From the IMG/VR virus record IMGVR_UViG_3300046808_001241, positions 62,001 to 126,000 of that record: a stretch of 64,000 bases of DNA; one strand, 5' to 3'. Below are positions 1 to 64,000 of this stretch, one piece after another. The translations under genes were made by a program, and so were the position numbers. The notes under the pieces are model-generated. The model saw nothing but the letters and a program-made list of their open reading frames with translations, ran no database searches and was not told the origin of the DNA. Within the stretch, counting starts at the first letter, position 1. Each line of letters opens with the position of its first letter.

Positions 1-1
1 C

Positions 2-877
2 AATCAAAACGTACACGTGTTTACTCATTCGGACTTAGATGGTGTTGTTAGCTATCTTGTTCTGTGTTGGGTTTACAATAAAAAATTGAGTGTTACTCCA
101 ACAACACCAATGAAACTAGACCAAGATTACAACAAATTTGTTCAATCCAACAAACAATATGACAAACTTTATTTTCTGGATTTAGACGTTTCAAAAATTG
201 GAGAAAACATTGATAACAAAAATACAGTTGTTTTAGATCACCATAAAACAAACCTTTATCCTTTTAAAAACGCAATTACTCGAATTTACAACGAAACTTC
301 TTGCGCAAAGCTAATTTATGATACGTTTTTTAAAACGTCAGAAAAAAAGCTTTCAGCTGCTCAGAAAACACTATTAGCTCTTGCAGACGATTGGGACTCA
401 GCTACGAAAGCAACTCCATTATCTGAGGGGTTAAACATTGTATACCATTCAATGTCCGACAAGTTCAATTCGTTCGTTGAAGATTATTATAACGGATTCG
501 AACAATTTGATAAGTTCAAACAAAATACAATTACTTTATACAAAAAGCACAGAAAAGAATATTTAGATACATTGACTCCGTTTTTTGGTAAAGTAGAATT
601 TGAAGGCCAAAAAGACATTAAAGTTGGAGCAGTGTTTTGTGATAAATTTGTTCAAGAGTGTTGTGATTGGATGTTTGCTATTCACAACGTAGACGTAGCA
701 ATTGCTGTTTTGATTGATCAAAAGCGAATAGCTGTAAGAAGAAACATTAATTGTGACAAAGTAGATGTTTCTAAATTTGTTCAACGGATTGCTTCTGGTG
801 GCGGACACGAAGCTGCAGCTGGTGGTAATTTAACAGACGAATTTGTAGAATTTACTAAAATGTTGAAACCATTGTAA
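2..877 (+). CDS. DHH/DHHA1 family phosphoesterase (5' partial; frame open from the window edge)
   Basis: THSDLDG, DLD, DHH and C-terminal GGGHEAAAG motifs. Confidence 0.85.
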   Translation, partial: NQNVHVFTHSDLDGVVSYLVLCWVYNKKLSVTPTTPMKLDQDYNKFVQSNKQYDKLYFLDLDVSKIGENIDNKNTVVLDHHKTNLYPFKNAITRIYNETSCAKLIYDTFFKTSEKKLSAAQKTLLALADDWDSATKATPLSEGLNIVYHSMSDKFNSFVEDYYNGFEQFDKFKQNTITLYKKHRKEYLDTLTPFFGKVEFEGQKDIKVGAVFCDKFVQECCDWMFAIHNVDVAIAVLIDQKRIAVRRNINCDKVDVSKFVQRIASGGGHEAAAGGNLTDEFVEFTKMLKPL

Positions 878-897
878 TACGGGCTAAGTAGCTCATA

Positions 898-1311
898 ATG
901 TTACAGCACATATTTGCAGAACTAGAAAGATCTAATTCAGCTCCTTCTGATCACATTAACTCAAGAGAATTTATAGAGGGAGTTTTAAAAGCTGGTTCGT
1001 TGATATCAATGCTCGAAAACAAAAAAATTAATACAACTATGCTTTTTTCATTGCTCTTAGAAAAGAGAGACTATCAAGAGTTTTTTACACATATTACGTC
1101 TTCAGATAATTTTAAAGAATCTATACTTTCGCTGTTGTATCTTCACCCATCACTTGTAAAGTCTAAAGTTACAAAATCTGTTATTAGAAAGCTGAATGCA
1201 AAACGATCTCACAAGTCTAGAAAAGTGCCTTTACAACAAGCATTTAATTGTTTCGAGGAGTCAGAAGAACAAACCTTTCAAGATAAAAAAGGACTTCGGG
1301 GACGTTGTTGA
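898..1311 (+). CDS. hypothetical protein
   Basis: 137-aa ORF, TAAGTA 7 nt before ATG; 3' end overlaps the next ORF by 116 nt. Confidence 0.55.
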   Translation: MLQHIFAELERSNSAPSDHINSREFIEGVLKAGSLISMLENKKINTTMLFSLLLEKRDYQEFFTHITSSDNFKESILSLLYLHPSLVKSKVTKSVIRKLNAKRSHKSRKVPLQQAFNCFEESEEQTFQDKKGLRGRC

Positions 1312-1876
1312 AACAGAAAAACACAAGTTTTTAAAACGTATTTCAACTCTTTTTACTAAGCATCCGGAAATTGATCCCGATAGCTTTTTTCGTGCTCCCT
1401 ATGTTTTATATCCAGATGTGGAATATTTTGGTTTGGATTACTTTTCTACCATGCGTGCCGTTAAATCTTACACCATGTATCGTAAGCATATGTTTCTTCG
1501 AGATCCAGACGAGCAATTAAAACAAGTACAAGATTCATTAAACTTTATAGCAAAGTTCTGTATTCAGGAAAAAATCCAATTTTATCAATATCCGTACCAC
1601 AGAACAGCTGATCTTTTTACATGGATGAAGCATTACAAGGAAAATAAGATCAATATATATTCTATGTTTGAATTTTCTAATATATGTTCGTCTGTTAAAG
1701 AACTAGCAGAAGATGTACAAAGGTTTTTTGTATCTGATTTTGTTGACCAATTTCAAAAATTATATTTAAATTACATGAATTCTATGCAAGTAAAGCCTTA
1801 TGTCAGAAAAGCCTTTCCGCTGCTTTCAAATTTTGTTGAAAAGCAGTTGAACCAATTCAAAAAGCCAGTAAACTAA
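1196..1876 (+). CDS. putative helicase loader (T4 gp59-like)
   Basis: 226-aa helical, aromatic/basic protein directly upstream of gp32, as in T4 synteny; no diagnostic motif confirmed. Confidence 0.45.
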   Translation: MQNDLTSLEKCLYNKHLIVSRSQKNKPFKIKKDFGDVVETEKHKFLKRISTLFTKHPEIDPDSFFRAPYVLYPDVEYFGLDYFSTMRAVKSYTMYRKHMFLRDPDEQLKQVQDSLNFIAKFCIQEKIQFYQYPYHRTADLFTWMKHYKENKINIYSMFEFSNICSSVKELAEDVQRFFVSDFVDQFQKLYLNYMNSMQVKPYVRKAFPLLSNFVEKQLNQFKKPVN

Positions 1877-1882
1877 AAAAGT

Positions 1883-2800
1883 ATGAGTAATATTAATATC
1901 AAATCCATGTTCGATCAAATTAAACAGTCGCTTTCTTCTTCTGACAAGAAAGAAGGAGGCAATGGTCTGTATAAAGAAATTCTTAAATTTTCTGCTGGCA
2001 ATACATATCAAGTCCGTCTTGTTCCTAATCCCACCTCTCCTAAAGAGACAATCTTCCACTACTACAATCACGGTTGGAATTCTAATGCTACAGGCAAATA
2101 TGTAACAGCATTGTGTCCAACCACCTTTGGAGAGAGCTGTCCGATTGATGCTTACTACCTTAAGACCTATCGTACCGGTACTGAATCAGAAAAAGAACAA
2201 GCTCGTGCTCTTTCGCGTAAAGAAGCTTGGATGGTCAACGTTTATGTTATTTCCGATCCAGAGAATCCAGAAAACGAAGGCAAAGTGAAGATTCTTCGTT
2301 ACGGCAAAGAGCTCGCTAAAATTATTGAGTCAGCCCTTGAAGGAGACGATGCTCAAGAGTTTGGCGTAGAAAAGGTTTTCGATGTCGCTAACGGTTCCAC
2401 GCTTCGCATTAAGTGCGAATCTCGTACAGGAAGCAATCGTGGAGCAAAGCAAATGGTTACATATGCCTCTTCGAAGTTCTTAGCTCCTTCGAAAGTTGAG
2501 TTGACGGATACACAACTCGAGGAAGTGCATAACTCAGTGCATGACCTGAAGGCTGTTAACAAGCAAACAACTCCTGCAGAGATGCAGCGTTTGCTTGACG
2601 AACACTTCTTTAATCTTACTACAGGTTCGCCAGTGGAAAAGGATGAGGACGAGTACTCTTCGATTCGCAATGAAGTTCCTACATCAGTTAAGAGAACAGA
2701 AACATCTATCGAAAAAACTTTTGAATCCTCGACAGATTCCGTTTCTGAGTCAGATGAGTCTACCGACGAAGCCTTGAAAAAACTTCTTGCTGATCTTTAA
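1883..2800 (+). CDS. gp32: single-stranded DNA-binding protein, T4 gp32-like
   Basis: VRLVP..HYYNHGW..CPTT.GE.CPI Zn site, NVYVISDPENPENEGKVKI, acidic tail ending LKKLLADL. Confidence 0.9.
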   Translation: MSNINIKSMFDQIKQSLSSSDKKEGGNGLYKEILKFSAGNTYQVRLVPNPTSPKETIFHYYNHGWNSNATGKYVTALCPTTFGESCPIDAYYLKTYRTGTESEKEQARALSRKEAWMVNVYVISDPENPENEGKVKILRYGKELAKIIESALEGDDAQEFGVEKVFDVANGSTLRIKCESRTGSNRGAKQMVTYASSKFLAPSKVELTDTQLEEVHNSVHDLKAVNKQTTPAEMQRLLDEHFFNLTTGSPVEKDEDEYSSIRNEVPTSVKRTETSIEKTFESSTDSVSESDESTDEALKKLLADL

Positions 2801-2828
2801 TTCTTGAGTCAATTTTACAATTATAAAT

Positions 2829-3476
2829 ATGGAACTACTTAAAAAAGCTAACGGTAATATCACTCGCACAGCGGAAGAAAAAGCTCAGATGATCGAGCGC
2901 GCTGCTGAATATTATGGAAAATTTTTGACAGCTTTGGGATTCGATTGGGCAGCAGATCCTCATTCAGCAAACACTCCTAAAAGAGTAGCTAAAGCTTGGG
3001 TTAATGATTTGATTTCCGGTTCAATTAGCCCAGAGCCTGAAGTTACAGCATTTCCTAATGATGAAGGTTATACGGGCCTGATTTGTCAAACACGTATTCC
3101 TGTTGTTAGTATGTGTGCTCATCACAATTTGACGTTTCACGGTGTGTGTCACGCGGCATATATTCCAGGCAAAAATAAGACAGACATGGTTATTGGGTTG
3201 AGCAAACTAAATCGTATCGTGGACTTCTATTCCAGACGACCAAACATTCAGGAAAGTCTAACAAAGCAAATTCACGATCATCTAGATAAACTGTGCGTAG
3301 GCAATCGTGGAGTGGCATGCATTATAGAAAGCCAACATTTTTGTGTAAAATGCAGAGGAGTCAAGAACGATAGTGTTATGAAAACTTCGCAATTATCGGG
3401 TTATTTCCACACCAACGAGGTCGGAAGCCGAGTAGAACTATTTAATCTTATAGACCAGAGTAGATTTGGATCGTGA
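2829..3476 (+). CDS. folE: GTP cyclohydrolase I
   Basis: TPKRVAK, SMCAHH, GLSKLNR, RRPNIQE, H.CVKCRGV motifs. Confidence 0.95.
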   Translation: MELLKKANGNITRTAEEKAQMIERAAEYYGKFLTALGFDWAADPHSANTPKRVAKAWVNDLISGSISPEPEVTAFPNDEGYTGLICQTRIPVVSMCAHHNLTFHGVCHAAYIPGKNKTDMVIGLSKLNRIVDFYSRRPNIQESLTKQIHDHLDKLCVGNRGVACIIESQHFCVKCRGVKNDSVMKTSQLSGYFHTNEVGSRVELFNLIDQSRFGS

Positions 3477-3517
3477 CATTGACCTTATTTAAAAAACTAA
3501 TAAACTTATTTAAAAAT

Positions 3518-3976
3518 ATGATTACAGAAGGAAATTTAGCAACCGCTCAATTAGCACAAATGTTTGGATCTGAACTTTTGAAAGTACAAAAGAGTTCACA
3601 AACCGATTCCGGATCAGTTCCAAATATCGTTAGATTGGATCCAAAGCAGTTTCTTTATAATGAAGCACATGTTTCAAACCAAAGGAGAGCTGAAGAACAA
3701 CGAATTATTCAAGCATTACAGAGGGAGGCAGAAGCTGCGTATCCTATTGTAGAAGCTCAGCTTCCACCACAAGAACAACCTCCCCAGTCACAAAGGCAAG
3801 AAGTTCCAATCCAGATCCAACCTTCCCCCACTCAGCAGGCAACGACCGCCAAACTTTCTTCAGCTAAAGGGGATGTTTGGGCATCAATTGCTGGTAGTTT
3901 GGAGCGTATCGCTAATAGTTTAGAGCGCGTTGATGTTTCTGTAAAAAAGAAGAGAATGAAACGAGCCACTAAATGA
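3518..3976 (+). CDS. hypothetical protein, Q/P-rich centre
   Basis: ORF fills the gap between folE and the clamp gene; ATG at 3518 preferred over GTG 3473. Confidence 0.55.
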   Translation: MITEGNLATAQLAQMFGSELLKVQKSSQTDSGSVPNIVRLDPKQFLYNEAHVSNQRRAEEQRIIQALQREAEAAYPIVEAQLPPQEQPPQSQRQEVPIQIQPSPTQQATTAKLSSAKGDVWASIAGSLERIANSLERVDVSVKKKRMKRATK

Positions 3977-4701
3977 AGCTCGTTATTAACAAATCTCAAT
4001 TCGTAGAAAGCATTCTTGCTCCAGTATCGAAGCTAGCTGACAACTTGCTTTTGGATTTTACTACTTCCGAAACGAATGGAATGTATGCAAAGACTTTTGT
4101 CAGCTCTGCAGACAATTCCATGATTTTAATGGCTAAAATTCCTTGCAAAGCTGACGATCATTACAAATGTGTTATTCCAGACTGTAAAACGTTTTTACGT
4201 TTGTTTTCCGGTGTAGAAAAAGAAAACATTGCTCTTGATATTGATACAAACGTTATCAAATACAAAGATAATTCGTTTTCCTTCAAATATCATCTTCTAG
4301 ACGAATCCTATATTGTTAATAAAAAGTCGATATCCGAAGAAAAGATTAATGGGCTAGAATTTGATACTACCTTTACTATAACAAAACAAAAGCTTTCTGA
4401 AATTATAAAATTTAATTCCATCGTACCAGATGCAGAAAAGCTTTATTTCTTGACTGACGGAAACAAAGTATTTGCGAAACTTGGAGACGAACAAAAATCA
4501 AATACGAATGAGATTGTTACAGAATTGGCTGAGTCTTTTCAAGGACAGTCTTTAATTGAATCGTTTCCTATCAATATTCAAAATATCTTGTTGTTTTCAT
4601 TTTGTTCTGATGAAATCGAAATTTCAGTAAATCAACAACTTAAAGTGTTTCAATTCAAGACTCCTAATCTCAAGTATATTGTGTCTGGACTTGTAAAATA
4701 A
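3973..4701 (+). CDS. gp45: DNA polymerase sliding clamp (gp45/PCNA-like)
   Basis: 242 aa, MKLVINK start, alternating beta/alpha two-domain pattern, F..Y.L.D.S segment, replication context. Confidence 0.6.
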   Translation: MKLVINKSQFVESILAPVSKLADNLLLDFTTSETNGMYAKTFVSSADNSMILMAKIPCKADDHYKCVIPDCKTFLRLFSGVEKENIALDIDTNVIKYKDNSFSFKYHLLDESYIVNKKSISEEKINGLEFDTTFTITKQKLSEIIKFNSIVPDAEKLYFLTDGNKVFAKLGDEQKSNTNEIVTELAESFQGQSLIESFPINIQNILLFSFCSDEIEISVNQQLKVFQFKTPNLKYIVSGLVK

Positions 4702-4719
4702 CACCCATAATTAGCTTTT

Positions 4720-5040
4720 ATGGCTAATAAACTAACTACTTTAGGATACACTCTAAAACGCTTTAGAGATTCTGGGTATATGGCAAATAAGCTTTTTGCT
4801 GAATACCATGAAGGAGATCCTCGTGCTTGGACAATTATGATAGATCCTGGAGTAGCTTCAGTTTTCTGCACTTGTTACATAAACGACCCATATATCGGAG
4901 AAAGCTTTTTTGAGCTATATGATGGAAATCAATATATTCCAGGTCGTTTAAAAATTAAAACATCGTCGTTTGAAATTCTTACGGAACAACTCGTTAGACA
5001 TGGAATTGTTGGGGATAGGGTTTATACTCAAGACAAATAA
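4720..5040 (+). CDS. hypothetical protein
   Basis: 106-aa ORF in a tightly packed operon. Confidence 0.6.
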   Translation: MANKLTTLGYTLKRFRDSGYMANKLFAEYHEGDPRAWTIMIDPGVASVFCTCYINDPYIGESFFELYDGNQYIPGRLKIKTSSFEILTEQLVRHGIVGDRVYTQDK

Positions 5041-5050
5041 ATTTAATTTT

Positions 5051-5386
5051 ATGTCAGCTCCAAAAAAGACAAAAACAACAAAAGCTTCACTTTCTGGAGC
5101 AAATGAGAATATTCCAAAAGCAGAAAAGGCAAACATCGAAAGTCTATTTTCTAAAGCGTTAACGAGACACAAAAACGAAATTTTAGCAGATCAAAAAGAT
5201 AAATACAAAGAACTCAGTCATTTAGCACTTATTGTAGAAGAGTATTTGTCTTGCTTTGCTTTGATTGGTTACTCTTTACAAGACGAAGAGGTGGTAATTT
5301 TTAATACTCCTACGTCCAAAGATGAAGCAGCTTTAGTTGACTTGTTAAGATCTACTTTTATTGATATAGCAAACAATCGTCCCTAA
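5051..5386 (+). CDS. hypothetical protein
   Basis: ATG at 5051 (MSAPKK), directly upstream of the terminase. Confidence 0.55.
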   Translation: MSAPKKTKTTKASLSGANENIPKAEKANIESLFSKALTRHKNEILADQKDKYKELSHLALIVEEYLSCFALIGYSLQDEEVVIFNTPTSKDEAALVDLLRSTFIDIANNRP

Positions 5387-5389
5387 ATA
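5384..5389 (+). promoter_or_regulatory. T4-type late promoter core TAAATA (representative copy)
   Basis: TAAATA-N5-ATG also at 10155, 31787, 33657, 49058, 50075, 51127, 52644, 60697 (+) and 17277, 28375, 31785, 56012 (-). Confidence 0.7.
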
Positions 5390-5394
5390 TCTTC

Positions 5395-7392
5395 ATGTCA
5401 GAAGAAAATTTAGAGCGGCCTCAAAAGAGAGGCAAGGGCCGTCCTCCCGGAGCAAAAAACAAACCCAAAAGAGGTCGTCCAAAAGGTTCTAAGACCAAAG
5501 CAACCCCTCCTCCCGCTCTTCCTAAAATTGAATTTGTAAAAAAAAGTAAACCTTCACGCTCTGAGGAGGAAGTTTTAAACTCACTTTTAAGCGAGGACAA
5601 CCTTTTAGATGCTGGGTACAATACCCATACAGACAAGATTATCAATCAAGAGCCTGTAGATGTTTCTTTTTATTATAGAGGATCAAAGCATGTACCAGTA
5701 GCAGGAGCTCAGTATGAGTTTACTGTTGACATGATTGAAGAGCTGCGTAGATGTAAAAACGATATTGTGTATTTTGCAGAAAACTTTTTTTATATCGTGA
5801 GTATAGATGAAGGCAAACAAAGAATACATTTGTATGAAGCTCAAAAGCAAATGCTTCTTAACATGGTTAACAATAGGTTTTCCGTAAATTTAGCTTCAAG
5901 ACAGAGCGGAAAATCTACATTGCTTACTATATTTGTTCTGTGGATGGCTTGTTTTAATGATGATCACAGAGCAGCAATTGTAGCTAATAAAGAATCGACA
6001 GCAATTAATATTTTCAAACGCGTAAGAATGGCGTACGAACAACTTCCTAATTACATCAAACCCGGCGTTAAAGATTATGGTAAGACCGGAATGACGTTAG
6101 GAAATGATTCAAGTATATTAGTATCTACTACTACAGCCACATCAATTAGAGGTGATAGTTTAAGCACGCTTGCAATTGACGAAGTGGCATTCATAGAATC
6201 TCACTTACTTGAAGAGTTTTGGTCATCCGTTATTCCTGCAGTATCTTCTGGAAAAAAATCCAAAGTATTATTAGTCAGCACACCGAATGGTGTTGGAAAC
6301 AAATTTTATGAAATATTTTCAGGAGCAGAAAGTGGTTCGTTACCTAGTTGGAAACCCTCTCGTATTGATTGGTGGGATAGGCCCGGAAGAGACGAGCAAT
6401 GGAAGCAAGATCAAATCCAACTACTGGGCTCTGAAGAAAAATTTTTACAAGAATTCGGCAATACTTTTTTAGACGATGCTGCTGGAGCAGTTGGAGCTCT
6501 TGTAATCGAACGTCTTAAAAACGAAAAGAAAGATCCAATTTGGACATCAGAAGATGGGGAATATACTGTTTTTGAATATCCAGAACAAAGAAATTTATAT
6601 GTAGTTGGAGTAGATGTCGGAGAAGGTATTGGCAGAGCAGCTTCTGTTGCTCAAATATTAGATGTTACGGATTTACAAAATATTAAACAAGTTGGTATAT
6701 ATGCTTCAAATAAAATTGAGCCATATCACTTTGCAAACAAGCTTTCGACTATCGGTCAATCATGGGGACTTCCTCCAATGTTGATTGAGAGAAATAATTG
6801 CGGAGCTCAAGTAATTGACGCTTTACATCATAAACACAATTACGAAAAAATTGTTTGTTACTCAAAAATCTCTGAACAAGACAAGTACAATAGAACTAGA
6901 AACATGGGAGTACTGTCACACACCAACATTAAATTTGATGGTATTCAAAACATGAGGTATTGGATCAATCATTTACAAACCGTTCATATAAACGACCCTC
7001 ATACAATTTCAGAGTTTGAGACATTTGTAAGATTTCCAAATGGAGTCTTTAGAAAGAGAAATGATAATTTCTTTGACGATCGTGTAATGGCTTTGGTGTG
7101 GGCTTTGTTTATTTTGGAATCGGATATATGTCAGCAATATTTTGAAATTGTTGATTATGATATGCAACACAAACCCCAAAAAATTAAGGATAATGGTTAT
7201 TGGGAGAAAATTGAGCAATTTTATGAATTAAAAGAACTTTCAAAACAATCTACGATTATTCCTAAAATCTTTCGCCCTGAAAACGAACTTGCATTTAAAT
7301 CATTAAATGTTACTCAAAAAGATACAGAGTTTGTAGATAAATATGATGAAGACTTAGAAGGCTTATTAGCTCAAGGCTACGAATTTTTATAA
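5395..7392 (+). CDS. gp17: terminase large subunit (T4 gp17-like) with a basic AT-hook-like N-terminal extension
   Basis: Walker A SRQSGKS, Walker B LAIDE, STPNG, RNaseH-like VGVDVGEG and DDRVMAL. Confidence 0.95.
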   Translation: MSEENLERPQKRGKGRPPGAKNKPKRGRPKGSKTKATPPPALPKIEFVKKSKPSRSEEEVLNSLLSEDNLLDAGYNTHTDKIINQEPVDVSFYYRGSKHVPVAGAQYEFTVDMIEELRRCKNDIVYFAENFFYIVSIDEGKQRIHLYEAQKQMLLNMVNNRFSVNLASRQSGKSTLLTIFVLWMACFNDDHRAAIVANKESTAINIFKRVRMAYEQLPNYIKPGVKDYGKTGMTLGNDSSILVSTTTATSIRGDSLSTLAIDEVAFIESHLLEEFWSSVIPAVSSGKKSKVLLVSTPNGVGNKFYEIFSGAESGSLPSWKPSRIDWWDRPGRDEQWKQDQIQLLGSEEKFLQEFGNTFLDDAAGAVGALVIERLKNEKKDPIWTSEDGEYTVFEYPEQRNLYVVGVDVGEGIGRAASVAQILDVTDLQNIKQVGIYASNKIEPYHFANKLSTIGQSWGLPPMLIERNNCGAQVIDALHHKHNYEKIVCYSKISEQDKYNRTRNMGVLSHTNIKFDGIQNMRYWINHLQTVHINDPHTISEFETFVRFPNGVFRKRNDNFFDDRVMALVWALFILESDICQQYFEIVDYDMQHKPQKIKDNGYWEKIEQFYELKELSKQSTIIPKIFRPENELAFKSLNVTQKDTEFVDKYDEDLEGLLAQGYEFL

Positions 7393-7393
7393 T

Positions 7394-8002
7394 ATGTCAG
7401 ATCAAATTTGCACTAATCCAACTATACAATCGTCTTTGAATCGAGCTTCAAAAGACAAATTTGTTATGGTTCTTAATTTGCCTTATATACTCAGAAAACG
7501 CTCAACGGAAGACATTAACTTGGATATTGATCCGTTGCAACTAAACGTATTTGGTACAATAGTGCCACAAATAAGCATTCCGAGCGTGGAATTGAGATAT
7601 GCAGGACAATCGATTAATGTTTCTTCGCACAATCGTCCTAACTATCCACCATTAACAGTAAACTTCGTTGTCGATAACGACTATAAAAATTATTACGTTT
7701 TATGGAAATGGTTGGAAGTTCTCAATACTCCTCAAGAAAGTCTATATGGAGGCACTCCTCTAGAGCAAATGACCTCTCAAGAATATTTAAACTCAGGAGC
7801 AGAAAATGAGTATCAAACAACTGTTTCTATTTTAGGTTTAAATGAATACAACGACAAAGCAATAGAGTTTGTGTACAAACATTGCTTCATAACAAGCCTA
7901 GGCTCAATAAACTACTCATACAAAGACAGTGAATTTATTGAAATAGCTGCCGAATTCCAATTTAATCAATTGGATATCATTAAACCTAGCCCTAAAAAAT
8001 AA
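7394..8002 (+). CDS. tail tube terminator/completion protein (gp3-like, tube fold)
   Basis: P.I.IPSVE..Y, Y.PLTVNF.VD..Y.NY..LW.W, F.Y..CF.TSL pattern; precedes sheath. Confidence 0.6.
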   Translation: MSDQICTNPTIQSSLNRASKDKFVMVLNLPYILRKRSTEDINLDIDPLQLNVFGTIVPQISIPSVELRYAGQSINVSSHNRPNYPPLTVNFVVDNDYKNYYVLWKWLEVLNTPQESLYGGTPLEQMTSQEYLNSGAENEYQTTVSILGLNEYNDKAIEFVYKHCFITSLGSINYSYKDSEFIEIAAEFQFNQLDIIKPSPKK

Positions 8003-8027
8003 TCCAAAAAACATTAAATAAATATAT

Positions 8028-10148
8028 ATGGCAAGAACTATTACATCACCCGGCGTACAGATTACCGAAAAGGATCTTTCTTTAAGAATTGAAACTCCTG
8101 CTGGAACAAACGTTATTGTTCCTGGGTTTGCTACTCAAGGTCCAATTTCTGAACCACTTTTCATTACAACAGCAAGCGAGCTTGAAGCAATTTACGGCAT
8201 TCCCACGACACCTGCAGAGCGTTACTTTTATTATTCTTGCAAAGAAGTTTTAAATTCACCTGCAGTACTTACAACGTTGCGTTTGCCATATGGTGCTGAT
8301 ACAGGTTCTGCTTATTCCAAATCTTATAGCGCTCTATTTTACCCAATGCTTTCTTCGAGCGCTAATCCTTCAGTTTCAGCTGAATGGGAAATCGGAGCTC
8401 CGACTCATGTTTCGTTAACTCCTTCGCAATATACAAAAATCGTAGAAGGAAACTTTATTTGGACTGGAACAGAAGATGCTTTAGTCAGCAATTTAAGTGC
8501 AGACGCAGAAGTTTCAGCAGGTTTTATTATTTTAAACGACCTTCAAACGACAGTTAATGAAGTTGCAGAAGGATATTACATAGGGTTTGCTGATAACAAA
8601 TCGGTGTCTACGTCATCGCCAAATTTTGAATCAATCTTAGCAGTAACCACTCTTTCGGGAGATAATAACTATTTAAATGTAGCTACATCCCGTTTCGATT
8701 TCGCTTTATCGGCAACGGTTGATGACTCAAACAGAGGACTTCTTTCAATTTCAGAAACCCTCGAAAAGGTTGGATTTATTGGATTTGAAACAACCGAATA
8801 TCAAGACCATCTTTCTTTAGGCGTCTTCCGCGTTCGTAGATCCACTGCCGATTCTTCCCTTCTTTCACTTGCTACTACAGAAAAATATCTCGGCTCATTT
8901 GATTCAAACAGAAAGCAAGTCAGTCCAACAGGAGGAATTTTAGCCTCTTCGTTTATTGAAGATAAAATCAACAGCGCTTCTCCAACAATTAAAATTGTAA
9001 TAAACCCAACTATTTCAAAAAACTTTGATTGGACAACTAACTCAACCCTTCCTACTTCACGTGTAACCGTTGCAGACGATGCAAAAGGACTTTTCCCGGT
9101 TGGCGTATACGTTCCAGATAGCAGAATGGTTGAAGCAACAAAGATCATCGGCAACGTTCCAGGAAAACTTAACAAATCCTTAAGAACGCTTGAAACATTA
9201 GAAGATTCGGTAGTTGACGTCTTAGTAGATGGCGGATTATCGACAATTTACTCAGTAACTGAGTACGCTACATCTTTGTCATTTAATGATGAAACTTTCG
9301 TAGATTCTCCAAGTTCTGTACAACTCAATTGGCAAGCAGTTGCCAACGAACTTGTGAATTTTTCGCAAAATACACGCAAAGATTGTATGACTATCGTGGA
9401 TCCCGCAAGATCGATCTTTATTTCAGGCAGAGATTCAAAGGTAATTGATGGTGAAGACAAAACATTTACACTAGACATTTACAATCATTTAAGATCTTCC
9501 GTTGGAACATTTGAATCCAACTACGCAGCTACATATGGTAACTGGGTAAAAGTTCCAGACCTCTTTACTGGACGTAATATGTGGATGCCATTTTCTGGTT
9601 ACGCAGCAGCAATTTATGCAAGAAGCGATGCAGCAGCAAATACATGGGCTGCTCCAGCTGGTTTGACAAGAGGAGTGTTCAATGTACTTGATATTGCGTT
9701 CAACCCAAATCAAAAACAACGCGATCGCTTATATGAAATTTCAGTCAACCCTGTAGTTTTCTTTACAAACGAAGGCTTTTCTGTAATGGGTCAAAAGACC
9801 CTTCAAACTCGCCCAACTGCATTCGATAGAATTAACGTACGCAGATTGTTTCTAACTTTGGAAAGAGCCGTGCAAAGAACGTTAAAGTACTTTGTATTCG
9901 AACCCAATACAGATTTTACTCGTAACAGACTCAAGAACACAATTACTCCAATTTTCGAGTACGCTAAAAACACTGAAGGTCTTTATGATTATTTGATTGT
10001 TTGTGATGAAAGAAACAACACTCCAGATACAATTGATAACAACGAATTAATTGTCGATATTTACTTGAAGCCTGTAAGAACAGCAGAATTCTTGCTGGTA
10101 AACTTTATTGCAACTCGCACAGGACAAAACTTCCAAGAACTAATTTAA
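8028..10148 (+). CDS. gp18: tail sheath protein
   Basis: SPGVQITEKDLS start, W.APAGLTRG, VNPV..F..EG..V.GQKTL, RINVRRLF. Confidence 0.95.
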   Translation: MARTITSPGVQITEKDLSLRIETPAGTNVIVPGFATQGPISEPLFITTASELEAIYGIPTTPAERYFYYSCKEVLNSPAVLTTLRLPYGADTGSAYSKSYSALFYPMLSSSANPSVSAEWEIGAPTHVSLTPSQYTKIVEGNFIWTGTEDALVSNLSADAEVSAGFIILNDLQTTVNEVAEGYYIGFADNKSVSTSSPNFESILAVTTLSGDNNYLNVATSRFDFALSATVDDSNRGLLSISETLEKVGFIGFETTEYQDHLSLGVFRVRRSTADSSLLSLATTEKYLGSFDSNRKQVSPTGGILASSFIEDKINSASPTIKIVINPTISKNFDWTTNSTLPTSRVTVADDAKGLFPVGVYVPDSRMVEATKIIGNVPGKLNKSLRTLETLEDSVVDVLVDGGLSTIYSVTEYATSLSFNDETFVDSPSSVQLNWQAVANELVNFSQNTRKDCMTIVDPARSIFISGRDSKVIDGEDKTFTLDIYNHLRSSVGTFESNYAATYGNWVKVPDLFTGRNMWMPFSGYAAAIYARSDAAANTWAAPAGLTRGVFNVLDIAFNPNQKQRDRLYEISVNPVVFFTNEGFSVMGQKTLQTRPTAFDRINVRRLFLTLERAVQRTLKYFVFEPNTDFTRNRLKNTITPIFEYAKNTEGLYDYLIVCDERNNTPDTIDNNELIVDIYLKPVRTAEFLLVNFIATRTGQNFQELI

Positions 10149-10165
10149 TTTAACTAAATAATATT

Positions 10166-10765
10166 ATGGCAAACGCACAAACAATCCAAAAATTTTATAC
10201 AACAGCAGCTCAACGAGACTTTGCTAGACTTTTTCAATTTAGATTAATTTCTTTTGGAAATGTTGATTTTGGAACAGAGCAGCTCACATACGTTGAAACA
10301 GCCTCTCTTCCTGGAAGAACCATTAACAATGTTCAAGTACCATATATGGGACTTCAATTCAATGTTCCTGGAACGGTTTCGTATCCTGGTTCAACGGGCT
10401 ATGCCGTAGCCTTCCGTTGTGATCAAAATTACGATCTTAGAGCAGCACTGGAAGCAGCAACATTCAACACATTCGATGAAGCTAATTCTACTGGTCAGTA
10501 TTCCCTTCCTGGCATTAATAACACTCTAACGATGGAGTTGTTGGATAAGCAAATGAAGCCAGTAAGATATTATACTCTATATGGTGTATATGTTCAAGGC
10601 CTTGCCGATACAGCATATGACATTAAAGATACAGGAACGGTGTCAACGATTAATGCTACACTTGCTTATCAATTTTGGAGGTCAGGAAAAGTTGGTTCAC
10701 CAGTCACTCCTAATTTTGGTTATAAATATGCACCAGAATCTTGGGCTGGTCCTTCAAGACGATAA
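10166..10765 (+). CDS. gp19: tail tube protein
   Basis: Follows sheath; ASLPG, V.VPYMG..F.VPG, Y.L.GVY, TLAYQFW. Confidence 0.85.
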   Translation: MANAQTIQKFYTTAAQRDFARLFQFRLISFGNVDFGTEQLTYVETASLPGRTINNVQVPYMGLQFNVPGTVSYPGSTGYAVAFRCDQNYDLRAALEAATFNTFDEANSTGQYSLPGINNTLTMELLDKQMKPVRYYTLYGVYVQGLADTAYDIKDTGTVSTINATLAYQFWRSGKVGSPVTPNFGYKYAPESWAGPSRR

Positions 10766-10768
10766 ACC

Positions 10769-11137
10769 GTGGATAAGATTATTTTAAATCTTCTTAAGTT
10801 AACTACACAGCTCCGCATATTTCACTGGCAAACTGAAAGTTATGCTAGACACAAAGCTTTCGGTTCCGCTTACGAAGATCTTAGCGACCTTATTGACGAG
10901 CTTGTTGAAGTACATCAAGGAAAGCACGGACGAATTTTGTATGAAGGATCTTCAAGCTTGGAGCTTTTAAACTTAAGTGATTTAGAACCTCAAGCTATTT
11001 TAGTAGAGGTAACTGATTATTTGTCACAAGAATTTATAAAAGCTGTAGACTCAGAGAAAGATACAGATTGTTTGAATATAAGAGATGAAATTCTTGCAGT
11101 ACTAAATAAACTCAAATATTTATTGACTTTAAAGTAA
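10769..11137 (+). CDS. ferritin/Dps-like four-helix protein (DUF5856-like)
   Basis: FHWQT.SYA.HKAF..AYE.L..LID.LVE, IRDEIL..LNKLKYLLTLK. Confidence 0.7.
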   Translation: MDKIILNLLKLTTQLRIFHWQTESYARHKAFGSAYEDLSDLIDELVEVHQGKHGRILYEGSSSLELLNLSDLEPQAILVEVTDYLSQEFIKAVDSEKDTDCLNIRDEILAVLNKLKYLLTLK

Positions 11138-11160
11138 TTCAATTATAATATATATTTGAT

Positions 11161-11388
11161 ATGTTTACTGCAACTTGGCCATCACTAAAGTCATCTCCTA
11201 TGATGCACGAAATTAGAGAACAACTAAAAGGTAAGTCCCAACCCGGACAACCAACAATGTCTCGAAAAGAATCAAATCGTGTTTGGAGAGAAGAAATTCT
11301 AGGAATTCGTTCTGAAGAACAAAAGAAAGCGGATAAAACAAAAAGACAGCAACGCAGCAACAAAAAGTTTTCTAAAGACGAGGAATAA
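11161..11388 (+). CDS. small basic hypothetical protein
   Basis: 75-aa K/R-rich ORF after an AT-rich TTGACT..TATAAT-like region. Confidence 0.45.
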   Translation: MFTATWPSLKSSPMMHEIREQLKGKSQPGQPTMSRKESNRVWREEILGIRSEEQKKADKTKRQQRSNKKFSKDEE

Positions 11389-11394
11389 TTTTCC

Positions 11395-11670
11395 ATGAAA
11401 AGCATTTTTTGTTGTGCTTTACTAGTTATTTGCACTAGCTGTTTTGCTGCAGATGTGCAAATAACTAAATTTAAAATGGATTCCGCGTATACCAAACAAC
11501 ATTCTCAGTCGCTTATAACCAAAATTAATCTCGAATATCAAGTAAATTTATATGAACCTCTGCATAAAAAGTGGGTTTTTTACTTGGGAGGAAAAATAAG
11601 TCCAGATTACGATCATTTTGGCAATGAAGTTAAAATGAACGCATTTACTACCTTTGGAATTGATTTTTAA
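11395..11670 (+). CDS. small exported beta-strand protein with signal peptide
   Basis: MKSIFCCALLVICTSCFA signal; alternating beta strands; ends FGIDF. Confidence 0.6.
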   Translation: MKSIFCCALLVICTSCFAADVQITKFKMDSAYTKQHSQSLITKINLEYQVNLYEPLHKKWVFYLGGKISPDYDHFGNEVKMNAFTTFGIDF

Positions 11671-11671
11671 T

Positions 11672-12043
11672 ATGAAAAAAGTTATTAAACCTGCAGCAAG
11701 AGAAGAATCAGTTTATTATTCAGATTTTTCTGGAAAGTGTTTTGGAGAGCTCTATCCTCCAGTAGAACTAACTATTAGTTGTTCGTATGGGTCGAAACAC
11801 GATGGAGCAGGCATAGAGTTGCACCTTGATGACGAGGAAATGGAACCTTTTCTCGAACTGATTAAAAAATCAATCTCCGAAGACTGTAAAATTAAACTTA
11901 AAAAGCAATTAGAATCGGCCGAAAATACTCACTATGATGCAATGCAAATGAGAGATTGGGAACATTGTGACATTGTGTCCAACAGCATTTGGTTTTGGAG
12001 AGAGCTTTTAGGGTTGACTAACGAAGAGGAGGAAGGAGAATAA
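11672..12043 (+). CDS. hypothetical protein
   Basis: ATG at 11672, operonic. Confidence 0.6.
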   Translation: MKKVIKPAAREESVYYSDFSGKCFGELYPPVELTISCSYGSKHDGAGIELHLDDEEMEPFLELIKKSISEDCKIKLKKQLESAENTHYDAMQMRDWEHCDIVSNSIWFWRELLGLTNEEEEGE

Positions 12044-12047
12044 ATTT

Positions 12048-12650
12048 ATGGGAATGTTTGATGAAATTTTTATAGAAAAAGAGCTTCCTCTTCCAGAAGA
12101 GCTCAAAAACTCAAATATCGACTGGAAAACTCATAATTTTCAGACTAAAGATTTTGAAAATTGCATGTTACAATATGTTATTAAAGAAGACGGAAGACTC
12201 TTTGAACATGTTGTTGAGCGCGAATACATTCCTTGGTCTGAAGAAGAAAAGAAAGCCAGAAAAATTTCCGTATGGAATTTTTGGAAAGAGGTTCTCGAGA
12301 AAGGAGAACATTACGATGAACTCAGCTATCACGGAATTATTACTTTTTATACTTATGAAAATTTCGACGACAAACAAGATTTTTGGCTAGAATACAAAGC
12401 ATATTTTGTATATGGAAAGCTAGATAAAATCGAACTTTCTGAGTTTAAGCTAGAGCAATCACTTAAACTCAGAAATGAAGAAATTAGTAAGAAGCGAAAA
12501 CAAGAACAATGCAAGCCCTGGAATGTGTTTAAACACTACGCTTCATATCTTGGCTGGAGATGGTTTTGGAGAAAAGCTTCCAGTGTGTGCTATAGACTGC
12601 ATGAAACGTTTGGTTCTGTGCAGATGTTTATTATTAGAAATATAGTATGA
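12048..12650 (+). CDS. conserved phage hypothetical protein
   Basis: MGMFD..FQTKD....YVI.EDGRL pattern recalled from phage hypotheticals. Confidence 0.6.
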   Translation: MGMFDEIFIEKELPLPEELKNSNIDWKTHNFQTKDFENCMLQYVIKEDGRLFEHVVEREYIPWSEEEKKARKISVWNFWKEVLEKGEHYDELSYHGIITFYTYENFDDKQDFWLEYKAYFVYGKLDKIELSEFKLEQSLKLRNEEISKKRKQEQCKPWNVFKHYASYLGWRWFWRKASSVCYRLHETFGSVQMFIIRNIV

Positions 12651-12865
12651 AGGCTGTATTAGAATTTAATTTACCAGAGGATCAAGACGATTTTGATATA
12701 GCTACTAATGGTTGGAAATACCGTTCTGTGCTTTGTGATATTGATAATTTTCTTCGTTCAAAGTTAAAATACGAAGAACTTCCTCCTGGAGAAGATAGTG
12801 CTTATGAAAAGGCCCGCACTGAGCTCTGGAATCTAATCAACGACCATAACATAGATATACATTAA
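12647..12865 (+). CDS. conserved small phage protein
   Basis: MKAVLEFNLPED motif; ATGA overlap with the previous gene. Confidence 0.65.
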   Translation: MKAVLEFNLPEDQDDFDIATNGWKYRSVLCDIDNFLRSKLKYEELPPGEDSAYEKARTELWNLINDHNIDIH

Positions 12866-12866
12866 T

Positions 12867-13145
12867 ATGATCACCAAAAAAGCACAAAGATCTGAAGAGC
12901 TTTACATTCAATTTACAGACGAAGAACTTAGAGCATTAAACATTAAAGCTGGGGATAAGTTTTCTTGGGAAGTTGAAGACAATTCTTTAGTTCTTAAAAA
13001 ATTTGCATCATTAGATGTAGATATTTCTGAATGGTCGCGAGAAGTTCTCGAAATGCTTATTGTAGAATCTATAGAAAAGGACGTTTCGGTAAACGAAGTA
13101 ATTTGTGATATCTTAGACAAATATTTACCCAAAGGAAATGTCTGA
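12867..13145 (+). CDS. AbrB/MazE-like DNA-binding protein
   Basis: YIQFTDEELRALNIKAGDKFSWEVEDNSLVLKK swapped-hairpin pattern. Confidence 0.6.
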   Translation: MITKKAQRSEELYIQFTDEELRALNIKAGDKFSWEVEDNSLVLKKFASLDVDISEWSREVLEMLIVESIEKDVSVNEVICDILDKYLPKGNV

Positions 13146-13575
13146 TAGAATTTCTTGGGAAGAATATGCTCTAAGAATTGCAGAAGTCGCATCTTACAGA
13201 TCAGAAGATCCTTATACCAAAGTTGGGGCTTGTGCTTTAGATTTGAGTAATAGAGTGATTGGCGTTGCATATAACGGTTTAGCACCAGGTATTAATGTCC
13301 ATGATCTATTCTGGTCAGATAGAGATAAACGCCGTCCATACATGATTCATGCTGAAATTAATTTACTTTCTTTATTCAAGCGAGGAGAGTGTAATTTATT
13401 AGCTTGTACTCTTTTACCTTGTTCATGTTGTGCAAATTCAATCGTTGCTCACGGTATTAAAAAAATTGTTTACAATCAAACATATTGCAGAGATACTCAA
13501 GCATTAGAAATATTCAAATTTAATGGAGTTGAGTGTAAACAAATCGATCTTCAAGAGGCTGGAAGAGATTGCTGA
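13138..13575 (+). CDS. dCMP deaminase
   Basis: SEDP.TKVGA, YNG, HAE, PC..C zinc motifs. Confidence 0.9.
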   Translation: MSDRISWEEYALRIAEVASYRSEDPYTKVGACALDLSNRVIGVAYNGLAPGINVHDLFWSDRDKRRPYMIHAEINLLSLFKRGECNLLACTLLPCSCCANSIVAHGIKKIVYNQTYCRDTQALEIFKFNGVECKQIDLQEAGRDC

Positions 13576-13963
13576 GTCTTTAATTGACTGGGACGACACT
13601 ATACGTTGTAGACATTTTTCGTTTATTTTGTATAAAAAACGCATCGTCGCCACAGGAGTTAACACTCAAAAAACTCATCCATTAAATTTAAAAAATAGAA
13701 AAGTCTCAGTTAGAACCGGAGAAGATTTTTCGGAGCAGAAGCATATTTGTAGCGAATTTAGTGCAATAGTTAAACTTAAGAGATTGACGAATATAAACAC
13801 AAAGAAGTGCACATTGATTAATATGCGATATGATAGAAACAAAAGACTTGCACTAGCAAAACCTTGTATGTCGTGCATTAGCTTGTTGAAATATCATGAG
13901 TTTAAAAATATTCTTTACACAAATAACCAAGGCGTTTACGAAGAGTTTGTAATTGATAAATAG
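13523..13963 (+). CDS. second zinc-dependent cytidine/dCMP deaminase-like protein
   Basis: H.S.I....IVATG.N..KTHP, CSE in place of HAE, AKPC.SC. Confidence 0.75.
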   Translation: MELSVNKSIFKRLEEIAESLIDWDDTIRCRHFSFILYKKRIVATGVNTQKTHPLNLKNRKVSVRTGEDFSEQKHICSEFSAIVKLKRLTNINTKKCTLINMRYDRNKRLALAKPCMSCISLLKYHEFKNILYTNNQGVYEEFVIDK

Positions 13964-14219
13964 AAGGATGGAAACTATTATCGAACAAATCGCTGGAAAA
14001 CTCGAACTTATCCAATTCAATACAATTGACAAAGAAGCTGAGCTTAAAGCATTGAACTTAGCAAATGAGGTTTTGTACCCTCTTAAAGAGTCCCAAGAAA
14101 TACAAGACTATACATTTTCTGCAAGCATTGTTGGAGATATATTGAATATTTCAATCTTTATTACAGAAAGCGGTTGTGCAGAGTCGGTTCAGTGGGATTT
14201 AACTATTACTAAAAAGTAA
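13953..14219 (+). CDS. hypothetical protein
   Basis: 88-aa operonic ORF. Confidence 0.5.
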   Translation: MINRRMETIIEQIAGKLELIQFNTIDKEAELKALNLANEVLYPLKESQEIQDYTFSASIVGDILNISIFITESGCAESVQWDLTITKK

Positions 14220-14259
14220 TTACTTGATCTGTCCTTTAGTTGAAAGGACTATATCATTA

Positions 14260-14946
14260 ATGAAAACTTTCGAACAAAAAGGTCTGTGTTTTATTGGCGA
14301 TATACATGGAGATTATTTTTTAATAGAGGACTTCTGCAAGCACAATAAAGATTACATTGTATGCCAGGTTGGAGACTTTGGTCTGGGGTTTGGCTATGCT
14401 AATTCAGAATTAGCTCGCTTAAATGCAATCAACAGCGTTTGTAAGGCAAACAACAATATCCTTTGCGTTATTAGAGGAAACCACGACAGCCCCAAACGCT
14501 TTGAGGAGTTCAGGAATAAACTTTCAAACGTGTATCTTCCGGAAGATTATGAGGTTTGTGAATGGCATGGCAAAAAAATTCAATTTATTGGCGGAGCAAT
14601 TTCTATTGACAGAACAGCACGGGTTGATGGTAGTTCCTATTGGAGAGACGAAGGAGTGGTGTTCGATCGAACAAAATGCCAAAAGGTAGACATCCTAGTA
14701 ACGCATACAGCTCCTTCGCATTGCTTTCCTCAACAATTTAACGAAATGGTGCATGGTTGGGCTAAAGAAGACGATTCTTTGTTAAATGATTTAACATCAG
14801 AGAGGGCTGTGATGGATGAAATTTTTAAATTGTGCAGACCCTCGTATCATGTATATGGACACTTCCACGCTTCGCATACAGAAGAGATAAATGGTTGTAA
14901 GCACAATCTTTTGGATATTGATGAAATCAAAGAATATAGAAACTGA
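14260..14946 (+). CDS. calcineurin-like metallophosphoesterase
   Basis: GDIHG, GDFG, GNHD, THTAP, GHFH motifs; ATG at 14260. Confidence 0.9.
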   Translation: MKTFEQKGLCFIGDIHGDYFLIEDFCKHNKDYIVCQVGDFGLGFGYANSELARLNAINSVCKANNNILCVIRGNHDSPKRFEEFRNKLSNVYLPEDYEVCEWHGKKIQFIGGAISIDRTARVDGSSYWRDEGVVFDRTKCQKVDILVTHTAPSHCFPQQFNEMVHGWAKEDDSLLNDLTSERAVMDEIFKLCRPSYHVYGHFHASHTEEINGCKHNLLDIDEIKEYRN

Positions 14947-15277
14947 GTGCGAAGAAGTTAGAGATGCGCTGATCGCCCTCTACATTAACAGAGGAATGCC
15001 TTCTTTTAAGCAATTTAAGGAGTTTGTCGACGAATCGTTGCCCAACATAAGCGAGCTTTGCCTTACTCAAATTATCGAGGCTTGGGAAAAAGCAAGACAA
15101 CACATTGAAAAGGTCAATGAATTTGTTCATGAAATTCGCAACTTTCCGTCTCGTAAGGATATAGCAGAAGCAATTATTCGCAACCGCAAACAAGATTCAG
15201 CTATTGCCTTTTCACTATTAGATGAGAAACTTATAACAGAAAAACAATACTTTGATCTAATCAAACAAAACATATGA
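14891..15277 (+). CDS. hypothetical protein
   Basis: Operonic ORF, start uncertain. Confidence 0.5.
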   Translation: MVVSTIFWILMKSKNIETECEEVRDALIALYINRGMPSFKQFKEFVDESLPNISELCLTQIIEAWEKARQHIEKVNEFVHEIRNFPSRKDIAEAIIRNRKQDSAIAFSLLDEKLITEKQYFDLIKQNI

Positions 15278-15756
15278 AATCAGAACTTGAACTAGAACTT
15301 GTAAAAAAGTATCCTAAAATCCTCAGAGATTATAAAGGCGACCCAATGCAAACCTGTATGGCTTGTGGCGTGGAACATGACGACGGCTGGTACAAGCTTC
15401 TTGATAACTGTATGGAGAAACTTCAATATTTCTGCGATCTCTGTTCTAAAGACGGAGAAGAAGTACAAGTTGTTGCTAACCAAATTAAAGAAAAGTTTGG
15501 AACTCTGTCCTTCTACACAAGTGTTTATGGTGCAGATAATATTCAAAGCGATATTATTGATGATATTATTTCAGAAGCAGAAAGAAAATCTGCATATACT
15601 TGCGAAGTAACTGGGGAGCACGGAGAGGCCTGTAAACGAGGAGGTTGGTACAGAACATTATGTTATGAACAAGCTAGAAAAGATGATTATGTAGCTTGTA
15701 GTGAATCAACTGAATCTTATTGGAAAGAAAAAGATGAAAGAAAAGTTAACTCTTGA
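15274..15756 (+). CDS. conserved phage hypothetical protein with Cys pair
   Basis: GW..L, QIKEKFGTL.FY, CEVTG..G, WYRTLC pattern. Confidence 0.7.
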   Translation: MKSELELELVKKYPKILRDYKGDPMQTCMACGVEHDDGWYKLLDNCMEKLQYFCDLCSKDGEEVQVVANQIKEKFGTLSFYTSVYGADNIQSDIIDDIISEAERKSAYTCEVTGEHGEACKRGGWYRTLCYEQARKDDYVACSESTESYWKEKDERKVNS

Positions 15757-15904
15757 GGATTGGGAAGATTACGCTTTTTATGAAAGCGGTCTTTCTGCAC
15801 ATAGTTGTTTAGAAAAACTAGATGATTATACTAGGAAGGCCATCACAAGATATGGTAGAATTCTTTTAAAGAAACAACCTGAACTTAATGATAAACAAAA
15901 TTAA
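15734..15904 (+). CDS. small hypothetical protein
   Basis: ATG at 15734, operonic. Confidence 0.45.
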   Translation: MKEKLTLEDWEDYAFYESGLSAHSCLEKLDDYTRKAITRYGRILLKKQPELNDKQN

Positions 15905-16457
15905 AATTACAAATCTTTCAGACGCTGAAGGTTATTCGTACGGACCTCGTAATGACTTCGATATATGGGTTTCTACCGTCGATCTAGCAGATAAGCGTAA
16001 GATTAATCGCATGAAAGAAAATTTTAGCAAAAAAGGAATTAAATCTTTTGCACAATTTTTCTATGATTGGTCGGAGGAAGATGGTCACACATGGTCACAT
16101 CTTGCCTCAGAGGGACCAGAAAGGCGTCATATTCAAAATATCATTACTTTTTTAACTCCTTTTGTAAACGACGATGTTGTGCATAATCTAGGCATTAATT
16201 GTTTTGCAGGAATTTCACGTTCTTCTGCAGTAGCAATCATTGCATTAGTAATGTCTGGTAATACGGTACATGAAGCGCTTACTCATGTTTTAAAAATCCG
16301 CTCAGAAGCTTGGCCGAATCTTCGGATACTTGGTTTTGCTTCTGAAATTTTTGGTCAGGATATCAAAACGCCTGTTGCTGATTGGAAGAAAAACTGTCTC
16401 GATTGCTCAGACATCTTTATCATGCCTAATAGAAAACAACCTCAAAATGACGAATAA
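15888..16457 (+). CDS. protein tyrosine/dual-specificity phosphatase
   Basis: CX5R loop NCFAGISRS; C-terminal PN.R.L. Confidence 0.85.
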   Translation: MINKIKITNLSDAEGYSYGPRNDFDIWVSTVDLADKRKINRMKENFSKKGIKSFAQFFYDWSEEDGHTWSHLASEGPERRHIQNIITFLTPFVNDDVVHNLGINCFAGISRSSAVAIIALVMSGNTVHEALTHVLKIRSEAWPNLRILGFASEIFGQDIKTPVADWKKNCLDCSDIFIMPNRKQPQNDE

Positions 16458-16827
16458 GCACATTGATTTGGAGCGTGCTGTAAAGCTAGTAAATAAGCGC
16501 AGCACTACTGTCGACGACTTGTGTAAGTTCATATATGAGGATATAAAAACGTATCAAGAAGAACAGGAGTTATACTATTTAGAACAACTTAGATTTGAGT
16601 TCGAGGGTTCTGAAAGAGTAATTGAAGAAGATTGTGCTTCAAAGCAAGCGGAGGAAATAGGAAGAAAGATAGAAAGAGATACTAAGTTATTTTCGATTGC
16701 TTATGCTAAAAATTCCGTAGACGTTGTTCTAGACGCAATAAACCAAGAGCAATTCAAAACTAAATTGGGACCGCAAAATTTGCTTATTTTATTAACAACT
16801 CTTCAAGAGATTAATGAAGAGATCTAG
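16447..16827 (+). CDS. hypothetical protein
   Basis: ATG at 16447, last gene of the + strand run. Confidence 0.5.
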   Translation: MTNKHIDLERAVKLVNKRSTTVDDLCKFIYEDIKTYQEEQELYYLEQLRFEFEGSERVIEEDCASKQAEEIGRKIERDTKLFSIAYAKNSVDVVLDAINQEQFKTKLGPQNLLILLTTLQEINEEI

Positions 16828-17266
16828 CAATACCTGCCAAGTTATCCATAGCAATTGCTAGCTTTTGATGAGCCCAAGCTTCTAAGCGACTTCCGGAAGC
16901 ACAGTGAGAAGCAATTTTCATAATTGATTCCCTAATTGAATTTAAATTGTCAAGAGCCATTTCGTGAGCTTCTTCACAATCGCACTCCTCAGATCCACAA
17001 CCACAACCGTAATGCTCGTCTCCCATTTCTGCTGAAGTCATTGCAACAGGAATTCCGGTTGTATCTTTGTCTTCTGGCTCGACGTCTTCAACTTCAGAGT
17101 TGATCATATCCATGCTAACTCCAGGAGCAGGCTCGTCCATAGGCCCAGCACTTACAACCTCATTTGGTTCAGTTATGACTGTTTCTTTATCAGAAGGAAC
17201 AGAGGGAGTTTTTTTAGAGATAGAAAGATAAGCTTCCTCGAGAAGTTGTGAGTCTTTTTTAAGCAT
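16811..17266 (-). CDS. acidic hypothetical virion/head protein
   Basis: TAAATA-N5-ATG; CGCGSEECDC cluster; EMA..L...LEAW..QKL motif. Confidence 0.6.
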   Translation of the reverse strand: MLKKDSQLLEEAYLSISKKTPSVPSDKETVITEPNEVVSAGPMDEPAPGVSMDMINSEVEDVEPEDKDTTGIPVAMTSAEMGDEHYGCGCGSEECDCEEAHEMALDNLNSIRESIMKIASHCASGSRLEAWAHQKLAIAMDNLAGIARSLH

Positions 17267-17287
17267 ATATTTATTTATCAAATTCTG

Positions 17288-20200
17288 TTAAATTAAAACA
17301 TACAATGTCCCAACTTCTTGCACTAAAGGTAGAGCAGAAACAGCAACGAGTTTTGTGATAGCACTAAGTCCTGGAGTAGCATTAGTAGTGTCGGTTTGTA
17401 CAAAGCTCGAAGAGGCGTTAGTAAACGTCGTGTAAGTAGATTCCCAGTTGGATGAAAGAGCTTTTAAGTCTGTTCCTTGGTAATTCCAAACCGTTGCTGA
17501 GTTTGTTTGAACCGTAGAATAAACAGAGTTCCAATCTGCAGAAGCGTTTTGCACTATTGTATTGACTTCTAAATTATCCGTATTTGTTAAACCAGAACCG
17601 TCTCCATAAAAAATTCCTGTGGCACTTACGTTTCCTGCAACCGTTAAAGCTTCGTTTGGAATTTCCGTATTAATGCCAACTGAGTTCGTCGCTCCGACGA
17701 AAAGTACAGACGTTCCAACTCCCGTTCCAGCATTAAATCCACCACTTACACTCAAAGTGTCAAGTATGGTTAAAGAAGACAATAAAACGTTGTTTGTCGA
17801 CAGGTAGTTTGTAACACTAGGAATTATTTCTGCAGTTTCTTCCCACGATGTACTCAAAGCATTAACAGTGTTAAAGGTGGACTGCCAATTAGCAGACAAG
17901 TCCTTAAGGTCCGTTCCTTGATAGCTCCATACTGTTGCTGAGTTTACTTGAACCGTGGTGTATACGTCATTCCAACTAGCAGATGTGCTTTGAACTATAG
18001 TATTGACGTTTAGGTCATCTGTATTTGTTAAACCAGAACCATCTCCATAAAAAACAGATGTAGCAGAAACAGAGCCAACAACAGTCAATGCCTCATTTGG
18101 AGTGTCTGTATTAATACCAATTTTTCCGCCATCTACAAACATGCTAACGCTTGTTCCGCCACCAACTTCCAATCCGCTCAAGGCAATGATAGATTCAAAG
18201 GCAGTTATGCTACCTACTACAGTCACATCTCCAGTAAGATTTCCTCCGGTTAATGGTAAAAAGCTTGAACGTACAAATGTGTGTATGTCTCCAAATTGCG
18301 TTTCTGTATAAGCAGACACTTGATCTAACTCAGTATTTACAGCCAAAAACTGAACATCAGAATAAGATGAAAGTCCATTGATTTTGACGTTGATACTAGA
18401 TAGTTGTTCTGCAGCAAAAGCAGATACTCCATCTAATTCTGTATTAACAGCTAAAAATTGAACATCGGAATAGGACGAAAGTCCGTCAATCTTGACATTA
18501 AGACTCGAGAGCTGAAATGCAGCAAAAGCAGATACTCCATCTAATTCTGTATTGATGTTTGTAAATTGATACTCTGCATATGAAGAGAGTTCATCGACTT
18601 TAGTATCAAGACTTGAGAGTTGAAATGCAGCAAAAGCAGATACTCCATCTAATTCTGTATTAACCTCTGAAAATTGATACTCTGCATATGAAGATACTGA
18701 ATCTAATTCGGTATTAATGTTTGTAAATTGACTTTCAGCATATGCTGATACAGATGTTAGAGAGTTTGTAAGAGCGCTTTCTACATTGTCTAAATTTGTT
18801 TGAAGAGTTGCTGATAAGGAGTCAGCATAACTCTTTGTGACAACGTCTTGAGCTGAAATTGGATTTAAAGCATTAACGATGAGATTGTTGCTCATGTTAA
18901 GCTGGTTGAGAATTACAGCTCCGTTAGAAGTAATTTCCTCAACAAATGTTCCATTTAAAGCATATAAACTTTCAGTGGAAGAAATTTGTCCAACCACTGT
19001 AAGCTTTTTGTTTGGATTAGATGTTCCAATGCCTACGTTAGTTCCGTCAGAATAAACATTGCTATCAATTACTGAACTATCAGTATCAAATTTTGGCAGA
19101 TAGTTTTGAGTTAGAGCTCCGCTTAAAAAGTTCGCAGTAGTATCCCAAATTTTAGAATTAATTGTTCTGGTTTGAAGAATGTTGTTAATATCATGTATTA
19201 CAACTGTATTAGTCGAGCCATTAGAAAGAGTTCCTATGATGGCTGATCCAGCAACATATAAATTTTCTGAAGCAGAAATTTCACCATTAACGGTAAAGTC
19301 TACGTTAGGAGTGCTTGTCTTTACGCCAACATTTGGATTATCACTATTGATTCCTCCGACGTGAAGAACCTCGACTCCCGCATCAATGTCATAAAAAGAA
19401 GCAATGTCTCCAGTTCCATCGTTTCCAATCCATGCAGCAGGACCTGACCCAATATGAACCACGCTTAAAGAACTAGTGGTTGCAAATACTGTGTTTGCAA
19501 AAGTAGATGTGCCAGTTGCAGTAAGATCTCCAAAAATTGTAACATTGCCAAAGAATTTTGAGCTTCCGTGCACAGTGAATGTATCTGTTGGACTGCTTGT
19601 ATTAATTCCAACAAAAACACCATCGTCATATATAATGCTGTTAACTAACGAACTATTAGAATCAAACTTCGGCAAATAATTTTGAGTTAGAGCTCCACTT
19701 AAAAAGTTAGCACTGGTATCCCAAACTCTTGAATTAATTTCTCGAGTTTTTAAAGTATTATTTGCATCCTTAATAATAACATCATTCGTTGTATCAGAAG
19801 GAATACTACCAAACGTAGCTGTTCCAGAAGAACTAATATTTTCACTAAGAGTTAAGCTACCTGTAACAAATTCTGCTCCTTCAATATACAAATCTCCAGT
19901 CGAGCTCAAGTTACCGACTATAGTCAAAGCCTCATTTGGAGTGGAAGTATTAATTCCGACGTTTGTCCCGTCAGAGTAAACGTTGCTATCAACCAATGTG
20001 CTGTCATTGTCAAATTTTGATAGATAATTTTGAGTCAGAGCTCCGGTCAATAGATTAGAAGTAGTGTCCCAAACTCTTGGATTGATTTCCCTAGTTTCTA
20101 AAGTGTTGTTGTCATCTTTTGTAATAACACTGTTTGTTAATCCTGTAAAAAGACTACTAATACTAACCGTGCCAGTAGAACTAACATTTTCAACAACGGT

Positions 20201-21274
20201 TAAATTTTGCTGAATGTATACACTTGAATCTACATGCACGTCTCCACTCGAACTTATATTTCCAACAACCGTTAGTGCTTCATTTGGACTTCCAGTAGCA
20301 ATGCCTACTCGACCAGCAGAATCAACAACAAAAGGCGTTTGAGCCGAGCTTGTAACAAAAACACTGTTCCCTGTACCCTCTTGAAAAACAGTTAAAGCTG
20401 CATCTTCTTTGTTGCTAATTACAGACAGAGAGCCATTTATAGTGGCAGTGTTTAGTGAAGACAAACTTCCGAGAACCGTATCAGAGTCAATTGTTAAATT
20501 TCCTGTAGCACTTGCACTGCCTACAATAGTTAGTTCTACATTTGGAGTATTAGTGTTAATGCCTACTAAATTGTTGGTAACATCAGCAAATAATACATCA
20601 GTATCAACCTCTAGATTGCCTTCAATTATATTACTTCCTGTAACATATACACTACCTGTAACAATTAAGTCTCCTACAGAGCTAATATTTCCAACAACAG
20701 TAAACTTTTCGTTCGGAGAATCAGTACCTAAACCAACATAGCCATTGTCTTGAAAAATAATATCATCTCCATTAATATCAATAAAATGAGCAATAGGCTC
20801 GTTGCCATATTGATTAACGGTTAAAGCAGGCCCAGTACCGTAATTTGTAATAGTCAATGCAGATCCAGCTACAACTGTGGTATCTAATTCAACTGCAGAT
20901 CCCAGTACAGTCAAATTCCCGTTTAAAATTAAATTTCCATCAACTGTGCTATTACCAGCAACACTTAAATTTTGTTGTACGGTTAAATTGCTGTTTAAAA
21001 AACTATTGCCGGCAACAGTTAAAGTTCCTGCAATCTGTGCATTGTTTTGTACAGATAGATCATTTGTAATTGATGCGTTTTCTGAAAAAATGCCTTTTTG
21101 AGCTGAAAGATTTTCAGTGGTTAGAATGTCTCCTTCAGAAAAAAATTCTCCTTGAAAAGGTTCCTCAAAAGAAGCTATTGGATCATAACTAGAATCATTG
21201 AACGAGTTATTTTTTGTCGTTCTTTTGCTATGATGGTTTTGTCTATGAAATTTATTGTGAAACCGGTTCGACAT
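17288..21274 (-). CDS. long tail fibre/adhesin-like protein (1328 aa)
   Basis: Many VGI.T.TPNEALTV.GNISS.G beta-repeats, duplicated modules, central coiled-coil repeats. Confidence 0.8.
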   Translation of the reverse strand: MSNRFHNKFHRQNHHSKRTTKNNSFNDSSYDPIASFEEPFQGEFFSEGDILTTENLSAQKGIFSENASITNDLSVQNNAQIAGTLTVAGNSFLNSNLTVQQNLSVAGNSTVDGNLILNGNLTVLGSAVELDTTVVAGSALTITNYGTGPALTVNQYGNEPIAHFIDINGDDIIFQDNGYVGLGTDSPNEKFTVVGNISSVGDLIVTGSVYVTGSNIIEGNLEVDTDVLFADVTNNLVGINTNTPNVELTIVGSASATGNLTIDSDTVLGSLSSLNTATINGSLSVISNKEDAALTVFQEGTGNSVFVTSSAQTPFVVDSAGRVGIATGSPNEALTVVGNISSSGDVHVDSSVYIQQNLTVVENVSSTGTVSISSLFTGLTNSVITKDDNNTLETREINPRVWDTTSNLLTGALTQNYLSKFDNDSTLVDSNVYSDGTNVGINTSTPNEALTIVGNLSSTGDLYIEGAEFVTGSLTLSENISSSGTATFGSIPSDTTNDVIIKDANNTLKTREINSRVWDTSANFLSGALTQNYLPKFDSNSSLVNSIIYDDGVFVGINTSSPTDTFTVHGSSKFFGNVTIFGDLTATGTSTFANTVFATTSSLSVVHIGSGPAAWIGNDGTGDIASFYDIDAGVEVLHVGGINSDNPNVGVKTSTPNVDFTVNGEISASENLYVAGSAIIGTLSNGSTNTVVIHDINNILQTRTINSKIWDTTANFLSGALTQNYLPKFDTDSSVIDSNVYSDGTNVGIGTSNPNKKLTVVGQISSTESLYALNGTFVEEITSNGAVILNQLNMSNNLIVNALNPISAQDVVTKSYADSLSATLQTNLDNVESALTNSLTSVSAYAESQFTNINTELDSVSSYAEYQFSEVNTELDGVSAFAAFQLSSLDTKVDELSSYAEYQFTNINTELDGVSAFAAFQLSSLNVKIDGLSSYSDVQFLAVNTELDGVSAFAAEQLSSINVKINGLSSYSDVQFLAVNTELDQVSAYTETQFGDIHTFVRSSFLPLTGGNLTGDVTVVGSITAFESIIALSGLEVGGGTSVSMFVDGGKIGINTDTPNEALTVVGSVSATSVFYGDGSGLTNTDDLNVNTIVQSTSASWNDVYTTVQVNSATVWSYQGTDLKDLSANWQSTFNTVNALSTSWEETAEIIPSVTNYLSTNNVLLSSLTILDTLSVSGGFNAGTGVGTSVLFVGATNSVGINTEIPNEALTVAGNVSATGIFYGDGSGLTNTDNLEVNTIVQNASADWNSVYSTVQTNSATVWNYQGTDLKALSSNWESTYTTFTNASSSFVQTDTTNATPGLSAITKLVAVSALPLVQEVGTLYVLI
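18295..18752 (-). repeat. about 8-9 tandem 54-nt (18-aa) intragenic repeats
   Basis: VSA(F/Y)A..Q(F/L)..(I/V)NTELD(G/S) units; DNA such as gcagcaaaagcagatactccatctaattctgtatt recurs. Confidence 0.8.
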
Positions 21275-21282
21275 GGATAAAG

Positions 21283-21462
21283 TTATTTATCAAAATAAGC
21301 TTTGAAAACCTTTGGATCGAGTTCTTCCAACTTTTCAATTAATAATTCTAAAGCTACTTCGCATTCCTTTTTAGAAGACAGAGTATCTGCAAATAATTCT
21401 AAAATTGTATTTTCGATTAAATCTTCCACAATTGCTTCAATTTCATTCTGTTTGCTGTACAT
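21283..21462 (-). CDS. small acidic hypothetical protein (59 aa, missing from the ORF track)
   Basis: Manual translation MYSKQNEIEAIVEDLIENTILELFADTLSSKKECEVALELLIEKLEELDPKVFKAYFDK; fills the gap. Confidence 0.55.
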   Translation of the reverse strand: MYSKQNEIEAIVEDLIENTILELFADTLSSKKECEVALELLIEKLEELDPKVFKAYFDK

Positions 21463-21516
21463 AGAGTGCTCGTAATTATCTAATATGTAACTTAAATAAA
21501 GGACAGATGAAAGGAT

Positions 21517-23163
21517 TTGTTAAAAATGGCTACATTTAATGCTAAATCAGAAAGCGAAGCTATAGCAAGCGGAGAGCTTAAACCATACATTCAAAAATAT
21601 GGAAAAGAAGGAGCATATGACGTATATGCCGCAGAACAATTTGCAAAACAAGAATTTGCAACAAAAGGAGAAAAGGAAGCAGCTTCTAATACAAGTGCAT
21701 TGGTAGCTAAACAAGCTCTAAGAAATGCAATAGCCTCCAGTCAAGGCAAGAGAAAAGAATGGTATATAAAACTTCTACAATCTTTAGATAATACAGCCTC
21801 AGCAACCGGAGACGCATTTGAGGGATTGGACAAATATACTATCAATGCTATTAAAAATTTACATTCCGTTCATACATTTATACAGGATGGAATAACATCT
21901 ACTACGTCCGGAATAGCCGGTAGCATTAATAATGCTACTAGAGGGTTACAACAATTTGAAGAGGAGGCAATTCATGACATCCAGGGTTGGGGAGCTGGTG
22001 TTAAAAAAGCATTAGAACCAGTTGGATTGTGTTCTGCAATAGGAGATTTAACTGACGTTGCTAAAAACCCTCTTGGCGCTCCTCAATTTTTAGCAAATTC
22101 GCTTACGTCATTGGTTGGCAAAATTAGTCCGTCTTTCGTTCAAAAGATGGACGATAGTTTTACTTCATTAAAGTTGGAAGGCTTAGCACATCTTCCTAGC
22201 AAAATGATGGGAAGTATTAGAAGTTTAGCAACAGCTGCAGACGCAATATTGTCAGTGCCATTCGAAATCATGTCAGATGTTTATAATGGACTAATGGATA
22301 TTCTTGAAGCAATTGCTGATTTAATCGACGGTCTTGTAACATTAGTGATGAATTTAGCAATGTCTGTTGTTAAAGCTTTAGTCGATGCGATTATTCCCGT
22401 CGAGGAGCTTTTAGAATTCTTTTCTGCGGTAGGAGATCTAGCTTCATTTGTAGGAGACATAGCAGGAATGGTCGGAGGTTTCAGTGCAGTAACAAACATA
22501 ACAAGCCAAGTTACAGACATTGCTTCTAGCGCAACTTCACTAATCAACAATCCGTTACAACTTATACCAGGAGCAAATCAAGCAATTGGCCAAGTTACTG
22601 GATCGGTGGGTCAAATAACAGGAGCTCTAAGGAACCCCGAACAGTTCTTGCCTCCAGAAATCAGTCAACAAATGCAAAAAATTTCACAAATTCCTGGACT
22701 AGGGTTTGTTGGAAACTTGGGGTATAGTGTCGGAGATGCTCTAGACACTTTATCAGATGGTGTGTTTGAAGCAGCTCTTGGCAAATATGCTGACAAATCT
22801 CCAATGATCAAATCATTTTTTAATAAACCTCAAGACGAACCTCCAGCAGTAGATACACAAGAAGCTTATTCTGATGATTATGATCCACCAAAAGCAGGCA
22901 TTCATTCGCTTGACGGCGCTGGCAATCCTGCTATTGTTGATACAAGTTCTTATAAGATATTTAAGGAAGATGCTTCTCAACAAAACACAGACTCTGTATC
23001 AGCTTTTGGATTTACGGAACGCAAAAGAAATCCATCAGACCCAGTCGTTATAGAAGCATACGGAGCAAGAGAAGAACGTTTTTCTGATGGTTCTTCGGTG
23101 ATTACTGCTCCAAACGGACAACGTGTCAGAAGATTTCCGGATGGACGAGAAGTTGCTATCTAA
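21517..23163 (+). CDS. Ala/Gly-rich helical virion protein (baseplate hub or tape-measure-like)
   Basis: Amphipathic A/G/I/V-rich helices; upstream of the gp5-like gene. Confidence 0.5.
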   Translation: MLKMATFNAKSESEAIASGELKPYIQKYGKEGAYDVYAAEQFAKQEFATKGEKEAASNTSALVAKQALRNAIASSQGKRKEWYIKLLQSLDNTASATGDAFEGLDKYTINAIKNLHSVHTFIQDGITSTTSGIAGSINNATRGLQQFEEEAIHDIQGWGAGVKKALEPVGLCSAIGDLTDVAKNPLGAPQFLANSLTSLVGKISPSFVQKMDDSFTSLKLEGLAHLPSKMMGSIRSLATAADAILSVPFEIMSDVYNGLMDILEAIADLIDGLVTLVMNLAMSVVKALVDAIIPVEELLEFFSAVGDLASFVGDIAGMVGGFSAVTNITSQVTDIASSATSLINNPLQLIPGANQAIGQVTGSVGQITGALRNPEQFLPPEISQQMQKISQIPGLGFVGNLGYSVGDALDTLSDGVFEAALGKYADKSPMIKSFFNKPQDEPPAVDTQEAYSDDYDPPKAGIHSLDGAGNPAIVDTSSYKIFKEDASQQNTDSVSAFGFTERKRNPSDPVVIEAYGAREERFSDGSSVITAPNGQRVRRFPDGREVAI

Positions 23164-23225
23164 AAGACAAATCAGTAATTATTTTTTTAAAAGATGCATA
23201 ACCCAAACGAAAGAGCATTACGAAA

Positions 23226-25421
23226 ATGAAAACTTACTATGGCAATTACCTAGGATTAGTCGTGAATTCTAGTGATCCTGAATATAGAGGAAGAGTTCAA
23301 ATTTTTATTCCGCACGTTATGCCAGCTCTTTATGATGGGTGGAATAAAGAGGGAACAGACATTCAAATTTCGTGTGTTGGCTCAAATATTCCTGAAGGGC
23401 TAACACCAGAAATTCATCAGAGACTAGTTCAAATTCTTCCTTGGGCTGAAGCTGCTTCTCCAATTATTGGAGGCTCTGCTCCGGGTAATTTGTTTTCGAG
23501 TATGGTTGCTGGTGCAGCAGCTGGAGCTTCTACTGGAGGAGTAATTGGTGCAGTCACTGGAGCAGTTGCAGCAGGAGTAAATCATATTTTTAATCAAGGG
23601 CCTACCTCTCAGCCAATTCCAGTTCAAGGAGGAGATGCTCAAGGCCTTGTTAATAGAGCTAAGCAAATTTCCGGGTTGGCGTTTGATGGAAAGAAGTGGG
23701 GCAAGTGCGCTCGAGGAACGACAGCTTTAGACAAAGCAGCGGGATTAATAGATAATAACGGGCCTTCTGCTGGCTTTTATGCTGCTAGCGACTTAGCTGC
23801 TGGAGGTACTAATAGAACGGGATACAATCCATACACAACAGGAACGGGAGCCAAATACTTTCGACAACCGTTTACAACAGACCCAGCTTTATATAAGCCT
23901 CAAATAGGAGATTCTGTTTTTGCTGGAGGAGGCGGCGGAGAAAATCACGGACATGCTCAGAAGTGCATAGGACTCGACAAACAAGGCAATGCTATATGGG
24001 CTAGTGATAATATACAGTCTAAGTTTTTTACATCAAATAAGACAGCTGATTACACTAACTTTACTGTATATAGATTAAATGATGTAGGAGTGGCAAGATA
24101 TGCTCAAGCAATTGGAGCGGACGTAACAAATCTGCAACCACCTACAACATTAGAGTCTGAGCCTACAGCAGCATCAGCAGCCTCAGCTCCCCCAAACCCT
24201 CAAGCTAAACCAGAGGGACTTCAGGAGGGAGATACTGCTCCGACCCCTCAAACAACAATGACTGCAAGCGGACCAGGAACAGGAGCACCAGCAGGGACAG
24301 TAAGCGGAGGAGGGACAGCAACTAACTCAGGAGTTCACAAAGGAAAAACTATAGTTTCAGCTACTGGAGTAAATGGGTCTGGTTTAACTACTGTAACATA
24401 CAGCGACGGCACAACCGCGACGCTAAATCAACCTAGACCAATAAGGAATAATAACCCAGGAAACTTAGAATATGGTTCATTTGCAAAAAAAATGGGAGCT
24501 GTTGGATCAGATGGAAGATATGCAGTTTTCCCCACAGCTGAAGCAGGAGCGAGCGCAAAGGTAGCTTTGCTTAAAACATCAACGTATCAAAATTTGAGTA
24601 TACGAGATGCTTTTAATAGATATGCTCCTCCAAGCGAAAATCCAAATTATCTAAGAGACTTACAATCAGGTACTGGGTTTGATATGAGTAGAAAAATGAG
24701 TTCTTTATCCGTTGAAGAATTCAACAAACTCACTTCAACTGTAGCAAAAATAGAAGGGTTCGACAGTCCATTACCTTCTGGTTCTGAACTTCCTCCCTCG
24801 TTTTCAACTCCCAATGTCGTTAACAACACAGATAGTAATGGTAGAACTCCTGTAGTAAATACAAACGATATGGCTAGTGGTTTATTTGCTTATCCCAATC
24901 CTGGAGCAATGGTTTGGGTATTCTTTAGAGAAGGCAATCCTCTATATCCTGTATATTTTGCTGCTAGTTATAGTTCAGCAGAATGGAGTAGCGCTTATAG
25001 AGGATCAAGTCCATCAGAATCGTACACAAATGACGGCCAAATAATTGGAACGGGAACTGTAATGCACTTTGGTCCAGAGGGAGGAATTAAAACTCAAAAC
25101 AGAGCCAACATAAACGATCCTCTAGACAACAATTCTTCTTTAACGTTGTTCCATCAACACGGCTCAGGAATCACTATGAAGAACGGCTGTGACTTCTATC
25201 GTTCTGCTGCAAACAAAAGAGACGAAGTAGACAATGACAGACATACCATTACAAGAGGATACAAAGAAGAATGGACTCAAGGAGATGAGAGCACAAACGT
25301 CAGAGGAGATACTTTTATAAAAGTGGGAAACATAAGCCAAGAAGCAATTGATGCTATGAATGAACTTTCTGAGATGTCATACAAATTAAATCAACAGCTA
25401 ATGGAAAAACCAAAAAGCTAA
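23226..25421 (+). CDS. gp5: gp5/VgrG-like baseplate hub with two inserted peptidoglycan hydrolase domains
   Basis: G.VV...DPE.RGRVQ and LPWA, then P.PG..VWVFF..G.P.YPVYF about 470 aa later; Cys/His amidase-like and RNNNPGN lysozyme-like domains in between. Confidence 0.8.
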   Translation: MKTYYGNYLGLVVNSSDPEYRGRVQIFIPHVMPALYDGWNKEGTDIQISCVGSNIPEGLTPEIHQRLVQILPWAEAASPIIGGSAPGNLFSSMVAGAAAGASTGGVIGAVTGAVAAGVNHIFNQGPTSQPIPVQGGDAQGLVNRAKQISGLAFDGKKWGKCARGTTALDKAAGLIDNNGPSAGFYAASDLAAGGTNRTGYNPYTTGTGAKYFRQPFTTDPALYKPQIGDSVFAGGGGGENHGHAQKCIGLDKQGNAIWASDNIQSKFFTSNKTADYTNFTVYRLNDVGVARYAQAIGADVTNLQPPTTLESEPTAASAASAPPNPQAKPEGLQEGDTAPTPQTTMTASGPGTGAPAGTVSGGGTATNSGVHKGKTIVSATGVNGSGLTTVTYSDGTTATLNQPRPIRNNNPGNLEYGSFAKKMGAVGSDGRYAVFPTAEAGASAKVALLKTSTYQNLSIRDAFNRYAPPSENPNYLRDLQSGTGFDMSRKMSSLSVEEFNKLTSTVAKIEGFDSPLPSGSELPPSFSTPNVVNNTDSNGRTPVVNTNDMASGLFAYPNPGAMVWVFFREGNPLYPVYFAASYSSAEWSSAYRGSSPSESYTNDGQIIGTGTVMHFGPEGGIKTQNRANINDPLDNNSSLTLFHQHGSGITMKNGCDFYRSAANKRDEVDNDRHTITRGYKEEWTQGDESTNVRGDTFIKVGNISQEAIDAMNELSEMSYKLNQQLMEKPKS

Positions 25422-25458
25422 TTTGATTAACTCTTGTTAAACTTTAAGTACAAATAAC

Positions 25459-26925
25459 ATGGCAATTTCCAACAACGAACAAAAGACTGTCAATCAACAA
25501 AAAGAGCAAGTTGCTAAAGAACAAGCCACTCAAACTCCGTCTTCACGTTCTTCAAATCAACGAGAGATTCAATGTCCTTTTTGTGCGCCACATGTTAAGA
25601 AAAAAGACGTAACCGGAGGAAGATCAGAAATTGTTATTCCGTTTTTTGACCCTCCGTTAAGAATTCCAATTCCTCCTTTTTTGACAAAAACCATCAAACC
25701 GGACCCTCAAAAATGCACTTGTGAAGGTAAACAAAAATTTAAAGATGTGTCTGACGATGTAGCTAAATATAATCAAGTAAAACAGCAAGCTCAAGCAAAT
25801 ATTGAAAAGTCGATTGAGCTCGAAGCTAAAATGGGCACGGGAGGAAACCGAACGACAGTCATTGAAAAAAGCGATACTCTAGTTGTAGGTTTAGGCTTCA
25901 ATAAAAATGTTTCTTATGAAACTATTCCTGAAGGACATTTTGCCCCTTCAAAATTAAATACTACAGATCCGGAAAATCTTGGTTTTGCTACAGGAGGAAA
26001 ATACAATGCAGTAGTTGGAAAACAAACTTCTGTCGGTTGGCCGAGCGCGGTCGGAAATTACAAAATAACTTGTGCCAACTCTTTTAATGTTACAGCTGGA
26101 GCAGGCGGTATAACATTAGACACAAAAGGACCTCTTACTTTTAATTCTGGTATTTTAAATTTAACCGGGCCTCAAGTAAACATTGGTAGTGCTAGTGGTC
26201 CTTTGACTCTTGAAGGAGATACGGTGAGCATCGGGGGCAAAACGATTACATTGACTCCGACTGATGCAAACGTTTTTGTTAAAGGAACGGTTAGCACTAC
26301 CGGAAACATTGTCGTAGGAGGGCAACTGCATGCTGAAACACTTTCTTTTTCCAAAGCTTCGTGTCCAGCAAAAGACAAAAGAACATCCACAAATGCTGGT
26401 AATCCAGACACAACCCAAACATCTCCAGCTGTTTGGGGAGGACCTCAAGTAAAGGCAATCACTTCCAGTGTGCTAGACATACAAATATATTTTCAAAATA
26501 TAATGACCAATTTTGAGACAGCTGCTATAAGCGTATTGTCTCCTTCTCAAATGACAAATTTAATGAATCGCATTGGAAACTTGGCAAAAAGCACCATTGT
26601 AATAGACTCCGCGATGATTACAGGCATCTGCATTACCCCAGCTGGTCCGGGCATTGTAATGAACTTTCCGCATGTGCACGGACTGCCTTCTTTGGTTCAT
26701 GATCACGGCATTAGGGTTCCTGATATTGATTGCGATAACTACTCCTCGCCTCAATCTTTAAGAGCAGCTGTTGTAAACGAAGCGCTTACTTCTAATGCTC
26801 CAGCCAAAAAGAAAACGACCACGCAAGAGCTCTTGAAATTTACAATGGCTATTCCCGGCAGTGTCAGTTCTTTTGCTGTAAACGCTCAGAAAAAGATATC
26901 TTGGGTTTTAAGTCACTTAAGTTAA
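25459..26925 (+). CDS. baseplate central spike, gp5 C-terminal beta-helix-like
   Basis: GGITL...G.L..., L.L.G..V beta-helix repeats; CPFC..CTC and HVH..HDH metal motifs. Confidence 0.6.
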   Translation: MAISNNEQKTVNQQKEQVAKEQATQTPSSRSSNQREIQCPFCAPHVKKKDVTGGRSEIVIPFFDPPLRIPIPPFLTKTIKPDPQKCTCEGKQKFKDVSDDVAKYNQVKQQAQANIEKSIELEAKMGTGGNRTTVIEKSDTLVVGLGFNKNVSYETIPEGHFAPSKLNTTDPENLGFATGGKYNAVVGKQTSVGWPSAVGNYKITCANSFNVTAGAGGITLDTKGPLTFNSGILNLTGPQVNIGSASGPLTLEGDTVSIGGKTITLTPTDANVFVKGTVSTTGNIVVGGQLHAETLSFSKASCPAKDKRTSTNAGNPDTTQTSPAVWGGPQVKAITSSVLDIQIYFQNIMTNFETAAISVLSPSQMTNLMNRIGNLAKSTIVIDSAMITGICITPAGPGIVMNFPHVHGLPSLVHDHGIRVPDIDCDNYSSPQSLRAAVVNEALTSNAPAKKKTTTQELLKFTMAIPGSVSSFAVNAQKKISWVLSHLS

Positions 26926-26930
26926 TTGAA

Positions 26931-27842
26931 TCAGTTTCGTAGAGAGTAATCAATACTTTCGAAAAATTTTACAAAATCAAAAGCATTGTCTGGTCCGTTT
27001 AGCTGCTGATAATTGCTAAATAACTGCTTTGTAACTTCCAAAGGATTTGCAGACACTTCTTGCATCGTAAAAGATGGTACAGCAATCTCATCTTGGATTT
27101 GGATCTCCTGAGATGGTTTATGAATTCTTACAAATTCAGAAAGCATTTTCTTTGCTACTTCTAGTGGATTTTTAAAAATATATTCTTTTGGAATAGATTT
27201 AACCATTTCCATAAATTCCAAATGGTTCTTTAATTTAATTTCGTTTACTACAAATTGTTTTTTGCCGTCTAGATCGTTGATTGGCTCAGCGAAAGCATTG
27301 TTGAGATTTTCTGTAACAAACGTTCCATTAAACAGTGGATTTGCTGCTTCTGCAGACAAAACAGCCATTTGAGCTAGTTGTAACTGCTGATTAGCTTCTG
27401 CAATTGCTCTTAAATCTTTTATGCAAGAAAACGGATTAAAATTATTCGGAATAGAGTACTCCTCTATAGAGCTTGGTTTATGATTTGGTCCTAAATATTC
27501 ATATATTAATTTTTCGTACGGATGGACAGGAACTGAAGTTATAGCAGTAGTAATAGTAGACGTTACGTGCTTAGCAGAAGAAACGAGACTATCAATCATT
27601 AGTTTTGCTTTTTCTTTATCTTTTTGAAGCAACGTAGTAAAATTTTGTACGTTTTCTATAGCTGCAATATCTTGCTCGGCTTCTTGCAACAAAATATCTT
27701 GATTGATAGATTGCTGTTGAATTTTTGTTAAAACGTCTTGATAAGAAGGAACGGGGAATTTTTTCACAGTTTGAGTTAATGACTCAGATTGTTCAGTTAA
27801 TTTTTCCTGATCGTCTATGTTAATTAACGCCCTGTTTTGCAT
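26931..27842 (-). CDS. hypothetical protein
   Basis: 303-aa Q-rich helical ORF. Confidence 0.6.
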   Translation of the reverse strand: MQNRALINIDDQEKLTEQSESLTQTVKKFPVPSYQDVLTKIQQQSINQDILLQEAEQDIAAIENVQNFTTLLQKDKEKAKLMIDSLVSSAKHVTSTITTAITSVPVHPYEKLIYEYLGPNHKPSSIEEYSIPNNFNPFSCIKDLRAIAEANQQLQLAQMAVLSAEAANPLFNGTFVTENLNNAFAEPINDLDGKKQFVVNEIKLKNHLEFMEMVKSIPKEYIFKNPLEVAKKMLSEFVRIHKPSQEIQIQDEIAVPSFTMQEVSANPLEVTKQLFSNYQQLNGPDNAFDFVKFFESIDYSLRN

Positions 27843-27872
27843 GCCTTAACTTACTGAAAAAACTACAAAAAA

Positions 27873-28364
27873 TCAAACTAATACTTCCCCAAGAAATGCT
27901 TCCCATTGTTCGTGATGAGCTGCAATGTCTTGTTGATCAAATGTTTTATAAACGCTTTTGGAAAGTTGTCTATAAAAGTCTGGCTTTGGAGCTCCGTGAT
28001 ACTTCCAACGCTTTTCAAGAGCTTGAGGATGGAAAGAAAGAGCGATTAAACTTTTGCTAGCAAAAACCAATCCCATATCTGAAGCAATTGAAGGCATCAT
28101 TTCATTTGTCTTGTCATGATACTGGTAAATTGTAATAGCAACACGATTGCACTCGTCTTCAGAATCTGCAAATTTAGCAGACAAACAAATCATAAACAAT
28201 GCGTCAATAGCATGAGAAACAATAATTTTTGTATTGTCTGATATTAACTTCGAACCAATTGCTTGCTTTATAGAAGGTCTTGAAGTTATATCAGTCTCAT
28301 AAAGATTTTTTAAAGCCTCAGAATTTTTGAGATCGTATATTTGATCGATGAGACTTCTTGACAT
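27873..28364 (-). CDS. hypothetical protein
   Basis: 163-aa ORF with TAAATA-N5-ATG. Confidence 0.6.
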   Translation of the reverse strand: MSRSLIDQIYDLKNSEALKNLYETDITSRPSIKQAIGSKLISDNTKIIVSHAIDALFMICLSAKFADSEDECNRVAITIYQYHDKTNEMMPSIASDMGLVFASKSLIALSFHPQALEKRWKYHGAPKPDFYRQLSKSVYKTFDQQDIAAHHEQWEAFLGEVLV

Positions 28365-28368
28365 ACTA

Positions 28369-29127
28369 CTATTTATTTTTATTAGCGTTATATTTTTCTA
28401 CTTTATCGATAATAAACTTCAATATTTCAGAACGCATAATATCGTCCTTGGTAAACTCCACACAATGGATTCCTTGTTGTTTTGACTCTTCATCATTAAA
28501 CAAATCAAACATTGCTTTAAAGCCAGATTGTTCTTTGTGTTTCAAGTCCGTTTGCATAGGATCTCCAAGAATGAAATATTTTGTAAATTTACCGATTCTT
28601 GTTAAAGAAGTAAGCAATTCCGAGAAATTTGCATTCTGAGCTTCATCTACAATTACTACTTTTGCATTATACGATGCTCCTCTAAGATAATTTACTGGCA
28701 TTCCTTTAACTCTTTCGTCAGCATGCAGGCGCTTTATATCCCCTGTTGGTAACAATTCTTCGAGCTTGTCATTTAGTACGGACACAAAAAATTGTAATTT
28801 TTGGTCGGCATCGCCCGGAAGCGTACCCATAGAATGAGCAGCGCTTTCTATAATCGTTCTTACATAAATTATATCACTCACTCGCTTTTGATTTAAAAGT
28901 TCGAGAGCTGAATAAACCGCTAAAATGGACTTTGAAGTTCCAGCAGGACCAGAAAGAAAAATAATTTTAGTATCTTTATTAGTCGACAGCTCAATAAAGG
29001 CTTTTTGTTTTTCCGTCCATTCAAGCCCTCTTAAATTTAACGTATAATCAATTTTTTCCCTTTGATGTACTTTTGGAGAAGTGTCTTTTATTTGAGGTTT
29101 CGGTGTAATTTTTTTAGCTTTTTTCAT
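28369..29127 (-). CDS. phoH: PhoH-like ATPase
   Basis: GPAGTSKS Walker A variant, YLRG, VDEAQN, GDP.Q.DL. Confidence 0.92.
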   Translation of the reverse strand: MKKAKKITPKPQIKDTSPKVHQREKIDYTLNLRGLEWTEKQKAFIELSTNKDTKIIFLSGPAGTSKSILAVYSALELLNQKRVSDIIYVRTIIESAAHSMGTLPGDADQKLQFFVSVLNDKLEELLPTGDIKRLHADERVKGMPVNYLRGASYNAKVVIVDEAQNANFSELLTSLTRIGKFTKYFILGDPMQTDLKHKEQSGFKAMFDLFNDEESKQQGIHCVEFTKDDIMRSEILKFIIDKVEKYNANKNK

Positions 29128-29242
29128 AATTTAAATAAAAAAGAAGCCGGCGCTTGCTGCTTCTTTGTTCCCTTTTTAAAATGTTCTGACAGTATTACTG
29201 ACATCGTAGTTACTTATCTGCAATTTGAATAAATAGTAATAT

Positions 29243-29503
29243 ATGCGTCTGCCATTTAACCTACCAGATACAAAACTAGAAGAAGATTCGAGAGTAAAAT
29301 TTATTTACACCTCGCCTGAACTTCATCAAAACATCGAGCTTTCTTTAGATGGAGACGACACTTCTGTGGAAACTTTACTCAATGCTTTTGAAAGATTTTT
29401 GGGAGCACTGGGAATTTGCTTACCTCCAAATGTTATTTTAGGGTTTGTTGAACTGGAAGAAGACGGAGATTCAGAAGAAGATTCAGAAGAAGATAAAGAT
29501 TAA
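29243..29503 (+). CDS. small acidic hypothetical protein
   Basis: TAAATA 7 nt before ATG, divergent from phoH. Confidence 0.55.
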   Translation: MRLPFNLPDTKLEEDSRVKFIYTSPELHQNIELSLDGDDTSVETLLNAFERFLGALGICLPPNVILGFVELEEDGDSEEDSEEDKD

Positions 29504-29512
29504 TTAAATCAA

Positions 29513-31093
29513 ATGGATTACCGCTTAAAATCTTTGTATGAGCAGATGCTTAGAGGAGAGACTGTTAAACAAAACTCTAAAGGGCAACCTAAAAATTTAA
29601 CAGAGGCCTATAAAAAAACAGTCTTAACAGAAAGAACAGCATTTTATGCAAAAGATATAGCTGCTGGAGAAGAAATTCCAAATATACAAGGGTTGGAAAA
29701 TTTAGGAGCAGTTGAAGAGCCTTTAAAAATAAAGCACACCATTGCCTCTCAATCCGTATTGCCTACTCTAGAAAAAGCAATGTCAAAAGAAATATCTGGG
29801 TGGGGAGCAATCAAAGGAGTTGATGTTGATCGCCTTGCAAAAGATTTCATTGTAGCTAAAGTGTCTGGTTCGGATTTGGAAAAAATTACCGCTCACAAAA
29901 AGGAATTGACAGCATTTGAGGAAGCAGTTACAAAACCAGTACCGTTCAATTTAGTAACCGTCATAACAACAGACATCAAAACAAAAACTGATGTAGAAGC
30001 AACTCCCGAAAGTTTGGGTATGATTTTTAAACGGTTGTTTGAAGAGGAGGGAACTATTTCAGGGACTGCAGTAGGAAAGGGAGAGTTGGCTATTTCGTTA
30101 TTTACAAATTGTTCTAAAGGAAAAACTGGAGACTTGCTGCTTCCTTCTGGAAGAACTATTGAAGTTAAAGGCAAAGGCGGAAGACTCGGCCCTGCTGAAC
30201 ATTCTCAGTCAAATACGGCTAGAGATTTAGCTCAATTTTTGCAAACAAAAAAATCTGATCAAAAACTCAATGTAGAAATGGTTCGGTTAAAAACTTCCAT
30301 TCGCAAATTTGCTAACGAATTAGAAAAAGAAGAATTATATTCACAAGTTTTTAATGACTCTTTAAAAGAAACGTTAAATCAAATTGCTGACAGCATAGAC
30401 AATCCAAAAATTTCCGAGTTTCTTCAGCAAAAAGGTTTTAAGGAAATTTACAGAGGGGGTTCAGCTTCTTCTGAGAAGATATACAACGATTTTACTAAAT
30501 TGGGATATTTGAAACCAAAGCCTCAAGACGTACCTACAGCTCCAATAGAAAAAGATTTTATAAAAACAATACAAGCAAAAATACGAAAATTTTTAACAGA
30601 TAAAGTATTTTTTAAAGGAAACGTTGAAAGAATTACAAGCAAGACCGTTGAACCTCAAGCTATAGCACAACAAACGTTTACCGTAGCTGTACAAAACTTT
30701 TTTCTAAACAATCTCGGATTAACCCCAGAAGAAGCAGCTGAAGCATTTTTATATACAAAATCCTATAATAAAGACGTTTCTCGATATTTGCCTGAAATTA
30801 AAGAATACTTTAGTAAGCATTACGCTTCAATGACGGAAGGAGACTCGACTTATTTAAAAGCAGCTATTTTTGCATTCCAACTAACTCTTTACGCTCATGC
30901 AGGAGAAGCAGGACAACATTTTGATTATTTTATGATTATGAATAATTCCTCTATGAACGCTCTTTCGTTGGATGTTAATAGAGAAAATTTATTTACATAT
31001 CTTGCTGCTGTTTATTTAAATAATACCGACAAAATTGAAATGTCGATTAGAGCTGATGGTAGACAGGGAGCATCTGCTGTTACTTTAAAATAG
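29513..31093 (+). CDS. large hypothetical protein with a PD-(D/E)xK-like motif
   Basis: VGKGELAI, GDL......IEVK motif. Confidence 0.55.
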   Translation: MDYRLKSLYEQMLRGETVKQNSKGQPKNLTEAYKKTVLTERTAFYAKDIAAGEEIPNIQGLENLGAVEEPLKIKHTIASQSVLPTLEKAMSKEISGWGAIKGVDVDRLAKDFIVAKVSGSDLEKITAHKKELTAFEEAVTKPVPFNLVTVITTDIKTKTDVEATPESLGMIFKRLFEEEGTISGTAVGKGELAISLFTNCSKGKTGDLLLPSGRTIEVKGKGGRLGPAEHSQSNTARDLAQFLQTKKSDQKLNVEMVRLKTSIRKFANELEKEELYSQVFNDSLKETLNQIADSIDNPKISEFLQQKGFKEIYRGGSASSEKIYNDFTKLGYLKPKPQDVPTAPIEKDFIKTIQAKIRKFLTDKVFFKGNVERITSKTVEPQAIAQQTFTVAVQNFFLNNLGLTPEEAAEAFLYTKSYNKDVSRYLPEIKEYFSKHYASMTEGDSTYLKAAIFAFQLTLYAHAGEAGQHFDYFMIMNNSSMNALSLDVNRENLFTYLAAVYLNNTDKIEMSIRADGRQGASAVTLK

Positions 31094-31096
31094 TAG

Positions 31097-31125
31097 TTGT
31101 CTAGTCCTCGCAAGTCTCGTAGCAT
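31097..31125 (+). promoter_or_regulatory. sigma70-type promoter for the denV-like gene
   Basis: TTGTCT-17-TAGCAT, 6 nt before GTG. Confidence 0.55.
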
Positions 31126-31131
31126 TGGTTT

Positions 31132-31659
31132 GTGAACATTTTTTGCACAAACACAGACCCAGTCATTTCCGCTCAAGAACTTTGTGATCAGCATTGCCGT
31201 TCTAAAATGCAAATTGAGTCAGCTATTCTTTTGCAGCATTGTTTTTCGAACGAAACTCTAAAGTCTGCTCCTCCTACCAAAAAAGGCACTCCTCGCAAAT
31301 CTGGGAAAGGTTACTTTAATCATCCTTGCTCGGTTTGGACGCGGGAATCTAAGGCAAATTTCGAGTGGTTAGTGGAGCATGCACTAGAAATGTTTAATGA
31401 GCGAGACTATCGCTGGCCAAGTTCCTCTGCACACTTTACAAAAACGTTTATCGAATGGTGCAGAGACAATATTGACAAAACTGATCACTGCAAAGGAACT
31501 AAGCTAACTCCTTTTGCTATTGCAATTAATCCTGAGTCTAAATGTAAGCAGATTAAAGGTTTTGACCAACTTCCAACAGTAGACAAATACAAACTATATA
31601 TTCAGCACGATAAGTCTTTCGCTACATGGTCAAAGCGTTCTAAGCCTTCTTGGTATTAG
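31132..31659 (+). CDS. denV: pyrimidine-dimer DNA glycosylase/endonuclease V-like protein
   Basis: MNIF.....P...A...CD.H..KM.IE...LL, HPC..W.R.S..NF.WL motifs. Confidence 0.7.
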   Translation: MNIFCTNTDPVISAQELCDQHCRSKMQIESAILLQHCFSNETLKSAPPTKKGTPRKSGKGYFNHPCSVWTRESKANFEWLVEHALEMFNERDYRWPSSSAHFTKTFIEWCRDNIDKTDHCKGTKLTPFAIAINPESKCKQIKGFDQLPTVDKYKLYIQHDKSFATWSKRSKPSWY

Positions 31660-31774
31660 ACTTTTTCTTTACGCAATTAGGAACTATTTTCTTGCCTTTT
31701 TTCTTTGTTCCCTTTTGCTCATACCCCTTCCAGCACTTTTCTAGTAACATATTCACGAGATTGTTAAACTTCAT
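31640..31774 (-). CDS. small basic protein with a CWKGY..VPNCV motif (44 aa, missing from the ORF track)
   Basis: MKFNNLVNMLLEKCWKGYEQKGTKKKGKKIVPNCVKKKSNTKKA; TAAATA-N5-ATG. Confidence 0.7.
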   Translation of the reverse strand: MKFNNLVNMLLEKCWKGYEQKGTKKKGKKIVPNCVKKKSNTKKA

Positions 31775-31779
31775 ACGCT

Positions 31780-31792
31780 TATTTAATAAATA
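31780..31792. promoter_or_regulatory. back-to-back late promoter motifs (tatttaataaata)
   Basis: TAAATA on each strand, each exactly 5 nt from a divergent ATG (31774 on -, 31798 on +). Confidence 0.7.
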
Positions 31793-31797
31793 AGAAT

Positions 31798-33051
31798 ATG
31801 ATAGAAACTTCATTTAGAAGCTTTTTTGGACAAGCTTCTGAACAAATTATTTTAAAAGAACAAGCTGAGGGAGTATTAAAGCATCTTACTCACTTAGAAG
31901 AGCTCGTGTTGACATCTAAGAAGCAAGGGTTGGGAATTGCTATTCAATTTTTAAAAGAATTGTATGATGTGTTGAAGGGAAAGACGGACTCTACAACTTT
32001 CGTAACTGTCAAGTGGGATGGAGCTCCAAGCGCGATTGTGGGAATCAATCCAGAAAACAATCAATTTTTCGTATCAACAAAGAGTCTAGCCAACGTTAGT
32101 CCAAAAATTAACTACACAGAAGAAGATATTAACAAAAATCACGGACACGCTCCAGGCCTAGCAGAAAAATTAAAAATGGCTTTGAAGTATCTTCCTGCAG
32201 TTATTAAAGACGGAATTTATCAAGGAGACTTTTTATTTGATAAAAGAGACCTTAAACAACAAAATATTGACGGAGAAGACCTTATTTTATTCAAACCAAA
32301 CACGATTACATATGCTATTGATCAACACAGTGCTTTAGGACAAAGAATATCAAACGCTCAAATAGGAATTATTTTTCATACAAAATATACCGGAACCAGT
32401 TTACAGAATTTGAAAAAGGGTTCGGATGTTAGTGCATCCGAATTCAATCAAACGCAAGATGTTTTTGTTGATGATGCTAAATTCAAAGACATTTCCGGAT
32501 TAGCAACGTTTACAAAAGATGAGTCAGAGAAGTTTGAAACTCTTATTGATTCTTGTGAAACAGCCGGTAATAGAATTGGCTGGGAAGAAATTCCAGAAAA
32601 CGTTTATACAAATCTCAATACTTTTATTAATAGTTTGATTCGTCAAGGTAGATTTGTTCAAAAGCCTCAAGATGAGTTTAATAACTTTATTAAATGGATT
32701 AAAGAAAAGGGACAAAAAGCGGTTGATCTACTTAAAACAGAAAAAGGAAAACAAAAGAAGCAAGAAGCAGTTGACCAATTTGTTCAAATCATAGAACAAA
32801 GCCAAAACGACATCATAAACTTGTTTAATCTATCAAAAAAGCTCGAACAAGCAAAGATGTTGTTCATTAACAAATACAATTCTGCTGTTAAAACAAAACA
32901 ATTTTTAACTCAACCTGACGGATCTTTAAAAGTGACAGCTCCAGAAGGATATGTTGCTGTTGATCACTTAGGCAATATGGTAAAATTTGTATCCAGATTA
33001 GATTTTTCAGCAGCCAATTTTTCAGTTTCTAAAGGAGAAAAGTTTAAATGA
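31798..33051 (+). CDS. DUF6267-like protein with a ligase/nucleotidyltransferase motif I (KWDG)
   Basis: HLTHLEE, TVKWDGAP, FFVSTKS, QGDFLF, F.PNTITY, PEGYVA..K. Confidence 0.7.
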   Translation: MIETSFRSFFGQASEQIILKEQAEGVLKHLTHLEELVLTSKKQGLGIAIQFLKELYDVLKGKTDSTTFVTVKWDGAPSAIVGINPENNQFFVSTKSLANVSPKINYTEEDINKNHGHAPGLAEKLKMALKYLPAVIKDGIYQGDFLFDKRDLKQQNIDGEDLILFKPNTITYAIDQHSALGQRISNAQIGIIFHTKYTGTSLQNLKKGSDVSASEFNQTQDVFVDDAKFKDISGLATFTKDESEKFETLIDSCETAGNRIGWEEIPENVYTNLNTFINSLIRQGRFVQKPQDEFNNFIKWIKEKGQKAVDLLKTEKGKQKKQEAVDQFVQIIEQSQNDIINLFNLSKKLEQAKMLFINKYNSAVKTKQFLTQPDGSLKVTAPEGYVAVDHLGNMVKFVSRLDFSAANFSVSKGEKFK

Positions 33052-33656
33052 AAACCTTTCGCCAATTCTTTTTAGAGTCCATAAAAGATACAGTAGTGTT
33101 CGCATATGGTCGTTACAATCCTCCAACTGTTGGTCATATGAAGTTAATTGAAGCAGTCGTGAACGCTGCAAAGAAAAATAATTCTGATTATTTGATTGTG
33201 CCTTCCCACTCAACAAAACCATTAGATAAAAACCCTTTAACTGTAGATCAGAAGATCGAAATTCTGAAACACATGGTTCCCGACTCTGCAAAAGTATCTG
33301 CTTTTGGGTCGACATATATTAATACTCTTCAAAAGCTTCAAGAAATGGGCTTTCAAAACGTTATTCAGGTCTGTGGATCTGACAGAGAGCCAGAGTTTAA
33401 AAGACTGGTAGATATGTATAACGGAAAACCAGATAAAACGGGAAAAGTTCCATTTAATTTTCAATCATTTACTTTTATTTCTTCTGGAGACAGAGATCCA
33501 GATTCGGAAGGAGTAGAAGGAATGAGTGCTTCTAAACTGAGAAAATTAGCTATAGAAGGAAATGTGGACGAATTTAAACGTGGAATGGCTGATTCAGTTC
33601 CTGATGAGATTAAAACCAGCACTTATAATATTCTTAGAAAAATTCTTGCAAAATAA
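33048..33656 (+). CDS. HIGH-superfamily (cytidylyltransferase-like) nucleotidyltransferase
   Basis: GRYNPPTVGH, GSDR, RDPD.EG.EGMSASKLR. Confidence 0.85.
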   Translation: MKTFRQFFLESIKDTVVFAYGRYNPPTVGHMKLIEAVVNAAKKNNSDYLIVPSHSTKPLDKNPLTVDQKIEILKHMVPDSAKVSAFGSTYINTLQKLQEMGFQNVIQVCGSDREPEFKRLVDMYNGKPDKTGKVPFNFQSFTFISSGDRDPDSEGVEGMSASKLRKLAIEGNVDEFKRGMADSVPDEIKTSTYNILRKILAK

Positions 33657-33667
33657 TAAATAAACGT

Positions 33668-34522
33668 ATGACAAAAGAGTTTGATACATTATTAGAACAA
33701 ATGCTCAGTGAAATGATGCCTGCTGATATCGAAGGCATGGGCGGACTCGGAGGAGCTGTAAAGCAAGTTAAAGCTGGAGTTCCCGAAGGAGAACCAAAGG
33801 GCCATTGGGCTCCTCTTCAAAAATTAAGCCCTGAAGACAGAGACAAGGTTCTTGAGGAAATTTTTAAAGAAGTTTTTTCTGAAAAAGAAAATACATACGC
33901 TCCAACAGTAGATAATCCCGAAGATCTTCATGGAGCAATTCAATCAGCAATTCAATCCGTTTCCGGTAAGACTGGTTTAAAGGCTTCTGGAAAATGGGCA
34001 GCAAAGTTCTTAGCCGATCGTTTGATGACTCTTTTGAAAAACAACGTCAAATACACTACTTCGAGTGGTGTTGAGTCCCTTCAAAAAGAAATGACTCAAA
34101 AAGAATTCAAGCAAGCTCTCAAACAAGCTTTAGAAGAAGCTCCTGAAGCAGAGACTGCTACGGAAGAACCAGCAGCTGAACAAGCTCCAAAATCAAATGC
34201 AGAGATGGTTTACATGAAATCCGCTGATCTTAATTCAGATGATGCAGATCTCCAAAAAGCTTTTAACAAACTTCCAGCAGACAAAGAGATGTCATGGGAA
34301 GAGGTTTTAAAATCAGTCGGAATGACAAAAGGCCTTGCTTTAATCGACGCAGGCGGACTTACAGAAACAGAAAAAGAAGTTGAAGCTGGAGAAGAAGAGT
34401 ATGGTTCTGAGCAGAAAGAATTAGAACTAGACGACGAAGACGATGCCGACTTGTCTAAGTTCGATCGACTTATTGATCCGTACTTTAGAACAACTAAAGG
34501 TAGTTACGAGCTCCCAGATTGA
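33668..34522 (+). CDS. acidic hypothetical protein, probably virion
   Basis: TAAATA-N5-ATG; N-terminus FDTLLEQMLSE. Confidence 0.6.
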   Translation: MTKEFDTLLEQMLSEMMPADIEGMGGLGGAVKQVKAGVPEGEPKGHWAPLQKLSPEDRDKVLEEIFKEVFSEKENTYAPTVDNPEDLHGAIQSAIQSVSGKTGLKASGKWAAKFLADRLMTLLKNNVKYTTSSGVESLQKEMTQKEFKQALKQALEEAPEAETATEEPAAEQAPKSNAEMVYMKSADLNSDDADLQKAFNKLPADKEMSWEEVLKSVGMTKGLALIDAGGLTETEKEVEAGEEEYGSEQKELELDDEDDADLSKFDRLIDPYFRTTKGSYELPD

Positions 34523-34529
34523 TAAATAG

Positions 34530-35825
34530 TTGCAGGATCCTGCAATGATTAAATATACTTACGACTGGGAGATTCTTACTATGACGAACATGCTGCTAAA
34601 TAGCATGTCAGACATCGTAGTTAAAAGATTCAATGTACATAAAGAACCGAGAGATCGAATCAAGGTTCGCATTGTATATGCTCCCAAGCAAAGAGTTTTA
34701 GCTGATTTGCTTGATAGAGATCAGAACTTACAATTGCCTGTAATGGCTGTAAATATTGGAGGGATAACAAGAGATACTTCCCGCGTATACAATAAAATTC
34801 TCGGTTCGTTTCAAAGCTCTACAGGCTCTACAGTCAGTTACAATGAACGGTCTCCTCTTCCCATAGATATTACATACAATGTATCAATAATGACGAGATA
34901 TCAGGAAGATATGGATCAGATTTTATCACATTTGCTTCCATACGTTAATCCTTATTTTACAATTTCGTGGAGAACTCCTCTAAGACCAGAACATGAAATT
35001 AGATCAAACGTGTTTTGGAACGGCAATGTCAATGTTCAATATCCAAATGATACAACCGCAACACAAGTAGCAAGAGTTGTTGCTGATCTTTCCTTTGTAT
35101 TTAAAGGATGGATGTTCCAAGCTAAACCAGATGATCCAATCGGAAACATTCACGTTATACACTCAACTTATACTGATAATACGAGAGGTATTTCTGAAGA
35201 ATATTTACTTGAAACCGCTGTAAGAGAATCTACTGATATATCCGATTACATTAGACATGATGGAGTTCCTCCTCAACCCAAGATCGTCGATCCTTATTAC
35301 GTTTCTGTTGGAGAAACAAAACAATTTAATCTTGTAGGAAACGCGTTTACGGTGCTAAACAATGTATATCTTTCCGGACATCCTCTTGAGTATCTTTCTA
35401 CTACTCACGCTCCTTTTTCCAATTCCCCTGAATTATCAGCTGATTATCCTCCTTTCACTGCTGTCAAGTTGTTAACGTCTGATTGGTTCTACAATAAAGA
35501 AACGCTTTGTTCATTTATCATGCCTCCTCCACACTGTGTAGGCCGGGTTGATGTAATTTTAGAAGGACCAGTTGGATACGGTAAACTCACAGAATATGTT
35601 AGAATTAATACGTTTAATCCTTTTGTTAGCGGAACTTCTCAATATAATGCTTTCGTTCCTTATCAATTTCCGTTCTTGTCAGGTATTGAAGTTAGACAAG
35701 CTGATGGAACAACGTTTGATTTTGTGTCTTTAAGTGGATCTATTTTATTAGACGGAAGCGTTGGATTCCTGCTTCAAGAAGATGGCTCAAAATTAAATCT
35801 CAATCAAACATTAAGTACTTGTTAA
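34530..35825 (+). CDS. gp15: tail completion/sheath stabilizer gp15-like with C-terminal extension
   Basis: VRIVYAPKQR, LP.M.V...GI.RD, P.DI.Y.VSIMTRYQEDMDQIL..LLPY..PY; ATG at 34545 is an alternative start. Confidence 0.8.
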   Translation: MQDPAMIKYTYDWEILTMTNMLLNSMSDIVVKRFNVHKEPRDRIKVRIVYAPKQRVLADLLDRDQNLQLPVMAVNIGGITRDTSRVYNKILGSFQSSTGSTVSYNERSPLPIDITYNVSIMTRYQEDMDQILSHLLPYVNPYFTISWRTPLRPEHEIRSNVFWNGNVNVQYPNDTTATQVARVVADLSFVFKGWMFQAKPDDPIGNIHVIHSTYTDNTRGISEEYLLETAVRESTDISDYIRHDGVPPQPKIVDPYYVSVGETKQFNLVGNAFTVLNNVYLSGHPLEYLSTTHAPFSNSPELSADYPPFTAVKLLTSDWFYNKETLCSFIMPPPHCVGRVDVILEGPVGYGKLTEYVRINTFNPFVSGTSQYNAFVPYQFPFLSGIEVRQADGTTFDFVSLSGSILLDGSVGFLLQEDGSKLNLNQTLSTC

Positions 35826-35829
35826 TATT

Positions 35830-36723
35830 ATGGCAGATCTTAAAATATCAGAACTTACCTTAGCTACAACTGTTTCTGGAACAGATGTTGTAGCGATTGT
35901 TAATCAAGGAATTACTAAAAAAGCAACTCTTGATACGCTTTTCAACGCCTCAAGTGCTTCTTATGCTCCATATATCCAGCAAGTAGTACAACCTGTTTCG
36001 ACTTTAGTTCAAACAAATTCTGCAGCATGGAATTATGCATATGTTCAAGTAAACACAAATGCAGCAGAATGGACTGATCACGTTATTTCAAACGAAAACG
36101 TAGCAATTGGGCCATTGAATATGGAACTAATTACTACAGGACATAAAAATACATCAGTTGGAGTAAAAGCTCTTTCTGCGATAACAGTAGGTTCAGGAAA
36201 CGTAGCTGTTGGTTATCAATCTTTATTTTCAACAACATCGGGAAGTGGAAATACAGCAGTTGGTTATAATGCTGGTTATGCAAATGTGGTTGGAGTTAAC
36301 AATACATACATTGGCAATCAAGCAACTGGTAATTGTCCTGATGAGTCAAATGTTATTACTTTAGGAAACTCATCCATTAAAACGCTTCGCTGCCAAGCTG
36401 CAACCATTACTAGCATTTCAGATGCAAGAGATAAAAAAGATATTGTTCCTTTAGAAGTTGGTTTAGATTTTATTAACTCATTGCATCCTGTTGAGTTTAC
36501 ATGGAATATGAGAGATGGAGGTAAAACCAAAACCAAAGACATCGGCTTTATAGCTCAACAATTACTTCAAGCTCAAGAAGAAACGACTCACACTATTCCT
36601 GGTCTCGTTAACGATGCAAATACAGAACATTTGGAAGCTTCTTATGGAAAATTAATTCCTGTGTTAGTCAAAGCAATTCAAGAACTTGCACAAGAAGTCA
36701 AAGAGCTTAAAAAAGTTCGATAG
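35830..36723 (+). CDS. tail fibre/spike with a C-terminal intramolecular chaperone (peptidase S74-like)
   Basis: MADLKISEL start, N.AVG...L..NT.G repeats, SDARDKKDI..L.P.EF.W..GFIAQ. Confidence 0.85.
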   Translation: MADLKISELTLATTVSGTDVVAIVNQGITKKATLDTLFNASSASYAPYIQQVVQPVSTLVQTNSAAWNYAYVQVNTNAAEWTDHVISNENVAIGPLNMELITTGHKNTSVGVKALSAITVGSGNVAVGYQSLFSTTSGSGNTAVGYNAGYANVVGVNNTYIGNQATGNCPDESNVITLGNSSIKTLRCQAATITSISDARDKKDIVPLEVGLDFINSLHPVEFTWNMRDGGKTKTKDIGFIAQQLLQAQEETTHTIPGLVNDANTEHLEASYGKLIPVLVKAIQELAQEVKELKKVR

Positions 36724-36754
36724 TTGACATTAAAACAATGTATTGGATTATAAA
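36724..36754 (+). promoter_or_regulatory. sigma70-type promoter
   Basis: TTGACA-19-TATAAA, 6 nt before ATG 36761. Confidence 0.5.
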
Positions 36755-36760
36755 AGTCCA

Positions 36761-36982
36761 ATGAACACATACATTAAACCAATCGAACACATCACTGGAC
36801 GCAAAACCCAACTCGACTCTGGACTTACAGTTGCTCGTAAGATCAAGATGATTAGTCGTCACTTGAATCCCTCGAAGTACGAGTTTCTCGGCTTCCTTGA
36901 TCGTACCAATGAGGCCATTCTTCGTCCTCGTTACCACAACGTCCGCAACTCCCTCGGTCAGTTTGCGCCAGTTGCAGAGTAA
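36761..36982 (+). CDS. small basic hypothetical protein in its own transcription unit
   Basis: Flanked by a promoter and a terminator; C-ending codon bias. Confidence 0.6.
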   Translation: MNTYIKPIEHITGRKTQLDSGLTVARKIKMISRHLNPSKYEFLGFLDRTNEAILRPRYHNVRNSLGQFAPVAE

Positions 36983-36999
36983 TAGAAAATAAACCTAAA

Positions 37000-37040
37000 A
37001 AAAAAGACCCTTTGCTGTTGCATTGGGTCTTTTTTCTTTT
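37000..37040 (+). terminator. intrinsic terminator (probably bidirectional)
   Basis: aaaaaagaccc / gggtctttttt inverted repeat with T and A tracts. Confidence 0.7.
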
Positions 37041-37052
37041 ATACTAGAAGAG

Positions 37053-37397
37053 ATGACTACAAACATTATCGTAAAATTGCAGTACGAAGCCCTTCATAAT
37101 TGGCCAGGAGTCGTTAATGTATTGCCTGACAAGCCTTGGATTCACATGCTTAAAGACAAGCATCGACATATATTTCATATTACTTTGGAAAAACAAGTAA
37201 CTCACTCCGATAGAGATGTTGAAATTATTTTGTTTAAACAGGAAGTGCTTCGCAAGCTTGAAGTATTTTTTGGAAGACCAGGAGATTTAGGTGCAATGTC
37301 CTGTGAAATGCTTGCAGAGCAGCTTCTGAAAGAATATGATTGCAATTCAGTAGAAGTGCTTGAAGATAACGAAAACGGAGCTAAAGTCTATAAATGA
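37053..37397 (+). CDS. queD: QueD/PTPS-like T-fold protein
   Basis: LHNWP, HRHIFH Zn-histidines, SCE.LAE, VEV.ED.ENGA; ATG at 37053. Confidence 0.65.
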   Translation: MTTNIIVKLQYEALHNWPGVVNVLPDKPWIHMLKDKHRHIFHITLEKQVTHSDRDVEIILFKQEVLRKLEVFFGRPGDLGAMSCEMLAEQLLKEYDCNSVEVLEDNENGAKVYK

Positions 37398-37810
37398 TTT
37401 CATTCGTCTGTGGTCAGCTTTGTTCTGGTAAAACTCTTTATTCTAGAGCTCTTGCGCATACGTCATCAGCTCATTATGTAGAAGTCGGAGATGTGGTGAG
37501 AATGATAAAAATTAGTCAAGATCGCAAGGTACTTCAAAACTCAAAAGAGCTATCCGGAGCAATTGTAAATTGGATTAAGAAAAGTTGTAATGAACACACG
37601 GAGCTTGTTGTATCTGGTGTACGTCAAAAAGAAATTTTGGAAAATTTTCCAAATTCTACTTTACTTTGGATCGAATGTCCGATTAATACTAGAAAAGAGC
37701 GATATCAAAAGCGTGCTCGTGTTGGAGATACGCAAACGTTTGAAGAAGCGGAACAAGGAGATATCAATCTTGGAATAATTGACGTCAGAAATTATATTTT
37801 TAGTAAATGA
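37394..37810 (+). CDS. P-loop nucleotide kinase (adenylate/dephospho-CoA kinase-like)
   Basis: GQLCSGKT, GD.VR, SGVR, R..R lid. Confidence 0.75.
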   Translation: MISFVCGQLCSGKTLYSRALAHTSSAHYVEVGDVVRMIKISQDRKVLQNSKELSGAIVNWIKKSCNEHTELVVSGVRQKEILENFPNSTLLWIECPINTRKERYQKRARVGDTQTFEEAEQGDINLGIIDVRNYIFSK

Positions 37811-38598
37811 AATTCTATTGCATACCACCTAATAACCACTTAGATTTGATGGATCAGTCAGAAAGATATTTTGGTCTTGCTCATCTATATCATCAAAACG
37901 AAAAATACAAGAGACATTTTTTAGCACTTCGTAACAGAAGTCCGAAAGTATGGATAACCATGGATTGCGGAAGTGCAGAACATAGTCTTGTTACAGAAGA
38001 TGTTTTGCTAAATATTGTTGCAGAACTCAAGCCAGACGAAGTAATTGCTCCAGATGTTTTGTTTAATAAAGACGAAACACTGAAGAACTTTAAATCGTTT
38101 GTACAAAAAATGTATAACAAAGGTCTTTTGTCGCACACCTCGATATTTGCTTGTCCTCAAGGTTCTAATAAAGAAGAATGGCTGGAGTGTTATTATCAAA
38201 TGGTTGTTAGTCCTTTCGTAAAATGCATTGGTCTTAGTAAAATTGCAGTCCCAAAATGCTGGAATGATGCAGAAGGAGATATAATGATTGGAGTGTCTAG
38301 AAACCAATGTGTAAAGGAACTAATCGACAAACAATGGCTCATTAAACCTCTACATCTTCTTGGAATGGGAGAACATGATGAATTTGAATACTATTTGAAA
38401 AACAGAGTTCCAAACATTCGTAGTTCTGATAGTTGTTACACAGTTCTTGCTGCGATGAACGGTATTGATTTTGAGAGTGGAGATACTTCAAGAGTGCCTA
38501 CAACGAATGCTTACTTTGATGCAACTCTTACAGAAGAACAAGTAAAAATTGCTAAAAAGAACTTTAACTATCTAAAAAACAAATACAAAGACGTATGA
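37807..38598 (+). CDS. TGT/DpdA-like TIM-barrel transglycosylase
   Basis: MDCG (compare DSG), PDV, PQG, LHLLGMG, SSDS motifs in TGT order; adjacent to QueD-like gene. Confidence 0.6.
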   Translation: MKFYCIPPNNHLDLMDQSERYFGLAHLYHQNEKYKRHFLALRNRSPKVWITMDCGSAEHSLVTEDVLLNIVAELKPDEVIAPDVLFNKDETLKNFKSFVQKMYNKGLLSHTSIFACPQGSNKEEWLECYYQMVVSPFVKCIGLSKIAVPKCWNDAEGDIMIGVSRNQCVKELIDKQWLIKPLHLLGMGEHDEFEYYLKNRVPNIRSSDSCYTVLAAMNGIDFESGDTSRVPTTNAYFDATLTEEQVKIAKKNFNYLKNKYKDV

Positions 38599-39269
38599 GT
38601 AAACTGTTAATTGTCACTTGCACACAAGCAAAAACCGATAAAGAATTTGAAGTTAGACCGATTTTTCATAGTCTAAGAAAACAGTTTGAATCAAATAAAC
38701 AAGTAGAGTTTCACATCTTTAAAGACAATCAAAGGGGTCTTTCTCAATGTTACAATGAGATTTTAAAAGATCCTGATCACATCGACAAAACTGCTTTGTT
38801 TGTGCATGATGATGTAGTGTTAGAAGATTTGTTCTTATACGAAAAACTTATTAATAGTCCGTATTCTATTACCGGCCTTGCTGGCGCTAAAACCTTCAAT
38901 AAAGCGAATGACAAGCTAGCCTGGCACCTTGCTGCAGATCGTTCAAGTTATGTGGGAGAGGTTTGTCATGTAACTAAAGACAGAGGTGTTTGGACAACAT
39001 GTTTTGGGCCAACAAATTCAAGAGCCCTTACACTAGACGGCTTGTTCATTTCTTGTAAAGTTAAAGATCTTGTGGAAAAGGAATTGTATTTTGATGAGAG
39101 CTTTGCTTTTCACTTCTATGATTTGTCTTTTTGTATGAGAGCTCATGAAAAGAAAGTTACATGCGGCGTATTGTCTATTCGAGCAGTTCATAGTGGTCTT
39201 GGAGATTCTATGTTGACGCCAGAATGGGAAAAACAAAATATATTGTTTAAAGAAAAATACTGCAAATGA
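38595..39269 (+). CDS. GT-A fold glycosyltransferase
   Basis: GLSQCYN, FVHDD, GLAG, LDGLFI, FDE.F.FHFYD.SFC, H.G. Confidence 0.8.
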   Translation: MSKLLIVTCTQAKTDKEFEVRPIFHSLRKQFESNKQVEFHIFKDNQRGLSQCYNEILKDPDHIDKTALFVHDDVVLEDLFLYEKLINSPYSITGLAGAKTFNKANDKLAWHLAADRSSYVGEVCHVTKDRGVWTTCFGPTNSRALTLDGLFISCKVKDLVEKELYFDESFAFHFYDLSFCMRAHEKKVTCGVLSIRAVHSGLGDSMLTPEWEKQNILFKEKYCK

Positions 39270-39796
39270 TTTTAACCAACAAACAAATAACAGCTATTAC
39301 TAACGAAGGTGCTTATGAATGCCTTTTTTCAAAACAAAGGTTTTCGACTGCTTTTTTTGAAGATCCTTCACCGCTGGGAAGCATTATCGTATTTGAGACT
39401 CCTGTAAAAATTGGTCCTGTGAGTTTTGAACGCTCGTTAGTTATTTGTGGAGAGCTTCCAAATACTAATATATTTGGTGGAGTTTGCTTTCAAAGACTTT
39501 ATTCAGCGCAACTTGGTTCAATTCTTTCGAATTTCTTAGAAAAGCAATGCTATGTTAACGAAAATTGTTTGTTTGTTGAACAAGAACAAACATCGATTAC
39601 GGTAGTCAATCAATTAAAATCTAGTATTATGTTTCATATTTTCCTTCCAATCGTTGTTAGTAAAGAAGGAACTAAAGGACTCTATGAAATTAAATTAGAA
39701 GAAGATAGCATGCAAGAGTTTAAAGAACATTGTGTAAATTCTTTTCATCACCTAACAAAAAGTTTGTTTCTAGAAACTCAGCGTGACAACATTTGA
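39266..39796 (+). CDS. divergent DUF366-like (BPL/LplA-fold) protein
   Basis: F....F...P.G.I..F..P, E.P.....GG..FQRL pattern; recalled similarity only. Confidence 0.45.
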   Translation: MILTNKQITAITNEGAYECLFSKQRFSTAFFEDPSPLGSIIVFETPVKIGPVSFERSLVICGELPNTNIFGGVCFQRLYSAQLGSILSNFLEKQCYVNENCLFVEQEQTSITVVNQLKSSIMFHIFLPIVVSKEGTKGLYEIKLEEDSMQEFKEHCVNSFHHLTKSLFLETQRDNI

Positions 39797-40133
39797 TTAT
39801 ATCAAAGACATCATCATAACCAAACGAGGAGACTTGCCTTTAGATGGGTATGCACCATTTTTAATAAATCGATTTTTATCGTTTATTAATCCTCAAGTTT
39901 GTGAAGCAGTTAATCAACTAAATACCAAAATACTATTAGAAGACAAATTGCTGCACTATAAGCTAATGCTGTCATTGTTTCCAAAGATGAGTTCTGTACC
40001 TTATATTAAATACGTTAAAAAGGTCCAAGAAGAGAAAGATGAGAATCAAGAACTAAAAACTAAAATAAAAGTTCTTGCTCAAAACATGGAACTTTCGGAA
40101 AGAGAAGTTACTACTTTGCTTTCTTCTTTTTAG
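39783..40133 (+). CDS. gp62: clamp loader small subunit (gp62-like)
   Basis: FDYI..I, Y.PFLINRFLS, N.LN, H/Q-Y..L..L.PK..Y.K. Confidence 0.7.
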   Translation: MTTFDYIKDIIITKRGDLPLDGYAPFLINRFLSFINPQVCEAVNQLNTKILLEDKLLHYKLMLSLFPKMSSVPYIKYVKKVQEEKDENQELKTKIKVLAQNMELSEREVTTLLSSF

Positions 40134-40668
40134 CTTCTTCTTTTTCTTTGCGCATTTTTTCTAATTTTTCGCGATCCTTTTTCAGTTGAGGATTGCGTTC
40201 GCTTTCGTCATGAAACGCACCCTTCATGTCATATTCTTTTTTCTTTTCGGAAATAACTCTGCTGAAAAGATCTTTAAAAGTCAAACCTTCTTTCTTTAAG
40301 AAATCAGGTTTCTTTTTAGATTTATCTGCAACAGCCTTTTTCATTGACTCCTTTTTATTGCCATCTTTATCAACATCCATGTAATCTGGTTTGGCTTTCT
40401 TTTTAGCCTCTTCGATGGTTTCTTGATTGTCTTTGCATTCTTCGCAGCCAGTACAATCACAGCCCTTTGCAGCATGTTTGCAATGCAATTCCTTTGCTCC
40501 TTTGTTAGTAATTACGTTGTATGCTTCAGCAAGCATGTCTTGGTCTTTTGATAATGCAGTGTTACTAAGAATAGGAGCTTGTTCGATCAATTGATCTTTA
40601 GAAGGTTCAACTTTTTTAGTAATGCCTTCGTAAAGTCCAGAAAGAGTTTGAGTGTCTTTAAATACCAT
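40111..40668 (-). CDS. basic hypothetical head-associated protein
   Basis: PDYMDVDKDGNKKESMKKA motif, CKH..GCDC.GC..C cluster; TAAATA-N6-ATG. Confidence 0.6.
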   Translation of the reverse strand: MVFKDTQTLSGLYEGITKKVEPSKDQLIEQAPILSNTALSKDQDMLAEAYNVITNKGAKELHCKHAAKGCDCTGCEECKDNQETIEEAKKKAKPDYMDVDKDGNKKESMKKAVADKSKKKPDFLKKEGLTFKDLFSRVISEKKKEYDMKGAFHDESERNPQLKKDREKLEKMRKEKEEAKKKKAK

Positions 40669-40718
40669 ATATCTTATTTATCAGTTGAACGGTTATTTTC
40701 TTGGCCTAAATACTGTAT

Positions 40719-41090
40719 ATGCAACAACCACTAGCTCGCGAAAACAACGGTCTTGCTGACCTCGATCCCTATCAAAACTGCCCACTTCCAGAGGATTTTG
40801 AAATTACAGAACTTCTCGGCGATGTAATTCAGGTAGTTTATGCTGATACAGCAGAAGACGGCAGAAGCCTTGTACGCAACGGAATAATTCTTCCAGCAGA
40901 AGTTGTTGACAGCAAAGCCTGGAGAATCGGTAAAGTTATTATGGCTGGTCCAAACACAAAACAAGTAAAAGCTGGACAATACGTCATCTTTCCAGGAGAT
41001 AAAGGAATTAAAGGCATTCAAAAGAACGGAAAAATGAATATCTTCTTAAACGAAGAGAGGATTTTTGGTATTTGCGCTCCAGCTAACTAA
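40719..41090 (+). CDS. groES: GroES-like co-chaperonin
   Basis: LLGD.I.V, GIILP, GKV..AGP...VK.G..V.F, FLNE..I.G. Confidence 0.85.
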   Translation: MQQPLARENNGLADLDPYQNCPLPEDFEITELLGDVIQVVYADTAEDGRSLVRNGIILPAEVVDSKAWRIGKVIMAGPNTKQVKAGQYVIFPGDKGIKGIQKNGKMNIFLNEERIFGICAPAN

Positions 41091-41476
41091 TGCGTCTTGG
41101 AAGAACAGCTCTGTGGATGTTATTGCAGACAAACGCTGCAGAGCTGAGATTCCATCGCCGAATTGATAAACCAGGATATAACGATTATAGAAGAATGCTC
41201 TGTACAAACGATCAAAAGCTTCTGCAGTCTGCTCCTGGAAAAACAATCTTTCATTATAGACCACCAACTTCATCATTAAGATATGATCCGGCTGCTAAAA
41301 ATCTTGTAGTAGCTTTTGATATATTTCTTCAAGACTGGCGTATGGTTAATTGCAACGATGTAGAAGTTATTGCTGTGATTAAAACCTCTCCAGATCCTCA
41401 ACCATTTTGGAAGTATTTTTACGAAAGATTAGTCGATATGTCTGCTTCCCAAAAAGCTAGATTCATGAATACATAA
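41090..41476 (+). CDS. SH3-like (WYL/DUF2693-like) protein
   Basis: R.MLCT, LVV.FD....DWR.V pattern. Confidence 0.45.
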   Translation: MRLGRTALWMLLQTNAAELRFHRRIDKPGYNDYRRMLCTNDQKLLQSAPGKTIFHYRPPTSSLRYDPAAKNLVVAFDIFLQDWRMVNCNDVEVIAVIKTSPDPQPFWKYFYERLVDMSASQKARFMNT

Positions 41477-41477
41477 T

Positions 41478-41828
41478 ATGGTTATTTCATCAACAATTCA
41501 CTTAGATCAAGTTCCTGGAGAACCTTTTTTAGTTTCTTGTCTGCAGAAGAACTTAAATTTTTCAATCAATGGAAAGTTAATCAAAAAAGGAAAACTAATC
41601 CTTTTCAGAAGAATACATTATTATGTACAAATTGCTCTAATCACAGACAGAAACGTTAGAGAAAATTTTGAAATACCAATCCCCTTCAAAGTGGAGAATT
41701 ACCTGGAAGAAGGATTGTTGTATTTTGATTACAGATTAAAATCGTTAGAAACAGAGTGTTTACCAATAATACCAGAAAAAGTGCCTTCTATGTATTTTAA
41801 CAAAATTCTTGAAATACAAGCAAGTTAG
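41478..41828 (+). CDS. hypothetical protein
   Basis: 116-aa operonic ORF. Confidence 0.55.
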   Translation: MVISSTIHLDQVPGEPFLVSCLQKNLNFSINGKLIKKGKLILFRRIHYYVQIALITDRNVRENFEIPIPFKVENYLEEGLLYFDYRLKSLETECLPIIPEKVPSMYFNKILEIQAS

Positions 41829-42376
41829 TTGTATATTCTTAATTTGTAGTTATAGAATTCGTTAGTGTTTCCCCAAAACCTATCTACGTCATCTATATCA
41901 ATTTCTTCGCTTCCGTTAACAGCCTTTATTGTTTTATTTCTTGCTGTCGCTTCTTTAATTAGACGCTTCCAAAAGTTTTCACCTTGTAGAGTGTGCTTTG
42001 AATCAGAGGTGATAGATTTAACATTTGGTAGGTAGTACTCAAAGAACAAATAGAAAGCCATGCCTTTTGAAGACTTTCTGTTCCAAACTCCTGTCATTTG
42101 CATGTCTCCATCTATCAATTTGTAAATAAAATAACAGGAAATGAGGGGAGTTTTGTTAACAAAATAGTCTACTGTTGATTCAAATTCGGTTCTATACAAC
42201 GTTAAATCGACAGTATCTTTGAGCTTAATCTGTTCAACAATATTGCCATCTCGAATTAATTCCAAAGCTTCTTGCTGATTTAAAGCCTCATTATCCAATA
42301 CATCATCATAACTCATCCCCAAACGCATCGGAGATTCTTTAAGAACGACCTTTTGAAAATATTCTTTAAATTTCAT
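41825..42376 (-). CDS. hypothetical protein, possible GNAT-like fold
   Basis: MKFKEYF...LKE leader; I.SD..HT.QGE.FWK.L motif. Confidence 0.5.
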   Translation of the reverse strand: MKFKEYFQKVVLKESPMRLGMSYDDVLDNEALNQQEALELIRDGNIVEQIKLKDTVDLTLYRTEFESTVDYFVNKTPLISCYFIYKLIDGDMQMTGVWNRKSSKGMAFYLFFEYYLPNVKSITSDSKHTLQGENFWKRLIKEATARNKTIKAVNGSEEIDIDDVDRFWGNTNEFYNYKLRIYN

Positions 42377-42522
42377 TAATATTTGTAAGTGGTCTTACCC
42401 TTCTTTAACGTTCCTTGTTTGGTAGAAGGCTTGTTCCATTCAATATTATCAAAGTTTTTATCAAATTGCTTTTTGTCTACAGAACGAGGTTTGTCTCCTT
42501 TACCAGCCTGATTGTTACTCAT
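42376..42522 (-). CDS. small protein with a GKGDKPR motif (48 aa, missing from the ORF track)
   Basis: MSNNQAGKGDKPRSVDKKQFDKNFDNIEW...; stop overlaps the next start (TAATG). Confidence 0.65.
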   Translation of the reverse strand: MSNNQAGKGDKPRSVDKKQFDKNFDNIEWNKPSTKQGTLKKGKTTYKY

Positions 42523-42559
42523 ACATTGTTATTTTACTCGTCAATAAGAAAACATCAAC

Positions 42560-43993
42560 TCAGTAAAAAGTCATTTGAAATTTATGATGACCACAATCCC
42601 AAAGTCTTGAATATCCAAGCTCTTTCATAATCTGAGTTTCTGTAAAGTTTTTATCAAATTGAGGATGTTTAGCTAATAACATATGCTTTTGAAAGTTTGC
42701 TCTATGTAATCGTTTCGGAGATTTTCCTACATACCAATAATTTGGTTTTGAAGTATGTATGTATTGAAAACCTGCTGTGGCATATACGCTTTTTTGTGAA
42801 TCTGGAGTCCATCTCTTATCGCAATAGGATATTAATAACTTTGGTTTATGTTCAGATACAAACCTTTTCAAAAGTTTTTGAAATCCTCCTCGTACGTTAA
42901 ACCCATACATAGAGACAAAACGAGAAAGTTCCCAGCTGTTTTCTTGCGAACTACTGCCTAGTACTTTTCTTAATTTGCAAAATGTCATAACACAAACTAA
43001 GCGGTTTTTATAAAACAAACCGTATTTTATACTTGATTTATCAGCTCCTTGTGTGTGATATTTGTTCAAAAACTTTGCACACACATTTGTTGAGATTTGT
43101 TCGATGTAACATTGCCTACCGTTAAGTCTTTTGTTCAATCCAAGTATTGCTTTTAATCTTCCAAAACACGCTTTTGGATTTAAATTAATTTCATCAGAAA
43201 ATATTTGAATTAACTTAACGCCTTTTTCAAGACAAAGGTTTGTTTTATTATTATGATAATTCTTGTCAGGAAAAAATCTTTCAGTATGATAAAATAATCC
43301 ATTTGTTTCTATAGCTACTTGAAGCTCAGGAATAAAAAAATCTACTTCATGGTGTTTTATTATTTTTCGGTAGTGAAATCTTGTTTGAAATTGTGTTGTC
43401 TGTAAGAAAAATTTAATTTTGTCTTCAATATCCGTAAAACAACCATCACATTTTGGACATTTAGGCCATCGTTGCAAATACGGAACAAACAGCTTTTTAA
43501 AAGGTACATTGCAGCGTACACAGTGCCAATCATATTCTGTTTTGCTACATTTTCCTTCAAAAGTATTTACATCAAACGATGGTACAACCTTTGTTGCAAA
43601 TCTACTGAAATCATCATACATTTGTTTGAATGTATTTTTCTGACGAGCAGAACGATCCTTTGTTAAAACATTAATAGTTCCGTATTTTTCTAAATTTGTT
43701 CCTCTTCGCTTATCGATGGTGCTTTTACAATTAGCAGAACATTTTGCAGAGCAATATGTTCGATATGAGCAGGAAGGAGAATGGAACGTCAGAGTCTTAT
43801 TGCATGCTTTACAAACAGGTACTTGATCTAAGTTATTACGAAGCAAATACAATTTTGCTCCAGTAACAAGCTGGCTAATATCAATTCCTTTTAAGATTAA
43901 CTCTTGATTAATGTCTTGTTTTTGTTTTTTCGTCAAGTTTGATGCATTTATATTCCAATTATTCATACGACTGTGTAAATAATTATACTCCAA
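42560..43993 (-). mobile_element. free-standing homing endonuclease (Vsr/PD-(D/E)xK, Hef-like)
   Basis: Zn knuckles, T.LEKYG repeats, EVDFFIP....IE.NG.FYH, FLNKYH.QG, ELSRF, SYCD.RW. Confidence 0.8.
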
Positions 43994-44023
43994 TGATATG
44001 ATCTACAACTGAATAATATACTT

Positions 44024-44060
44024 TTAAACAAAGAGAAACCCGGCCTTGCGACCGGGTTTC
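44024..44060 (-). terminator. intrinsic terminator after the major capsid gene
   Basis: GAAACCCGGUC-GCAA-GGCCGGGUUUC 11-bp stem with GNRA loop, followed by UCUUUGUUU. Confidence 0.85.
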
Positions 44061-44091
44061 AAATTTCGCTGTTTGAGAGCTAATATCTGTA

Positions 44092-45537
44092 TTAGAGATA
44101 TGTAGCAGCTTGACCAGGTACGAACGATTGACCGAGGCCTGTGCAAATGACGAGGTGGTAGTATAATGATGCACCGAAAATGTGATCAACTACACCATAT
44201 CTTGTCAAGAGACCGACACGTGGGCTGAAGTCGTTAGGTCCAATTGTACGCTGAACCATGACAGGGATGTACGGGCAGTACACGATTCCTGAGTCATAAT
44301 ATTCTGAACCCTTGTATCCAAGGAGAGCGTAATCTACGGGCTTCGTACGAGTTGAGCTATAACCACCACCAGCATTGGTTGCAGTGTAACCAGCGTTAAT
44401 CTGGGCTTCTGTACGAGTGTCACGATAGATTTGGAAACGACCACCGACCGAACCGACCTTGGCAATACCAACAGGCTGGGTGTTTACGTTACCATTGACT
44501 GGCATCCATGTGAAGTTTGGAAGGGTCTCGAGAATTGCGCAAATGCGAGGAGTTGCAATAATGAAATTAGCAGCACCACGGCGGTTGCGAATTGCGACAC
44601 GGTTGGCTTCAACAACGATTCTGTTGTAGAAGTCACGTGCACGCTCACCAGACCAGCGACCATCAGCAGAGATGGCAGACCAGGTAGAGTAACCAACACC
44701 AGCACCAGCGTTGAGACAGACTTGGATCATACGCGCGATCATTTCGCGGTCGATTTCAGCCTGGATTTCATACGACATAGCGTTGGTAAGCTCAGCATCG
44801 ATATCGATACCGTTCATATTCTTGAGATCTTGCTCGAGCTCAACCGACCATTTAGCAGCCAATCTACGAGTGAGTGCTTCAACGGCGGTCTTTTCAAACG
44901 AAACAGTGATCTGAGGAATTTTCGAGGAAAGCTCGAATTGCGAGATTAAAGCACCGACACCTGCGTCTTCAGCGATGTTATCCCATTCAGCATTGCCTGA
45001 GAGAGCAGCTGAGGAAGCACCTGTGAAGGCTGTGTTGAGGTAGTTGTAACCAAGCTCTTTATTGTCAGAAAGGGCTGTGTTGCCACCTGTGCCAGCACCA
45101 CCGAGCGAACCGTCGCCGCCTTGAGCTGAATAGCCAAGAGCGTCTGATTCGTATTTGTAGCGCATTGCAAAGGCAAGACCAACAGGTCCAGTCATTGGTT
45201 GTACACCGACGATCTCATTTGTGATGAGCTCGGGGAAGGTACGACGAATCATTGGAATGAGGACTTTTGGCAAGCGGGCGTCTCCAGAAGCGTAGTTGTC
45301 ACCAGAGAATGTTGTTGCAGTACCTTGATGGGTACCGAAAACACCACCAGTAGCAGCGCTATTGGAACCCTCGCGTAAGCACCACTTTTCTTGGTTTTCC
45401 AAGAGGATAGCAGTGTTTAAACGTGTTGTTTCGTTAGTAATCTCAGCAACTTTGTCTGATTTGAAATCCAATACTGGAGTCCATTTTTCGACGAGTTGCT
45501 CAGCGTAATCTTTATTGATATGCATTAAGTTAGCCAT
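44092..45537 (-). CDS. gp23: major capsid protein
   Basis: LVEKWTPVL, ILLENQ, VGVQPMTGPVGLAFAMR, EI.AEI.RE, Y.PY.P, PR.G..TRYG. Confidence 0.97.
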   Translation of the reverse strand: MANLMHINKDYAEQLVEKWTPVLDFKSDKVAEITNETTRLNTAILLENQEKWCLREGSNSAATGGVFGTHQGTATTFSGDNYASGDARLPKVLIPMIRRTFPELITNEIVGVQPMTGPVGLAFAMRYKYESDALGYSAQGGDGSLGGAGTGGNTALSDNKELGYNYLNTAFTGASSAALSGNAEWDNIAEDAGVGALISQFELSSKIPQITVSFEKTAVEALTRRLAAKWSVELEQDLKNMNGIDIDAELTNAMSYEIQAEIDREMIARMIQVCLNAGAGVGYSTWSAISADGRWSGERARDFYNRIVVEANRVAIRNRRGAANFIIATPRICAILETLPNFTWMPVNGNVNTQPVGIAKVGSVGGRFQIYRDTRTEAQINAGYTATNAGGGYSSTRTKPVDYALLGYKGSEYYDSGIVYCPYIPVMVQRTIGPNDFSPRVGLLTRYGVVDHIFGASLYYHLVICTGLGQSFVPGQAATYL

Positions 45538-45581
45538 AATATTTTGTTTTTTGGTTGTTTTTCCTTTTTATTGTGAGTGAA

Positions 45582-46547
45582 TTACTTAGCAAATCTGTTA
45601 AGTTTCTTCATCTCGTTCAGATAGCCGCTAACGCCTTCACTTGAAGAGCTGTCGCGATCAATCTCATTGTTGAATTGTTTTTGCTCTTCGATGATCTGGG
45701 GACGATCAACTTTTGGAGCTTTGATGAATTGGTTTTTGACGGATTCTTTAATTTCGTCAACTTCTTCTTGAGTTTCTTTTTCAAACATCTCAACGACATA
45801 TTGGAAGTTTTCTTCGATGTATTGAGGAGCTTTGTTTCCAAGAAGCTTTGTGACAAATTGCTTTTTAGCAGATGGCATGTCAGATGTCTTTTGTTCAAGA
45901 ATGTTTGTTGCTTCTGCTTTGTTGGCTCTTTGATTAAGCTCAGCGTTTTCTTTGAGAGCTTCGTTGAGTTCAGCGCGAAGAGAATCAATTGTCTTTTTGC
46001 CATCAACGAGTGCTTCTTTGACTTCTGCATCAACAAACTCTTCCGAGATGCCAATGATTTGACGAATTTGGTTGAGTTGCTTTACAGCTTTAATGTTTGC
46101 AACTGCTTCAGAAATTTGTTCAGTAGGAACAGTCTTGTCGATATAAAGGTCGAGGTAGTTAGAAACCTCTTCTACCAAACGCTCTTGGAAGCCTTTTGCT
46201 TCTTCAATCATTTGTCCTTCATACTTTTCAACAACTTGTTCAAGCATCTTTGTATGCTTTTGATCAATTCCTTTAACGAGCTTTTGAAGTTTGACTGCAT
46301 GGTCAGTATCAATTGCTTCAACGAGCTTTTTGAGCTTCGCTGTATGATCTGTATCGATCTTTTCAACTAATTGTTCGAGCTTGGCTGTATAATTTTCATC
46401 AAGCTTTTGTTTGAGATTTTCAGATTCGAGTTGAATCTTTTCTTGTGATTTTTCTTCAACAGCCTGATTGAAGGCCTCTTCGATAGTGGAGAGGGTTTCG
46501 TCTGTGATCAGGTCTTTGAACTGTTCGCTAAGGATATTCTTGATCAT
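45582..46547 (-). CDS. gp22: prohead core scaffold protein
   Basis: Acidic coiled coil upstream of gp23; YLD.Y, Y.EENF.YV, YL..M. Confidence 0.85.
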   Translation of the reverse strand: MIKNILSEQFKDLITDETLSTIEEAFNQAVEEKSQEKIQLESENLKQKLDENYTAKLEQLVEKIDTDHTAKLKKLVEAIDTDHAVKLQKLVKGIDQKHTKMLEQVVEKYEGQMIEEAKGFQERLVEEVSNYLDLYIDKTVPTEQISEAVANIKAVKQLNQIRQIIGISEEFVDAEVKEALVDGKKTIDSLRAELNEALKENAELNQRANKAEATNILEQKTSDMPSAKKQFVTKLLGNKAPQYIEENFQYVVEMFEKETQEEVDEIKESVKNQFIKAPKVDRPQIIEEQKQFNNEIDRDSSSSEGVSGYLNEMKKLNRFAK

Positions 46548-46565
46548 GGTTGTAATTTTATTTAT

Positions 46566-46712
46566 CTAACTTTGTTTAATTTTTTGGGTTAAAGAATGTT
46601 TAATGCGATTTTTTAATTTTACTTCAATCATCTTCTGCAAAGAAGCATTCGCATTACTATAATTTTTATCAGCAATATTCACGATAAATTGTTTGATGTC
46701 TTTTGTTTCCAT
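46566..46712 (-). CDS. small prohead core protein (gp67/68-like position; 48 aa, missing from the ORF track)
   Basis: METKDIKQFIVNIADKNYSNANASLQKMIEVKLKNRI...; TAAATA-N6-ATG. Confidence 0.6.
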   Translation of the reverse strand: METKDIKQFIVNIADKNYSNANASLQKMIEVKLKNRIKHSLTQKIKQS

Positions 46713-46717
46713 AAAAA

Positions 46718-47395
46718 TTATTTAGCAGATTTAAGAGAATTAATGAACACCATTAATTGTTCTTTTAAGAAAATATCAGCTTCATGCTTTGGAAGACTTG
46801 CAAGAGATCCTTTAAGGGCACCAAAGGCTCTTTCGGAGACTTCAATGATTCTTCCATCATTACCAATCATCCATTCTTTTGACTCCAGCACGGATTCAAG
46901 CATTGCGTTTTGAACCGATGGTTGGTGAACAACGTCGAGGCAAATAAGATGGAAGTTAGAAACTGTTTTTCCACTAGCTGACTCAGAAAGATTTCCAAGA
47001 CCACGAGTTGAAATGCCCATTTGAATTTTGTCACGGACGAGGGACTTTAAAAGTTGTCCCATGGGAGTGTCAAGAATTAAAGATTTGCCCATGAAGTAAT
47101 TGCCGTTTTGTCTGAGTTCTGTAACAAGGTGGCAAGCATTAACTGGATTTACTTCGGTTGATTGTGGATGGTTCATTTCACCAATTGCACGACGAGTTTT
47201 AATCATCTCACTTGAATAACGCTCGACTTCATTCTTCATTTCATCGAGTTTGTAGATACGGCCATTTTGGTTTCTTTCGTTTGCGAGACAATACGGACCA
47301 GTGATGTAATATTTCTGAGGCTCTTGGGTATTTTTTTCTTCAATAAGAAAGTCGAGCTCCTCGTGTAATTCAGTAGTTAAAAACTTTAATCCCAT
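46718..47395 (-). CDS. gp21: prohead protease
   Basis: N.NGRIY, GE..HP, GISTRGLG, D.V..PS. Confidence 0.92.
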   Translation of the reverse strand: MGLKFLTTELHEELDFLIEEKNTQEPQKYYITGPYCLANERNQNGRIYKLDEMKNEVERYSSEMIKTRRAIGEMNHPQSTEVNPVNACHLVTELRQNGNYFMGKSLILDTPMGQLLKSLVRDKIQMGISTRGLGNLSESASGKTVSNFHLICLDVVHQPSVQNAMLESVLESKEWMIGNDGRIIEVSERAFGALKGSLASLPKHEADIFLKEQLMVFINSLKSAK

Positions 47396-47444
47396 AGTAT
47401 TTCTGATTTTATTTATCTACATATAAATATTTTTCTTTGTTTGT

Positions 47445-48275
47445 TTGCAAATAAATACAATTTGTATGGAAAAAATTTGTATAAAATGTAACAAACAAAA
47501 GCTGTATACAGAGTTTTATAAAGAAAAAGCCAACAAAGATGGTTATCAAAGATATTGTAAAAGTTGCTCAAAACAAACAAACTCTAAATGGTACAAAGCA
47601 GTAAACAACAATGTTCCTGCAGTACTTGCAAAAACATGTTCGTGTTGCAAAGAACAAAAACCCGCTATTTTATTTTATAAACAAAAGAACTCAAAAGACG
47701 GCTTGCAAAATATGTGCAAGCAATGCTCTACAAATTACGGAAAGACTAATTTAGCTAGGACACGTAATTTAGCAAAAGTTCGTTACTCAAACCTCAGTCA
47801 GGAAGAAAAAGACAGATATTCTATTAGAAGAAAAGCATGGAGACAAAATAATTTAGAAAAATGCAAAGAGACCAGTAAAAAGTGGAGACTTCTCAACAAA
47901 GAAAAGTGTTATGAAAATAACAAAAAAAGTAGAAAACACCAATATCACAACAACATAGCTGTTAGAATTAAAATGTCTTTGCGTACTCGTTTATATCAAG
48001 CATTAAAAGGAATGGTTAAACATGAGTCTGCAATAGAGCTTTTAGGATGCTCGATAGAAGAGTTTAAACGCTATATACAAAAAATGTTTATCGAAGGTAT
48101 GTCTTGGGAAAATCATGGAGAGTGGCATTTAGATCATATAAAGCCATGTGCAAGTTTCGATTTATTGAATGAAAATGACAGAAAAGCATGCTTCCATTAT
48201 ACAAATTTTCAACCTTTATGGGCTATGGAAAACATACTTAAATCTGACAATTTGAACTGGGTTAGAACTTATTAA
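47445..48275 (+). mobile_element. free-standing HNH homing endonuclease with repeated Zn-finger units
   Basis: C..C...K...EF...DG....CK.C twice; W.LDHI.P.....FHYTN.QPLW..N..K. Confidence 0.85.
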
Positions 48276-48304
48276 AGAAGTTTAATAATTAAATATGTTT
48301 AATA

Positions 48305-49060
48305 ATGTCTTGCTTAATCAAAAACATTCCAAATAGTGCTAAAGTTCTTTATGGAACTGGTAACAAAGGTTTGTTCTTTCCTTTAGTTCCTATTTGCGAG
48401 ACTATTGATCAGCCGGAAGCTCCTCCTCCAGAAGAATGTTATCTTGCAGTAGAGTTGGGAAATCTGACATCAAATGCTTCTGATCCTTGTTATGGAACAC
48501 ACGAGAGAGTTTGGAACTGGGAATCAAATGTATGTGGCCATTCTTCAGACGTAGTTACTTGGGAGAATACTAATAACAATCAGTCTTTAGCAAAACAATG
48601 GATTGACTGCTTTGGAGATTATAACTTAGATTGGTCATGGAAGGAAAGAAAGTGTGCTTCCCTTGTACAAACAAAATGGAAAGATACAAAATGTTCTGCT
48701 TCTTATGCTAAAACATGGAAAGAAAGACCATTAATTTGTTTTGAAAAACATAATCTAGAGTGGCAATGGAAAGCAAGAGAGTGTACAGACAATTCAACAA
48801 CAATGGTTAAATGGAAGGATGCAGAGTGCTCTGGAACATATAACAAAAAATGGAAGTATGAAGCTCCAGACCCTGTAGAAGAATTGACAGACGACGAAAT
48901 TCTTTTAGAATTATTAAATCCAGTTACTGATAATGATTACAGAATTCAAGCTCCTTGCGTTGAAATTGATTTCTGTTATATTGCTTTAGAAGAAGATGGA
49001 GTAACATCAATTGATCAACAAGAAACAAATGATGTTTTCTTAACCGACTGCCTTGCATAA
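48305..49060 (+). CDS. Trp/Cys-repeat hypothetical virion protein
   Basis: Three W.W....C......W....C.....K.W units. Confidence 0.55.
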   Translation: MSCLIKNIPNSAKVLYGTGNKGLFFPLVPICETIDQPEAPPPEECYLAVELGNLTSNASDPCYGTHERVWNWESNVCGHSSDVVTWENTNNNQSLAKQWIDCFGDYNLDWSWKERKCASLVQTKWKDTKCSASYAKTWKERPLICFEKHNLEWQWKARECTDNSTTMVKWKDAECSGTYNKKWKYEAPDPVEELTDDEILLELLNPVTDNDYRIQAPCVEIDFCYIALEEDGVTSIDQQETNDVFLTDCLA

Positions 49061-49068
49061 ATAAAACT

Positions 49069-49722
49069 ATGTCCTGTGTTGATCTAGCATATATTTCAAA
49101 TGAAGAGTGTATAGGTAATTCTTTATCTTCGATTAATGGAAACTTTGCAGCTCTTTCTGCAGCTGTTTGTGACCTTAGTGGAGGACCATCATCTTCTGAT
49201 TTGCTTACTCTTATCAACACACTAAGTACAAATATGCAAAACATTGGAAATTATCCTTATTTGGAGTATGCTTGGGTGACTGCTCCTAATGCTGCTGGTC
49301 AAACTATTACAGCAAACACCAGTGCTGTATTAACACTAAATACAGAAGTAGCTGACTCTGGAAACTTTGGATCTTTAGCTTCTAGTCAAATTACTCTTTC
49401 TGCAGGAACATATCAGTACGACATCGACACGAACATAGTAGCAGTATTAAATTCAATTAATCCAGGAGTAATAATCGGTATTTGGAACAACAATTCATCT
49501 AATTGGATAACACGTAGAGGCAGGTCAATTTATTCAGGTTTGGATGGTCCGATTTTCGGATTAAAAGGGCAATTTACTATTGCAGCTGAATCGATCATAG
49601 ACCTTAGATTAATTCCCACAACAAGCATCATAATTCATTCTTGTGGATACCAGGCCAGTTTTACAAACTCGACAGCAAATGCTGACCAACGAACAACAAT
49701 CAAACTCTGGAAAGTAGGTTAA
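49069..49722 (+). CDS. short fibre/adhesin-like protein
   Basis: ECIGNSL..INGNF..L N-terminus; C1q/jelly-roll-like LSAGTY C-terminus; followed by a chaperone gene. Confidence 0.6.
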   Translation: MSCVDLAYISNEECIGNSLSSINGNFAALSAAVCDLSGGPSSSDLLTLINTLSTNMQNIGNYPYLEYAWVTAPNAAGQTITANTSAVLTLNTEVADSGNFGSLASSQITLSAGTYQYDIDTNIVAVLNSINPGVIIGIWNNNSSNWITRRGRSIYSGLDGPIFGLKGQFTIAAESIIDLRLIPTTSIIIHSCGYQASFTNSTANADQRTTIKLWKVG

Positions 49723-49723
49723 T

Positions 49724-50077
49724 ATGATCACACAAGCTCATATCGAAACAATTTTAGGAGCAGCCTTATCAAATCTCGGTCATCCAATCGGAAACGCTGC
49801 TTTCTGGCAAGAACATATCAAAGGAACAAATGTTACTGAAAAGCAAATATTTGAGGAATGTGAAAGACTCTTAAAAGAACAACAAGGAATTTCTACTACG
49901 ATGGATTCTGTTAGACAAAAAAGAGATGCTCTTCTTAAAGAATCTGATTGGGTTGGCCTTACCGATGCTGTTGTTAAGACCAAAGAAGCTTGGTTAAGTT
50001 ATCGTCAAGCTCTTAGAGATCTTCCAAGTACTTTTAAAACTCCTGAAGAAGTAGTTTGGCCAAATAAACCTCAGTAA
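49724..50077 (+). CDS. tail fibre assembly chaperone
   Basis: R.KRD.LL..SDW...W..YRQALRDLP..WP motif. Confidence 0.85.
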   Translation: MITQAHIETILGAALSNLGHPIGNAAFWQEHIKGTNVTEKQIFEECERLLKEQQGISTTMDSVRQKRDALLKESDWVGLTDAVVKTKEAWLSYRQALRDLPSTFKTPEEVVWPNKPQ

Positions 50078-50085
50078 ATAACTTT

Positions 50086-50295
50086 ATGTCTTGTGTTGAT
50101 TTAAAATTCATTTCCAGCAAAGAGTGCATGGGAAATTCTTTGTCCTCTATCAATGGAAACTTTGCAGCTCTTTCAAGTGCTGTTTGTAACTTTAATGTAA
50201 TTGATAGCTCTTCAGTAGATCTTACCTTTGATTCTATGACAAGAACACTAAGTGCAGATGTTGACACTATTACAGATGCAATAATTTTTGGATAA
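50086..50295 (+). CDS. short paralogue of the 49069 fibre N-terminus
   Basis: MSCVDL.FIS..EC.GNSLSSINGNFAALS.AVC fused to one DLTFD..TRTLSADV unit. Confidence 0.6.
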   Translation: MSCVDLKFISSKECMGNSLSSINGNFAALSSAVCNFNVIDSSSVDLTFDSMTRTLSADVDTITDAIIFG

Positions 50296-50303
50296 ATTAA
50301 TAT

Positions 50304-50939
50304 ATGAAATCTATACTTTCTACAAACCCAACTTTCACACCAGGTGCTGCAAACGTCGGAACTCTTAACTTTTCAGCTATTAACGGATTTCAAATCAATG
50401 GCCTTTTAGCAGTATTGAATCAGACCAGAGGAACCCTTCTTTATGCTACCGGAAAACAACCAACTGGATATTTTAGTTGGAACAGTGGAACAAAAGTAAT
50501 GACTTTAAAGGTAGACACCTCTGCTCATTCTTCTGGGGATCAATTGCAATGTATTTATGATTCCCCCTCACTGGCAGCAAGTAACGATACTCTTCTAATT
50601 CATAGAGCATTTACAACAGCCTCCACGAATGCAACTGTTGTTACTGCATCTCCTGCATATATCAAGTCCGTGTATTTACAAAAAAGTATTGCATCATCAG
50701 AAAACACATATTTAAAAATATACAACAAAAGTAGCTTGCCGGTTCCGTCGGTCGATACTCCAATTCTGACCCACTACCAATATACTATTTACGAAAATTC
50801 AGCTTATATCTTACCTGCCAATGGATTTTTAGCATCAAACGGAATTGGGTATGTGGTAACTAAAGGAATAGCCGATACAAACACAACAGCAACTGTAGCA
50901 AACGAAGCAATTATTACAATCCTTTATACACTAGCTTAA
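50304..50939 (+). CDS. hypothetical virion protein
   Basis: 211-aa beta-rich, T/S/A-rich ORF within the fibre array. Confidence 0.55.
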   Translation: MKSILSTNPTFTPGAANVGTLNFSAINGFQINGLLAVLNQTRGTLLYATGKQPTGYFSWNSGTKVMTLKVDTSAHSSGDQLQCIYDSPSLAASNDTLLIHRAFTTASTNATVVTASPAYIKSVYLQKSIASSENTYLKIYNKSSLPVPSVDTPILTHYQYTIYENSAYILPANGFLASNGIGYVVTKGIADTNTTATVANEAIITILYTLA

Positions 50940-50940
50940 T

Positions 50941-51129
50941 ATGAAACTTATTATCAAAAAAACAAACGATGAGCGTTGGGATTTTGTAGCCGATGCTCTT
51001 AAAGGCGAAACTGGTGTTATCACAGCAACTGAGATTAGAAACGGCATTGTCCACTACAACGCAAACTTTCCAGTATATGGTGGATTGTTTGTAGGAATTC
51101 CTGCTTCTGTTGTAGAAGTGGTTGAATAA
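50941..51129 (+). CDS. small hypothetical protein
   Basis: 62-aa operonic ORF. Confidence 0.5.
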   Translation: MKLIIKKTNDERWDFVADALKGETGVITATEIRNGIVHYNANFPVYGGLFVGIPASVVEVVE

Positions 51130-51137
51130 ATAACATC

Positions 51138-52313
51138 ATGGCTGGACCTACAAGAATTTCAGAACTAAGTGACGGATCACCCGTTCAACCAACAGATCAA
51201 GTTCCTGTTGCAAGAGGATCTGGTGCAACTGGCTATACATATAAAGTAAATGCTGGAAGAATTGTTTCGGATCTTTTTAATGTAGGAAACAGTTCAACGG
51301 TTGATTTGACTTTTGATACTTCTACAAGGACTTTGTGCGCTGCTGCTAATATTCCTGAAGCTTCTGTGAATGTAGTTGATAGTCCTACTATTGATTTAGA
51401 TTGGAATGCTTCTACTAGGACTCTTTCTGCAGATGTTTCTACAGCTGTTAGAAATGCTTCTGCTTTTAATGTAGTAGGTAGTCCAACTATTGATTTAGAT
51501 TGGAATGCTTCTACAAGGACTCTGAGTGCAGAAGTAATTGGTTCTTTTTGTTTTAGAAACAAACTTATCAACGCTCAAGGTCTTATTAATCAAAGAGGCT
51601 ACATCTCTGGAACAGCCACTACTCAAGCAAATCAATATACAGTAGATCGTTGGAGAGTAGTTACCTCTGGCCAGAATTTAGTATTTTCTACATCCCAGAA
51701 CATAGTTACTTTTACAGCTCCTGCAGGAGGAGTAGAGCAGGTAGTAGAAGGATTGAATGTAGAAAGTGGAACTTATGTTTTAAACTGGACTGGAACAGCT
51801 ACTGCTGCAGTAAATGGAACAGCAAGAACAAAAGGAGCAACGTTTTCTTTAACAGGAGGATCAAACGTTACTGTAAGATTTTCTAGCGGAACTTTTTCAT
51901 TGCCTCAGCTTGAAAAAGGAAACGTTTCTACTGCTTTTGAATACAGACCAATTGGAACAGAGTTGGCTTTGTGTCAGAGGTATTATTCTAAAAGTTATCC
52001 TTTAGAAGTGCCCGTTGGGGCTATTAGTAGCGATGGTATTGTAAATTGGAGGTCCACATACAATGCAGCAAACGGGGATTTTAATTCTGTCGAATTCAAA
52101 GTTACCATGAGGGCTAAGCCTCAAGTTTCTTTGTATTCCCCTCACGCACTTAACGTCATAAACAGATGGTACGATTACACGTTAGGCGATGGCTCGACAA
52201 CACGAGACGTGCTAGCCCAACATATTGGCTCTAATGGCTTTATGGCAAGAATGAATAATGTTCCTGTTAACCATTCTGTAGGCGGGAACTGGACAGCAGA
52301 TGCAGAACTCTAA
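51138..52313 (+). CDS. tail fibre protein
   Basis: ISEL.DG..PVARG start, 33-aa repeats, RN.LIN....INQRG..YT.DRW, QLE.G..T.FEYRP...EL.LCQRYY. Confidence 0.85.
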   Translation: MAGPTRISELSDGSPVQPTDQVPVARGSGATGYTYKVNAGRIVSDLFNVGNSSTVDLTFDTSTRTLCAAANIPEASVNVVDSPTIDLDWNASTRTLSADVSTAVRNASAFNVVGSPTIDLDWNASTRTLSAEVIGSFCFRNKLINAQGLINQRGYISGTATTQANQYTVDRWRVVTSGQNLVFSTSQNIVTFTAPAGGVEQVVEGLNVESGTYVLNWTGTATAAVNGTARTKGATFSLTGGSNVTVRFSSGTFSLPQLEKGNVSTAFEYRPIGTELALCQRYYSKSYPLEVPVGAISSDGIVNWRSTYNAANGDFNSVEFKVTMRAKPQVSLYSPHALNVINRWYDYTLGDGSTTRDVLAQHIGSNGFMARMNNVPVNHSVGGNWTADAEL

Positions 52314-53046
52314 TCTTATGAAAACTTATATTGATCACGATTCTACAATTCATTTTGAAGGTCTTTGGATTCCAAAAGATCCCTCTAACAGACACTATGC
52401 TCAATTCCTGCAAGAAGTAACAGAAGGAAATGCTAAATTAATTCCTTATGTTCCTCCTGCTCCTACTTGGGAACAGATTAGAGCAAAAAGAGATGGTTTA
52501 TTAAAAGACTCTGATTGGGCTGTTGCAGGAGATGCTAATCCAAAGCCTTCCAAAGAAGCATGGCTAGCTTATCGTCAGACTCTAAGAGACATTCCTAGCA
52601 CTTTTAAAACTCCTGAAGAAGTAGTCTGGCCAAAGGTTCCTAATAAATAACATCATGGCTGGAGTAAAAATTTCCCAATTACAAGACGGAGGAGCTCTTC
52701 AACCAACAGATGCTTTTCCAGTAGCTCGTGGATCATTTACAAGAAAGATTGCTGGATCAGAGCTTTTAACTCCCACAAACTTTAATGTAGCAGATAGTCC
52801 AACAATAAATTTAAATTGGGATAGCACTACTAGGACTCTTTCTGCAGATGTTTCTACAGCTGTTAAAGAAGCTTCTGCTTTTAATGTAGTGGATAGCTCT
52901 ACTATTGACTTGAATTGGAATGCTTCTACAAGAACTCTTTCTGCTGATGTTTCTACAGCTGTTAAAGAAGCTTCTGCTTTTAATGTTGTAGATAGCTCTA
53001 CTATTGATTTAGACTGGAATGCTTCTACGAGGACTTTAAGTGCAGG
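51320..53046 (+). repeat. 99-nt (33-aa) repeats shared by two fibre genes (about 51320-51540 and 52780-53046)
   Basis: VVDS(S/P)TIDL(D/N)WNASTRTLSADVSTAV(K/R)(E/N)ASAFN; near-identical DNA. Confidence 0.85.
52318..52650 (+). CDS. tail fibre assembly chaperone
   Basis: IP.DP.N.HY, KRD.LL..SDW, AYRQ.LRDIP. Confidence 0.85.
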   Translation: MKTYIDHDSTIHFEGLWIPKDPSNRHYAQFLQEVTEGNAKLIPYVPPAPTWEQIRAKRDGLLKDSDWAVAGDANPKPSKEAWLAYRQTLRDIPSTFKTPEEVVWPKVPNK

Positions 53047-53500
53047 AATTCAAAATGGTTTTATTTTTGTTCCTGTATTTGATCCCGTAACTACTACTAA
53101 CTGCGGAGTAGATGGTATAAATGTAATTAACTATTCGGTTACTGGACCAACTAATAGTACGGACTTTACAGGTGCAACACAGACAGCTACTTTGACGCCT
53201 CCGTCTAATGCCTACGTGGCTTTAATTAAAGTTGAAATAAACTGCAACACAAACGATAGTTCAACCACTGGAGGTGTCAATTTGTATTTTAGAAAAAATA
53301 GTTCAGATCCTTGGAGACTTGGACTTTCAACAGAAACTCTAACATATACCATAGAAGCAAATGAAACAGCAGTATTTCCTATAATCTTTAATTACAGCAC
53401 AAAAACTTTTCAAGCTTACTTATATCACAATAAAAACTCAACCGCTTCCTCACCGAAGTACACATTCAGTGTAGGGGTGTTAGGTTATTTTATAAAATAA
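52655..53500 (+). CDS. tail fibre protein (paralogue of 51138 with a different C-terminus)
   Basis: Shared N-terminus and repeats; distinct beta-sandwich tip. Confidence 0.75.
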   Translation: MAGVKISQLQDGGALQPTDAFPVARGSFTRKIAGSELLTPTNFNVADSPTINLNWDSTTRTLSADVSTAVKEASAFNVVDSSTIDLNWNASTRTLSADVSTAVKEASAFNVVDSSTIDLDWNASTRTLSAGIQNGFIFVPVFDPVTTTNCGVDGINVINYSVTGPTNSTDFTGATQTATLTPPSNAYVALIKVEINCNTNDSSTTGGVNLYFRKNSSDPWRLGLSTETLTYTIEANETAVFPIIFNYSTKTFQAYLYHNKNSTASSPKYTFSVGVLGYFIK

Positions 53501-53829
53501 TGAAAACTTATTACGACATAAATGAATATAAAATAAAGTTAGGCAAAAGATGTATTCCTAAAAAAACAGATCATTGGGATTATATCCAATTCCTCCAAGA
53601 ACTTGAAAAAGGAGAAGCAGAACTCGTTCCTTATGTTGCTCCTGCTCCTACTTGGGAACAAATTAGATCTCAAAGAGATGCTCTTCTAAAAGACTCCGAT
53701 TGGTCTGTAGCAGGAGACGCTACTCCAAAGCCTTCTAAAGAAGCTTGGCTAACCTACAGACAAGCTCTAAGAGACATTCCAACTACTTTTAAAACTCCGG
53801 AAGAAGTAGTTTGGCCAAAAAAGCCCTAA
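53500..53829 (+). CDS. tail fibre assembly chaperone
   Basis: QRDALL.DSDW..W..YRQALRDIP..WP. Confidence 0.85.
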   Translation: MKTYYDINEYKIKLGKRCIPKKTDHWDYIQFLQELEKGEAELVPYVAPAPTWEQIRSQRDALLKDSDWSVAGDATPKPSKEAWLTYRQALRDIPTTFKTPEEVVWPKKP

Positions 53830-53848
53830 CTGCTTAATTGCTTTTCTG

Positions 53849-54775
53849 TTAAATAAAAAGGTTTTTAAATTCTAAAAAGTTGTTATCAACTACTCTGATG
53901 TATTGATACCCGTGTTGTAAACAAGCCTGTTTTTTATTTTCTGTTTGTTTATCTTGCTGTTCGGTATACCCGGATTTAATTTCAACTATCAAATTTAATT
54001 TTGGAACATAAAAATCTGGATAATATTTTCTGTTGGACCCGCTTTCGTCTTTATAATCAATTGCAAACGGTTCATGCAAAATTTCATTTTCTTCTAATAA
54101 ATTTTCCTTAAAAACAAAATCCAAAAACTGAGGTTCATATCCTTGAATTAGTATTATTTTTCCTGAAGGTAATGTATAACTTTTTGTAGAAGACAAAGAA
54201 GCTTTTTGATTTTTTAAAAAAGGTTGATGTTGAAGAGCATGTTTTACACCATATTTGTCTAGCATTGTAGCAGAAAATTTTTCTCGAAATTCAGATGTTT
54301 TTGAGTATACATCTACTCCATAACGCTCTTTGCATGTTTTCTTTGTTTTTTGTTCTCTTTGCTTTAATTCCTCTTCTGTGATTGAAGACCAGTAATCATG
54401 TAATTTGTCCTTTGCGTGTTCAGACATACAAACATACTCAGTACCGTATTTTTCCAAACAAGTATTTTTTCTTTTTTCTGGTGATATATTAGTTATGTTT
54501 GTAACTCCGTACTTCTTTTCAATTCCTTTTATTTGACACTTTTTACAGCAATAAGAAAGATATTTCCCTTTTGGAGGACTCCAATAAGAAGGTCCTGAAC
54601 AAGATAGACAAATACCGTCTGTACTTTTTTTATAAAAAGCATCATAATATTCTTTAGCTAACATTTTATGACTGCTTCTTACATGTTTTATAAGAGATCT
54701 GTTATTTTTGCAAATTCTATTGCATACTTTGCAATCCATCGTATAATACTGATAGCCCATAACAACGTTAGACAC
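53849..54775 (-). mobile_element. free-standing homing endonuclease (PD-(D/E)xK with KYG repeats)
   Basis: C2H2 finger, TC.EKYG repeats, QGYE, YYPDFY......EIKS. Confidence 0.8.
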
Positions 54776-54796
54776 TCCCTTCTTGATTATTTAGGA

Positions 54797-54968
54797 TTAC
54801 AATTTTGCTAAAGATATATTTTATTAAAATTTGGTTTTGCTTTAGAAAAGCCCGTAGATATTTTGTAGAAGAGATCATTGTTAGATTGTAAATATATTTT
54901 ATAGAGGACAGCCAGGTTTTTAGATTGACTGGTTTCTTTAAAGCGCCAACTTTAAAGATTACTCTATA
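54797..54968 (-). ncRNA. candidate structured RNA between gp4 and the homing endonuclease gene
   Basis: Own TAAATA motif at 54972-54977; nested inverted repeats (7-bp closing stem, 9-bp hairpin, CCAG/CUGG stem); no convincing ORF. Confidence 0.35.
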
Positions 54969-55003
54969 CTTTATTTATCTAAATTAATAAAAAATCGACA
55001 AGT

Positions 55004-55453
55004 CTACAAAAAAAGCGACTTTTCAGTCAAAATTACAAACTGGCAATTATGTTTTTTGCTCCAGCTTTCTGCTGCTTGCCATTTTGCTTGATTCTTAACG
55101 TACTCTGCTTGCTGATAAATTAAACTTTTGGTCTTTCTGTTCTTTTGAACTGGAGGAAGAGTTTGAGAATGAGGTTTAATTTCAATAAGAAATTTTTTAA
55201 ACTCCCCTTGTTTGTCTTTCATCTTCGCATAAAAATCAACGAAGTATCTTGAAATTCTTCCAGTCAATGGATTTTGATATGGAATAATTATTTCTTCTGA
55301 AGACCATTCTAAGACGTTAGGATTAAGATCGAAAAAGCGCATTGCTTTAAGCTCCCAACCACTTCTGTACGTTACATTGCGGTTGTTTCCTTTATATTTT
55401 TCAGGATTGATGAGCGTGTAAATTCCTTGTCTGTATTTTGAATTCTTTTTCAA
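55004..55453 (-). CDS. gp4: head completion nuclease (T4 gp4-like)
   Basis: YRS.WE...F.D.NP..LEWSSEE..IPY, YF.DF, IEIKP, N.AKW.AA. Confidence 0.9.
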   Translation of the reverse strand: MKKNSKYRQGIYTLINPEKYKGNNRNVTYRSGWELKAMRFFDLNPNVLEWSSEEIIIPYQNPLTGRISRYFVDFYAKMKDKQGEFKKFLIEIKPHSQTLPPVQKNRKTKSLIYQQAEYVKNQAKWQAAESWSKKHNCQFVILTEKSLFL

Positions 55454-56001
55454 GATTCAATAATTTTTGCAAATAATGCTTCGAACTGAAAAGACTCTTC
55501 GTAAGGTTCTTTTAAAGAAGGTTTAGCAGACAAGTGTTGGTGAATTTGCTCATAAGCATCTTGACCAGCCATTTCAACGTCTTCGGAAGTCAAATCATGA
55601 ATAGCAAGCATTTTAGCAGTGTCTTCTGCAGAAGGATTTTCAAACTTCTTAGGACGGCCTCTAACATCATGTCTATCAACAATTGCCCCGTATTGATAAT
55701 CTGTATCTTCGGATGATTCCCCAAGAGAAAAAACAAGTACCAAATCAACTCCAGGATCGGATTTAACTTTATAAAATACAGAAGCTTCAGTCTTATCCAT
55801 TGTTGGAATAACTGATTTAAATTCGAGATTTGAACTAACTTCAGATTCATTCAAAGATTCATTAGCAGCTTCAGAAGCATAAAGAGCTTTTTGTTGAGCC
55901 TTTGCTTTAGCTTTTGTTAAGGGTTTTTTAGAAAAAGATTTAGAAGAACCTTTTTTGAAAACTTTATAACCAGATCCAGATTTGTGTACAACGTATGGCA
56001 T
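55450..56001 (-). CDS. hypothetical protein with a basic N-terminal motif
   Basis: MPYVVHK..YKV..T..KA..Q.KAL; TAAATA-N5-ATG at 56001. Confidence 0.6.
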   Translation of the reverse strand: MPYVVHKSGSGYKVFKKGSSKSFSKKPLTKAKAKAQQKALYASEAANESLNESEVSSNLEFKSVIPTMDKTEASVFYKVKSDPGVDLVLVFSLGESSEDTDYQYGAIVDRHDVRGRPKKFENPSAEDTAKMLAIHDLTSEDVEMAGQDAYEQIHQHLSAKPSLKEPYEESFQFEALFAKIIES

Positions 56002-56012
56002 AGTATTATTTA

Positions 56013-56291
56013 TCATCTCCAGTCAGCACAAGCAGCTGCGCGAGGACTACCCGGCTTTGCAGTAGAACAACCATGCCTTTTTTTAAACGCCTTCTTGCGT
56101 TTTGTATTACCAGATTTTCCTGTTACTCTTACTCCTTTTTGACCCCAGTGAATTCTTTTGTAAGAACCATCAGGTTGTCTGGCACATTTTGACCATTTTT
56201 TGCCCTTCCGAGTAGAAGCAGCTTTTTTCGTAGGACCTGTGCATTTGCCTGCTTCTTCTAAAATTTCTTCGACGATTAGTTGGAAGTTCAT
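56013..56291 (-). CDS. small basic Cys-containing protein (DUF6321-like)
   Basis: KKW..C, IHWGQ.G, K.RK.F..RH.C, C..W. Confidence 0.6.
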   Translation of the reverse strand: MNFQLIVEEILEEAGKCTGPTKKAASTRKGKKWSKCARQPDGSYKRIHWGQKGVRVTGKSGNTKRKKAFKKRHGCSTAKPGSPRAAACADWR

Positions 56292-56299
56292 AAGAGTAA

Positions 56300-57328
56300 T
56301 TAACAAAAAACGTTTAATAAATTTTGAGCAAATAAGAATGCTGGAACAGCCAATGCAGTCAAAACTCCTATGAAGAACTGAGCTGGCAGGTTGTCCTGAT
56401 ACGAATTCATCAGCTCTTGTTCAAGAAGTTCTTTTTCTTTAAGACCTTGCTGATAGAAATCTGCATAGTTGATTGTGCCTCCACCAAACATGTTGGTACC
56501 AACAAATTTACCTCTAACCGACCCAATTGCAATCTTTGTCAAAGCTAAAGCATATTTCTGAACCCAACGTTCGCGGATTAAATCTTTAATTGGCCGTTCA
56601 ACATAGCACCCGACAACTCCAAGATATGTATGAGTGTCGCGAGGCTCAGGAATAATTCTAAGTAACTGAGTTCTTGGATCAAATCTAAACTGATCCTGCA
56701 TTGCAAGAACTTTATTTCTTGTGTCAATAAATCCTTTTAAAACTTCCCAAGTAATTAGATCAAAACCAAAGTTCCCGATCATATAGCTAGAATATATTTG
56801 ACTTGCCATTGCTTGCTCTAAAGTAAACAAAGTATTAATACCTGTATCTTCTCCTTTGGAAAATTCAAAACAATCCATGACCTTACGAAAAGAAGCCATG
56901 TCATAATCGTAATCTAGATCATCTTTTGCTGTACATTCAGCAGACAACGTAGGATTGGAAGCATCCCACTCAGCACTTAAAGCTGGAGTAGGGCATTCAC
57001 ATCCTGAAACAGTAGCTGTTGAGCTAGCTAGTGACTTTTGTTTTGAAATTAATTGATCCGATTTATTGAACAAATCATCTACTTTAATTCCAACTCCAGG
57101 GACATAGAGTCTAGAATCAAAAATGAGATATTCTTCGGTATAACCAGCCCATTTAGTAAAGTATTCTATAGCATCAGTTATGTTGTCGTAGATTTGCTCA
57201 TCAGAGATTTCCAGATTAACTAATGGGGCTCCAAGTTGTCGTTGAATACGAACAGAAAGATCCTCATATGAAGTAACTTGAGGATTTAATGTAGTTCCTC
57301 CTCTATAGCCTGGTGGTAATACTGACAT
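56300..57328 (-). CDS. gp13: neck protein
   Basis: RQLGAP.V.LEI...QI.D.I..A.EYF, W...YAL.L.K..G..RGKF....GG..IN, P..FFIG. Confidence 0.85.
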   Translation of the reverse strand: MSVLPPGYRGGTTLNPQVTSYEDLSVRIQRQLGAPLVNLEISDEQIYDNITDAIEYFTKWAGYTEEYLIFDSRLYVPGVGIKVDDLFNKSDQLISKQKSLASSTATVSGCECPTPALSAEWDASNPTLSAECTAKDDLDYDYDMASFRKVMDCFEFSKGEDTGINTLFTLEQAMASQIYSSYMIGNFGFDLITWEVLKGFIDTRNKVLAMQDQFRFDPRTQLLRIIPEPRDTHTYLGVVGCYVERPIKDLIRERWVQKYALALTKIAIGSVRGKFVGTNMFGGGTINYADFYQQGLKEKELLEQELMNSYQDNLPAQFFIGVLTALAVPAFLFAQNLLNVFC

Positions 57329-57342
57329 ATAGATTATTTAAT

Positions 57343-59241
57343 TTAAACGGCAGGGGTTTCAGGAGCTGTTGTTGGAGTTGTTGGAGCTCCTCCTGCTCCT
57401 TCTCCAGCTGGAGTTTCAGGAGTTACTGGAGCCTCTTCTGCTCCACCTGCCTCTGGAGTTCCTCCTGCTGAGCCAAATTCTGGGATGCCTTCTGTTCCTG
57501 CAGTTCCTCCGCCGCCCCCTCCAGCTCCCAACATACCTTCAGCACCTTCTCCACTTTCTGGAGCAGCTCCTGTAGCAAGAGCCATTGCTTCCCTGAAATT
57601 TGGACCCATTTCAGTGATCTTAGCAATTTCCCAAGTTAAAGCTGCATCTTTTCTAAGCCACTCCCTGTTTTCCTTCATGGTTTCAGCAGACATATCAAGA
57701 TAATATTTCTGAGCAAATGATTTAGAAATTGCTTCTGACTGGGTTGCTGTATTATAATTGTCAAACCGCATTTGAAGCAATTGCTGATTACGCATTGCCA
57801 TGAACGAAGTTGGTTCATTAAATTTAACATAAAGAGCTTGTTCGCGAAGTTTGCATTCTTTCCAGAGACCTTTGAGTTTTAAGTGAGTAATAAAAGTTTC
57901 TTTGACTCCAATTGCAAATTGAGACTGCAATCGCATAATAAATCTTGCGAATCTTAATTCATCTCGAGTAATTTCAGCTCCATCTTTAAATGGATCACCA
58001 GGAGTTAAAAACCTTGATGTGGGAACTTTCAGGCTTTTATATAATTTAGAAAGGAAGTAGTCCAGATCTTTTATTTCTCCAAGATTACCAGCTGAAGCTA
58101 GAGTGGAAACATCCGTTCCTTTTCCTTGAGCATCAACAGGAAACCAATACGAATCCAACATCGATTGAGGATCATAAACATTAGACACTCTAGACTCCAT
58201 GCTGTTATAAGTCTTTTTAGACCAATACTTCATCATGAGCCCTTTAATATATGATTCAGCCTTTGGAGGAGGCATATTGCCTGTATAAACCTTGAAGACG
58301 AGTCTTTCTGGAGCTCTAACTAAACGATAGATAACTACAGAATCTTCAATAAGAGAAAGTTGTCTATATGCTCGCTTTGCGTTTTCAATGAAAGGTAATC
58401 TAAATGTTTTAAATTCATTCCACATTCCAGAGTGAATGTAAGACACTTGAGCTTTTTGTAAGAACATCAATTCTTGTTGATCTTCAGTATTAATTGAATT
58501 GGTTGGTCCAACAATTGGCTTTTGAAGCAAGAAGCCTTTTAGTAATTCGTTTTGTACATTATGAAAAACAGGATTAATGAGCTCGGAAGGAATGGACATT
58601 AAGCCAAGCACCCCTAAATCTTCTTTTCCTTCTTTAATAAGATTTTCAAAAAACAATTCCCCTTCAACAAGCATTTGACGAAACTTTTCCCAACCTGTAT
58701 TTTCTAGATCATAAATTTCAATAAATTTTTTGAACTCTTTTTTAATTTCATCTTGAACGGTTTTGGAATAATTTCCCTTTAAGTCAAAATCCACGATGTT
58801 TCCATCATCGTCTTTAACAATACATTCGTCACAAATTTCATCTAAACAATCAGCAAGCTCTGCATAAGCTGCCATCCGACGATAGTCCATCATTCGTCTG
58901 CCTTTGTCTTTATCTAACGAAGCATAAACAAAGGCTTGATAATCTTTATTAATACCAAACGATCCAGGGGTGCCGGTTGAATAATTGTCAACGTTTGGCT
59001 GAGCAAGAAACACGCTCTGATCTTGCAACATCTGATCTTTTAAAGAAGCTTGATCCTTGAAAGTATAAAACTTAGGATTGCTTCTGACCATAGCGTCAAT
59101 GATCTGATAAGCAAAAGGAAGTCTTGAAACAAACGAACTAAGGAGAGGGCTTTGAGGAACACCAGCTCCTTGTTTAGCTCCAGAAACGTTTCCGGAAGGT
59201 GGCACGCCGCCATTATTGGTATATGCGCGATGAATTGACAT
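57343..59241 (-). CDS. gp20: portal protein
   Basis: YR.MA...E...CLDEI, EDS.VIYRL.RAPER.VF...GNMP..KAE.Y, SML..YW.P, YK.LKVP.SR, RDE..F..FI.RLQ. Confidence 0.97.
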   Translation of the reverse strand: MSIHRAYTNNGGVPPSGNVSGAKQGAGVPQSPLLSSFVSRLPFAYQIIDAMVRSNPKFYTFKDQASLKDQMLQDQSVFLAQPNVDNYSTGTPGSFGINKDYQAFVYASLDKDKGRRMMDYRRMAAYAELADCLDEICDECIVKDDDGNIVDFDLKGNYSKTVQDEIKKEFKKFIEIYDLENTGWEKFRQMLVEGELFFENLIKEGKEDLGVLGLMSIPSELINPVFHNVQNELLKGFLLQKPIVGPTNSINTEDQQELMFLQKAQVSYIHSGMWNEFKTFRLPFIENAKRAYRQLSLIEDSVVIYRLVRAPERLVFKVYTGNMPPPKAESYIKGLMMKYWSKKTYNSMESRVSNVYDPQSMLDSYWFPVDAQGKGTDVSTLASAGNLGEIKDLDYFLSKLYKSLKVPTSRFLTPGDPFKDGAEITRDELRFARFIMRLQSQFAIGVKETFITHLKLKGLWKECKLREQALYVKFNEPTSFMAMRNQQLLQMRFDNYNTATQSEAISKSFAQKYYLDMSAETMKENREWLRKDAALTWEIAKITEMGPNFREAMALATGAAPESGEGAEGMLGAGGGGGGTAGTEGIPEFGSAGGTPEAGGAEEAPVTPETPAGEGAGGAPTTPTTAPETPAV

Positions 59242-59302
59242 TTGTATTAATTATCGAAAATCTTCCACTTGATAAACTATAAATTTTTTCTAAGTTATTT
59301 AA

Positions 59303-59593
59303 GTGTTCAAAAAGAAAAAAACTAATTTAAACCTTCAACCTCCACCAAGAGCAATCTTTGCGTGGACAAGTCTCAGATGTGGTGACTTCATTATTTTTAA
59401 AGAATCACATAAAGACTATTATGAATTTGTTTATGTTCCTGGAGGAGATTTGTTTCGTCTAACAATAGAAGACTTTACAAAGTCTGTTAAGTCCGGAATG
59501 TTGGAATTTGTGGAGCAACTTCCGGAAGATGTTTATAATGAATCGTTGGAACTTTCTACAAATAAATGTTGTGCTGTCCAACCAACAAATTGA
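59303..59593 (+). CDS. hypothetical protein
   Basis: 96-aa ORF divergent from the portal gene. Confidence 0.5.
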   Translation: MFKKKKTNLNLQPPPRAIFAWTSLRCGDFIIFKESHKDYYEFVYVPGGDLFRLTIEDFTKSVKSGMLEFVEQLPEDVYNESLELSTNKCCAVQPTN

Positions 59594-59606
59594 TATTATA
59601 GGAAGT

Positions 59607-59855
59607 ATGACAAAACGAAAAAACAAACAGAACCAATATCCAAAAACTACAATTACTCTTGACGGCATTTCCGTGTATACTTTGTGTCGATGGGCTTCCC
59701 TCAAAGATGCTGTAGATATTGTTGCTGAAAAGTGCGAAGAGAAGAAGATTGATTTTAATGACTTCGATCTAAAGCCTTTGGATCTTCTTAAATATGTTGA
59801 TTGTATGACAGATCAGCTTTACAATAAAGTTACAGAACAAGAAATCAATGCTTAA
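59607..59855 (+). CDS. hypothetical protein
   Basis: ATG at 59607 (MTKRK). Confidence 0.5.
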   Translation: MTKRKNKQNQYPKTTITLDGISVYTLCRWASLKDAVDIVAEKCEEKKIDFNDFDLKPLDLLKYVDCMTDQLYNKVTEQEINA

Positions 59856-60285
59856 ACAAACATCAATCATAATAGGAATTTCATTAGGATTAACTGCCTT
59901 ATTTTCAACCTTATTTGGATTTGCGGGAAGTGCTATTGCTGGTACATTCTGGGGATGGTTTTGGGTTACAATGCTCCTCCAGATTATTGGATTCATTGCT
60001 GTCAATTCCCATCTACTTCAACGAGATAATATTCAATTGCAACAAGCTGAGGCTGAAGCACTCGAACAATTGTCTAAATTTACCATAAAAGTATCATGTG
60101 CATATTGCCAGCAGTATAATACAACTCCAGTGCAACTAAATCAGCGTAACACCTTCAAATGTGAGAGCTGCAATCAAGTTAATGGAATTTCGATGCAGTT
60201 CATGGCTACAACGTTGACCAGTCCAATCGAATCAGTGAAGATTCCTATAGAGAATTCAGGATCGGTCGAGTTCAAAGTAACATAA
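59848..60285 (+). CDS. two-TM membrane protein with a Zn ribbon
   Basis: Hydrophobic N-terminal half; CAYC...CESC. Confidence 0.65.
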   Translation: MLKQTSIIIGISLGLTALFSTLFGFAGSAIAGTFWGWFWVTMLLQIIGFIAVNSHLLQRDNIQLQQAEAEALEQLSKFTIKVSCAYCQQYNTTPVQLNQRNTFKCESCNQVNGISMQFMATTLTSPIESVKIPIENSGSVEFKVT

Positions 60286-60286
60286 A

Positions 60287-60508
60287 ATGAAAAATCAAAA
60301 AATTACTGCAACATTAAGTCTGGTCAAAAAACAACAAGAACCGGTACTGTATTACGAAGATCTTCTTAAACAAAAAGAATTTAGCTTAGATGACTGGCGT
60401 AAAGCTAAGCGGAAACATCCTATCCGTACCTGGTTTCGTTCTCAGTATGTAACCATTTGCGATGCTTTAAGAGAAGCCAAATATGCTTTTACACGTTGGT
60501 GTTCGTGA
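60287..60508 (+). CDS. small hypothetical protein
   Basis: Operonic ORF. Confidence 0.45.
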   Translation: MKNQKITATLSLVKKQQEPVLYYEDLLKQKEFSLDDWRKAKRKHPIRTWFRSQYVTICDALREAKYAFTRWCS

Positions 60509-60703
60509 TTGATAATCTTCATAATGGAACCCAATTCAACAAAAACTCCACAGTACACAAACGAAGAACTCGAAATGTTCGTAAGCACAAAAAACTATAA
60601 AACAATGAAGTCTTCATTTTTGATACATTGGGCTAGCGCTAAATTACAAATTCGTTTGTGGAGAGCAGCCTTGATTGGTTTATTTGGCGCGAAAGATAAA
60701 TAA
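60509..60703 (+). CDS. small hypothetical protein
   Basis: Operonic ORF, start uncertain. Confidence 0.4.
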   Translation: MIIFIMEPNSTKTPQYTNEELEMFVSTKNYKTMKSSFLIHWASAKLQIRLWRAALIGLFGAKDK

Positions 60704-60707
60704 CTAC

Positions 60708-61169
60708 ATGTCGGACATTGACTTTATTTCATTATGTGAATCGGTTATAGAAGAAACGTTGCTCTTTGAAGCAAGAACAGAATATTATAAAGAGATTGCT
60801 GATGAGGCTAATCGAGCAAGAAAAATTAGGCAAACGACTAAAGATACACAAGAAAAAGAACAAGCTCAAACTGACCTTAAAGGACTACAAACTCGATTTT
60901 TAGGAGAACTAAATTATGGCACGAGACCAGAAAATGCGTTGAGAACAAATGATGAGCTTGAAGCAGTTATTCACGAAATTGCTCTTCAAGGGCCTGTAAA
61001 TCTTTCAGGACTTAACAATCTAAAGCCGTCTGTTCTTGGAGATGTCGATGCATTGGTACCTCGAACTGAAAACAATGCGTTATTTGCTATCTTTAGAACT
61101 TTGAAAGAAAAAGGCAAGAACATTTATCAAATTTTGGCAAACAAACAAAAAACCGGAAAATACGAATGA
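60708..61169 (+). CDS. hypothetical protein, possibly virion
   Basis: TAAATA-N5-ATG; DFISLCE..LLFE leader. Confidence 0.55.
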   Translation: MSDIDFISLCESVIEETLLFEARTEYYKEIADEANRARKIRQTTKDTQEKEQAQTDLKGLQTRFLGELNYGTRPENALRTNDELEAVIHEIALQGPVNLSGLNNLKPSVLGDVDALVPRTENNALFAIFRTLKEKGKNIYQILANKQKTGKYE

Positions 61170-61453
61170 AATCAATAAAGGATTATACAATTTTCAATTC
61201 GGTAAATCCTGATGCCTTGACTCCAAAGGCTCAGATGCCAATGCCTTTTCCTCTTGAAAATTTTGATCAAGAAATTGCAGTATCTTATGACAAACTTGAT
61301 TTAATTCTTAAAAAGCTTGAAGCTGCTGAACGAAATCCTATTAATAATACTCCAGCAAGAAAAAGACGTTTGAAGTCACTGAAGTATAAGATCAAGACCG
61401 CATTGCAGCTTGTCAGAGAAGTTTCTGTTTCTTGTTCAGAACTTTGGTATTGA
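61166..61453 (+). CDS. hypothetical protein
   Basis: ATGA overlap with the previous gene. Confidence 0.55.
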   Translation: MKSIKDYTIFNSVNPDALTPKAQMPMPFPLENFDQEIAVSYDKLDLILKKLEAAERNPINNTPARKRRLKSLKYKIKTALQLVREVSVSCSELWY

Positions 61454-61484
61454 TTTATTCAAAATTTATTGTAAGATAATTGAT

Positions 61485-61751
61485 ATGAGTCAACCTATCA
61501 TCTATCAGGTCAAGCCAGAACAAGTAGGAAAAGGAGATCTACAAGACTTCCTTCGTCGTGCAATTCAAAAGCAATTTGAAGGAAAAGAGTATTATGTTTC
61601 AAAGGAACTAATTGAAGAAAAGGTTACTCATTATTCTTCTACTCCAAGAAAGCTGAGAGGATTTTTAATCAATGAAGCAAATAACACAGGACACGCAATT
61701 TGGTTTGATGTAACAGAATGTTCCCAAGGAGTTAACTGGCTGGCCCGATGA
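61485..61751 (+). CDS. hypothetical protein
   Basis: TTGATT-16-TAAGAT-7-ATG. Confidence 0.55.
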   Translation: MSQPIIYQVKPEQVGKGDLQDFLRRAIQKQFEGKEYYVSKELIEEKVTHYSSTPRKLRGFLINEANNTGHAIWFDVTECSQGVNWLAR

Positions 61752-62044
61752 CAAACGAATTTATTAATCACGCAACCAACACAATCAAAGAGGTTGCAAA
61801 GACCATGCAAGAGCGTGGTTCGCAGTATGCTGACACTTGGGGAAAAGACGGATGTTGGCATTTGACGAAGGCTATCGTTCAGAAGTATACGGACAAACAA
61901 TTAGACGAAAATGCCTTAAAAGCAATTGCCTTGGCTTCGTTTTGCGATCAAAAGTATTCAAGATTTGCTGGAGGCTACAAGAAAGACACTGCTGTAGATT
62001 TGATTCCTTACATTGGAGCCCTTGCTGATATAGTAGGAGAATAA
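61748..62044 (+). CDS. small helical protein, DUF6378/nucleotide-modification-associated-like
   Basis: ERG.QY.D.W, K..R, D...D...Y pattern. Confidence 0.45.
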   Translation: MTNEFINHATNTIKEVAKTMQERGSQYADTWGKDGCWHLTKAIVQKYTDKQLDENALKAIALASFCDQKYSRFAGGYKKDTAVDLIPYIGALADIVGE

Positions 62045-62067
62045 ACAAATTCTATAAGTATTGAAGT

Positions 62068-62898
62068 ATGATTTTTACTTTAATCCTTGGTTTTTGTGCT
62101 CTTTTTGTTGCAGGCTGTGCTGCGTACTTTTCTGTATTGGGCATTGCAATGCTTTTTTCAGGAAGCTTTTTACAAGTAGCAATAATGGCTAGCTCTTTGG
62201 AATTAGGAAAGCTTGTTGCTACTTCATACCTTTACCGTTATTGGAACAATACCACGTGGTGGCTTAAAGCATATTTGTGTATTGCTGTATTGATTTTAAT
62301 GGGAATAACATCAATTGGTGTATTTGGTTATCTTTCTTCAGCTTATCAAGTAAACTCTGGAAAGTTCGAACAAATTGATACAAAAATGCAATTAATCGAA
62401 ACACAGAAAGCAGCTTTAGATACGGAGATAGAACAATTAAACAAACGCACTGAAACTCTTAATGAAATTAGAATAACACAAGAACAAAGAGTTCAACAAG
62501 CCGGAAACTATAAAGCTCCAAGAGAACAAGCATATGCTGCAATTGAAAAAGCAAACGAAGAAGTCAAAACAATATCTGACAAACTACAAAATCTAAGAGA
62601 ACAAAGATTTCAAAAAGATAATGAAGTAATTTTATTAAAACAAGAAGTGAGTAAAGCAAAAGATATCGGAACGTTCATGTTTGTAGCAAGTGCTCTTAAT
62701 AAACCTGTAGACACGATTGTAATGGTGTTTATAGCAATATTAATTTGTGTATTCGATCCTTTAGCCGTTTCTTTGGTTTTAGCATTCAATGTAGCTACAA
62801 AAGGTTCTATATTAAAAGAAGAGATACAAGAACCATCAGAAGAAACTGATCCAAAATCTATAAAGATTTCTACAAAAGGAAGATTGAAGGCTCGTTAG
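62068..62898 (+). CDS. membrane-anchored coiled-coil protein
   Basis: Three N-terminal TMs (FS..G.A.LF, LE.GKLV), long coiled coil, C-terminal TM FDPLA. Confidence 0.75.
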   Translation: MIFTLILGFCALFVAGCAAYFSVLGIAMLFSGSFLQVAIMASSLELGKLVATSYLYRYWNNTTWWLKAYLCIAVLILMGITSIGVFGYLSSAYQVNSGKFEQIDTKMQLIETQKAALDTEIEQLNKRTETLNEIRITQEQRVQQAGNYKAPREQAYAAIEKANEEVKTISDKLQNLREQRFQKDNEVILLKQEVSKAKDIGTFMFVASALNKPVDTIVMVFIAILICVFDPLAVSLVLAFNVATKGSILKEEIQEPSEETDPKSIKISTKGRLKAR

Positions 62899-64000
62899 AA
62901 AAAATCAGCAACGATAGCATTATTGCCACCAGCTTGATTGTTTTTTACTCCAACAAATCTGTTATTAGCAACAGTCACGTCGCTGATTGCTACAGTAGTA
63001 GGTACGTTTGCGAAAGCGACCCAGCTTATTCCATCTTTTGACATTGCTTGATAGTTTACATCTATAGCGACAAAATATCCATTGTTATACGTAACTGAAT
63101 TCCAATTGCGCTTTAGATTAGGGGAAGTATAAGAAACGCCATACCAACCAATTCCGTCATTAGAGTAAGCAAATTGAAATGTTGATGTTGAACCTGAACC
63201 ACAAACAGCAACATATCTGCCACTTAACGGCAAGTTGACACTTCCGTCATAACCGTAAGCAACTTGTGTCCATGCATGACCAGTTTGCAAATTTTGACCA
63301 AGAGGAGAATTACCTACTGCATAATTGCCTCTATTCCACAAACTTCCTCCATCGTTTGAATATCCAAACTTATGATCTCCTGCCGATCCACAAGCAACTA
63401 ATCTATGATTAGGCATTTGAGAACCTTCAGCGAGATTGCCTGTATATCCTTGATTATTTGAGTTAGGAACACTGTTTACCAAAAACCCAGCAGATAGCCA
63501 ATTAACGCCGTCAGCGGAGTACATACCACACAACTGATTTGTATATCTTCCATTTTTTGAACCAATGGCTATATATCTTCCGTGATATGAACTGTATTGA
63601 CAATCGCTTGTTTCTAAGGAAGTAACAGCGGGACTAATAGTGCCTACTGTCCATCCTGTTAAAATATCAACAGAAGTATAATAATTTATAGTGCCAGATA
63701 TTGAAGCAAATTGAGTTTCAAGCATAACCCATATGTTGTTACCCCATGCTATAGCATTGTAAAATTCTGAACCTACTGCTGGATTTATCGGATTTATAGG
63801 AGTCGCCCAAGTATTTCCGTTGTCAGTTGAGTAACTGTATCTGTTAAATCCAGCTACTACAAGAGTATTCGTTGGTCCATAAACGACTTCGCTCCAAGGC
63901 CCGGTTGCTAAGTTTTTTTCAATCCAACCATACGAGGATAGCTTCCAAACAAGCGTTCCATTAAGCCAGGCTTCTTTTGCTGGCGTTCCTCCATAGCTTA
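62895..64000 (-). CDS. beta-propeller/BNR-repeat virion protein (5' partial)
   Basis: Frame stays open upstream of 63725 to the window end; S.D.G..W repeats. Confidence 0.7.
   Translation of the reverse strand, partial: SYGGTPAKEAWLNGTLVWKLSSYGWIEKNLATGPWSEVVYGPTNTLVVAGFNRYSYSTDNGNTWATPINPINPAVGSEFYNAIAWGNNIWVMLETQFASISGTINYYTSVDILTGWTVGTISPAVTSLETSDCQYSSYHGRYIAIGSKNGRYTNQLCGMYSADGVNWLSAGFLVNSVPNSNNQGYTGNLAEGSQMPNHRLVACGSAGDHKFGYSNDGGSLWNRGNYAVGNSPLGQNLQTGHAWTQVAYGYDGSVNLPLSGRYVAVCGSGSTSTFQFAYSNDGIGWYGVSYTSPNLKRNWNSVTYNNGYFVAIDVNYQAMSKDGISWVAFANVPTTVAISDVTVANNRFVGVKNNQAGGNNAIVADFF

Follow-up and report, generated by a model that had tools for sequence, protein, structure and literature searches.

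We examined two overlapping genes in a 217-kb freshwater T4-like phage (IMG/VR record IMGVR_UViG_3300046808_001241). The analysis was centered on positions 62,001 to 126,000 of that record, a 64,000-nt stretch hereafter called the window, and coordinates below are those of the window unless stated otherwise. The first gene encodes a 417-aa protein of the Pfam family DUF6267, and the second encodes a 202-aa protein resembling PPAT and NMNAT adenylyltransferases. The junction reads AAATGAAAA, such that the ATG of the second gene overlaps the TGA of the first. The features were as follows:

31785–31792, plus strand: AATAAATA motif 5 nt upstream of the ATG, resembling a T4-type late promoter (sequence TTTAATAAATAAGAATATG)
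31798–33051, plus strand: gene for the 417-aa DUF6267 protein, with a predicted ligase-like covalent nucleotidyltransferase fold
31882–31899, plus strand: N-terminal HLTHLE element (H29, H32, E34), no role assigned
32011–32022, plus strand: motif I, KWDG (residues 72–75), K72 being the predicted nucleotidyl-accepting lysine
32077–32085, plus strand: TKS element containing K95, candidate motif Ia
32221–32229, plus strand: QGD (residues 142–144), candidate motif III
32290–32313, plus strand: FKPNTITY (residues 165–172), candidate motif IIIa
32515–32886, plus strand: lysine-rich helical bundle of about 125 residues, inserted between motifs IIIa and IV
32944–32997, plus strand: motifs IV and V (residues 383–400), EGYVAV followed by K396 and R400
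33048–33656, plus strand: gene for the 202-aa HIGH-superfamily adenylyltransferase (PPAT/NMNAT-like), its start overlapping the upstream stop
33108–33137, plus strand: GRYNPPTVGH (residues 21–30 of the partner), the nucleotide-binding (T/H)xGH signature
33525–33542, plus strand: SASKLR (residues 160–165), the second, ISxTxxR-type signature of HIGH nucleotidyltransferases
33655–33662, plus strand: next AATAAATA motif, 5 nt before the ATG of the following 284-aa gene (sequence AAATAATAAATAAACGTATG), marking the end of the two-gene unit

A preliminary description, made from the sequence alone, had reported an ATGA-overlapped pair with ligase-like KWDG, EG.V and K motifs in the first protein and TVGH and SAS motifs in the second; this observation was confirmed, with both open reading frames and every motif found where it had been placed. 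The same description called the pair a late module, which is plausible but not shown. ATAAATA lies within 40 nt upstream of 15 of the 85 ORFs in the window, usually 5 nt before the ATG, and these include the first gene of the pair, the tail-sheath gene at 8028 and 13 others. Its function as a promoter is inferred, and expression timing was not measured. Exact contigs of both genes occurred in a freshwater RNA library, but this is weak evidence; such contigs cannot show transcript ends or strand.

Conservation of the motifs exceeded what chance would produce. In an alignment of 106 DUF6267 homologs (33–85% identity), residues K72, D74, G75, P77, K95, E383, G384 and K396 were invariant, as were H32, F90 and Y172. 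Residues H29, E34, Q142, G143, D144, F165, P167, N168, T169, I170, V386, V398 and R400 were at least 90% conserved. The FKPNTITY peptide was the most conserved, and it was used to retrieve 600 viral loci. Motif V reads K-x-V-x-R rather than K-x-K, but motifs I, III, IIIa, IV and V are collinear with those of the covalent nucleotidyltransferase superfamily (ATP- and NAD+-dependent ligases and capping enzymes). In 43 homologs of the partner, G21, R22, H30, K163 and R165 were invariant, and N24, P25, P26, T27, S160, A161 and S162 were at least 90% conserved. Both signatures and a Rossmann-like fold place the partner in the HIGH-signature nucleotidylyltransferase superfamily (PF01467).

The structural model of the DUF6267 protein was predicted to contain the adenylyltransferase (NTase) domain fold, with QGD on the strand spanning residues 140–148. 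Formation of a covalent lysyl-NMP intermediate was not assayed. The inserted bundle comprises helices 240–258, 267–282, 290–311, 315–334 and 336–363, with block-mean pLDDT values of 94–98 over residues 241–360 and 87 over residues 361–370. Only helical-bundle chains matched this part, and a role in nucleic acid binding is inferred only. The protein ends 17 residues after R400, where the model shows only two short helices; thus, there is no OB domain. A Foldseek search of PDB gave no hit at E ≤ 0.001, although ligases dominated the list of weak matches. In a second structural ranking all listed rows were nucleic-acid ligases, with no capping enzyme or other transferase among them, and the closest folds were RNA ligases, including T4 Rnl1 and the tRNA ligase Trl1.

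In contrast, sequence comparisons gave no statistically significant match to any ligase family. Searches of PDB with the protein (phmmer) and with its profile (hmmsearch) found only spurious low-complexity hits in the helical insert, such as ribosomal eS8, and no Pfam ligase family matched. Profile alignments (hhalign) against the phage’s own DNA ligase, T4 Rnl2, T4 Rnl1 and a 30-sequence Rnl1 profile, including versions with the helical insert removed, gave probabilities of at most 2%. Within these non-significant results, PEGYVAVDHLGNMVKF was paired with T4 Rnl1 IEGYVAVMKDGSHFKI (E227, G228, K240) at the same motif IV–V spacing, over 20 residues (E 0.04–0.05). A further sub-significant local alignment (E 0.5) paired K72/D74/G75 with T4 Rnl1 K99/D101/G102, and the TKS element with K117-S118-K119. 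One could argue that the resemblance is superficial, i.e., that DUF6267 has a common alpha/beta arrangement with a chance KxDG and is not a nucleotidyltransferase. We consider this very unlikely, because a chance match would not put only ligases in the top ranks of two rankings, nor would it make exactly the ligase motif residues invariant, in the right order and with Rnl1-like IV–V spacing.

The DUF6267 family was large (2,247 representatives at E ≤ 1e-3) and was found in viruses only. A scan of the genome collection with the single protein found nothing, but a scan with a 12-sequence alignment recovered hits; those labeled bacterial were aquatic MAG contigs spread over many phyla. Literature searches for DUF6267 returned no paper, and those for cytitidyltransferase and cyanomyovirus RNA ligase also found no functional study. 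The system is thus uncharacterized, as the preliminary description had proposed.

The two genes were neighbors or fused in many aquatic phages, including cyanophages that have no known ligase. Fusions were found in both orders, and phrog_455 spans both proteins. The transferase lay in the same gene or within three genes downstream in 27 of 52 IMG/VR loci and 14 of 30 genome-collection loci (41 of 82 in total), lay further downstream in 13, and was never upstream; in 28 of 82 loci no transferase lay within the flank examined. Counts in cultured cyanophage groups were nearly equal (469 versus 546 records). These data supported functional coupling of the two proteins, although a predicted complex of the pair scored 0.00 and counts neither for nor against binding. 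The transferase family also stands alone in jumbo enterobacterial and Pseudomonas phages, and its neighbors in Pseudomonas phage Deifobo and Cronobacter phage GAP32 were not DUF6267-like. No chemical reason for pairing a ligase with a HIGH transferase is known.

In most relatives the pair lies in the replication/recombination block rather than a late block: DNA polymerase B, UvsX and the gp41 helicase lie upstream, and in a Vibrio phage the gene sits between gp41 and the gp61 primase. In this window, however, the pair sits among late and tail genes. The upstream 526-aa gene was tested as a homolog of the cyanophage GC533-like gene that precedes DUF6267, but the match was not significant (E 0.11). 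A rival reading is a role other than polynucleotide ligation, in which the Lys-NMP enzyme would transfer a nucleotide to a protein or small molecule, or moonlight in virion assembly as T4 gp63/Rnl1 does in tail-fiber attachment, and together with the HIGH transferase would build a nucleotide-linked compound or modification. Consistent with this idea, the pair lies just upstream of gp15 and a tail-fiber-like gene and shares their promoter-like motif, glycosyltransferase-like genes often follow the pair in relatives, and the fusions reach 1,462 aa and carry further unknown domains such as DUF5824 (absent from this genome and from the literature searched). We nevertheless regard it as improbable, because only nucleic-acid ligases were listed in the second structural ranking, full conservation of motifs IV and V points to ligase-type chemistry, and the commonest context in relatives is replication.

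The interpretation offered in the preliminary description was partly supported. Its claims of a covalent-adenylate ligase-like protein, a partner like NMNAT, and a coupled pair were supported, whereas its suggested roles in tRNA repair and NAD+ reconstitution were weakly supported. In the first of these roles, the ligase would reseal tRNA or mRNA cut by host anticodon nucleases or other RNases as a counter-defense, with support from the partner, and both proteins might be delivered with the virion. The RNA ligase folds, the lack of an OB domain (as in RNA ligases), the detection of a cyanophage homolog of the transferase in a virion proteome and the late-type promoter motif favor this view. 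However, repair of anticodon-nuclease-cut tRNA needs end-healing enzymes, but no T4 PseT/Pnkp homolog, no Tpt1/KptA and no Rnl2-family ligase was found in this genome, P-HM1 or Melnitz. RNase-cut ends (2′,3′-cyclic phosphate plus 5′-OH) could therefore not be sealed by a classical ligase, and synteny in relatives is with replisome genes. The proposed injection rests only on three peptides of a cyanophage cytidylyltransferase, a homolog of the partner, in a virion proteome, which the authors say may be contamination (PMC10665884). We consider RNA repair unlikely.

In the second role, the 202-aa enzyme would be an NMN adenylyltransferase; the ligase-like enzyme would take AMP from NAD+, as LigA does, and the partner would regenerate NAD+ from the released NMN. 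Alternatively, the transferase would simply raise NAD+ against NAD+-depleting defenses. The partner scored far below the curated cut-offs of the NMN/NaMN adenylyltransferase equivalogs (TIGR00482, 21.5 against 112; PRK01153, 18.8 against 127; TIGR01527, 12.5 against 181). It also fell below that for CoaD (TIGR01510, 13.3 bits against 103), but PPAT was nevertheless the best enzyme hit in the profile search of PDB (E 4e-4), and profile hits to PPAT were stronger. NAD+ reconstitution of the NARP type needs NAMPT or Adps/Namat, and NAMPT (PF04095) was absent from this genome, P-HM1 and Melnitz. The one relative with NadV, a Vibrio phage, pairs it with a different, NadM-like protein elsewhere in its genome, and no LigA structure appeared among the top structural matches. 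We likewise consider this role unlikely.

P-HM1 and Melnitz have no PF01068, PF01653 or PF09414 ligase, and cyanomyoviruses are stated to lack g30 (PMC2984593). However, this phage has a canonical ATP-dependent DNA ligase (G000:C1:27338-27892 of this genome), as do the Vibrio phage EniLVp02 and Stenotrophomonas phage DLP6 (PMC5349666; DLP6 was not examined for DUF6267). DUF6267 is therefore not simply the replicative ligase, and the idea of a simple replacement for gp30 is weakened.

Our preferred explanation, which we judge about as likely as not, is that the two genes form one translationally coupled unit encoding a nick-sealing polynucleotide ligase and its adenylyltransferase. The first protein would be a new, virus-restricted branch of the covalent nucleotidyltransferase superfamily, built like an RNA ligase. 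K72 would take AMP from ATP (or another adenylyl donor) and pass it to a 5′-phosphate end, and the enzyme would then seal a nick in RNA, DNA or an RNA/DNA hybrid. The partner would work in the same pathway, making or recycling an adenylylated cofactor or intermediate used by the ligase, NAD+ being one candidate. Because the pair in relatives belongs to the replication/recombination block, its most likely job would be end-joining during phage DNA replication, recombination or repair; in cyanomyoviruses, which lack T4-type DNA and RNA ligases, it is the only ligase-fold protein seen. Gene structure, predicted fold, motif conservation, fusions and synteny were demonstrated by our data, but lysine adenylylation, a polynucleotide substrate and the chemical link between the enzymes are inferences without biochemical proof.

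More speculatively, and in our opinion less likely than not by a wide margin, DUF6267 could be the ‘missing’ ligase of cyanomyoviruses and their aquatic T4-like relatives: a divergent RNA-ligase-like enzyme sealing Okazaki-fragment or recombination nicks at the replisome, its activity dependent on a dedicated PPAT/NMNAT-like adenylyltransferase that supplies or recycles its adenylyl donor. No other ligase with an obligate adenylyltransferase partner is known to us. T4-like cyanophages are among the most abundant viruses in the ocean, and since 2005 they have been noted to lack recognizable DNA ligase and RNase H genes; the usual assumption is that host enzymes substitute or that distant homologs await discovery (PMC2984593). 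A predicted ligase-fold protein conserved across these phages, next to the helicase and recombinase genes, makes that question directly testable. It would also add a new, large family with an unusual domain layout and an unexplained, repeatedly fused partner to the ligase superfamily, and such enzymes are of interest for nucleic-acid enzymology and as molecular-biology tools. If the pair is instead a counter-defense or NAD+-linked system, it would be a new kind of phage–host conflict module.

Comparison with known systems revealed differences from each. Relative to Rnl5-type nick-sealing RNA ligases (Naegleria gruberi NgrRnl, PDB 5cot/6vt3; Deinococcus DraRnl), identity was only 12% with no sequence-level signal, and DUF6267 has the helical insertion before motif IV and a conserved HxxHxE element before motif I. 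Only NgrRnl chain residues 142–339, the NTase domain, aligned; DUF6267 has about 60 residues before motif I and no equivalent of the signature N-terminal domain, which leaves membership in Rnl5 undecided. Relative to T4 RNA ligase 1 (gp63/RnlA, PF09511) and the fungal Trl1 ligase domain, there was no PF09511 hit, the hhalign probability was about 1%, the Rnl1 helical domain is C-terminal rather than inserted, and T4 Rnl1 works with Pnkp, which is absent here. ATP-dependent DNA ligases (T4 gp30, T7, Chlorella virus, human Lig1; PF01068) differ in that DUF6267 lacks the OB domain and motif VI, has no PF01068 match, and shows no profile similarity to this phage’s separate PF01068 ligase. Relative to phosphopantetheine adenylyltransferase (CoaD) and NMN/NaMN adenylyltransferases (NadM, archaeal NMNAT, NadD), the partner has family-specific invariant GSDR and SGxRDxD elements with no assigned role, and it is about 40 residues longer than PPAT. 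Lastly, we compared the pair with the phage NAD+ reconstitution pathways NARP1 (Adps + Namat, enzymes that were not searched for) and NARP2 (NAMPT + NMNAT). One component could be an NMNAT-like enzyme and is phage-encoded, but the partner here is a predicted ligase-fold protein, not a phosphoribosyltransferase.

We first examined the two open reading frames, both on the + strand, which overlap in the sequence ATGA. The preliminary description had presented them as a late module of two coupled genes, a ligase-like protein and a HIGH nucleotidyltransferase, and this observation was confirmed, except that late expression is plausible but not shown. The genes and their immediate upstream neighbors are as follows.

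29513–31093 (+): 526-aa ORF without a Pfam, PHROG or NCBIfam match, two genes upstream of the DUF6267 gene
31132–31659 (+): gene for a 175-aa protein, starting with GTG, that matches PHROG 624 (‘DNA binding protein’, E 1e-34) but no Pfam family
31798–33051 (+): gene for a 417-aa DUF6267 protein
33048–33656 (+): gene for a 202-aa HIGH-type transferase

A 138-bp promoter-like gap separates the 175-aa gene from the pair and ends in TTTAATAAATAAGAATATG, and the same AATAAATA-N5-ATG arrangement precedes the next gene at 33668. ATAAATA (mostly AATAAATA or GATAAATA) was found within 40 nt upstream of 15 of the 85 ORFs in the window, most often exactly 5 nt before the ATG, and these ORFs include the tail-sheath gene; examples lie at 8018–8024, 29229–29235, 31786–31792, 33656–33662, 49057–49063, 51126–51132 and 52643–52649. 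Only 27 copies occur in the whole window on both strands. If this is the T4-type late promoter, such short spacing would give leaderless or nearly leaderless late mRNAs. The pair therefore looks like a discrete two-gene unit behind a T4-type late-promoter-like element, although timing of expression was not measured. A freshwater RNA library contained exact contigs within both genes (32145–32312 and 33454–33620) and within the two genes downstream, which is compatible with transcription but does not exclude DNA carry-over.

The window (bases 62001–126000) belongs to a complete virus record of 217,182 bp with terminal repeats. The genome is that of a T4-like myovirus, in which a large terminase, tail sheath, a baseplate-spike OB domain, gp15 and PhoH are present. 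Several large ORFs near the baseplate and tail region, of 1,328, 548 and 488 aa (17288–21274 on the − strand, 21517–23163 on the + strand and 25459–26925 on the + strand, respectively), had no Pfam match at E ≤ 0.001. Public sequencing runs that hold the stretch 31700–33700 were labelled mostly as freshwater, lake or estuary metagenomes. The phage is therefore a freshwater relative of the marine cyanophage-like myoviruses, and its best cultured relatives are only 35–38% identical in the 417-aa protein.

The 417-aa protein is a full-length match to Pfam DUF6267 (E 2.9e-97) and to PHROG 455, both without a function, and no paper in the literature searched mentions DUF6267. The family is large, with 2,247 cluster representatives at E ≤ 1e-3, and is found in viruses. 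The 58 hits in prokaryote genome collections were almost all aquatic MAG contigs assigned to an implausibly wide range of phyla, bacterial and archaeal, which we read as phage contigs most likely mis-binned with cells. One hit came from an isolate assembly: locus L135 of the flavobacterium Nonlabens xiamenensis 1Q3 lies on a 188,235-bp contig (NZ_RMVE01000006.1) where DUF6267 is followed directly by a 357-aa transferase-domain protein. This contig is probably a T4-like phage carried in the culture, which would give a possible host link for this phage group. An alignment of 106 homologues at 33–85% identity revealed that H32, K72, D74, G75, P77, F90, K95, Y172, H194, E383, G384, K396, F403 and N407 are invariant, and that QGD (142–144), FxPNTIxY (165–172), V386, V398 and R400 are nearly so. 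These are, in order, the positions expected for ligase motifs I, Ia, III, IIIa, IV and V.

AlphaFold2 run on this alignment gave a confident model (pLDDT 90.4, pTM 0.85). A Foldseek search with the model found nothing below E 0.07, though its weak list was dominated by ligases. The model shows no OB domain, and a five-helix, lysine-rich bundle (residues 240–363) is inserted between motif IIIa and motif IV. No sequence or profile comparison was significant: phmmer and hmmsearch against PDB found no ligase, and hhalign against the phage’s own DNA ligase, T4 Rnl2, T4 Rnl1 and an Rnl1 profile gave probabilities of at most 2%. The only recurring local alignment paired PEGYVAVDHLGNMVKF with T4 Rnl1 IEGYVAVMKDGSHFKI, which is motifs IV–V with identical spacing, and a still weaker one paired K72, D74, G75 and K95 with Rnl1 K99, D101, G102 and K119. 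That is, membership of the ligase superfamily is inferred from a predicted fold plus motif conservation; we consider it likely, and a merely superficial resemblance very unlikely.

The 202-aa protein matched PF01467 and TIGR00125 above their cut-offs, as well as the PHROG ‘cytidyltransferase’ families 3041 and 395. The signatures GRYNPPTVGH and SASKLR are conserved, whereas all substrate-specific NCBIfam models scored far below their cut-offs. We concluded that it is an adenylyltransferase-type HIGH enzyme of unknown substrate.

We then asked whether the two proteins are coupled. PHROG 455 spans both proteins. Among the 150 best representatives of the family (P numbers) there were fusions in the order DUF6267-transferase (P0247, P0279, P0342, P0346, P0349, P0357, P0379) and in the order transferase-DUF6267 (P0269, P0372), and further fusions carried divergent transferase domains (P0243, P0286). 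In some phages a third domain of unknown function, DUF5824 (PF19141), is fused to the transferase or to DUF6267 plus the transferase, as in P0279 (residues 644–760) and Melnitz gp18 (locus L002, 6583–8535); it was absent from this genome and from the literature searched. Of 52 IMG/VR loci with at least four genes downstream, the transferase was in the same gene or within three genes downstream in 27, was 9–13 genes downstream in 7, and was not within 8 kb in 18. In an independent set of 30 loci from genome collections, the corresponding figures were 14, 6 and 10. The transferase was never found upstream as a separate gene. In cultured phages the two families had nearly the same counts in the cyanophage, Prochlorococcus-phage, Methylophilales-phage and Pelagibacter-phage groups (469 and 546 records overall), but the transferase also occurs alone in jumbo enterobacterial and Pseudomonas phages.

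The preliminary description had further proposed repair of cut tRNA, NAD+ rebuilding and possible injection with the virion. No PseT/Pnkp homologue and no Tpt1 were found in this genome, P-HM1 or Melnitz; a T4-style tRNA repair pathway is therefore incomplete, and we regard RNA repair as unlikely. NAMPT was also absent, and Vibrio phage EniLVp02, which does have NadV, pairs it with a separate NadM-like protein elsewhere in its genome, so a NARP2-type pathway is not present here; an NAD+-linked function is as doubtful as RNA repair. Virion delivery rests on a report of 3 peptides of a cyanophage cytidylyltransferase, which its authors qualify (PMC10665884). The interpretation was partly supported, in that its structural part was.

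In relatives, DNA polymerase B, UvsX/RecA, the gp41 helicase and an unknown GC533-like gene lie upstream of DUF6267, and in EniLVp02 the gene sits between the gp41 helicase and the gp61 primase. The 526-aa ORF of the present phage lies roughly where cyanophages have the GC533-like gene, but its similarity to that family was not significant (E 0.11). It contains a GDxxx...EVKG stretch reminiscent of PD-(D/E)xK nucleases, a resemblance noted by eye and not tested. In 15 related loci (for example L060, 6110–7222), a protein of about 370 aa, cluster 7 of the neighboring proteins and mostly one or two genes upstream of DUF6267, matched the Druantia DruA family (PF14236, E 6e-10).

Our best reading, held at roughly even confidence, is that the 417-aa protein is a nick-sealing polynucleotide ligase of a new, virus-only family, genetically coupled to a PPAT/NMNAT-like adenylyltransferase and acting in phage DNA replication, recombination or repair. 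The gene pair, its conserved motifs and its genetic linkage were observed directly, whereas the enzymatic activity and the role in the phage are inferred. A non-polynucleotide target or an assembly role is also unlikely, slightly more so than RNA repair or an NAD+-linked function. More speculatively, the protein could be the long-missing ligase of cyanomyoviruses and need a dedicated adenylyltransferase, a possibility that is not excluded but that we hold only tentatively. P-HM1 and Melnitz have no PF01068, PF01653 or PF09414 ligase, and a review states that g30 and rnh homologues are not found in cyanomyoviruses and leaves open that distant homologues exist (PMC2984593). Against a simple replacement, EniLVp02 and, per its paper, Stenotrophomonas phage DLP6 carry a canonical ATP-dependent ligase, although whether DLP6 is the Stenotrophomonas record carrying DUF6267 was not checked. 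The phage studied here likewise encodes a canonical ATP-dependent DNA ligase (PF01068, E 7e-17, 381 aa) outside the window, at 27338–27892 of its genome record (G000:C1; locus L004, 1177–2322), and it therefore has two ligase-fold proteins, the fold of the DUF6267 protein being a predicted one.

What the first reader, a model, noticed from the sequence alone, without database searches (positions are those of the whole stretch)
37053..39796. Candidate new DNA-hypermodification operon: QueD-like + kinase + TGT/DpdA-like + glycosyltransferase + DUF366-like
Seen: five overlapping, translationally coupled ORFs behind one sigma70-like promoter, running into the clamp-loader gene; FolE is at 2829. 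Established: FolE and QueD are the first steps of 7-deazaguanine synthesis, and TGT-fold DpdA enzymes insert 7-deazaguanines into phage DNA as anti-restriction modifications. Inference: a GT-A glycosyltransferase, a nucleotide kinase and a ligase-fold DUF366-like protein inside the cassette suggest a further decorated (for example glycosylated) deazaguanine, a combination I do not recognise from described dPreQ0, dG+, dADG or dPreQ1 clusters. QueE, QueC and QueF/ArcS are not visible in this window.
Basis: partly seen in the sequence, partly recalled or inferred. Interest (0 to 1): 0.85.

Follow-up and report, generated by a model that had tools for sequence, protein, structure and literature searches.

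The report
Phage 7-deazaguanine DNA-modification operon, extended
An uncultured 217-kb T4-like phage carries the gene set known to replace every guanine in a Cellulophaga phage's DNA with 7-deazaguanine, plus a P-loop protein always found with it and two unexplained extra enzymes.

Summary
The five overlapping ORFs are real and conserved. The first three (37053-38598) are syntenic homologues of Cellulophaga phage phiST genes CGPG_00067, 66 and 65. Two of these are DpdL (proposed 7-carboxy-7-deazaguanine decarboxylase) and DpdA3 (a TGT-fold transglycosylase). In phiST all G is replaced by 2'-deoxy-7-deazaguanosine (dDG; PMC10516641).

- **DpdL:** the "QueD-like" ORF has the DpdL motif LxxxHRHxF.
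- **DpdA3:** the model of the 263-aa protein matches only tRNA-guanine transglycosylases.
- **Precursor genes:** FolE is in the window; QueD and QueE lie about 60 kb upstream in the same genome. No QueC was seen in about 101 of 217 kb.

New points:

- **P-loop protein:** the NMP-kinase-like protein sits between DpdL and DpdA3 in every locus found, across three phage lineages.
- **GT-A-like gene:** it occurs only in T4-like relatives, always directly after either this trio or a QueC-glutamine amidotransferase pair (47 of 47 loci with it, 0 of 22 without). That reflects only about two evolutionary events.
- **DUF366-fold gene:** it is absent from 4 of 21 related cassettes and present in phages with no nearby deazaguanine genes.

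A glycosylated deazaguanine remains unproven. This is a new variant of a known kind.

The parts
2829..3476 (+). FolE (GTP cyclohydrolase I), first step towards 7-carboxy-7-deazaguanine (CDG). It lies between a gp32-like gene and a sliding-clamp-like gene.
   Evidence: Pfam PF01227, E 2e-42. It is 49-61% identical to FolE of phiST and MA9V-3. Its neighbours 3473-3976 and 3973-4701 are not QueD or QueE; the 242-aa one matches a PHROG processivity factor.
37000..37046 (+). Intrinsic-terminator-like hairpin with a U-run (37000-37040), overlapped by a sigma70-like promoter: -35-like TTGCAT at 37023-37028 and -10-like TATACT at 37041-37046. The ATG follows 6 nt after the -10 box.
   Evidence: Hairpin dG -19.9 kcal/mol, z -5.7. 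Equivalent hairpins with different stem sequences occur in five relatives (z -5.2 to -7.5). GTTG and TATAnT are invariant across 10 aligned loci. The generic scan did not detect it.
37053..37397 (+). DpdL-like protein. DpdL is a QueD paralogue proposed to decarboxylate CDG to 7-deazaguanine.
   Evidence: 40% identical to phiST CGPG_00067 (DpdL), E 3e-26. PHROG 17812, E 4e-23. The motif LKDKHRHIF fits LxxxHRHxF, and all 8 homologues keep it. No Pfam PTPS hit.
37394..37810 (+). Small P-loop protein, NMP-kinase-like, always found between DpdL and DpdA3.
   Evidence: Walker A GQLCSGKT. Pfam AAA_18, E 2.8e-7. 29% identical to phiST CGPG_00066, E 6e-14. The profile hits PDB SSO1041 (AdkA-like, E 1.4e-5) and UMP/CMP kinase. 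NCBIfam (d)CMP kinase, E 1.7e-4. Present in every DpdA3 locus where the sequence reaches that far.
37807..38598 (+). DpdA3-type transglycosylase with a TGT fold, expected to put the 7-deazaguanine base into DNA in place of G.
   Evidence: 42% identical to phiST CGPG_00065 (DpdA3), tblastn E 1e-52. PHROG 20335, E 2e-58. AlphaFold model pLDDT 89; the top 50 Foldseek PDB hits are all TGT (TM 0.53-0.66, E about 1e-6). No Pfam or PDB hit by sequence alone.
38595..39269 (+). GT-A-like protein of the Glyco_tranf_2_5 family with an invariant HDD motif. Its donor and acceptor are unknown.
   Evidence: Pfam PF13712, E 6.7e-6, 26.4 bits against a cut-off of 27. The homologue in L081 scores 51 bits. More than 271 metagenomic homologues. 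None in GenBank phages or PHROGs. H71, D72 and D73 are invariant.
39266..39796 (+). DUF366-fold protein, related to the class II aaRS / BirA / LplA ligase fold. Function unknown.
   Evidence: Pfam DUF366, E 1.9e-4, below the cut-off. AlphaFold model pLDDT 92.8. Foldseek top hit is 2DDZ (PH0223, DUF366), TM 0.71, followed by biotin and lipoate protein ligases. A profile search links it to proteins that carry PF04017.
39783..40133 (+). Clamp-loader small-subunit-like gene (gp62-like), the last gene of the transcription unit.
   Evidence: PHROG 225, E 3.5e-6. It lies directly downstream of DUF366, or of GT where DUF366 is absent, in nearly all related loci.
40170..40197 (+). Terminator-like hairpin downstream of the gp62-like gene; the likely end of the operon.
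   Evidence: The only + strand terminator-like site that the scan found in 36400-40800.

Best explanation
The operon is the DNA-modification end of a 7-deazaguanine (dDG-type) pathway of the kind shown chemically in Cellulophaga phage phiST. Here it sits in an uncultured T4-like myovirus of about 217 kb.

**Proposed route**
1. FolE (in the window) together with QueD and QueE (about 60 kb upstream in the same genome) make 7-carboxy-7-deazaguanine (CDG) from GTP.
2. The DpdL-like protein removes the carboxyl group to give 7-deazaguanine.
3. The TGT-fold DpdA3 exchanges guanine for this base in phage DNA, which makes the DNA refractory to host restriction enzymes.
4. The small P-loop protein between DpdL and DpdA3 is an obligatory partner of this DpdA3 subfamily. 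Most likely it supplies ATP-dependent help to the transglycosylase, as the ATPase DpdB does for bacterial DpdA. Alternatively it phosphorylates a deazaguanine nucleotide.

**The two extra genes**
- The GT-A-like gene is an accessory of deazaguanine modules that is specific to T4-like phages. Its substrate is unknown.
- The DUF366 ligase-fold gene is a dispensable neighbour, co-transcribed with the clamp-loader subunit. It is probably not an essential part of the pathway.

**Basis of each step**
- Shown here: homology, synteny, folds, the DpdL motif and gene co-occurrence.
- Inferred: all enzyme activities and the presence of dDG in this phage's DNA. The DpdL and DpdA3 activities are themselves only predicted in the literature.
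For: - **Synteny with phages of known or related content.** ORF1-3 are homologous to, and in the same order as, phiST CGPG_00067/66/65 and the equivalent genes of Chryseobacterium phage MA9V-3. PMC10516641 reports about 302,000 dDG per 10^6 nt and no dG in phiST DNA. It names CGPG_00067 DpdL and CGPG_00065 DpdA3.
- **DpdL motif.** LxxxHRHxF is present in all homologues.
- **TGT fold.** The DpdA3 model matches only tRNA-guanine transglycosylases.
- **Precursor genes.** FolE is in the window. QueD (PTPS; 44% identical to phiST QueD) and QueE are in the same genome. That contig is 100% identical to the window over 23 kb of overlap.
- **No QueC.** None was found in the window or in the roughly 37 kb of flanks examined. 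That matches phiST's gene content.
- **Invariant trio.** DpdL, the P-loop protein and DpdA3 occur together in every assessable locus among the 22 T4-like loci, 7 phiST/MA9-like loci and two cultured phage lineages.
- **Precedent for an ATPase partner.** DpdB ATPase activity is necessary for DpdA to insert preQ0 into DNA (PMC10164549). Expressing dpdL and dpdA3 alone in E. coli gave no dDG, and the authors suggest other enzymes may be needed.
- **One transcription unit.** It is bounded by a terminator/promoter composite upstream and a terminator after the gp62-like gene.
Against: - No chemistry exists for this phage.
- DpdL decarboxylase and DpdA3 transglycosylase activities have never been shown in vitro or in a heterologous host.
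- The window DpdL gives no Pfam PTPS hit. My shallow profile comparison with QueD was not significant (probability 1.7%).
- About 116 kb of the genome was not examined, so a QueC, QueF or other tailoring gene could change the end product.
- The P-loop protein's nearest relatives are NMP kinases rather than ParB-like DpdB.
- The GT gene's perfect co-occurrence with deazaguanine genes suggests the true product may not be plain dDG.
Confidence: 0.7

Rival explanations
1. The GT-A-like enzyme and the DUF366 ligase-fold enzyme act on the deazaguanine in DNA, or on its precursor. The result would be a further decorated base, for example a glycosylated or acylated one, that differs from all described 7-deazaguanine derivatives.
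For: - All five genes are translationally coupled in one operon.
- GT orthologues lie directly downstream of a deazaguanine gene set in every case. That set is either DpdL-kinase-DpdA3 or QueC plus a class II glutamine amidotransferase. The count is 47 of 47 loci with GT and 0 of 22 loci lacking those genes.
- GT is kept while its upstream partner module differs, which fits a role shared by deazaguanine pathways.
- From my own knowledge: queuosine in tRNA is glycosylated by GT-A-type enzymes in vertebrates and glutamylated by an aaRS paralogue in bacteria. Such chemistry on 7-deazapurines therefore has precedents.
Against: - 7-deazaguanine, the expected product of DpdL, has no hydroxyl or amine side chain to accept a sugar.
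- The co-occurrence reduces to about 2 state changes on the tree, so it has no statistical weight.
- DUF366 is absent from 4 of 21 cassettes that keep the other four genes.
- phiST and MA9V-3 have the trio without either extra gene.
- GT has no detectable similarity to known DNA glycosyltransferases. The only family hit is Glyco_tranf_2_5, and the only weak PDB hit is 2NXV.
Confidence: 0.2
2. GT and DUF366 have nothing to do with DNA bases. They would belong to a variable glycan or protein-modification island that sits upstream of the clamp-loader small-subunit gene in this phage clade. The deazaguanine trio would simply have inserted into the same hot spot.
For: - In sister loci the genes directly upstream of DUF366 are typical polysaccharide genes: NAD-dependent epimerase/dehydratase, GT2, GT11, methyltransferases, a pyruvyl transferase, an MptE/CST-I-like protein and a 2OG-Fe oxygenase.
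- 19 of 69 loci have DUF366 but no Que, GAT or DpdA3 gene upstream of gp62 in the sequence available (at least 3.2 kb, up to 10 kb).
- DUF366 lies next to gp62 in nearly all of the roughly 100 loci.
- The window phage has a second sugar island between its Mre11-like and Rad50-like genes.
- Homing endonucleases, ThyX and other genes are inserted at this spot in relatives.
Against: - This particular GT family is never seen without GAT or DpdA3 next to it.
- The 4-nt overlaps with DpdA3 are conserved.
- Que genes could lie elsewhere in the genomes that appear to lack them, as QueD and QueE do in this phage.
Confidence: 0.35
3. This is a pre-replicative route. DpdA3 would act on a nucleotide or nucleoside rather than on DNA, and the NMP-kinase-like protein would phosphorylate the resulting 7-deaza-dGMP. 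A 7-deaza-dGTP pool would then be built and used by the phage polymerase, which would explain complete replacement of G.
For: - The P-loop protein's only detectable relatives are nucleoside-monophosphate kinases.
- In phiST/MA9-like phages the trio is always preceded by a MazG-like or dCTP-deaminase/dUTPase-like dNTP hydrolase.
- ThyX is inserted between DpdL and the kinase in some relatives.
- A second kinase-like gene (AAA_28) follows QueD-QueE.
- DpdA3 phages show 100% replacement of G, and the modified nucleoside was reported in the cytoplasm of Campylobacter infected with phage CP220 (PMC10516641).
Against: - All characterised TGT and DpdA enzymes act on polynucleotides.
- PMC10516641 argues for post-replicative insertion.
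- No MazG-like or DCD-like gene was found in the window.
- There is no direct evidence for either route.
Confidence: 0.2

Closest known systems
dDG cluster of Cellulophaga phage phiST (Cbastvirus): FolE, QueD, QueE, MazG-like, DpdL (CGPG_00067), CGPG_00066, DpdA3 (CGPG_00065) (PMC10516641)
   Same: - DpdL, the P-loop protein and DpdA3 are homologous (40%, 29% and 42% identity) and in the same order.
- The DpdL motif LxxxHRHxF is shared.
- FolE, QueD and QueE are present and QueC is not seen.
- The expected product is 7-deazaguanine in DNA.
   Different: - The host phage is a 217-kb T4-like myovirus, not a 79-kb siphovirus.
- The precursor genes are scattered: FolE is 34 kb and QueD/QueE about 60 kb upstream of the cassette.
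- No MazG-like gene lies next to the cassette.
- Two extra genes (GT-A-like and DUF366-fold) follow DpdA3, and the operon runs into a clamp-loader gene.
Chryseobacterium phage MA9V-3 (PV245944) and metagenomic relatives L115-L122: QueD, QueE, FolE, dCTP-deaminase-like, DpdL, kinase, DpdA3
   Same: The same invariant trio occurs in the same order (31-41% identity).
   Different: - DpdL is the C-terminal part of a 293-aa protein in MA9V-3.
- A DCD-like gene precedes the trio.
- There is no GT or DUF366.
- These genes carry no functional annotation, and no chemistry is known.
Bacterial Dpd system: DpdA (TGT-fold) with the DpdB ATPase, which inserts preQ0 into DNA (PMC10164549)
   Same: A TGT-fold transglycosylase is encoded next to an NTP-binding partner protein. 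The product is a 7-deazaguanine in DNA.
   Different: - DpdB is not a small NMP-kinase-like P-loop protein, and no homology to it was found or claimed.
- The substrate there is preQ0 and the modification level is low.
- That system is part of a restriction-modification system, not a phage counter-defence.
Sister T4-like phages (loci L014-L093) with QueD, QueE, AAA_28, QueC, class II glutamine amidotransferase, GT, DUF366, gp62. The QueC + GAT pair resembles the Gat-QueC fusion listed for phage 7-deazaguanine pathways in PMC10516641
   Same: - The GT and DUF366 genes are orthologous to those in the window.
- They sit at the same genomic position upstream of gp62 and the GroES-like gene.
- They belong to the same broad phage clade.
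   Different: - The upstream module is QueC plus GAT instead of DpdL-kinase-DpdA3.
- No DpdA3 homologue lies within 10 kb.
- The likely end product is therefore different.
DUF366 (PF04017), structure 2DDZ (PH0223 of Pyrococcus horikoshii)
   Same: The fold is shared (TM 0.71), as is the distant relation to BirA/LplA ligases.
   Different: - Only 15% identity.
- The Pfam score of the window protein is below the cut-off.
- The function of DUF366 is itself unknown.
- The phage branch has its own invariant motifs (GELPN, FGGVCFQRL, ETQRDN).

Membership tests
DpdL (QueD paralogue, proposed CDG decarboxylase) | Sequence homology to phiST CGPG_00067 | tested here: met
   BLASTP 40% identity over 108 aa, E 3e-26. 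PHROG 17812, E 4e-23.
DpdL (QueD paralogue, proposed CDG decarboxylase) | Motif LxxxHRHxF in place of the QueD motif CxxxHGH | tested here: met
   The window has LKDKHRHIF. All 8 aligned homologues keep LxxxHRHxF. The genome's true QueD has CKYVHGY, like the QueD of phiST.
DpdL (QueD paralogue, proposed CDG decarboxylase) | Occurs with FolE, QueD, QueE and a DpdA, without QueC | tested here: inconclusive
   FolE, QueD and QueE and DpdA3 are present. No QueC was found in about 101 kb examined, but about 116 kb of the genome was not seen.
DpdL (QueD paralogue, proposed CDG decarboxylase) | T-fold / PTPS-family relationship | tested here: inconclusive
   No Pfam PTPS hit at E <= 1. hhalign against a shallow QueD profile gave probability 1.7%. 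The literature reports 99.9% HHpred probability for the phiST protein.
DpdL (QueD paralogue, proposed CDG decarboxylase) | CDG decarboxylase activity | not testable with these tools
   The activity is only predicted, even for phiST.
DpdA3 (DNA guanine transglycosylase subfamily) | Homology to phiST CGPG_00065 | tested here: met
   tblastn 41.7% identity over 241 aa, E 1e-52. PHROG 20335, E 2e-58 over the full length.
DpdA3 (DNA guanine transglycosylase subfamily) | TGT (TIM-barrel) fold | tested here: met
   Model pLDDT 89.2. The top 50 Foldseek PDB hits are all tRNA-guanine transglycosylases, TM 0.53-0.66, E 1e-6 to 1e-5.
DpdA3 (DNA guanine transglycosylase subfamily) | Catalytic aspartates in the positions of the TGT/DpdA nucleophile and general acid | not tested
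   D53, D83, D158 and D208 are invariant in 21 sequences. No residue-level superposition on TGT or DpdA was available.
DpdA3 (DNA guanine transglycosylase subfamily) | Inserts a 7-deazaguanine into DNA | not testable with these tools
   This needs nucleoside LC-MS/MS or an enzyme assay.
P-loop NMP-kinase-like proteins | Walker A motif and similarity to an NMP-kinase core | tested here: met
   GQLCSGKT. AAA_18, E 2.8e-7, above the cut-off. The profile hits PDB 3LW7/3H0K (E 1.4e-5) and UMP/CMP kinase 1QF9 (E 0.0045).
P-loop NMP-kinase-like proteins | Membership of a specific named kinase family (equivalog) | tested here: not met
   The best NCBIfam hit is (d)CMP kinase at 21.7 bits, against a cut-off of 102.
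GT-A glycosyltransferase-like (Pfam Glyco_tranf_2_5) | Pfam PF13712 match at the gathering score | tested here: inconclusive
   The window protein scores 26.4 bits against a cut-off of 27. The orthologue in L081 scores 51 bits. Most close homologues carry a precomputed PF13712 hit.
GT-A glycosyltransferase-like (Pfam Glyco_tranf_2_5) | Acidic DxD-type metal and nucleotide-sugar binding motif | tested here: met
   H71, D72 and D73 are invariant in 17 sequences down to 29% identity.
GT-A glycosyltransferase-like (Pfam Glyco_tranf_2_5) | Glycosyl transfer, and the identity of the acceptor | not testable with these tools
   No characterised close relative exists. The only PDB sequence hit is the uncharacterised 2NXV/2QGI, E 0.18.
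DUF366 (PF04017) | Pfam match at the gathering score | tested here: not met
   21.4 bits against a cut-off of 29.9, E 1.9e-4.
DUF366 (PF04017) | Fold of the family's solved structure (2DDZ) | tested here: met
   Foldseek top hit is 2DDZ, E 2e-8, TM 0.71-0.72. BirA and LplA ligases follow.
DUF366 (PF04017) | Profile-level link to bona fide PF04017 proteins | tested here: met
   A profile of the phage branch finds P0188 and P0204 (E 1e-21 and 3e-13), which carry PF04017.

The most novel reading that the evidence does not exclude
Two linked novelties remain possible.

1. The small P-loop protein that always sits between DpdL and DpdA3 may be the missing component that makes DpdA3 work. It could be an ATP-driven partner or a deaza-dGMP kinase. 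Complete replacement of G by a 7-deazapurine would then run by a mechanism not yet described.
2. The GT-A-like enzyme, with or without the DUF366 ligase-fold enzyme, may convert the inserted deazapurine into a new hypermodified base. This base would be shared by T4-like phages that carry either the DpdA3 module or the QueC-amidotransferase module.
Probability: 0.25. Interest if true: 0.85.

Novelty: new variant of a known kind. Interest (0 to 1): 0.6.

Why it matters
7-deazaguanine DNA modifications are a major phage counter-defence against restriction enzymes. The DpdA3 subfamily is the only one that replaces every G, yet it has resisted reconstitution in E. coli.

This locus and its relatives extend the dDG-type system from a few Bacteroidota phages to an abundant, uncultured clade of large T4-like phages. 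The DpdA3-like protein has more than 349 metagenomic homologues.

The comparison gives a testable reason for the failed reconstitution. A conserved P-loop partner was left out of those experiments.

It also singles out two uncharacterised enzyme families, Glyco_tranf_2_5-like and DUF366, as candidates for new steps in deazapurine chemistry. For DUF366, a family with a solved structure but no function, the phage context is one of the few functional leads, although a weak one.

Tried and rejected
- **Genes coupled to FolE.** I tested whether 3473-3976 and 3973-4701 are QueD and QueE. They are not: there are no Pfam hits, and the 242-aa protein matches a PHROG DNA polymerase processivity factor.
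- **Que genes in the window.** I searched the window and the close relatives with 114 QueD, QueE, QueC, GAT and FolE proteins from related phages. Only FolE was found. One antisense hit was an artefact of an ORF overlapping FolE in L083.
- **DNA-level search.** The cassette gave no match against GenBank phages. GT and DUF366 have no protein-level relatives there either. The single DUF366 hit, in 'Microcystis phage MaAM05', lies in DNA that looks bacterial (SecF, GlyS, MtgA, FliM), so I set it aside.
- **MA9V-3 genes after DpdA3.** I tested whether the 211-aa and 173-aa genes there are diverged GT and DUF366. There is no similarity.
- **Hidden DpdA in QueC-GAT-GT-DUF366 loci.** Profile comparison of six recurrent unknown gene clusters with the DpdA3, kinase, DpdL and DUF366 profiles found only a P-loop match (AAA_28 cluster against the kinase, 72%). 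No DpdA was found.
- **Profile searches of PDB by sequence.** The DUF366, DpdA3 and GT profiles gave nothing significant. Only fold comparison worked.
- **Consensus structure of the upstream hairpin.** RNAalifold predicted no structure because MAFFT misaligned stems of different length. I used single-sequence folds instead.
- **Statistics on GT co-occurrence.** The association between GT and deazaguanine genes is perfect but rests on about 2 changes on the tree, so I rejected it as statistical evidence.
- **Genome walking.** Walking further along the genome stalled. One look-up returned a short contig and one found no record.
- **BFVD fold search.** The DUF366 model gave only weak LplA-like hits.
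- **RNA genes.** Rfam and tRNA scans of the window were empty.

Full report
**1. The observation**

The region holds five + strand ORFs: 37053-37397, 37394-37810, 37807-38598, 38595-39269 and 39266-39796. Each overlaps the next by 4 nt. The last overlaps by 14 nt a 116-aa ORF (39783-40133) that matches PHROG 225, 'clamp loader of DNA polymerase'.

These ORFs are not chance open frames. Twenty other viral or metagenomic loci carry the same genes in the same order, at 39-90% protein identity and with the same overlaps.

FolE at 2829-3476 is confirmed. The window comes from a 217,182-bp IMG/VR contig. A second assembly of 217,042 bp from another sample is identical to the window over 23 kb of overlap and is circularly permuted relative to the first. 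The genome is therefore probably complete. Its major capsid protein is only about 34% identical to those of cyanophage T4-likes, so this is an uncultured, distant T4-like myovirus.

**2. What the first three genes are**

By tblastn, the 263-aa protein finds only Cellulophaga phages of the phiST group and Chryseobacterium phage MA9V-3 among 50,697 GenBank phage records. In both lineages the two genes upstream are homologues of window ORF1 and ORF2.

PMC10516641 shows by LC-MS/MS that phiST DNA contains 2'-deoxy-7-deazaguanosine in place of all dG. It names CGPG_00067 DpdL, a QueD paralogue proposed to decarboxylate 7-carboxy-7-deazaguanine, with LxxxHRHxF replacing the QueD motif CxxxHGH. It names CGPG_00065 DpdA3, a distant TGT/DpdA homologue.

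- **ORF1.** The window protein has LKDKHRHIF, and all eight homologues I aligned keep the motif.
- **ORF3.** Its AlphaFold model (pLDDT 89) matches only tRNA-guanine transglycosylases among the top 50 PDB hits.
- **ORF2.** It is a P-loop protein with Walker A GQLCSGKT and a Pfam AAA_18 hit. Its only recognisable relatives are nucleoside-monophosphate kinases.

**3. The rest of the pathway**

The window holds no QueD, QueE, QueC or amidotransferase. The genes coupled to FolE are not Que genes; the 242-aa one is a sliding-clamp-like gene.

I walked along the identical JGI contig. QueD (Pfam PTPS; 44% identical to phiST QueD) and QueE (best NCBIfam hits are all QueE models) lie about 23 kb before the window start, roughly 60 kb from the cassette. 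An AAA_28 kinase-like gene follows them.

The genome thus has FolE, QueD, QueE, DpdL, the P-loop protein and DpdA3. I saw no QueC in about 101 kb. That is the gene content of phiST. About 116 kb remains unexamined.

**4. A new point: the P-loop protein is a constant member**

PMC10516641 states that homologues of CGPG_00066 were not found in other 7-deazaguanine phages. Among the DpdA3 loci I collected, the order DpdL, P-loop protein, DpdA3 holds wherever the sequence reaches far enough. This covers 22 T4-like loci, 7 phiST/MA9-like metagenomic loci and the two cultured lineages.

Among GenBank phages the P-loop protein has the same narrow distribution as this DpdA3 branch. DpdL homologues are much more widespread, with 29 records. 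The P-loop protein therefore tracks DpdA3, not DpdL.

Bacterial DpdA needs the ATPase DpdB to insert preQ0 into DNA (PMC10164549). Expression of dpdL and dpdA3 alone gave no dDG in E. coli. I therefore think the P-loop protein is most likely the missing partner.

Its kinase-like relatives keep a nucleotide-pool route open as a rival. So do the MazG-like or dCTP-deaminase-like genes that precede the trio in the non-T4 lineages, and the ThyX gene inserted inside the trio in some relatives.

**5. The two extra genes**

*GT.* ORF4 is GT-A-like. It scores just under the Pfam Glyco_tranf_2_5 cut-off, its orthologues score well above it, and the HDD motif is invariant.

*DUF366.* ORF5 has the DUF366 fold. 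Its model has pLDDT 92.8, and the top PDB hit is 2DDZ at TM 0.71, followed by biotin and lipoate protein ligases. Neither gene has a relative in PHROGs or in genuine GenBank phage sequence.

*Wider distribution of DUF366.* A profile search and a scan of viral contigs show that DUF366 genes are common in a broad clade of T4-like phages, with more than 413 contigs. In the 80 loci fetched, the gene lies just upstream of the gp62-like, GroES-like and two further conserved genes, as in the window; in most it directly abuts gp62.

*What lies upstream of DUF366 varies.*
- In 43 of the 80 loci it is an orthologue of the window GT. That GT is preceded by QueC and a class II glutamine amidotransferase, with QueD and QueE some 8 kb further up.
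- In others it is ordinary glycan genes: epimerase/dehydratase, GT2, GT11, methyltransferases, a pyruvyl transferase and a 2OG-Fe oxygenase.
- None of these 80 loci has DpdL, the P-loop protein or DpdA3. Profile comparison found no hidden DpdA among the recurrent unknown genes.

**6. How far the association goes**

I took the 69 loci with at least 3.2 kb upstream of gp62. GT is present exactly when GAT or DpdA3 is present: 47 loci with both and 22 with neither. On a tree built from two neighbouring conserved genes this amounts to only about 2 changes of state. It is a suggestive pattern, not a statistical result.

The informative fact is that GT is retained while the upstream deazaguanine module differs.

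DUF366 behaves differently:
- It is absent from 4 of 21 cassettes that keep DpdL, the P-loop protein, DpdA3 and GT.
- It is present in 19 loci that have no deazaguanine gene upstream of gp62 in the sequence available.

I conclude that GT is plausibly an accessory of deazaguanine pathways. DUF366 is more likely a dispensable neighbour of the clamp-loader gene or part of a variable modification island.

A sugar on 7-deazaguanine itself is chemically awkward, because the base has no side chain.

**7. Transcription**

The generic promoter scan is no better than chance here.

Immediately upstream of ORF1 every relative has a strong hairpin followed by a U-run. In the window the hairpin has dG -19.9 kcal/mol and z -5.7. 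The stem sequences differ between loci while the pairing is kept. An invariant GTTG is followed 16-17 nt later by a TATAnT box, which lies 6 nt before the ATG in the window and about 5-12 nt before it in the relatives.

This looks like the terminator of the upstream 73-aa gene overlapped by a sigma70-like promoter, possibly giving a leaderless or very short-leader mRNA. The only terminator-like site downstream is at 40170-40197, after the gp62-like gene. The unit is therefore six genes.

**8. Verdict**

- This is a 7-deazaguanine DNA-modification operon.
- Its core is the dDG system already described for phiST, not a new combination.
- ORF1 is DpdL rather than QueD.
- New here: the phage lineage, the constancy of the P-loop partner, and the two clade-specific extra genes.
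- Of those two genes, only GT shows a consistent tie to deazaguanine genes.

Novelty: new variant of a known kind. Interest: 0.6.

Noticed in passing
L097:2507-8129 (same genome, about 10-16 kb before the window start): Seven overlapping genes are inserted between the Mre11-like (gp47-like) and Rad50-like (gp46-like) genes. They include GT2-like, Glyco_trans_1_2 and Methyltransf_24 genes. This is a second sugar-modification island in this phage.
   Followed up: no
L098:5563-6234 (same genome) and cluster c10 in L081-type loci: An AAA_28 (NadR-type kinase-like) gene directly follows QueD-QueE, both in this phage and in the QueC-type sister phages (40-43% identity). It may be another unrecognised member of phage deazaguanine clusters.
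   Followed up: partly
window 36761-36982: A 73-aa ORF is conserved upstream of the cassette in relatives (54-72% identity). It is preceded by the best sigma70-like match of the region (36724-36751) and followed by the terminator hairpin. Its function is unknown.
   Followed up: partly
window 37000-37046 and equivalent sites in L008, L009, L099-L104, L111, L114: A terminator hairpin and a promoter share the same 45 nt. The -35-like GTTG lies in the loop and 3' arm of the hairpin, and the stems differ between loci while staying paired.
   Followed up: partly
L102:445-1086, L113:8877-9518; L108:7290-9526: In some relatives other genes are inserted between DpdL and the P-loop gene. One is a ThyX-like gene (judged by eye from a thymidylate-synthase-like motif, not by a family search). 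In L108 the insert is a 548-aa gene plus a 197-aa gene that looks like an HxGH nucleotidyltransferase (also by eye).
   Followed up: no
L002:6647-7528 (Chryseobacterium phage MA9V-3): Here DpdL is the C-terminal third of a 293-aa protein. The N-terminal part of about 178 aa has no Pfam match.
   Followed up: no
L094 (GenBank MW495066, 'Microcystis phage MaAM05', 107519-125938): The only GenBank 'phage' hit to DUF366 lies among SecF, GlyS, MtgA, FabI and FliM genes. This stretch of the record looks like bacterial chromosome rather than phage.
   Followed up: no
window 55004-55453 (- strand); L081-type loci cluster c7; L021:9190-9987: There is a TnsA-like endonuclease gene in the window. Sister loci carry TnsA-like and GIY-YIG/NUMOD3 homing-endonuclease genes, one of them inserted directly between the QueC region and DUF366.
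   Followed up: no
L095:19623-20258 (same genome, about 8 kb beyond the window end): A Sulfotransfer_2 family gene sits in a run of small minus-strand genes.
   Followed up: no
L081-type loci, e.g. L081:8594-8992 and 9027-9296: Two small conserved genes of unknown function (about 126 aa and 87 aa) lie between the amidotransferase and GT in 21-22 loci. No family match was found.
   Followed up: partly

What the first reader, a model, noticed from the sequence alone, without database searches (positions are those of the whole stretch)
37807..38598. Divergent TGT-fold enzyme with DCG in place of the usual DSG motif
Seen: motif order MDCG..PDV..PQG..LHLLGMG..SSDS in only 263 aa, with no obvious C-terminal Zn domain. 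Established: TGT and DpdA use an Asp in DSG and a second Asp after the HLLG strand. Inference: a distinct DpdA-like subfamily whose pocket may take a different base; acting on tRNA (host translation control) is an alternative.
Basis: partly seen in the sequence, partly recalled or inferred. Interest (0 to 1): 0.6.

Follow-up and report, generated by a model that had tools for sequence, protein, structure and literature searches.

The report
DpdA3 7-deazaguanine transglycosylase of a jumbo phage
The gene is real and encodes a minimal TGT-fold base-exchange enzyme, but it belongs to the DpdA3 family described in 2023, and with its neighbours it predicts that this freshwater jumbo phage replaces the guanine in its DNA with 7-deazaguanine.

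Summary

The 217-kb phage genome encodes FolE, QueD and QueE. No QueC was detected. Directly upstream of dpdA3 lies DpdL with its exact LxxxHRHxF signature. This is the phiST-type gene set, so dDG is the predicted product.

One result is new. The small P-loop gene between dpdL and dpdA3 has an NMP-kinase fold. It sits upstream of dpdA3 in 48 of 51 non-redundant loci and is fused to DpdL in 5 of them. Published reconstitution with DpdL and DpdA3 alone failed, so this kinase may be the missing component. Base exchange on nucleotides rather than on DNA is not excluded.

Verdict: a new member of a known kind.

The parts
37807..38598 (+). dpdA3: a 263-aa minimal TGT-fold transglycosylase. Predicted roles: D53 general acid/base (nt 37963-37965), D83 base recognition, Q118-G119, G142-S144-K145 in the loop that reads the 7-substituent, H183/L185/G186, and D208 nucleophile (nt 38428-38430).
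37394..37810 (+). A P-loop protein with an NMP-kinase fold (138 aa, Walker A GQLCSGKT). It is the homologue of phiST CGPG_00066 and a conserved third member of the dpdL-kinase-dpdA3 unit. It overlaps both neighbours by 4 bp (ATGA).
   Evidence: Pfam AAA_18 matches at E 2.8e-7. It is 29% identical to CGPG_00066 at E 2e-10. The AF2 model has pLDDT 90.9. The best PDB folds are adenylate and UMP/CMP kinases at E 3e-6. It is present in 48 of 51 non-redundant loci and fused to DpdL in 5 of them.
37053..37397 (+). dpdL: a QueD paralogue and the proposed 7-carboxy-7-deazaguanine decarboxylase. The mechanical ORF starts at TTG 37023. The ATG at 37053 matches the N-termini of homologues. The signature LKDKHRHIF fits LxxxHRHxF.
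   Evidence: It is 39-48% identical to phiST CGPG_00067 and to metagenomic homologues. It matches PHROG 17812 at E 5e-23. The motif definition is from PMC10516641. All 70 homologues found carry the exact motif.
2829..3476 (+). folE (GTP cyclohydrolase I), the first step of 7-deazaguanine synthesis. It lies 34 kb upstream of dpdA3 within the window.
   Evidence: PF01227 matches at E 2e-42. It is 49% identical to phiST FolE.
38595..39269 (+). A glycosyltransferase-like gene (224 aa) that overlaps the dpdA3 stop by 4 bp. Its membership of the module is uncertain.
   Evidence: Glyco_tranf_2_5 matches at E 6.7e-6, just under the cut-off. It is syntenic only within the window's own clade of close relatives.
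39266..39796 (+). A 176-aa protein of unknown function with a weak DUF366 match, translationally coupled to the glycosyltransferase-like gene. Its membership of the module is uncertain.
   Evidence: PF04017 matches at E 1.9e-4, below the cut-off. The Atlas search gave no lead. It is syntenic only in the window clade.

Best explanation
The gene encodes a DpdA3-family 7-deazaguanine transglycosylase. It is a stripped-down TGT-type TIM barrel that swaps guanine for a 7-deazaguanine base by the double-displacement chemistry of TGT and DpdA. In that chemistry D208 would attack C1' and form a covalent intermediate. D53 would act as general acid/base. [quoted passage not shown]

The gene is the last of a tightly packed unit, dpdL-kinase-dpdA3. 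The phage also encodes FolE, QueD and QueE, and no QueC was detected. The pathway should therefore stop at 7-carboxy-7-deazaguanine (CDG). DpdL is proposed to decarboxylate CDG to 7-deazaguanine (DG), and DpdA3 puts DG in place of G. As in Cellulophaga phage phiST, the virion DNA should carry dDG instead of dG and resist restriction enzymes whose sites contain guanine.

Shown here: family membership, the fold, the conserved residues and the gene set. Inferred: the identity of the base (DG), complete replacement, and that the substrate is DNA after replication. The last is the published model and has never been shown biochemically for DpdA3.
For: Homology to the founding members. tblastn gives 41.7% identity over 92% of the query to phiST, phi13:1 and phi19:2, and 40.8% to Chryseobacterium phage MA9V-3, at E 1e-52 to 1e-56. 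A family HMM built from 72 loci matches the more distant published DpdA3 of Flavobacterium phage immuto_2-6A over its full length at E 3.5e-27.

Literature. CGPG_00065 was named DpdA3. phiST DNA contains 302,000 dDG per 10^6 nucleotides and has no dG peak. DpdL is defined by LxxxHRHxF.

Active site. D53, D83 and D208 are invariant in 52 sequences, and each lies at or just after the C-terminal end of a beta-strand of the model. They align with the DSG Asp, the second Asp and the SCDSS Asp of DpdA1, and D53 aligns with D89 of E. coli Tgt. In bDpdA the three corresponding Asp are invariant, and mutation of D95 or D256 abolishes exchange (PMC10164549).

Pathway. FolE is present. QueD and QueE are adjacent at genome 39.2-40.4 kb. 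No QueC was found. DpdL carries the exact motif.

Operon. Start and stop codons overlap by 4 bp (ATGA) between dpdL, the kinase gene, dpdA3 and the glycosyltransferase-like gene.

Synteny. DpdL is present in 51 of 51 non-redundant DpdA3 loci.

Expression hint. Contigs from a freshwater metatranscriptome lie at 100% identity on dpdL, on the kinase gene, across the kinase/dpdA3 junction and on dpdA3.
Against: No DpdA3 has ever been shown to be active. Cui et al. could not detect dDG when they co-expressed DpdL and DpdA3 in E. coli.

Sequence methods alone do not link this protein to TGT. Pfam and NCBIfam give no hit. A family HMM finds no TGT among PDB sequences. My hhalign runs were not significant, with probability below 1%. 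The link to TGT therefore rests on the predicted structure and on the HHpred result published for phiST.

MAFFT did not align the E. coli Tgt nucleophile motif MFDCV with RSSDS. The D208 assignment rests on the DpdA1 alignment and on its position on the last catalytic strand.

This phage has no isolate, so its DNA chemistry is unmeasured. QueC could be supplied by the host.

The modules carry nucleotide-metabolism genes that a purely post-replicative mechanism does not need (see the rival explanations).
Confidence: 0.8

Rival explanations
1. Nucleotide-level (pre-replicative) route. DpdA3 exchanges the base on a free deoxynucleotide (dGMP or dGTP) rather than on DNA. A dUTPase/DCD- or MazG-like hydrolase turns dGTP into dGMP and depletes dGTP. 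DpdA3 makes the 7-deaza-dGMP derivative. DpdL may decarboxylate at this stage. The adjacent NMP-kinase-fold protein phosphorylates the product, and the phage polymerase incorporates it. This resembles the T4 hmC and S-2L Z-genome schemes.
For: The protein encoded between dpdL and dpdA3 has an NMP-kinase fold. Its best matches are adenylate and UMP/CMP kinases at E 3e-6, and no polynucleotide kinase appears among the 50 hits listed. It is present in 48 of 51 non-redundant loci and fused to DpdL in 5 of them.

A DCD/dUTPase-like or MazG-like hydrolase is present in 33 of 51 loci, and a phosphoribosyltransferase in 7 of 51. The distant immuto DpdA3 locus also has a phosphoribosyltransferase, a 'hydrolase' and a 'thymidylate kinase' flanking DpdA3.

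DpdA3 is the only DpdA subfamily tied to 100% replacement. From general knowledge, complete replacement is otherwise achieved through modified dNTP pools.

DpdA3 lacks the large Ins8 insertion that bDpdA is proposed to place in the DNA minor groove (263 aa against 413).

The ADG nucleoside was reported in the cytoplasm of cells infected with CP220 (cited).
Against: All characterised TGT and DpdA enzymes act on polynucleotides. Cui et al. argue that a DpdA in every modified phage implies post-replicative insertion.

The window phage has no phosphoribosyltransferase homologue. Its only DCD-like gene is 82 kb away and could be an ordinary dUTPase.

The kinase and the phosphoribosyltransferase could instead recycle released guanine into GTP for FolE. 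In one lineage the kinase domain is fused to a DNA ligase, which points towards DNA ends rather than nucleotides.

pI does not discriminate: the median is 5.6 for DpdA3 and 5.8 for DpdA1.
Confidence: 0.25
2. The chemistry is the same but the base differs. DpdA3 inserts CDG (7-carboxy-7-deazaguanine), and DpdL removes the carboxyl group afterwards, on DNA or on a nucleotide.
For: Cui et al. raise CDG as the common precursor for DpdA3 phages that carry dDG and dADG.

The loop that reads the 7-substituent in TGTs carries an invariant Ser-Lys pair in DpdA3, G142-L-S144-K145. A lysine there could pair with a carboxylate; this is my inference.

The DpdL-kinase fusions would place DpdL just before a nucleotide kinase.
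Against: The authors' structural model of DpdL suggested it acts on the free base. No dCDG was detected in phiST DNA. The immuto DpdA3 works in a preQ1-type pathway, so a carboxylate-specific pocket cannot be general. I could not inspect the model coordinates to confirm where K145 points.
Confidence: 0.2
3. A tRNA-guanine transglycosylase that remodels host or phage tRNA.
For: The fold is shared with tRNA-guanine transglycosylases.
Against: There is no Zn subdomain and no PUA or C-terminal tRNA-binding domain. PF01702 gives no hit. The gene is always linked to DpdL and to 7-deazaguanine synthesis genes. Characterised family members come from phages whose DNA is fully modified.
Confidence: 0.03

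Closest known systems
DpdA3 of Cellulophaga phage phiST (CGPG_00065, YP_007673446.1) and its relatives phi13:1 and phi19:2 (Cui et al. 2023, NAR 51:9214, PMC10516641)
   Same: The two proteins are 40-42% identical over their full length and about the same size (263 and 259 aa). The gene order dpdL, P-loop gene, dpdA3 is the same. Both phages have FolE, QueD and QueE; phiST lacks QueC and none was detected here. DpdL carries the same LxxxHRHxF motif. The catalytic Asp residues and the Q-G, G-x-S-K, H-x-L-G and R-S-x-D-S motifs are the same.
   Different: The host phage is a 217-kb freshwater jumbo phage with T4-like terminase and gp32, not an 80-kb marine Cbastvirus. The synthesis genes are dispersed: folE lies 34 kb from dpdA3 and queD/queE about 59 kb from it, rather than in one cluster. 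No MazG-like gene is adjacent. Position 54 is Cys here and Asn in phiST. A glycosyltransferase-like gene and a DUF366-like gene are translationally coupled downstream.
[quoted passage not shown]
   Same: The family HMM matches it over its full length at E 3.5e-27, with the same motif series (DNS, PD, QG, HLLGCG..EF, SLDTS). Nucleotide-metabolism genes lie nearby.
   Different: Identity is only about 23%. That phage has QueC, QueF and DpdN and carries formyl-dPreQ1, not dDG. It has no DpdL. Its neighbouring kinase is of the AAA_28 type, not the AAA_18 type found here.
Bacterial DpdA (S. Montevideo, PDB 7UI4) and phage DpdA1 (Enterobacteria phage 9g gp03)
   Different: Sequence identity is 14%. 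DpdA3 lacks the roughly 130-residue Ins8 insertion of bDpdA. The motif is DN[G/S] or DCG instead of DSG, and Gln replaces His181. There is no DpdB ATPase partner. bDpdA and DpdA1 modify 0.1-30% of G, whereas DpdA3 phages show 100%.
tRNA-guanine transglycosylases (bacterial Tgt, archaeal ArcTGT; Pfam PF01702)
   Different: Pfam gives no match. There is no CxCxxC...H zinc site, no N-terminal hairpin and no C-terminal domains. The protein is about 110 residues shorter than E. coli Tgt (375 aa).

Membership tests
DpdA3 (phage 7-deazaguanine transglycosylase subfamily, Cui et al. 2023) | Significant full-length sequence similarity to the founding members (phiST CGPG_00065, immuto gp206) | tested here: met
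   Identity to phiST is 41.7% at E 1e-52 and 40% over residues 1-258 at E 5e-58. The family HMM matches immuto gp206 at E 3.5e-27.
DpdA3 (phage 7-deazaguanine transglycosylase subfamily, Cui et al. 2023) | TGT/DpdA-type TIM-barrel fold | tested here: met
DpdA3 (phage 7-deazaguanine transglycosylase subfamily, Cui et al. 2023) | Three conserved active-site aspartates equivalent to bDpdA D95, D130 and D256 | tested here: met
   D53, D83 and D208 are invariant in 52 sequences and align with the DpdA1 Asp residues. The E. coli Tgt nucleophile was not aligned by MAFFT, so D208 is assigned through DpdA1 and its strand position.
DpdA3 (phage 7-deazaguanine transglycosylase subfamily, Cui et al. 2023) | Encoded with 7-deazaguanine synthesis genes (FolE, QueD, QueE) | tested here: met
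   No QueC was detected.
DpdA3 (phage 7-deazaguanine transglycosylase subfamily, Cui et al. 2023) | Complete replacement of dG in virion DNA | not testable with these tools
   This needs LC-MS/MS of phage DNA. The genome is known only from a metagenome.
DpdA3 (phage 7-deazaguanine transglycosylase subfamily, Cui et al. 2023) | Guanine/7-deazaguanine exchange activity | not testable with these tools
   This has not been shown for any DpdA3.
Canonical tRNA-guanine transglycosylase (Pfam PF01702) | Match to the Pfam TGT model | tested here: not met
   There is no hit at E<=0.1 on the protein and none at E<=10 on the whole genome.
Canonical tRNA-guanine transglycosylase (Pfam PF01702) | C-terminal zinc site (CxCxxC...H) | tested here: not met
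   One Cys and no His follow D208. E. coli Tgt has CDCYTC at residues 302-307.
DpdL (proposed CDG decarboxylase) - neighbour at 37053-37397 | LxxxHRHxF in place of the QueD motif CxxxHGH | tested here: met
   The sequence LKDKHRHIF is present. The motif is defined. All 70 homologues carry it.
DpdL (proposed CDG decarboxylase) - neighbour at 37053-37397 | Homology to phiST CGPG_00067 / T-fold PTPS family | tested here: met
   Identity to CGPG_00067 is 40% at E 3e-21. A direct Pfam scan finds no PTPS match. The published PTPS link for phiST is by HHpred.
Nucleoside-monophosphate kinase fold - neighbour at 37394-37810 | P-loop NMP-kinase fold with Walker A and LID arginines | tested here: met
   AAA_18 matches at E 2.8e-7. 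G7, G12, K13, R44, R77, R103 and R107 are invariant. Foldseek's best matches are adenylate and UMP/CMP kinases. The substrate is unknown.

The most novel reading that the evidence does not exclude
DpdA3 systems may not be purely post-replicative DNA base-exchangers as currently proposed. They would then be a three-enzyme nucleotide-level pathway. DpdA3 would swap guanine for CDG or DG on a deoxynucleotide. DpdL and the fused or adjacent NMP-kinase-fold protein would process and phosphorylate the product. A dUTPase/MazG-like hydrolase would deplete dGTP, and the polymerase would write a G-free genome. At the least, the conserved kinase would be an obligatory third component, and its omission would explain the failed DpdL + DpdA3 reconstitution.
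Probability: 0.25. Interest if true: 0.8.

Novelty: new member of a known kind. Interest (0 to 1): 0.45.

Why it matters
The gene is a reliable marker. It predicts that a whole clade of freshwater jumbo phages, with dozens of metagenomic relatives at 60-90% identity, carries DNA in which guanine is fully replaced by 7-deazaguanine. Such DNA would resist many restriction enzymes and may bias sequencing and cloning.

DpdA3 is the only DpdA subfamily linked to 100% replacement, and it has never been reconstituted. This survey shows that a protein with an NMP-kinase fold is as constant a partner of DpdA3 as DpdL is, and in some lineages it is fused to DpdL. That gives a concrete, testable reason for the failed reconstitution. 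It also reopens the question of whether insertion happens on DNA or on nucleotides.

Tried and rejected
1. Pfam and NCBIfam scans of the protein gave no hits. PF01702 gave no hit on the whole genome at E<=10.

2. A family HMM searched against PDB sequences returned only chance hits: a kinesin-like protein, TOR2 and isocitrate lyase, at E 0.07-0.4.

3. hhalign of the family alignment against E. coli Tgt and against a DpdA1 alignment gave probabilities below 1%. The local alignments did pair the expected motifs, but they are not statistical evidence.

4. My third word search, with phage 9g DpdA1 as query, listed only proteins at least 70% identical among the 120 shown. It added no diversity.

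6. pI as a discriminator between DNA and nucleotide substrates was uninformative. The median is 5.6 for DpdA3 and 5.8 for DpdA1, a family known to act on DNA.

7. The promoter and terminator scan found no more sites than shuffled sequence (17 against 18.3 expected). The TTGACA-16-GATTAT site at 36724-36751 upstream of dpdL is only suggestive.

8. The Atlas search for the DUF366-like protein gave no lead.

9. Homologues of the phiST MazG-like protein and of the phosphoribosyltransferase were not found in this genome.

10. I did not run the large representative-protein search. The family was identified without it.

11. The metatranscriptome contigs lie on the genes, but they cannot prove transcription, because DNA can be present in RNA libraries.

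Full report
**Observation**

The window contains an ATG-initiated ORF at 37807-38598 (+) encoding 263 aa. Only one Cys and no His follow residue 208, so there is no TGT-type zinc site. E. coli Tgt carries CDCYTC at residues 302-307.

The gene is real. 349 database proteins match at E<=1e-3, up to 90% identity. It also matches PHROG 20335, of unknown function, over its full length at E 2e-58.

**What it is**

Pfam and NCBIfam give no hit. tblastn against phage genomes finds 41-42% identity, at E 1e-52 to 1e-56, to one gene in Cellulophaga phages phiST, phi13:1 and phi19:2 and in Chryseobacterium phage MA9V-3. In phiST that gene is CGPG_00065, and it follows QueD, QueE, FolE, a MazG-like gene, CGPG_00067 and CGPG_00066.

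Cui et al. 2023 (PMC10516641) named CGPG_00065 the founding member of the DpdA3 subfamily, on the basis of an HHpred match of 98.8% probability to PF01702. They showed that phiST DNA has no dG and carries 302,000 dDG per 10^6 nucleotides. They named CGPG_00067 DpdL, a QueD paralogue with LxxxHRHxF, and proposed it as a decarboxylase of 7-carboxy-7-deazaguanine. The held literature contains no other paper on DpdA3.

**Fold**

I built a 52-sequence alignment spanning 34-90% identity. From it AlphaFold gave a confident model, with pLDDT 94.5 and pTM 0.91. The 50 top Foldseek PDB hits listed (of at least 500 counted) are all tRNA-guanine transglycosylases, at E about 1e-7.

Sequence-only links to TGT failed or were not significant. 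The connection rests on the structure and on the published HHpred result.

**Active site**

The residues invariant across the family are D53, D83, Q118-G119, G142, S144-K145, H183, L185-G186, E192, R205-S206, D208-S209 and a few others. Each catalytic motif lies at or just after the C-terminal end of a successive beta-strand of the model.

Alignment with DpdA1 and E. coli Tgt gives these pairings:
- D53 pairs with the Asp of DSG, which is D89 in E. coli Tgt.
- D83 pairs with the second Asp.
- Q118 pairs with the Gln of Tgt and the His of DpdA.
- HLLGMG pairs with YLMGVG in Tgt and HGFG in DpdA1.
- RSSDS pairs with SCDSS in DpdA1.

In bacterial DpdA the equivalent D95 is the general acid/base, D130 and H181 read the base, and D256 is the nucleophile. 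The D95A and D256A mutants are inactive (PMC10164549).

The E. coli Tgt nucleophile motif was not aligned by MAFFT. D208 is therefore assigned through DpdA1 and its strand position.

**The 'DCG' motif**

This is the least meaningful part of the finding. Position 54 is Asn in at least 90% of the family. Among 55 non-redundant loci the triplet reads DNG in 26, DNS in 24, DNA in 2, DCG in 2 and DCS in 1. Relatives at 74-80% identity switch between C and N.

**Genome context**

The window covers positions 62001-126000 of a 217,182-bp viral record with direct terminal repeats. G+C is 36.7%. The terminase and gp32 are T4-like. The sequence recurs in freshwater metagenomes.

The genome encodes FolE at window 2829-3476. 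QueD and QueE lie side by side at genome 39.2-40.4 kb. No QueC was detected.

Directly upstream of dpdA3 lie two genes:
- a DpdL homologue at 37053-37397, with the sequence LKDKHRHIF, 40% identical to CGPG_00067;
- a 138-aa P-loop protein at 37394-37810, homologous to CGPG_00066.

dpdL, the kinase gene, dpdA3, a glycosyltransferase-like gene and a DUF366-like gene overlap each other by 4 bp (ATGA). Contigs from a metatranscriptome lie on dpdL, on the kinase gene, across the kinase/dpdA3 junction and on dpdA3. This does not prove transcription.

This is the phiST-type gene set, so the predicted product is dDG.

**A result beyond the literature**

Cui et al. stated that CGPG_00066 has no homologues in other 7-deazaguanine phages. 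They also reported that co-expressing DpdL and DpdA3 gave no dDG.

I fetched 68 IMG/VR loci and several metagenomic contigs and scanned them with HMMs. Among 51 non-redundant DpdA3 loci with at least 2.6 kb of upstream sequence:
- DpdL is present in 51;
- the P-loop protein is present in 48, always upstream on the same strand;
- DpdL and the P-loop protein form one fused ORF of about 300-330 aa in 5;
- a DCD/dUTPase-like or MazG-like hydrolase is present in 33;
- a phosphoribosyltransferase is present in 7.

Counting redundant loci, 10 carry the fusion. This locus set was recovered with patterns from the phiST-type alignment, so it is biased towards that type.

The P-loop protein folds confidently (pLDDT 90.9). 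Its best PDB matches are adenylate and UMP/CMP kinases.

The distant DpdA3 locus of Flavobacterium phage immuto, whose DNA is 100% formyl-dPreQ1, also has a phosphoribosyltransferase, a 'hydrolase' and a 'thymidylate kinase' around dpdA3. That kinase is homologous, at E 4e-13, to an AAA_28 gene that sits next to QueE in the present genome.

**Mechanism**

The best-supported reading is the published one. DpdA3 exchanges G for a 7-deazaguanine, here DG made by FolE, QueD, QueE and DpdL, using TGT-type double-displacement chemistry.

Family membership, the fold, the conserved residues and the gene set are shown here. The identity of the base, complete replacement and DNA as the substrate are inferred.

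The constant presence of an NMP-kinase-fold protein and of nucleotide hydrolases keeps two other models open. In the first, the exchange happens on nucleotides before replication. In the second, guanine released by the exchange is recycled into GTP. CDG as the inserted base is also not excluded, and the invariant Ser-Lys pair in the loop that reads the 7-substituent would fit a carboxylate. A tRNA role has no support.

**Verdict**

The protein is a new member of a known kind. The conserved kinase, which is sometimes fused to DpdL, is a useful and testable lead.

Noticed in passing
window 37394-37810 (+); L013:4082-4996, L043, L051, L053, L073, L076, L080, L037: The P-loop protein between dpdL and dpdA3 has an NMP-kinase fold. 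It is present in 48 of 51 non-redundant DpdA3 loci. In 5 non-redundant loci (10 loci in all) it is fused to DpdL in one ORF of about 300-330 aa. The 2023 paper reported no homologues of this gene (CGPG_00066) in other 7-deazaguanine phages.
   Followed up: yes
L004:4403-5983: In one lineage the same kinase-like domain forms the N-terminus of a 526-aa ATP-dependent DNA ligase. In the window's genome the ligase part matches a separate gene at genome 27071-28156. This hints at a role at DNA ends rather than on nucleotides.
   Followed up: partly
outside the window: genome 40411-41082 (L003:2690-3361): A 223-aa AAA_28 P-loop protein lies directly after queD-queE. It is homologous to the 'thymidylate kinase' gp203 next to DpdA3 and DpdN in Flavobacterium phage immuto (E 4e-13), and to an AAA_28 gene 4 kb upstream of DpdA3 in L012 (E 3e-11). 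This is a second kinase-like gene that recurs in these clusters.
   Followed up: partly
L006:2996-3960, L013:3043-4082, L083:4774-5169: A phosphoribosyltransferase and a DCD/dUTPase-like gene sit between folE and dpdL in several DpdA3 lineages, and a phosphoribosyltransferase is present in immuto. No phosphoribosyltransferase homologue was found in the window's genome. Its only DCD/dUTPase-like gene is at genome 182337-182852.
   Followed up: partly
window 38595-40133 (+): A glycosyltransferase-like gene (Glyco_tranf_2_5, just under the cut-off), a 176-aa protein with a weak DUF366 match and a clamp-loader-like 116-aa ORF follow dpdA3 with overlapping start and stop codons. This arrangement is conserved only in the window's own clade, so any link to the modification is unknown.
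   Followed up: partly
L010:7647-8528 (Chryseobacterium phage MA9V-3, XQU63047.1): In this phage DpdL is the C-terminal third of a 293-aa protein. The N-terminal part is Cys-rich and was not identified.
   Followed up: no
window 35830-36723 (+): A tail-fibre or tail-spike C-terminal fragment-like protein (297 aa) with an endosialidase-chaperone (Peptidase_S74) domain lies immediately upstream of the dpdL operon, separated from it by a 300-bp gap.
   Followed up: no
window 1883-2800, 2829-3476, 5395-7392 (+): A gp32-like ssDNA-binding protein, FolE and a T4-type large terminase lie close together. The terminase is at most 35% identical to those of Rhizobium/Agrobacterium phages and cyanophages, so the phage has no close cultured relative.
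   Followed up: partly
window 36700-40200, run X3: Contigs from a freshwater metatranscriptome match dpdL, the kinase gene and dpdA3 at 100% identity. None lies between about 38450 and 39850, on the glycosyltransferase-like and DUF366-like genes. DNA carry-over cannot be excluded.
   Followed up: partly
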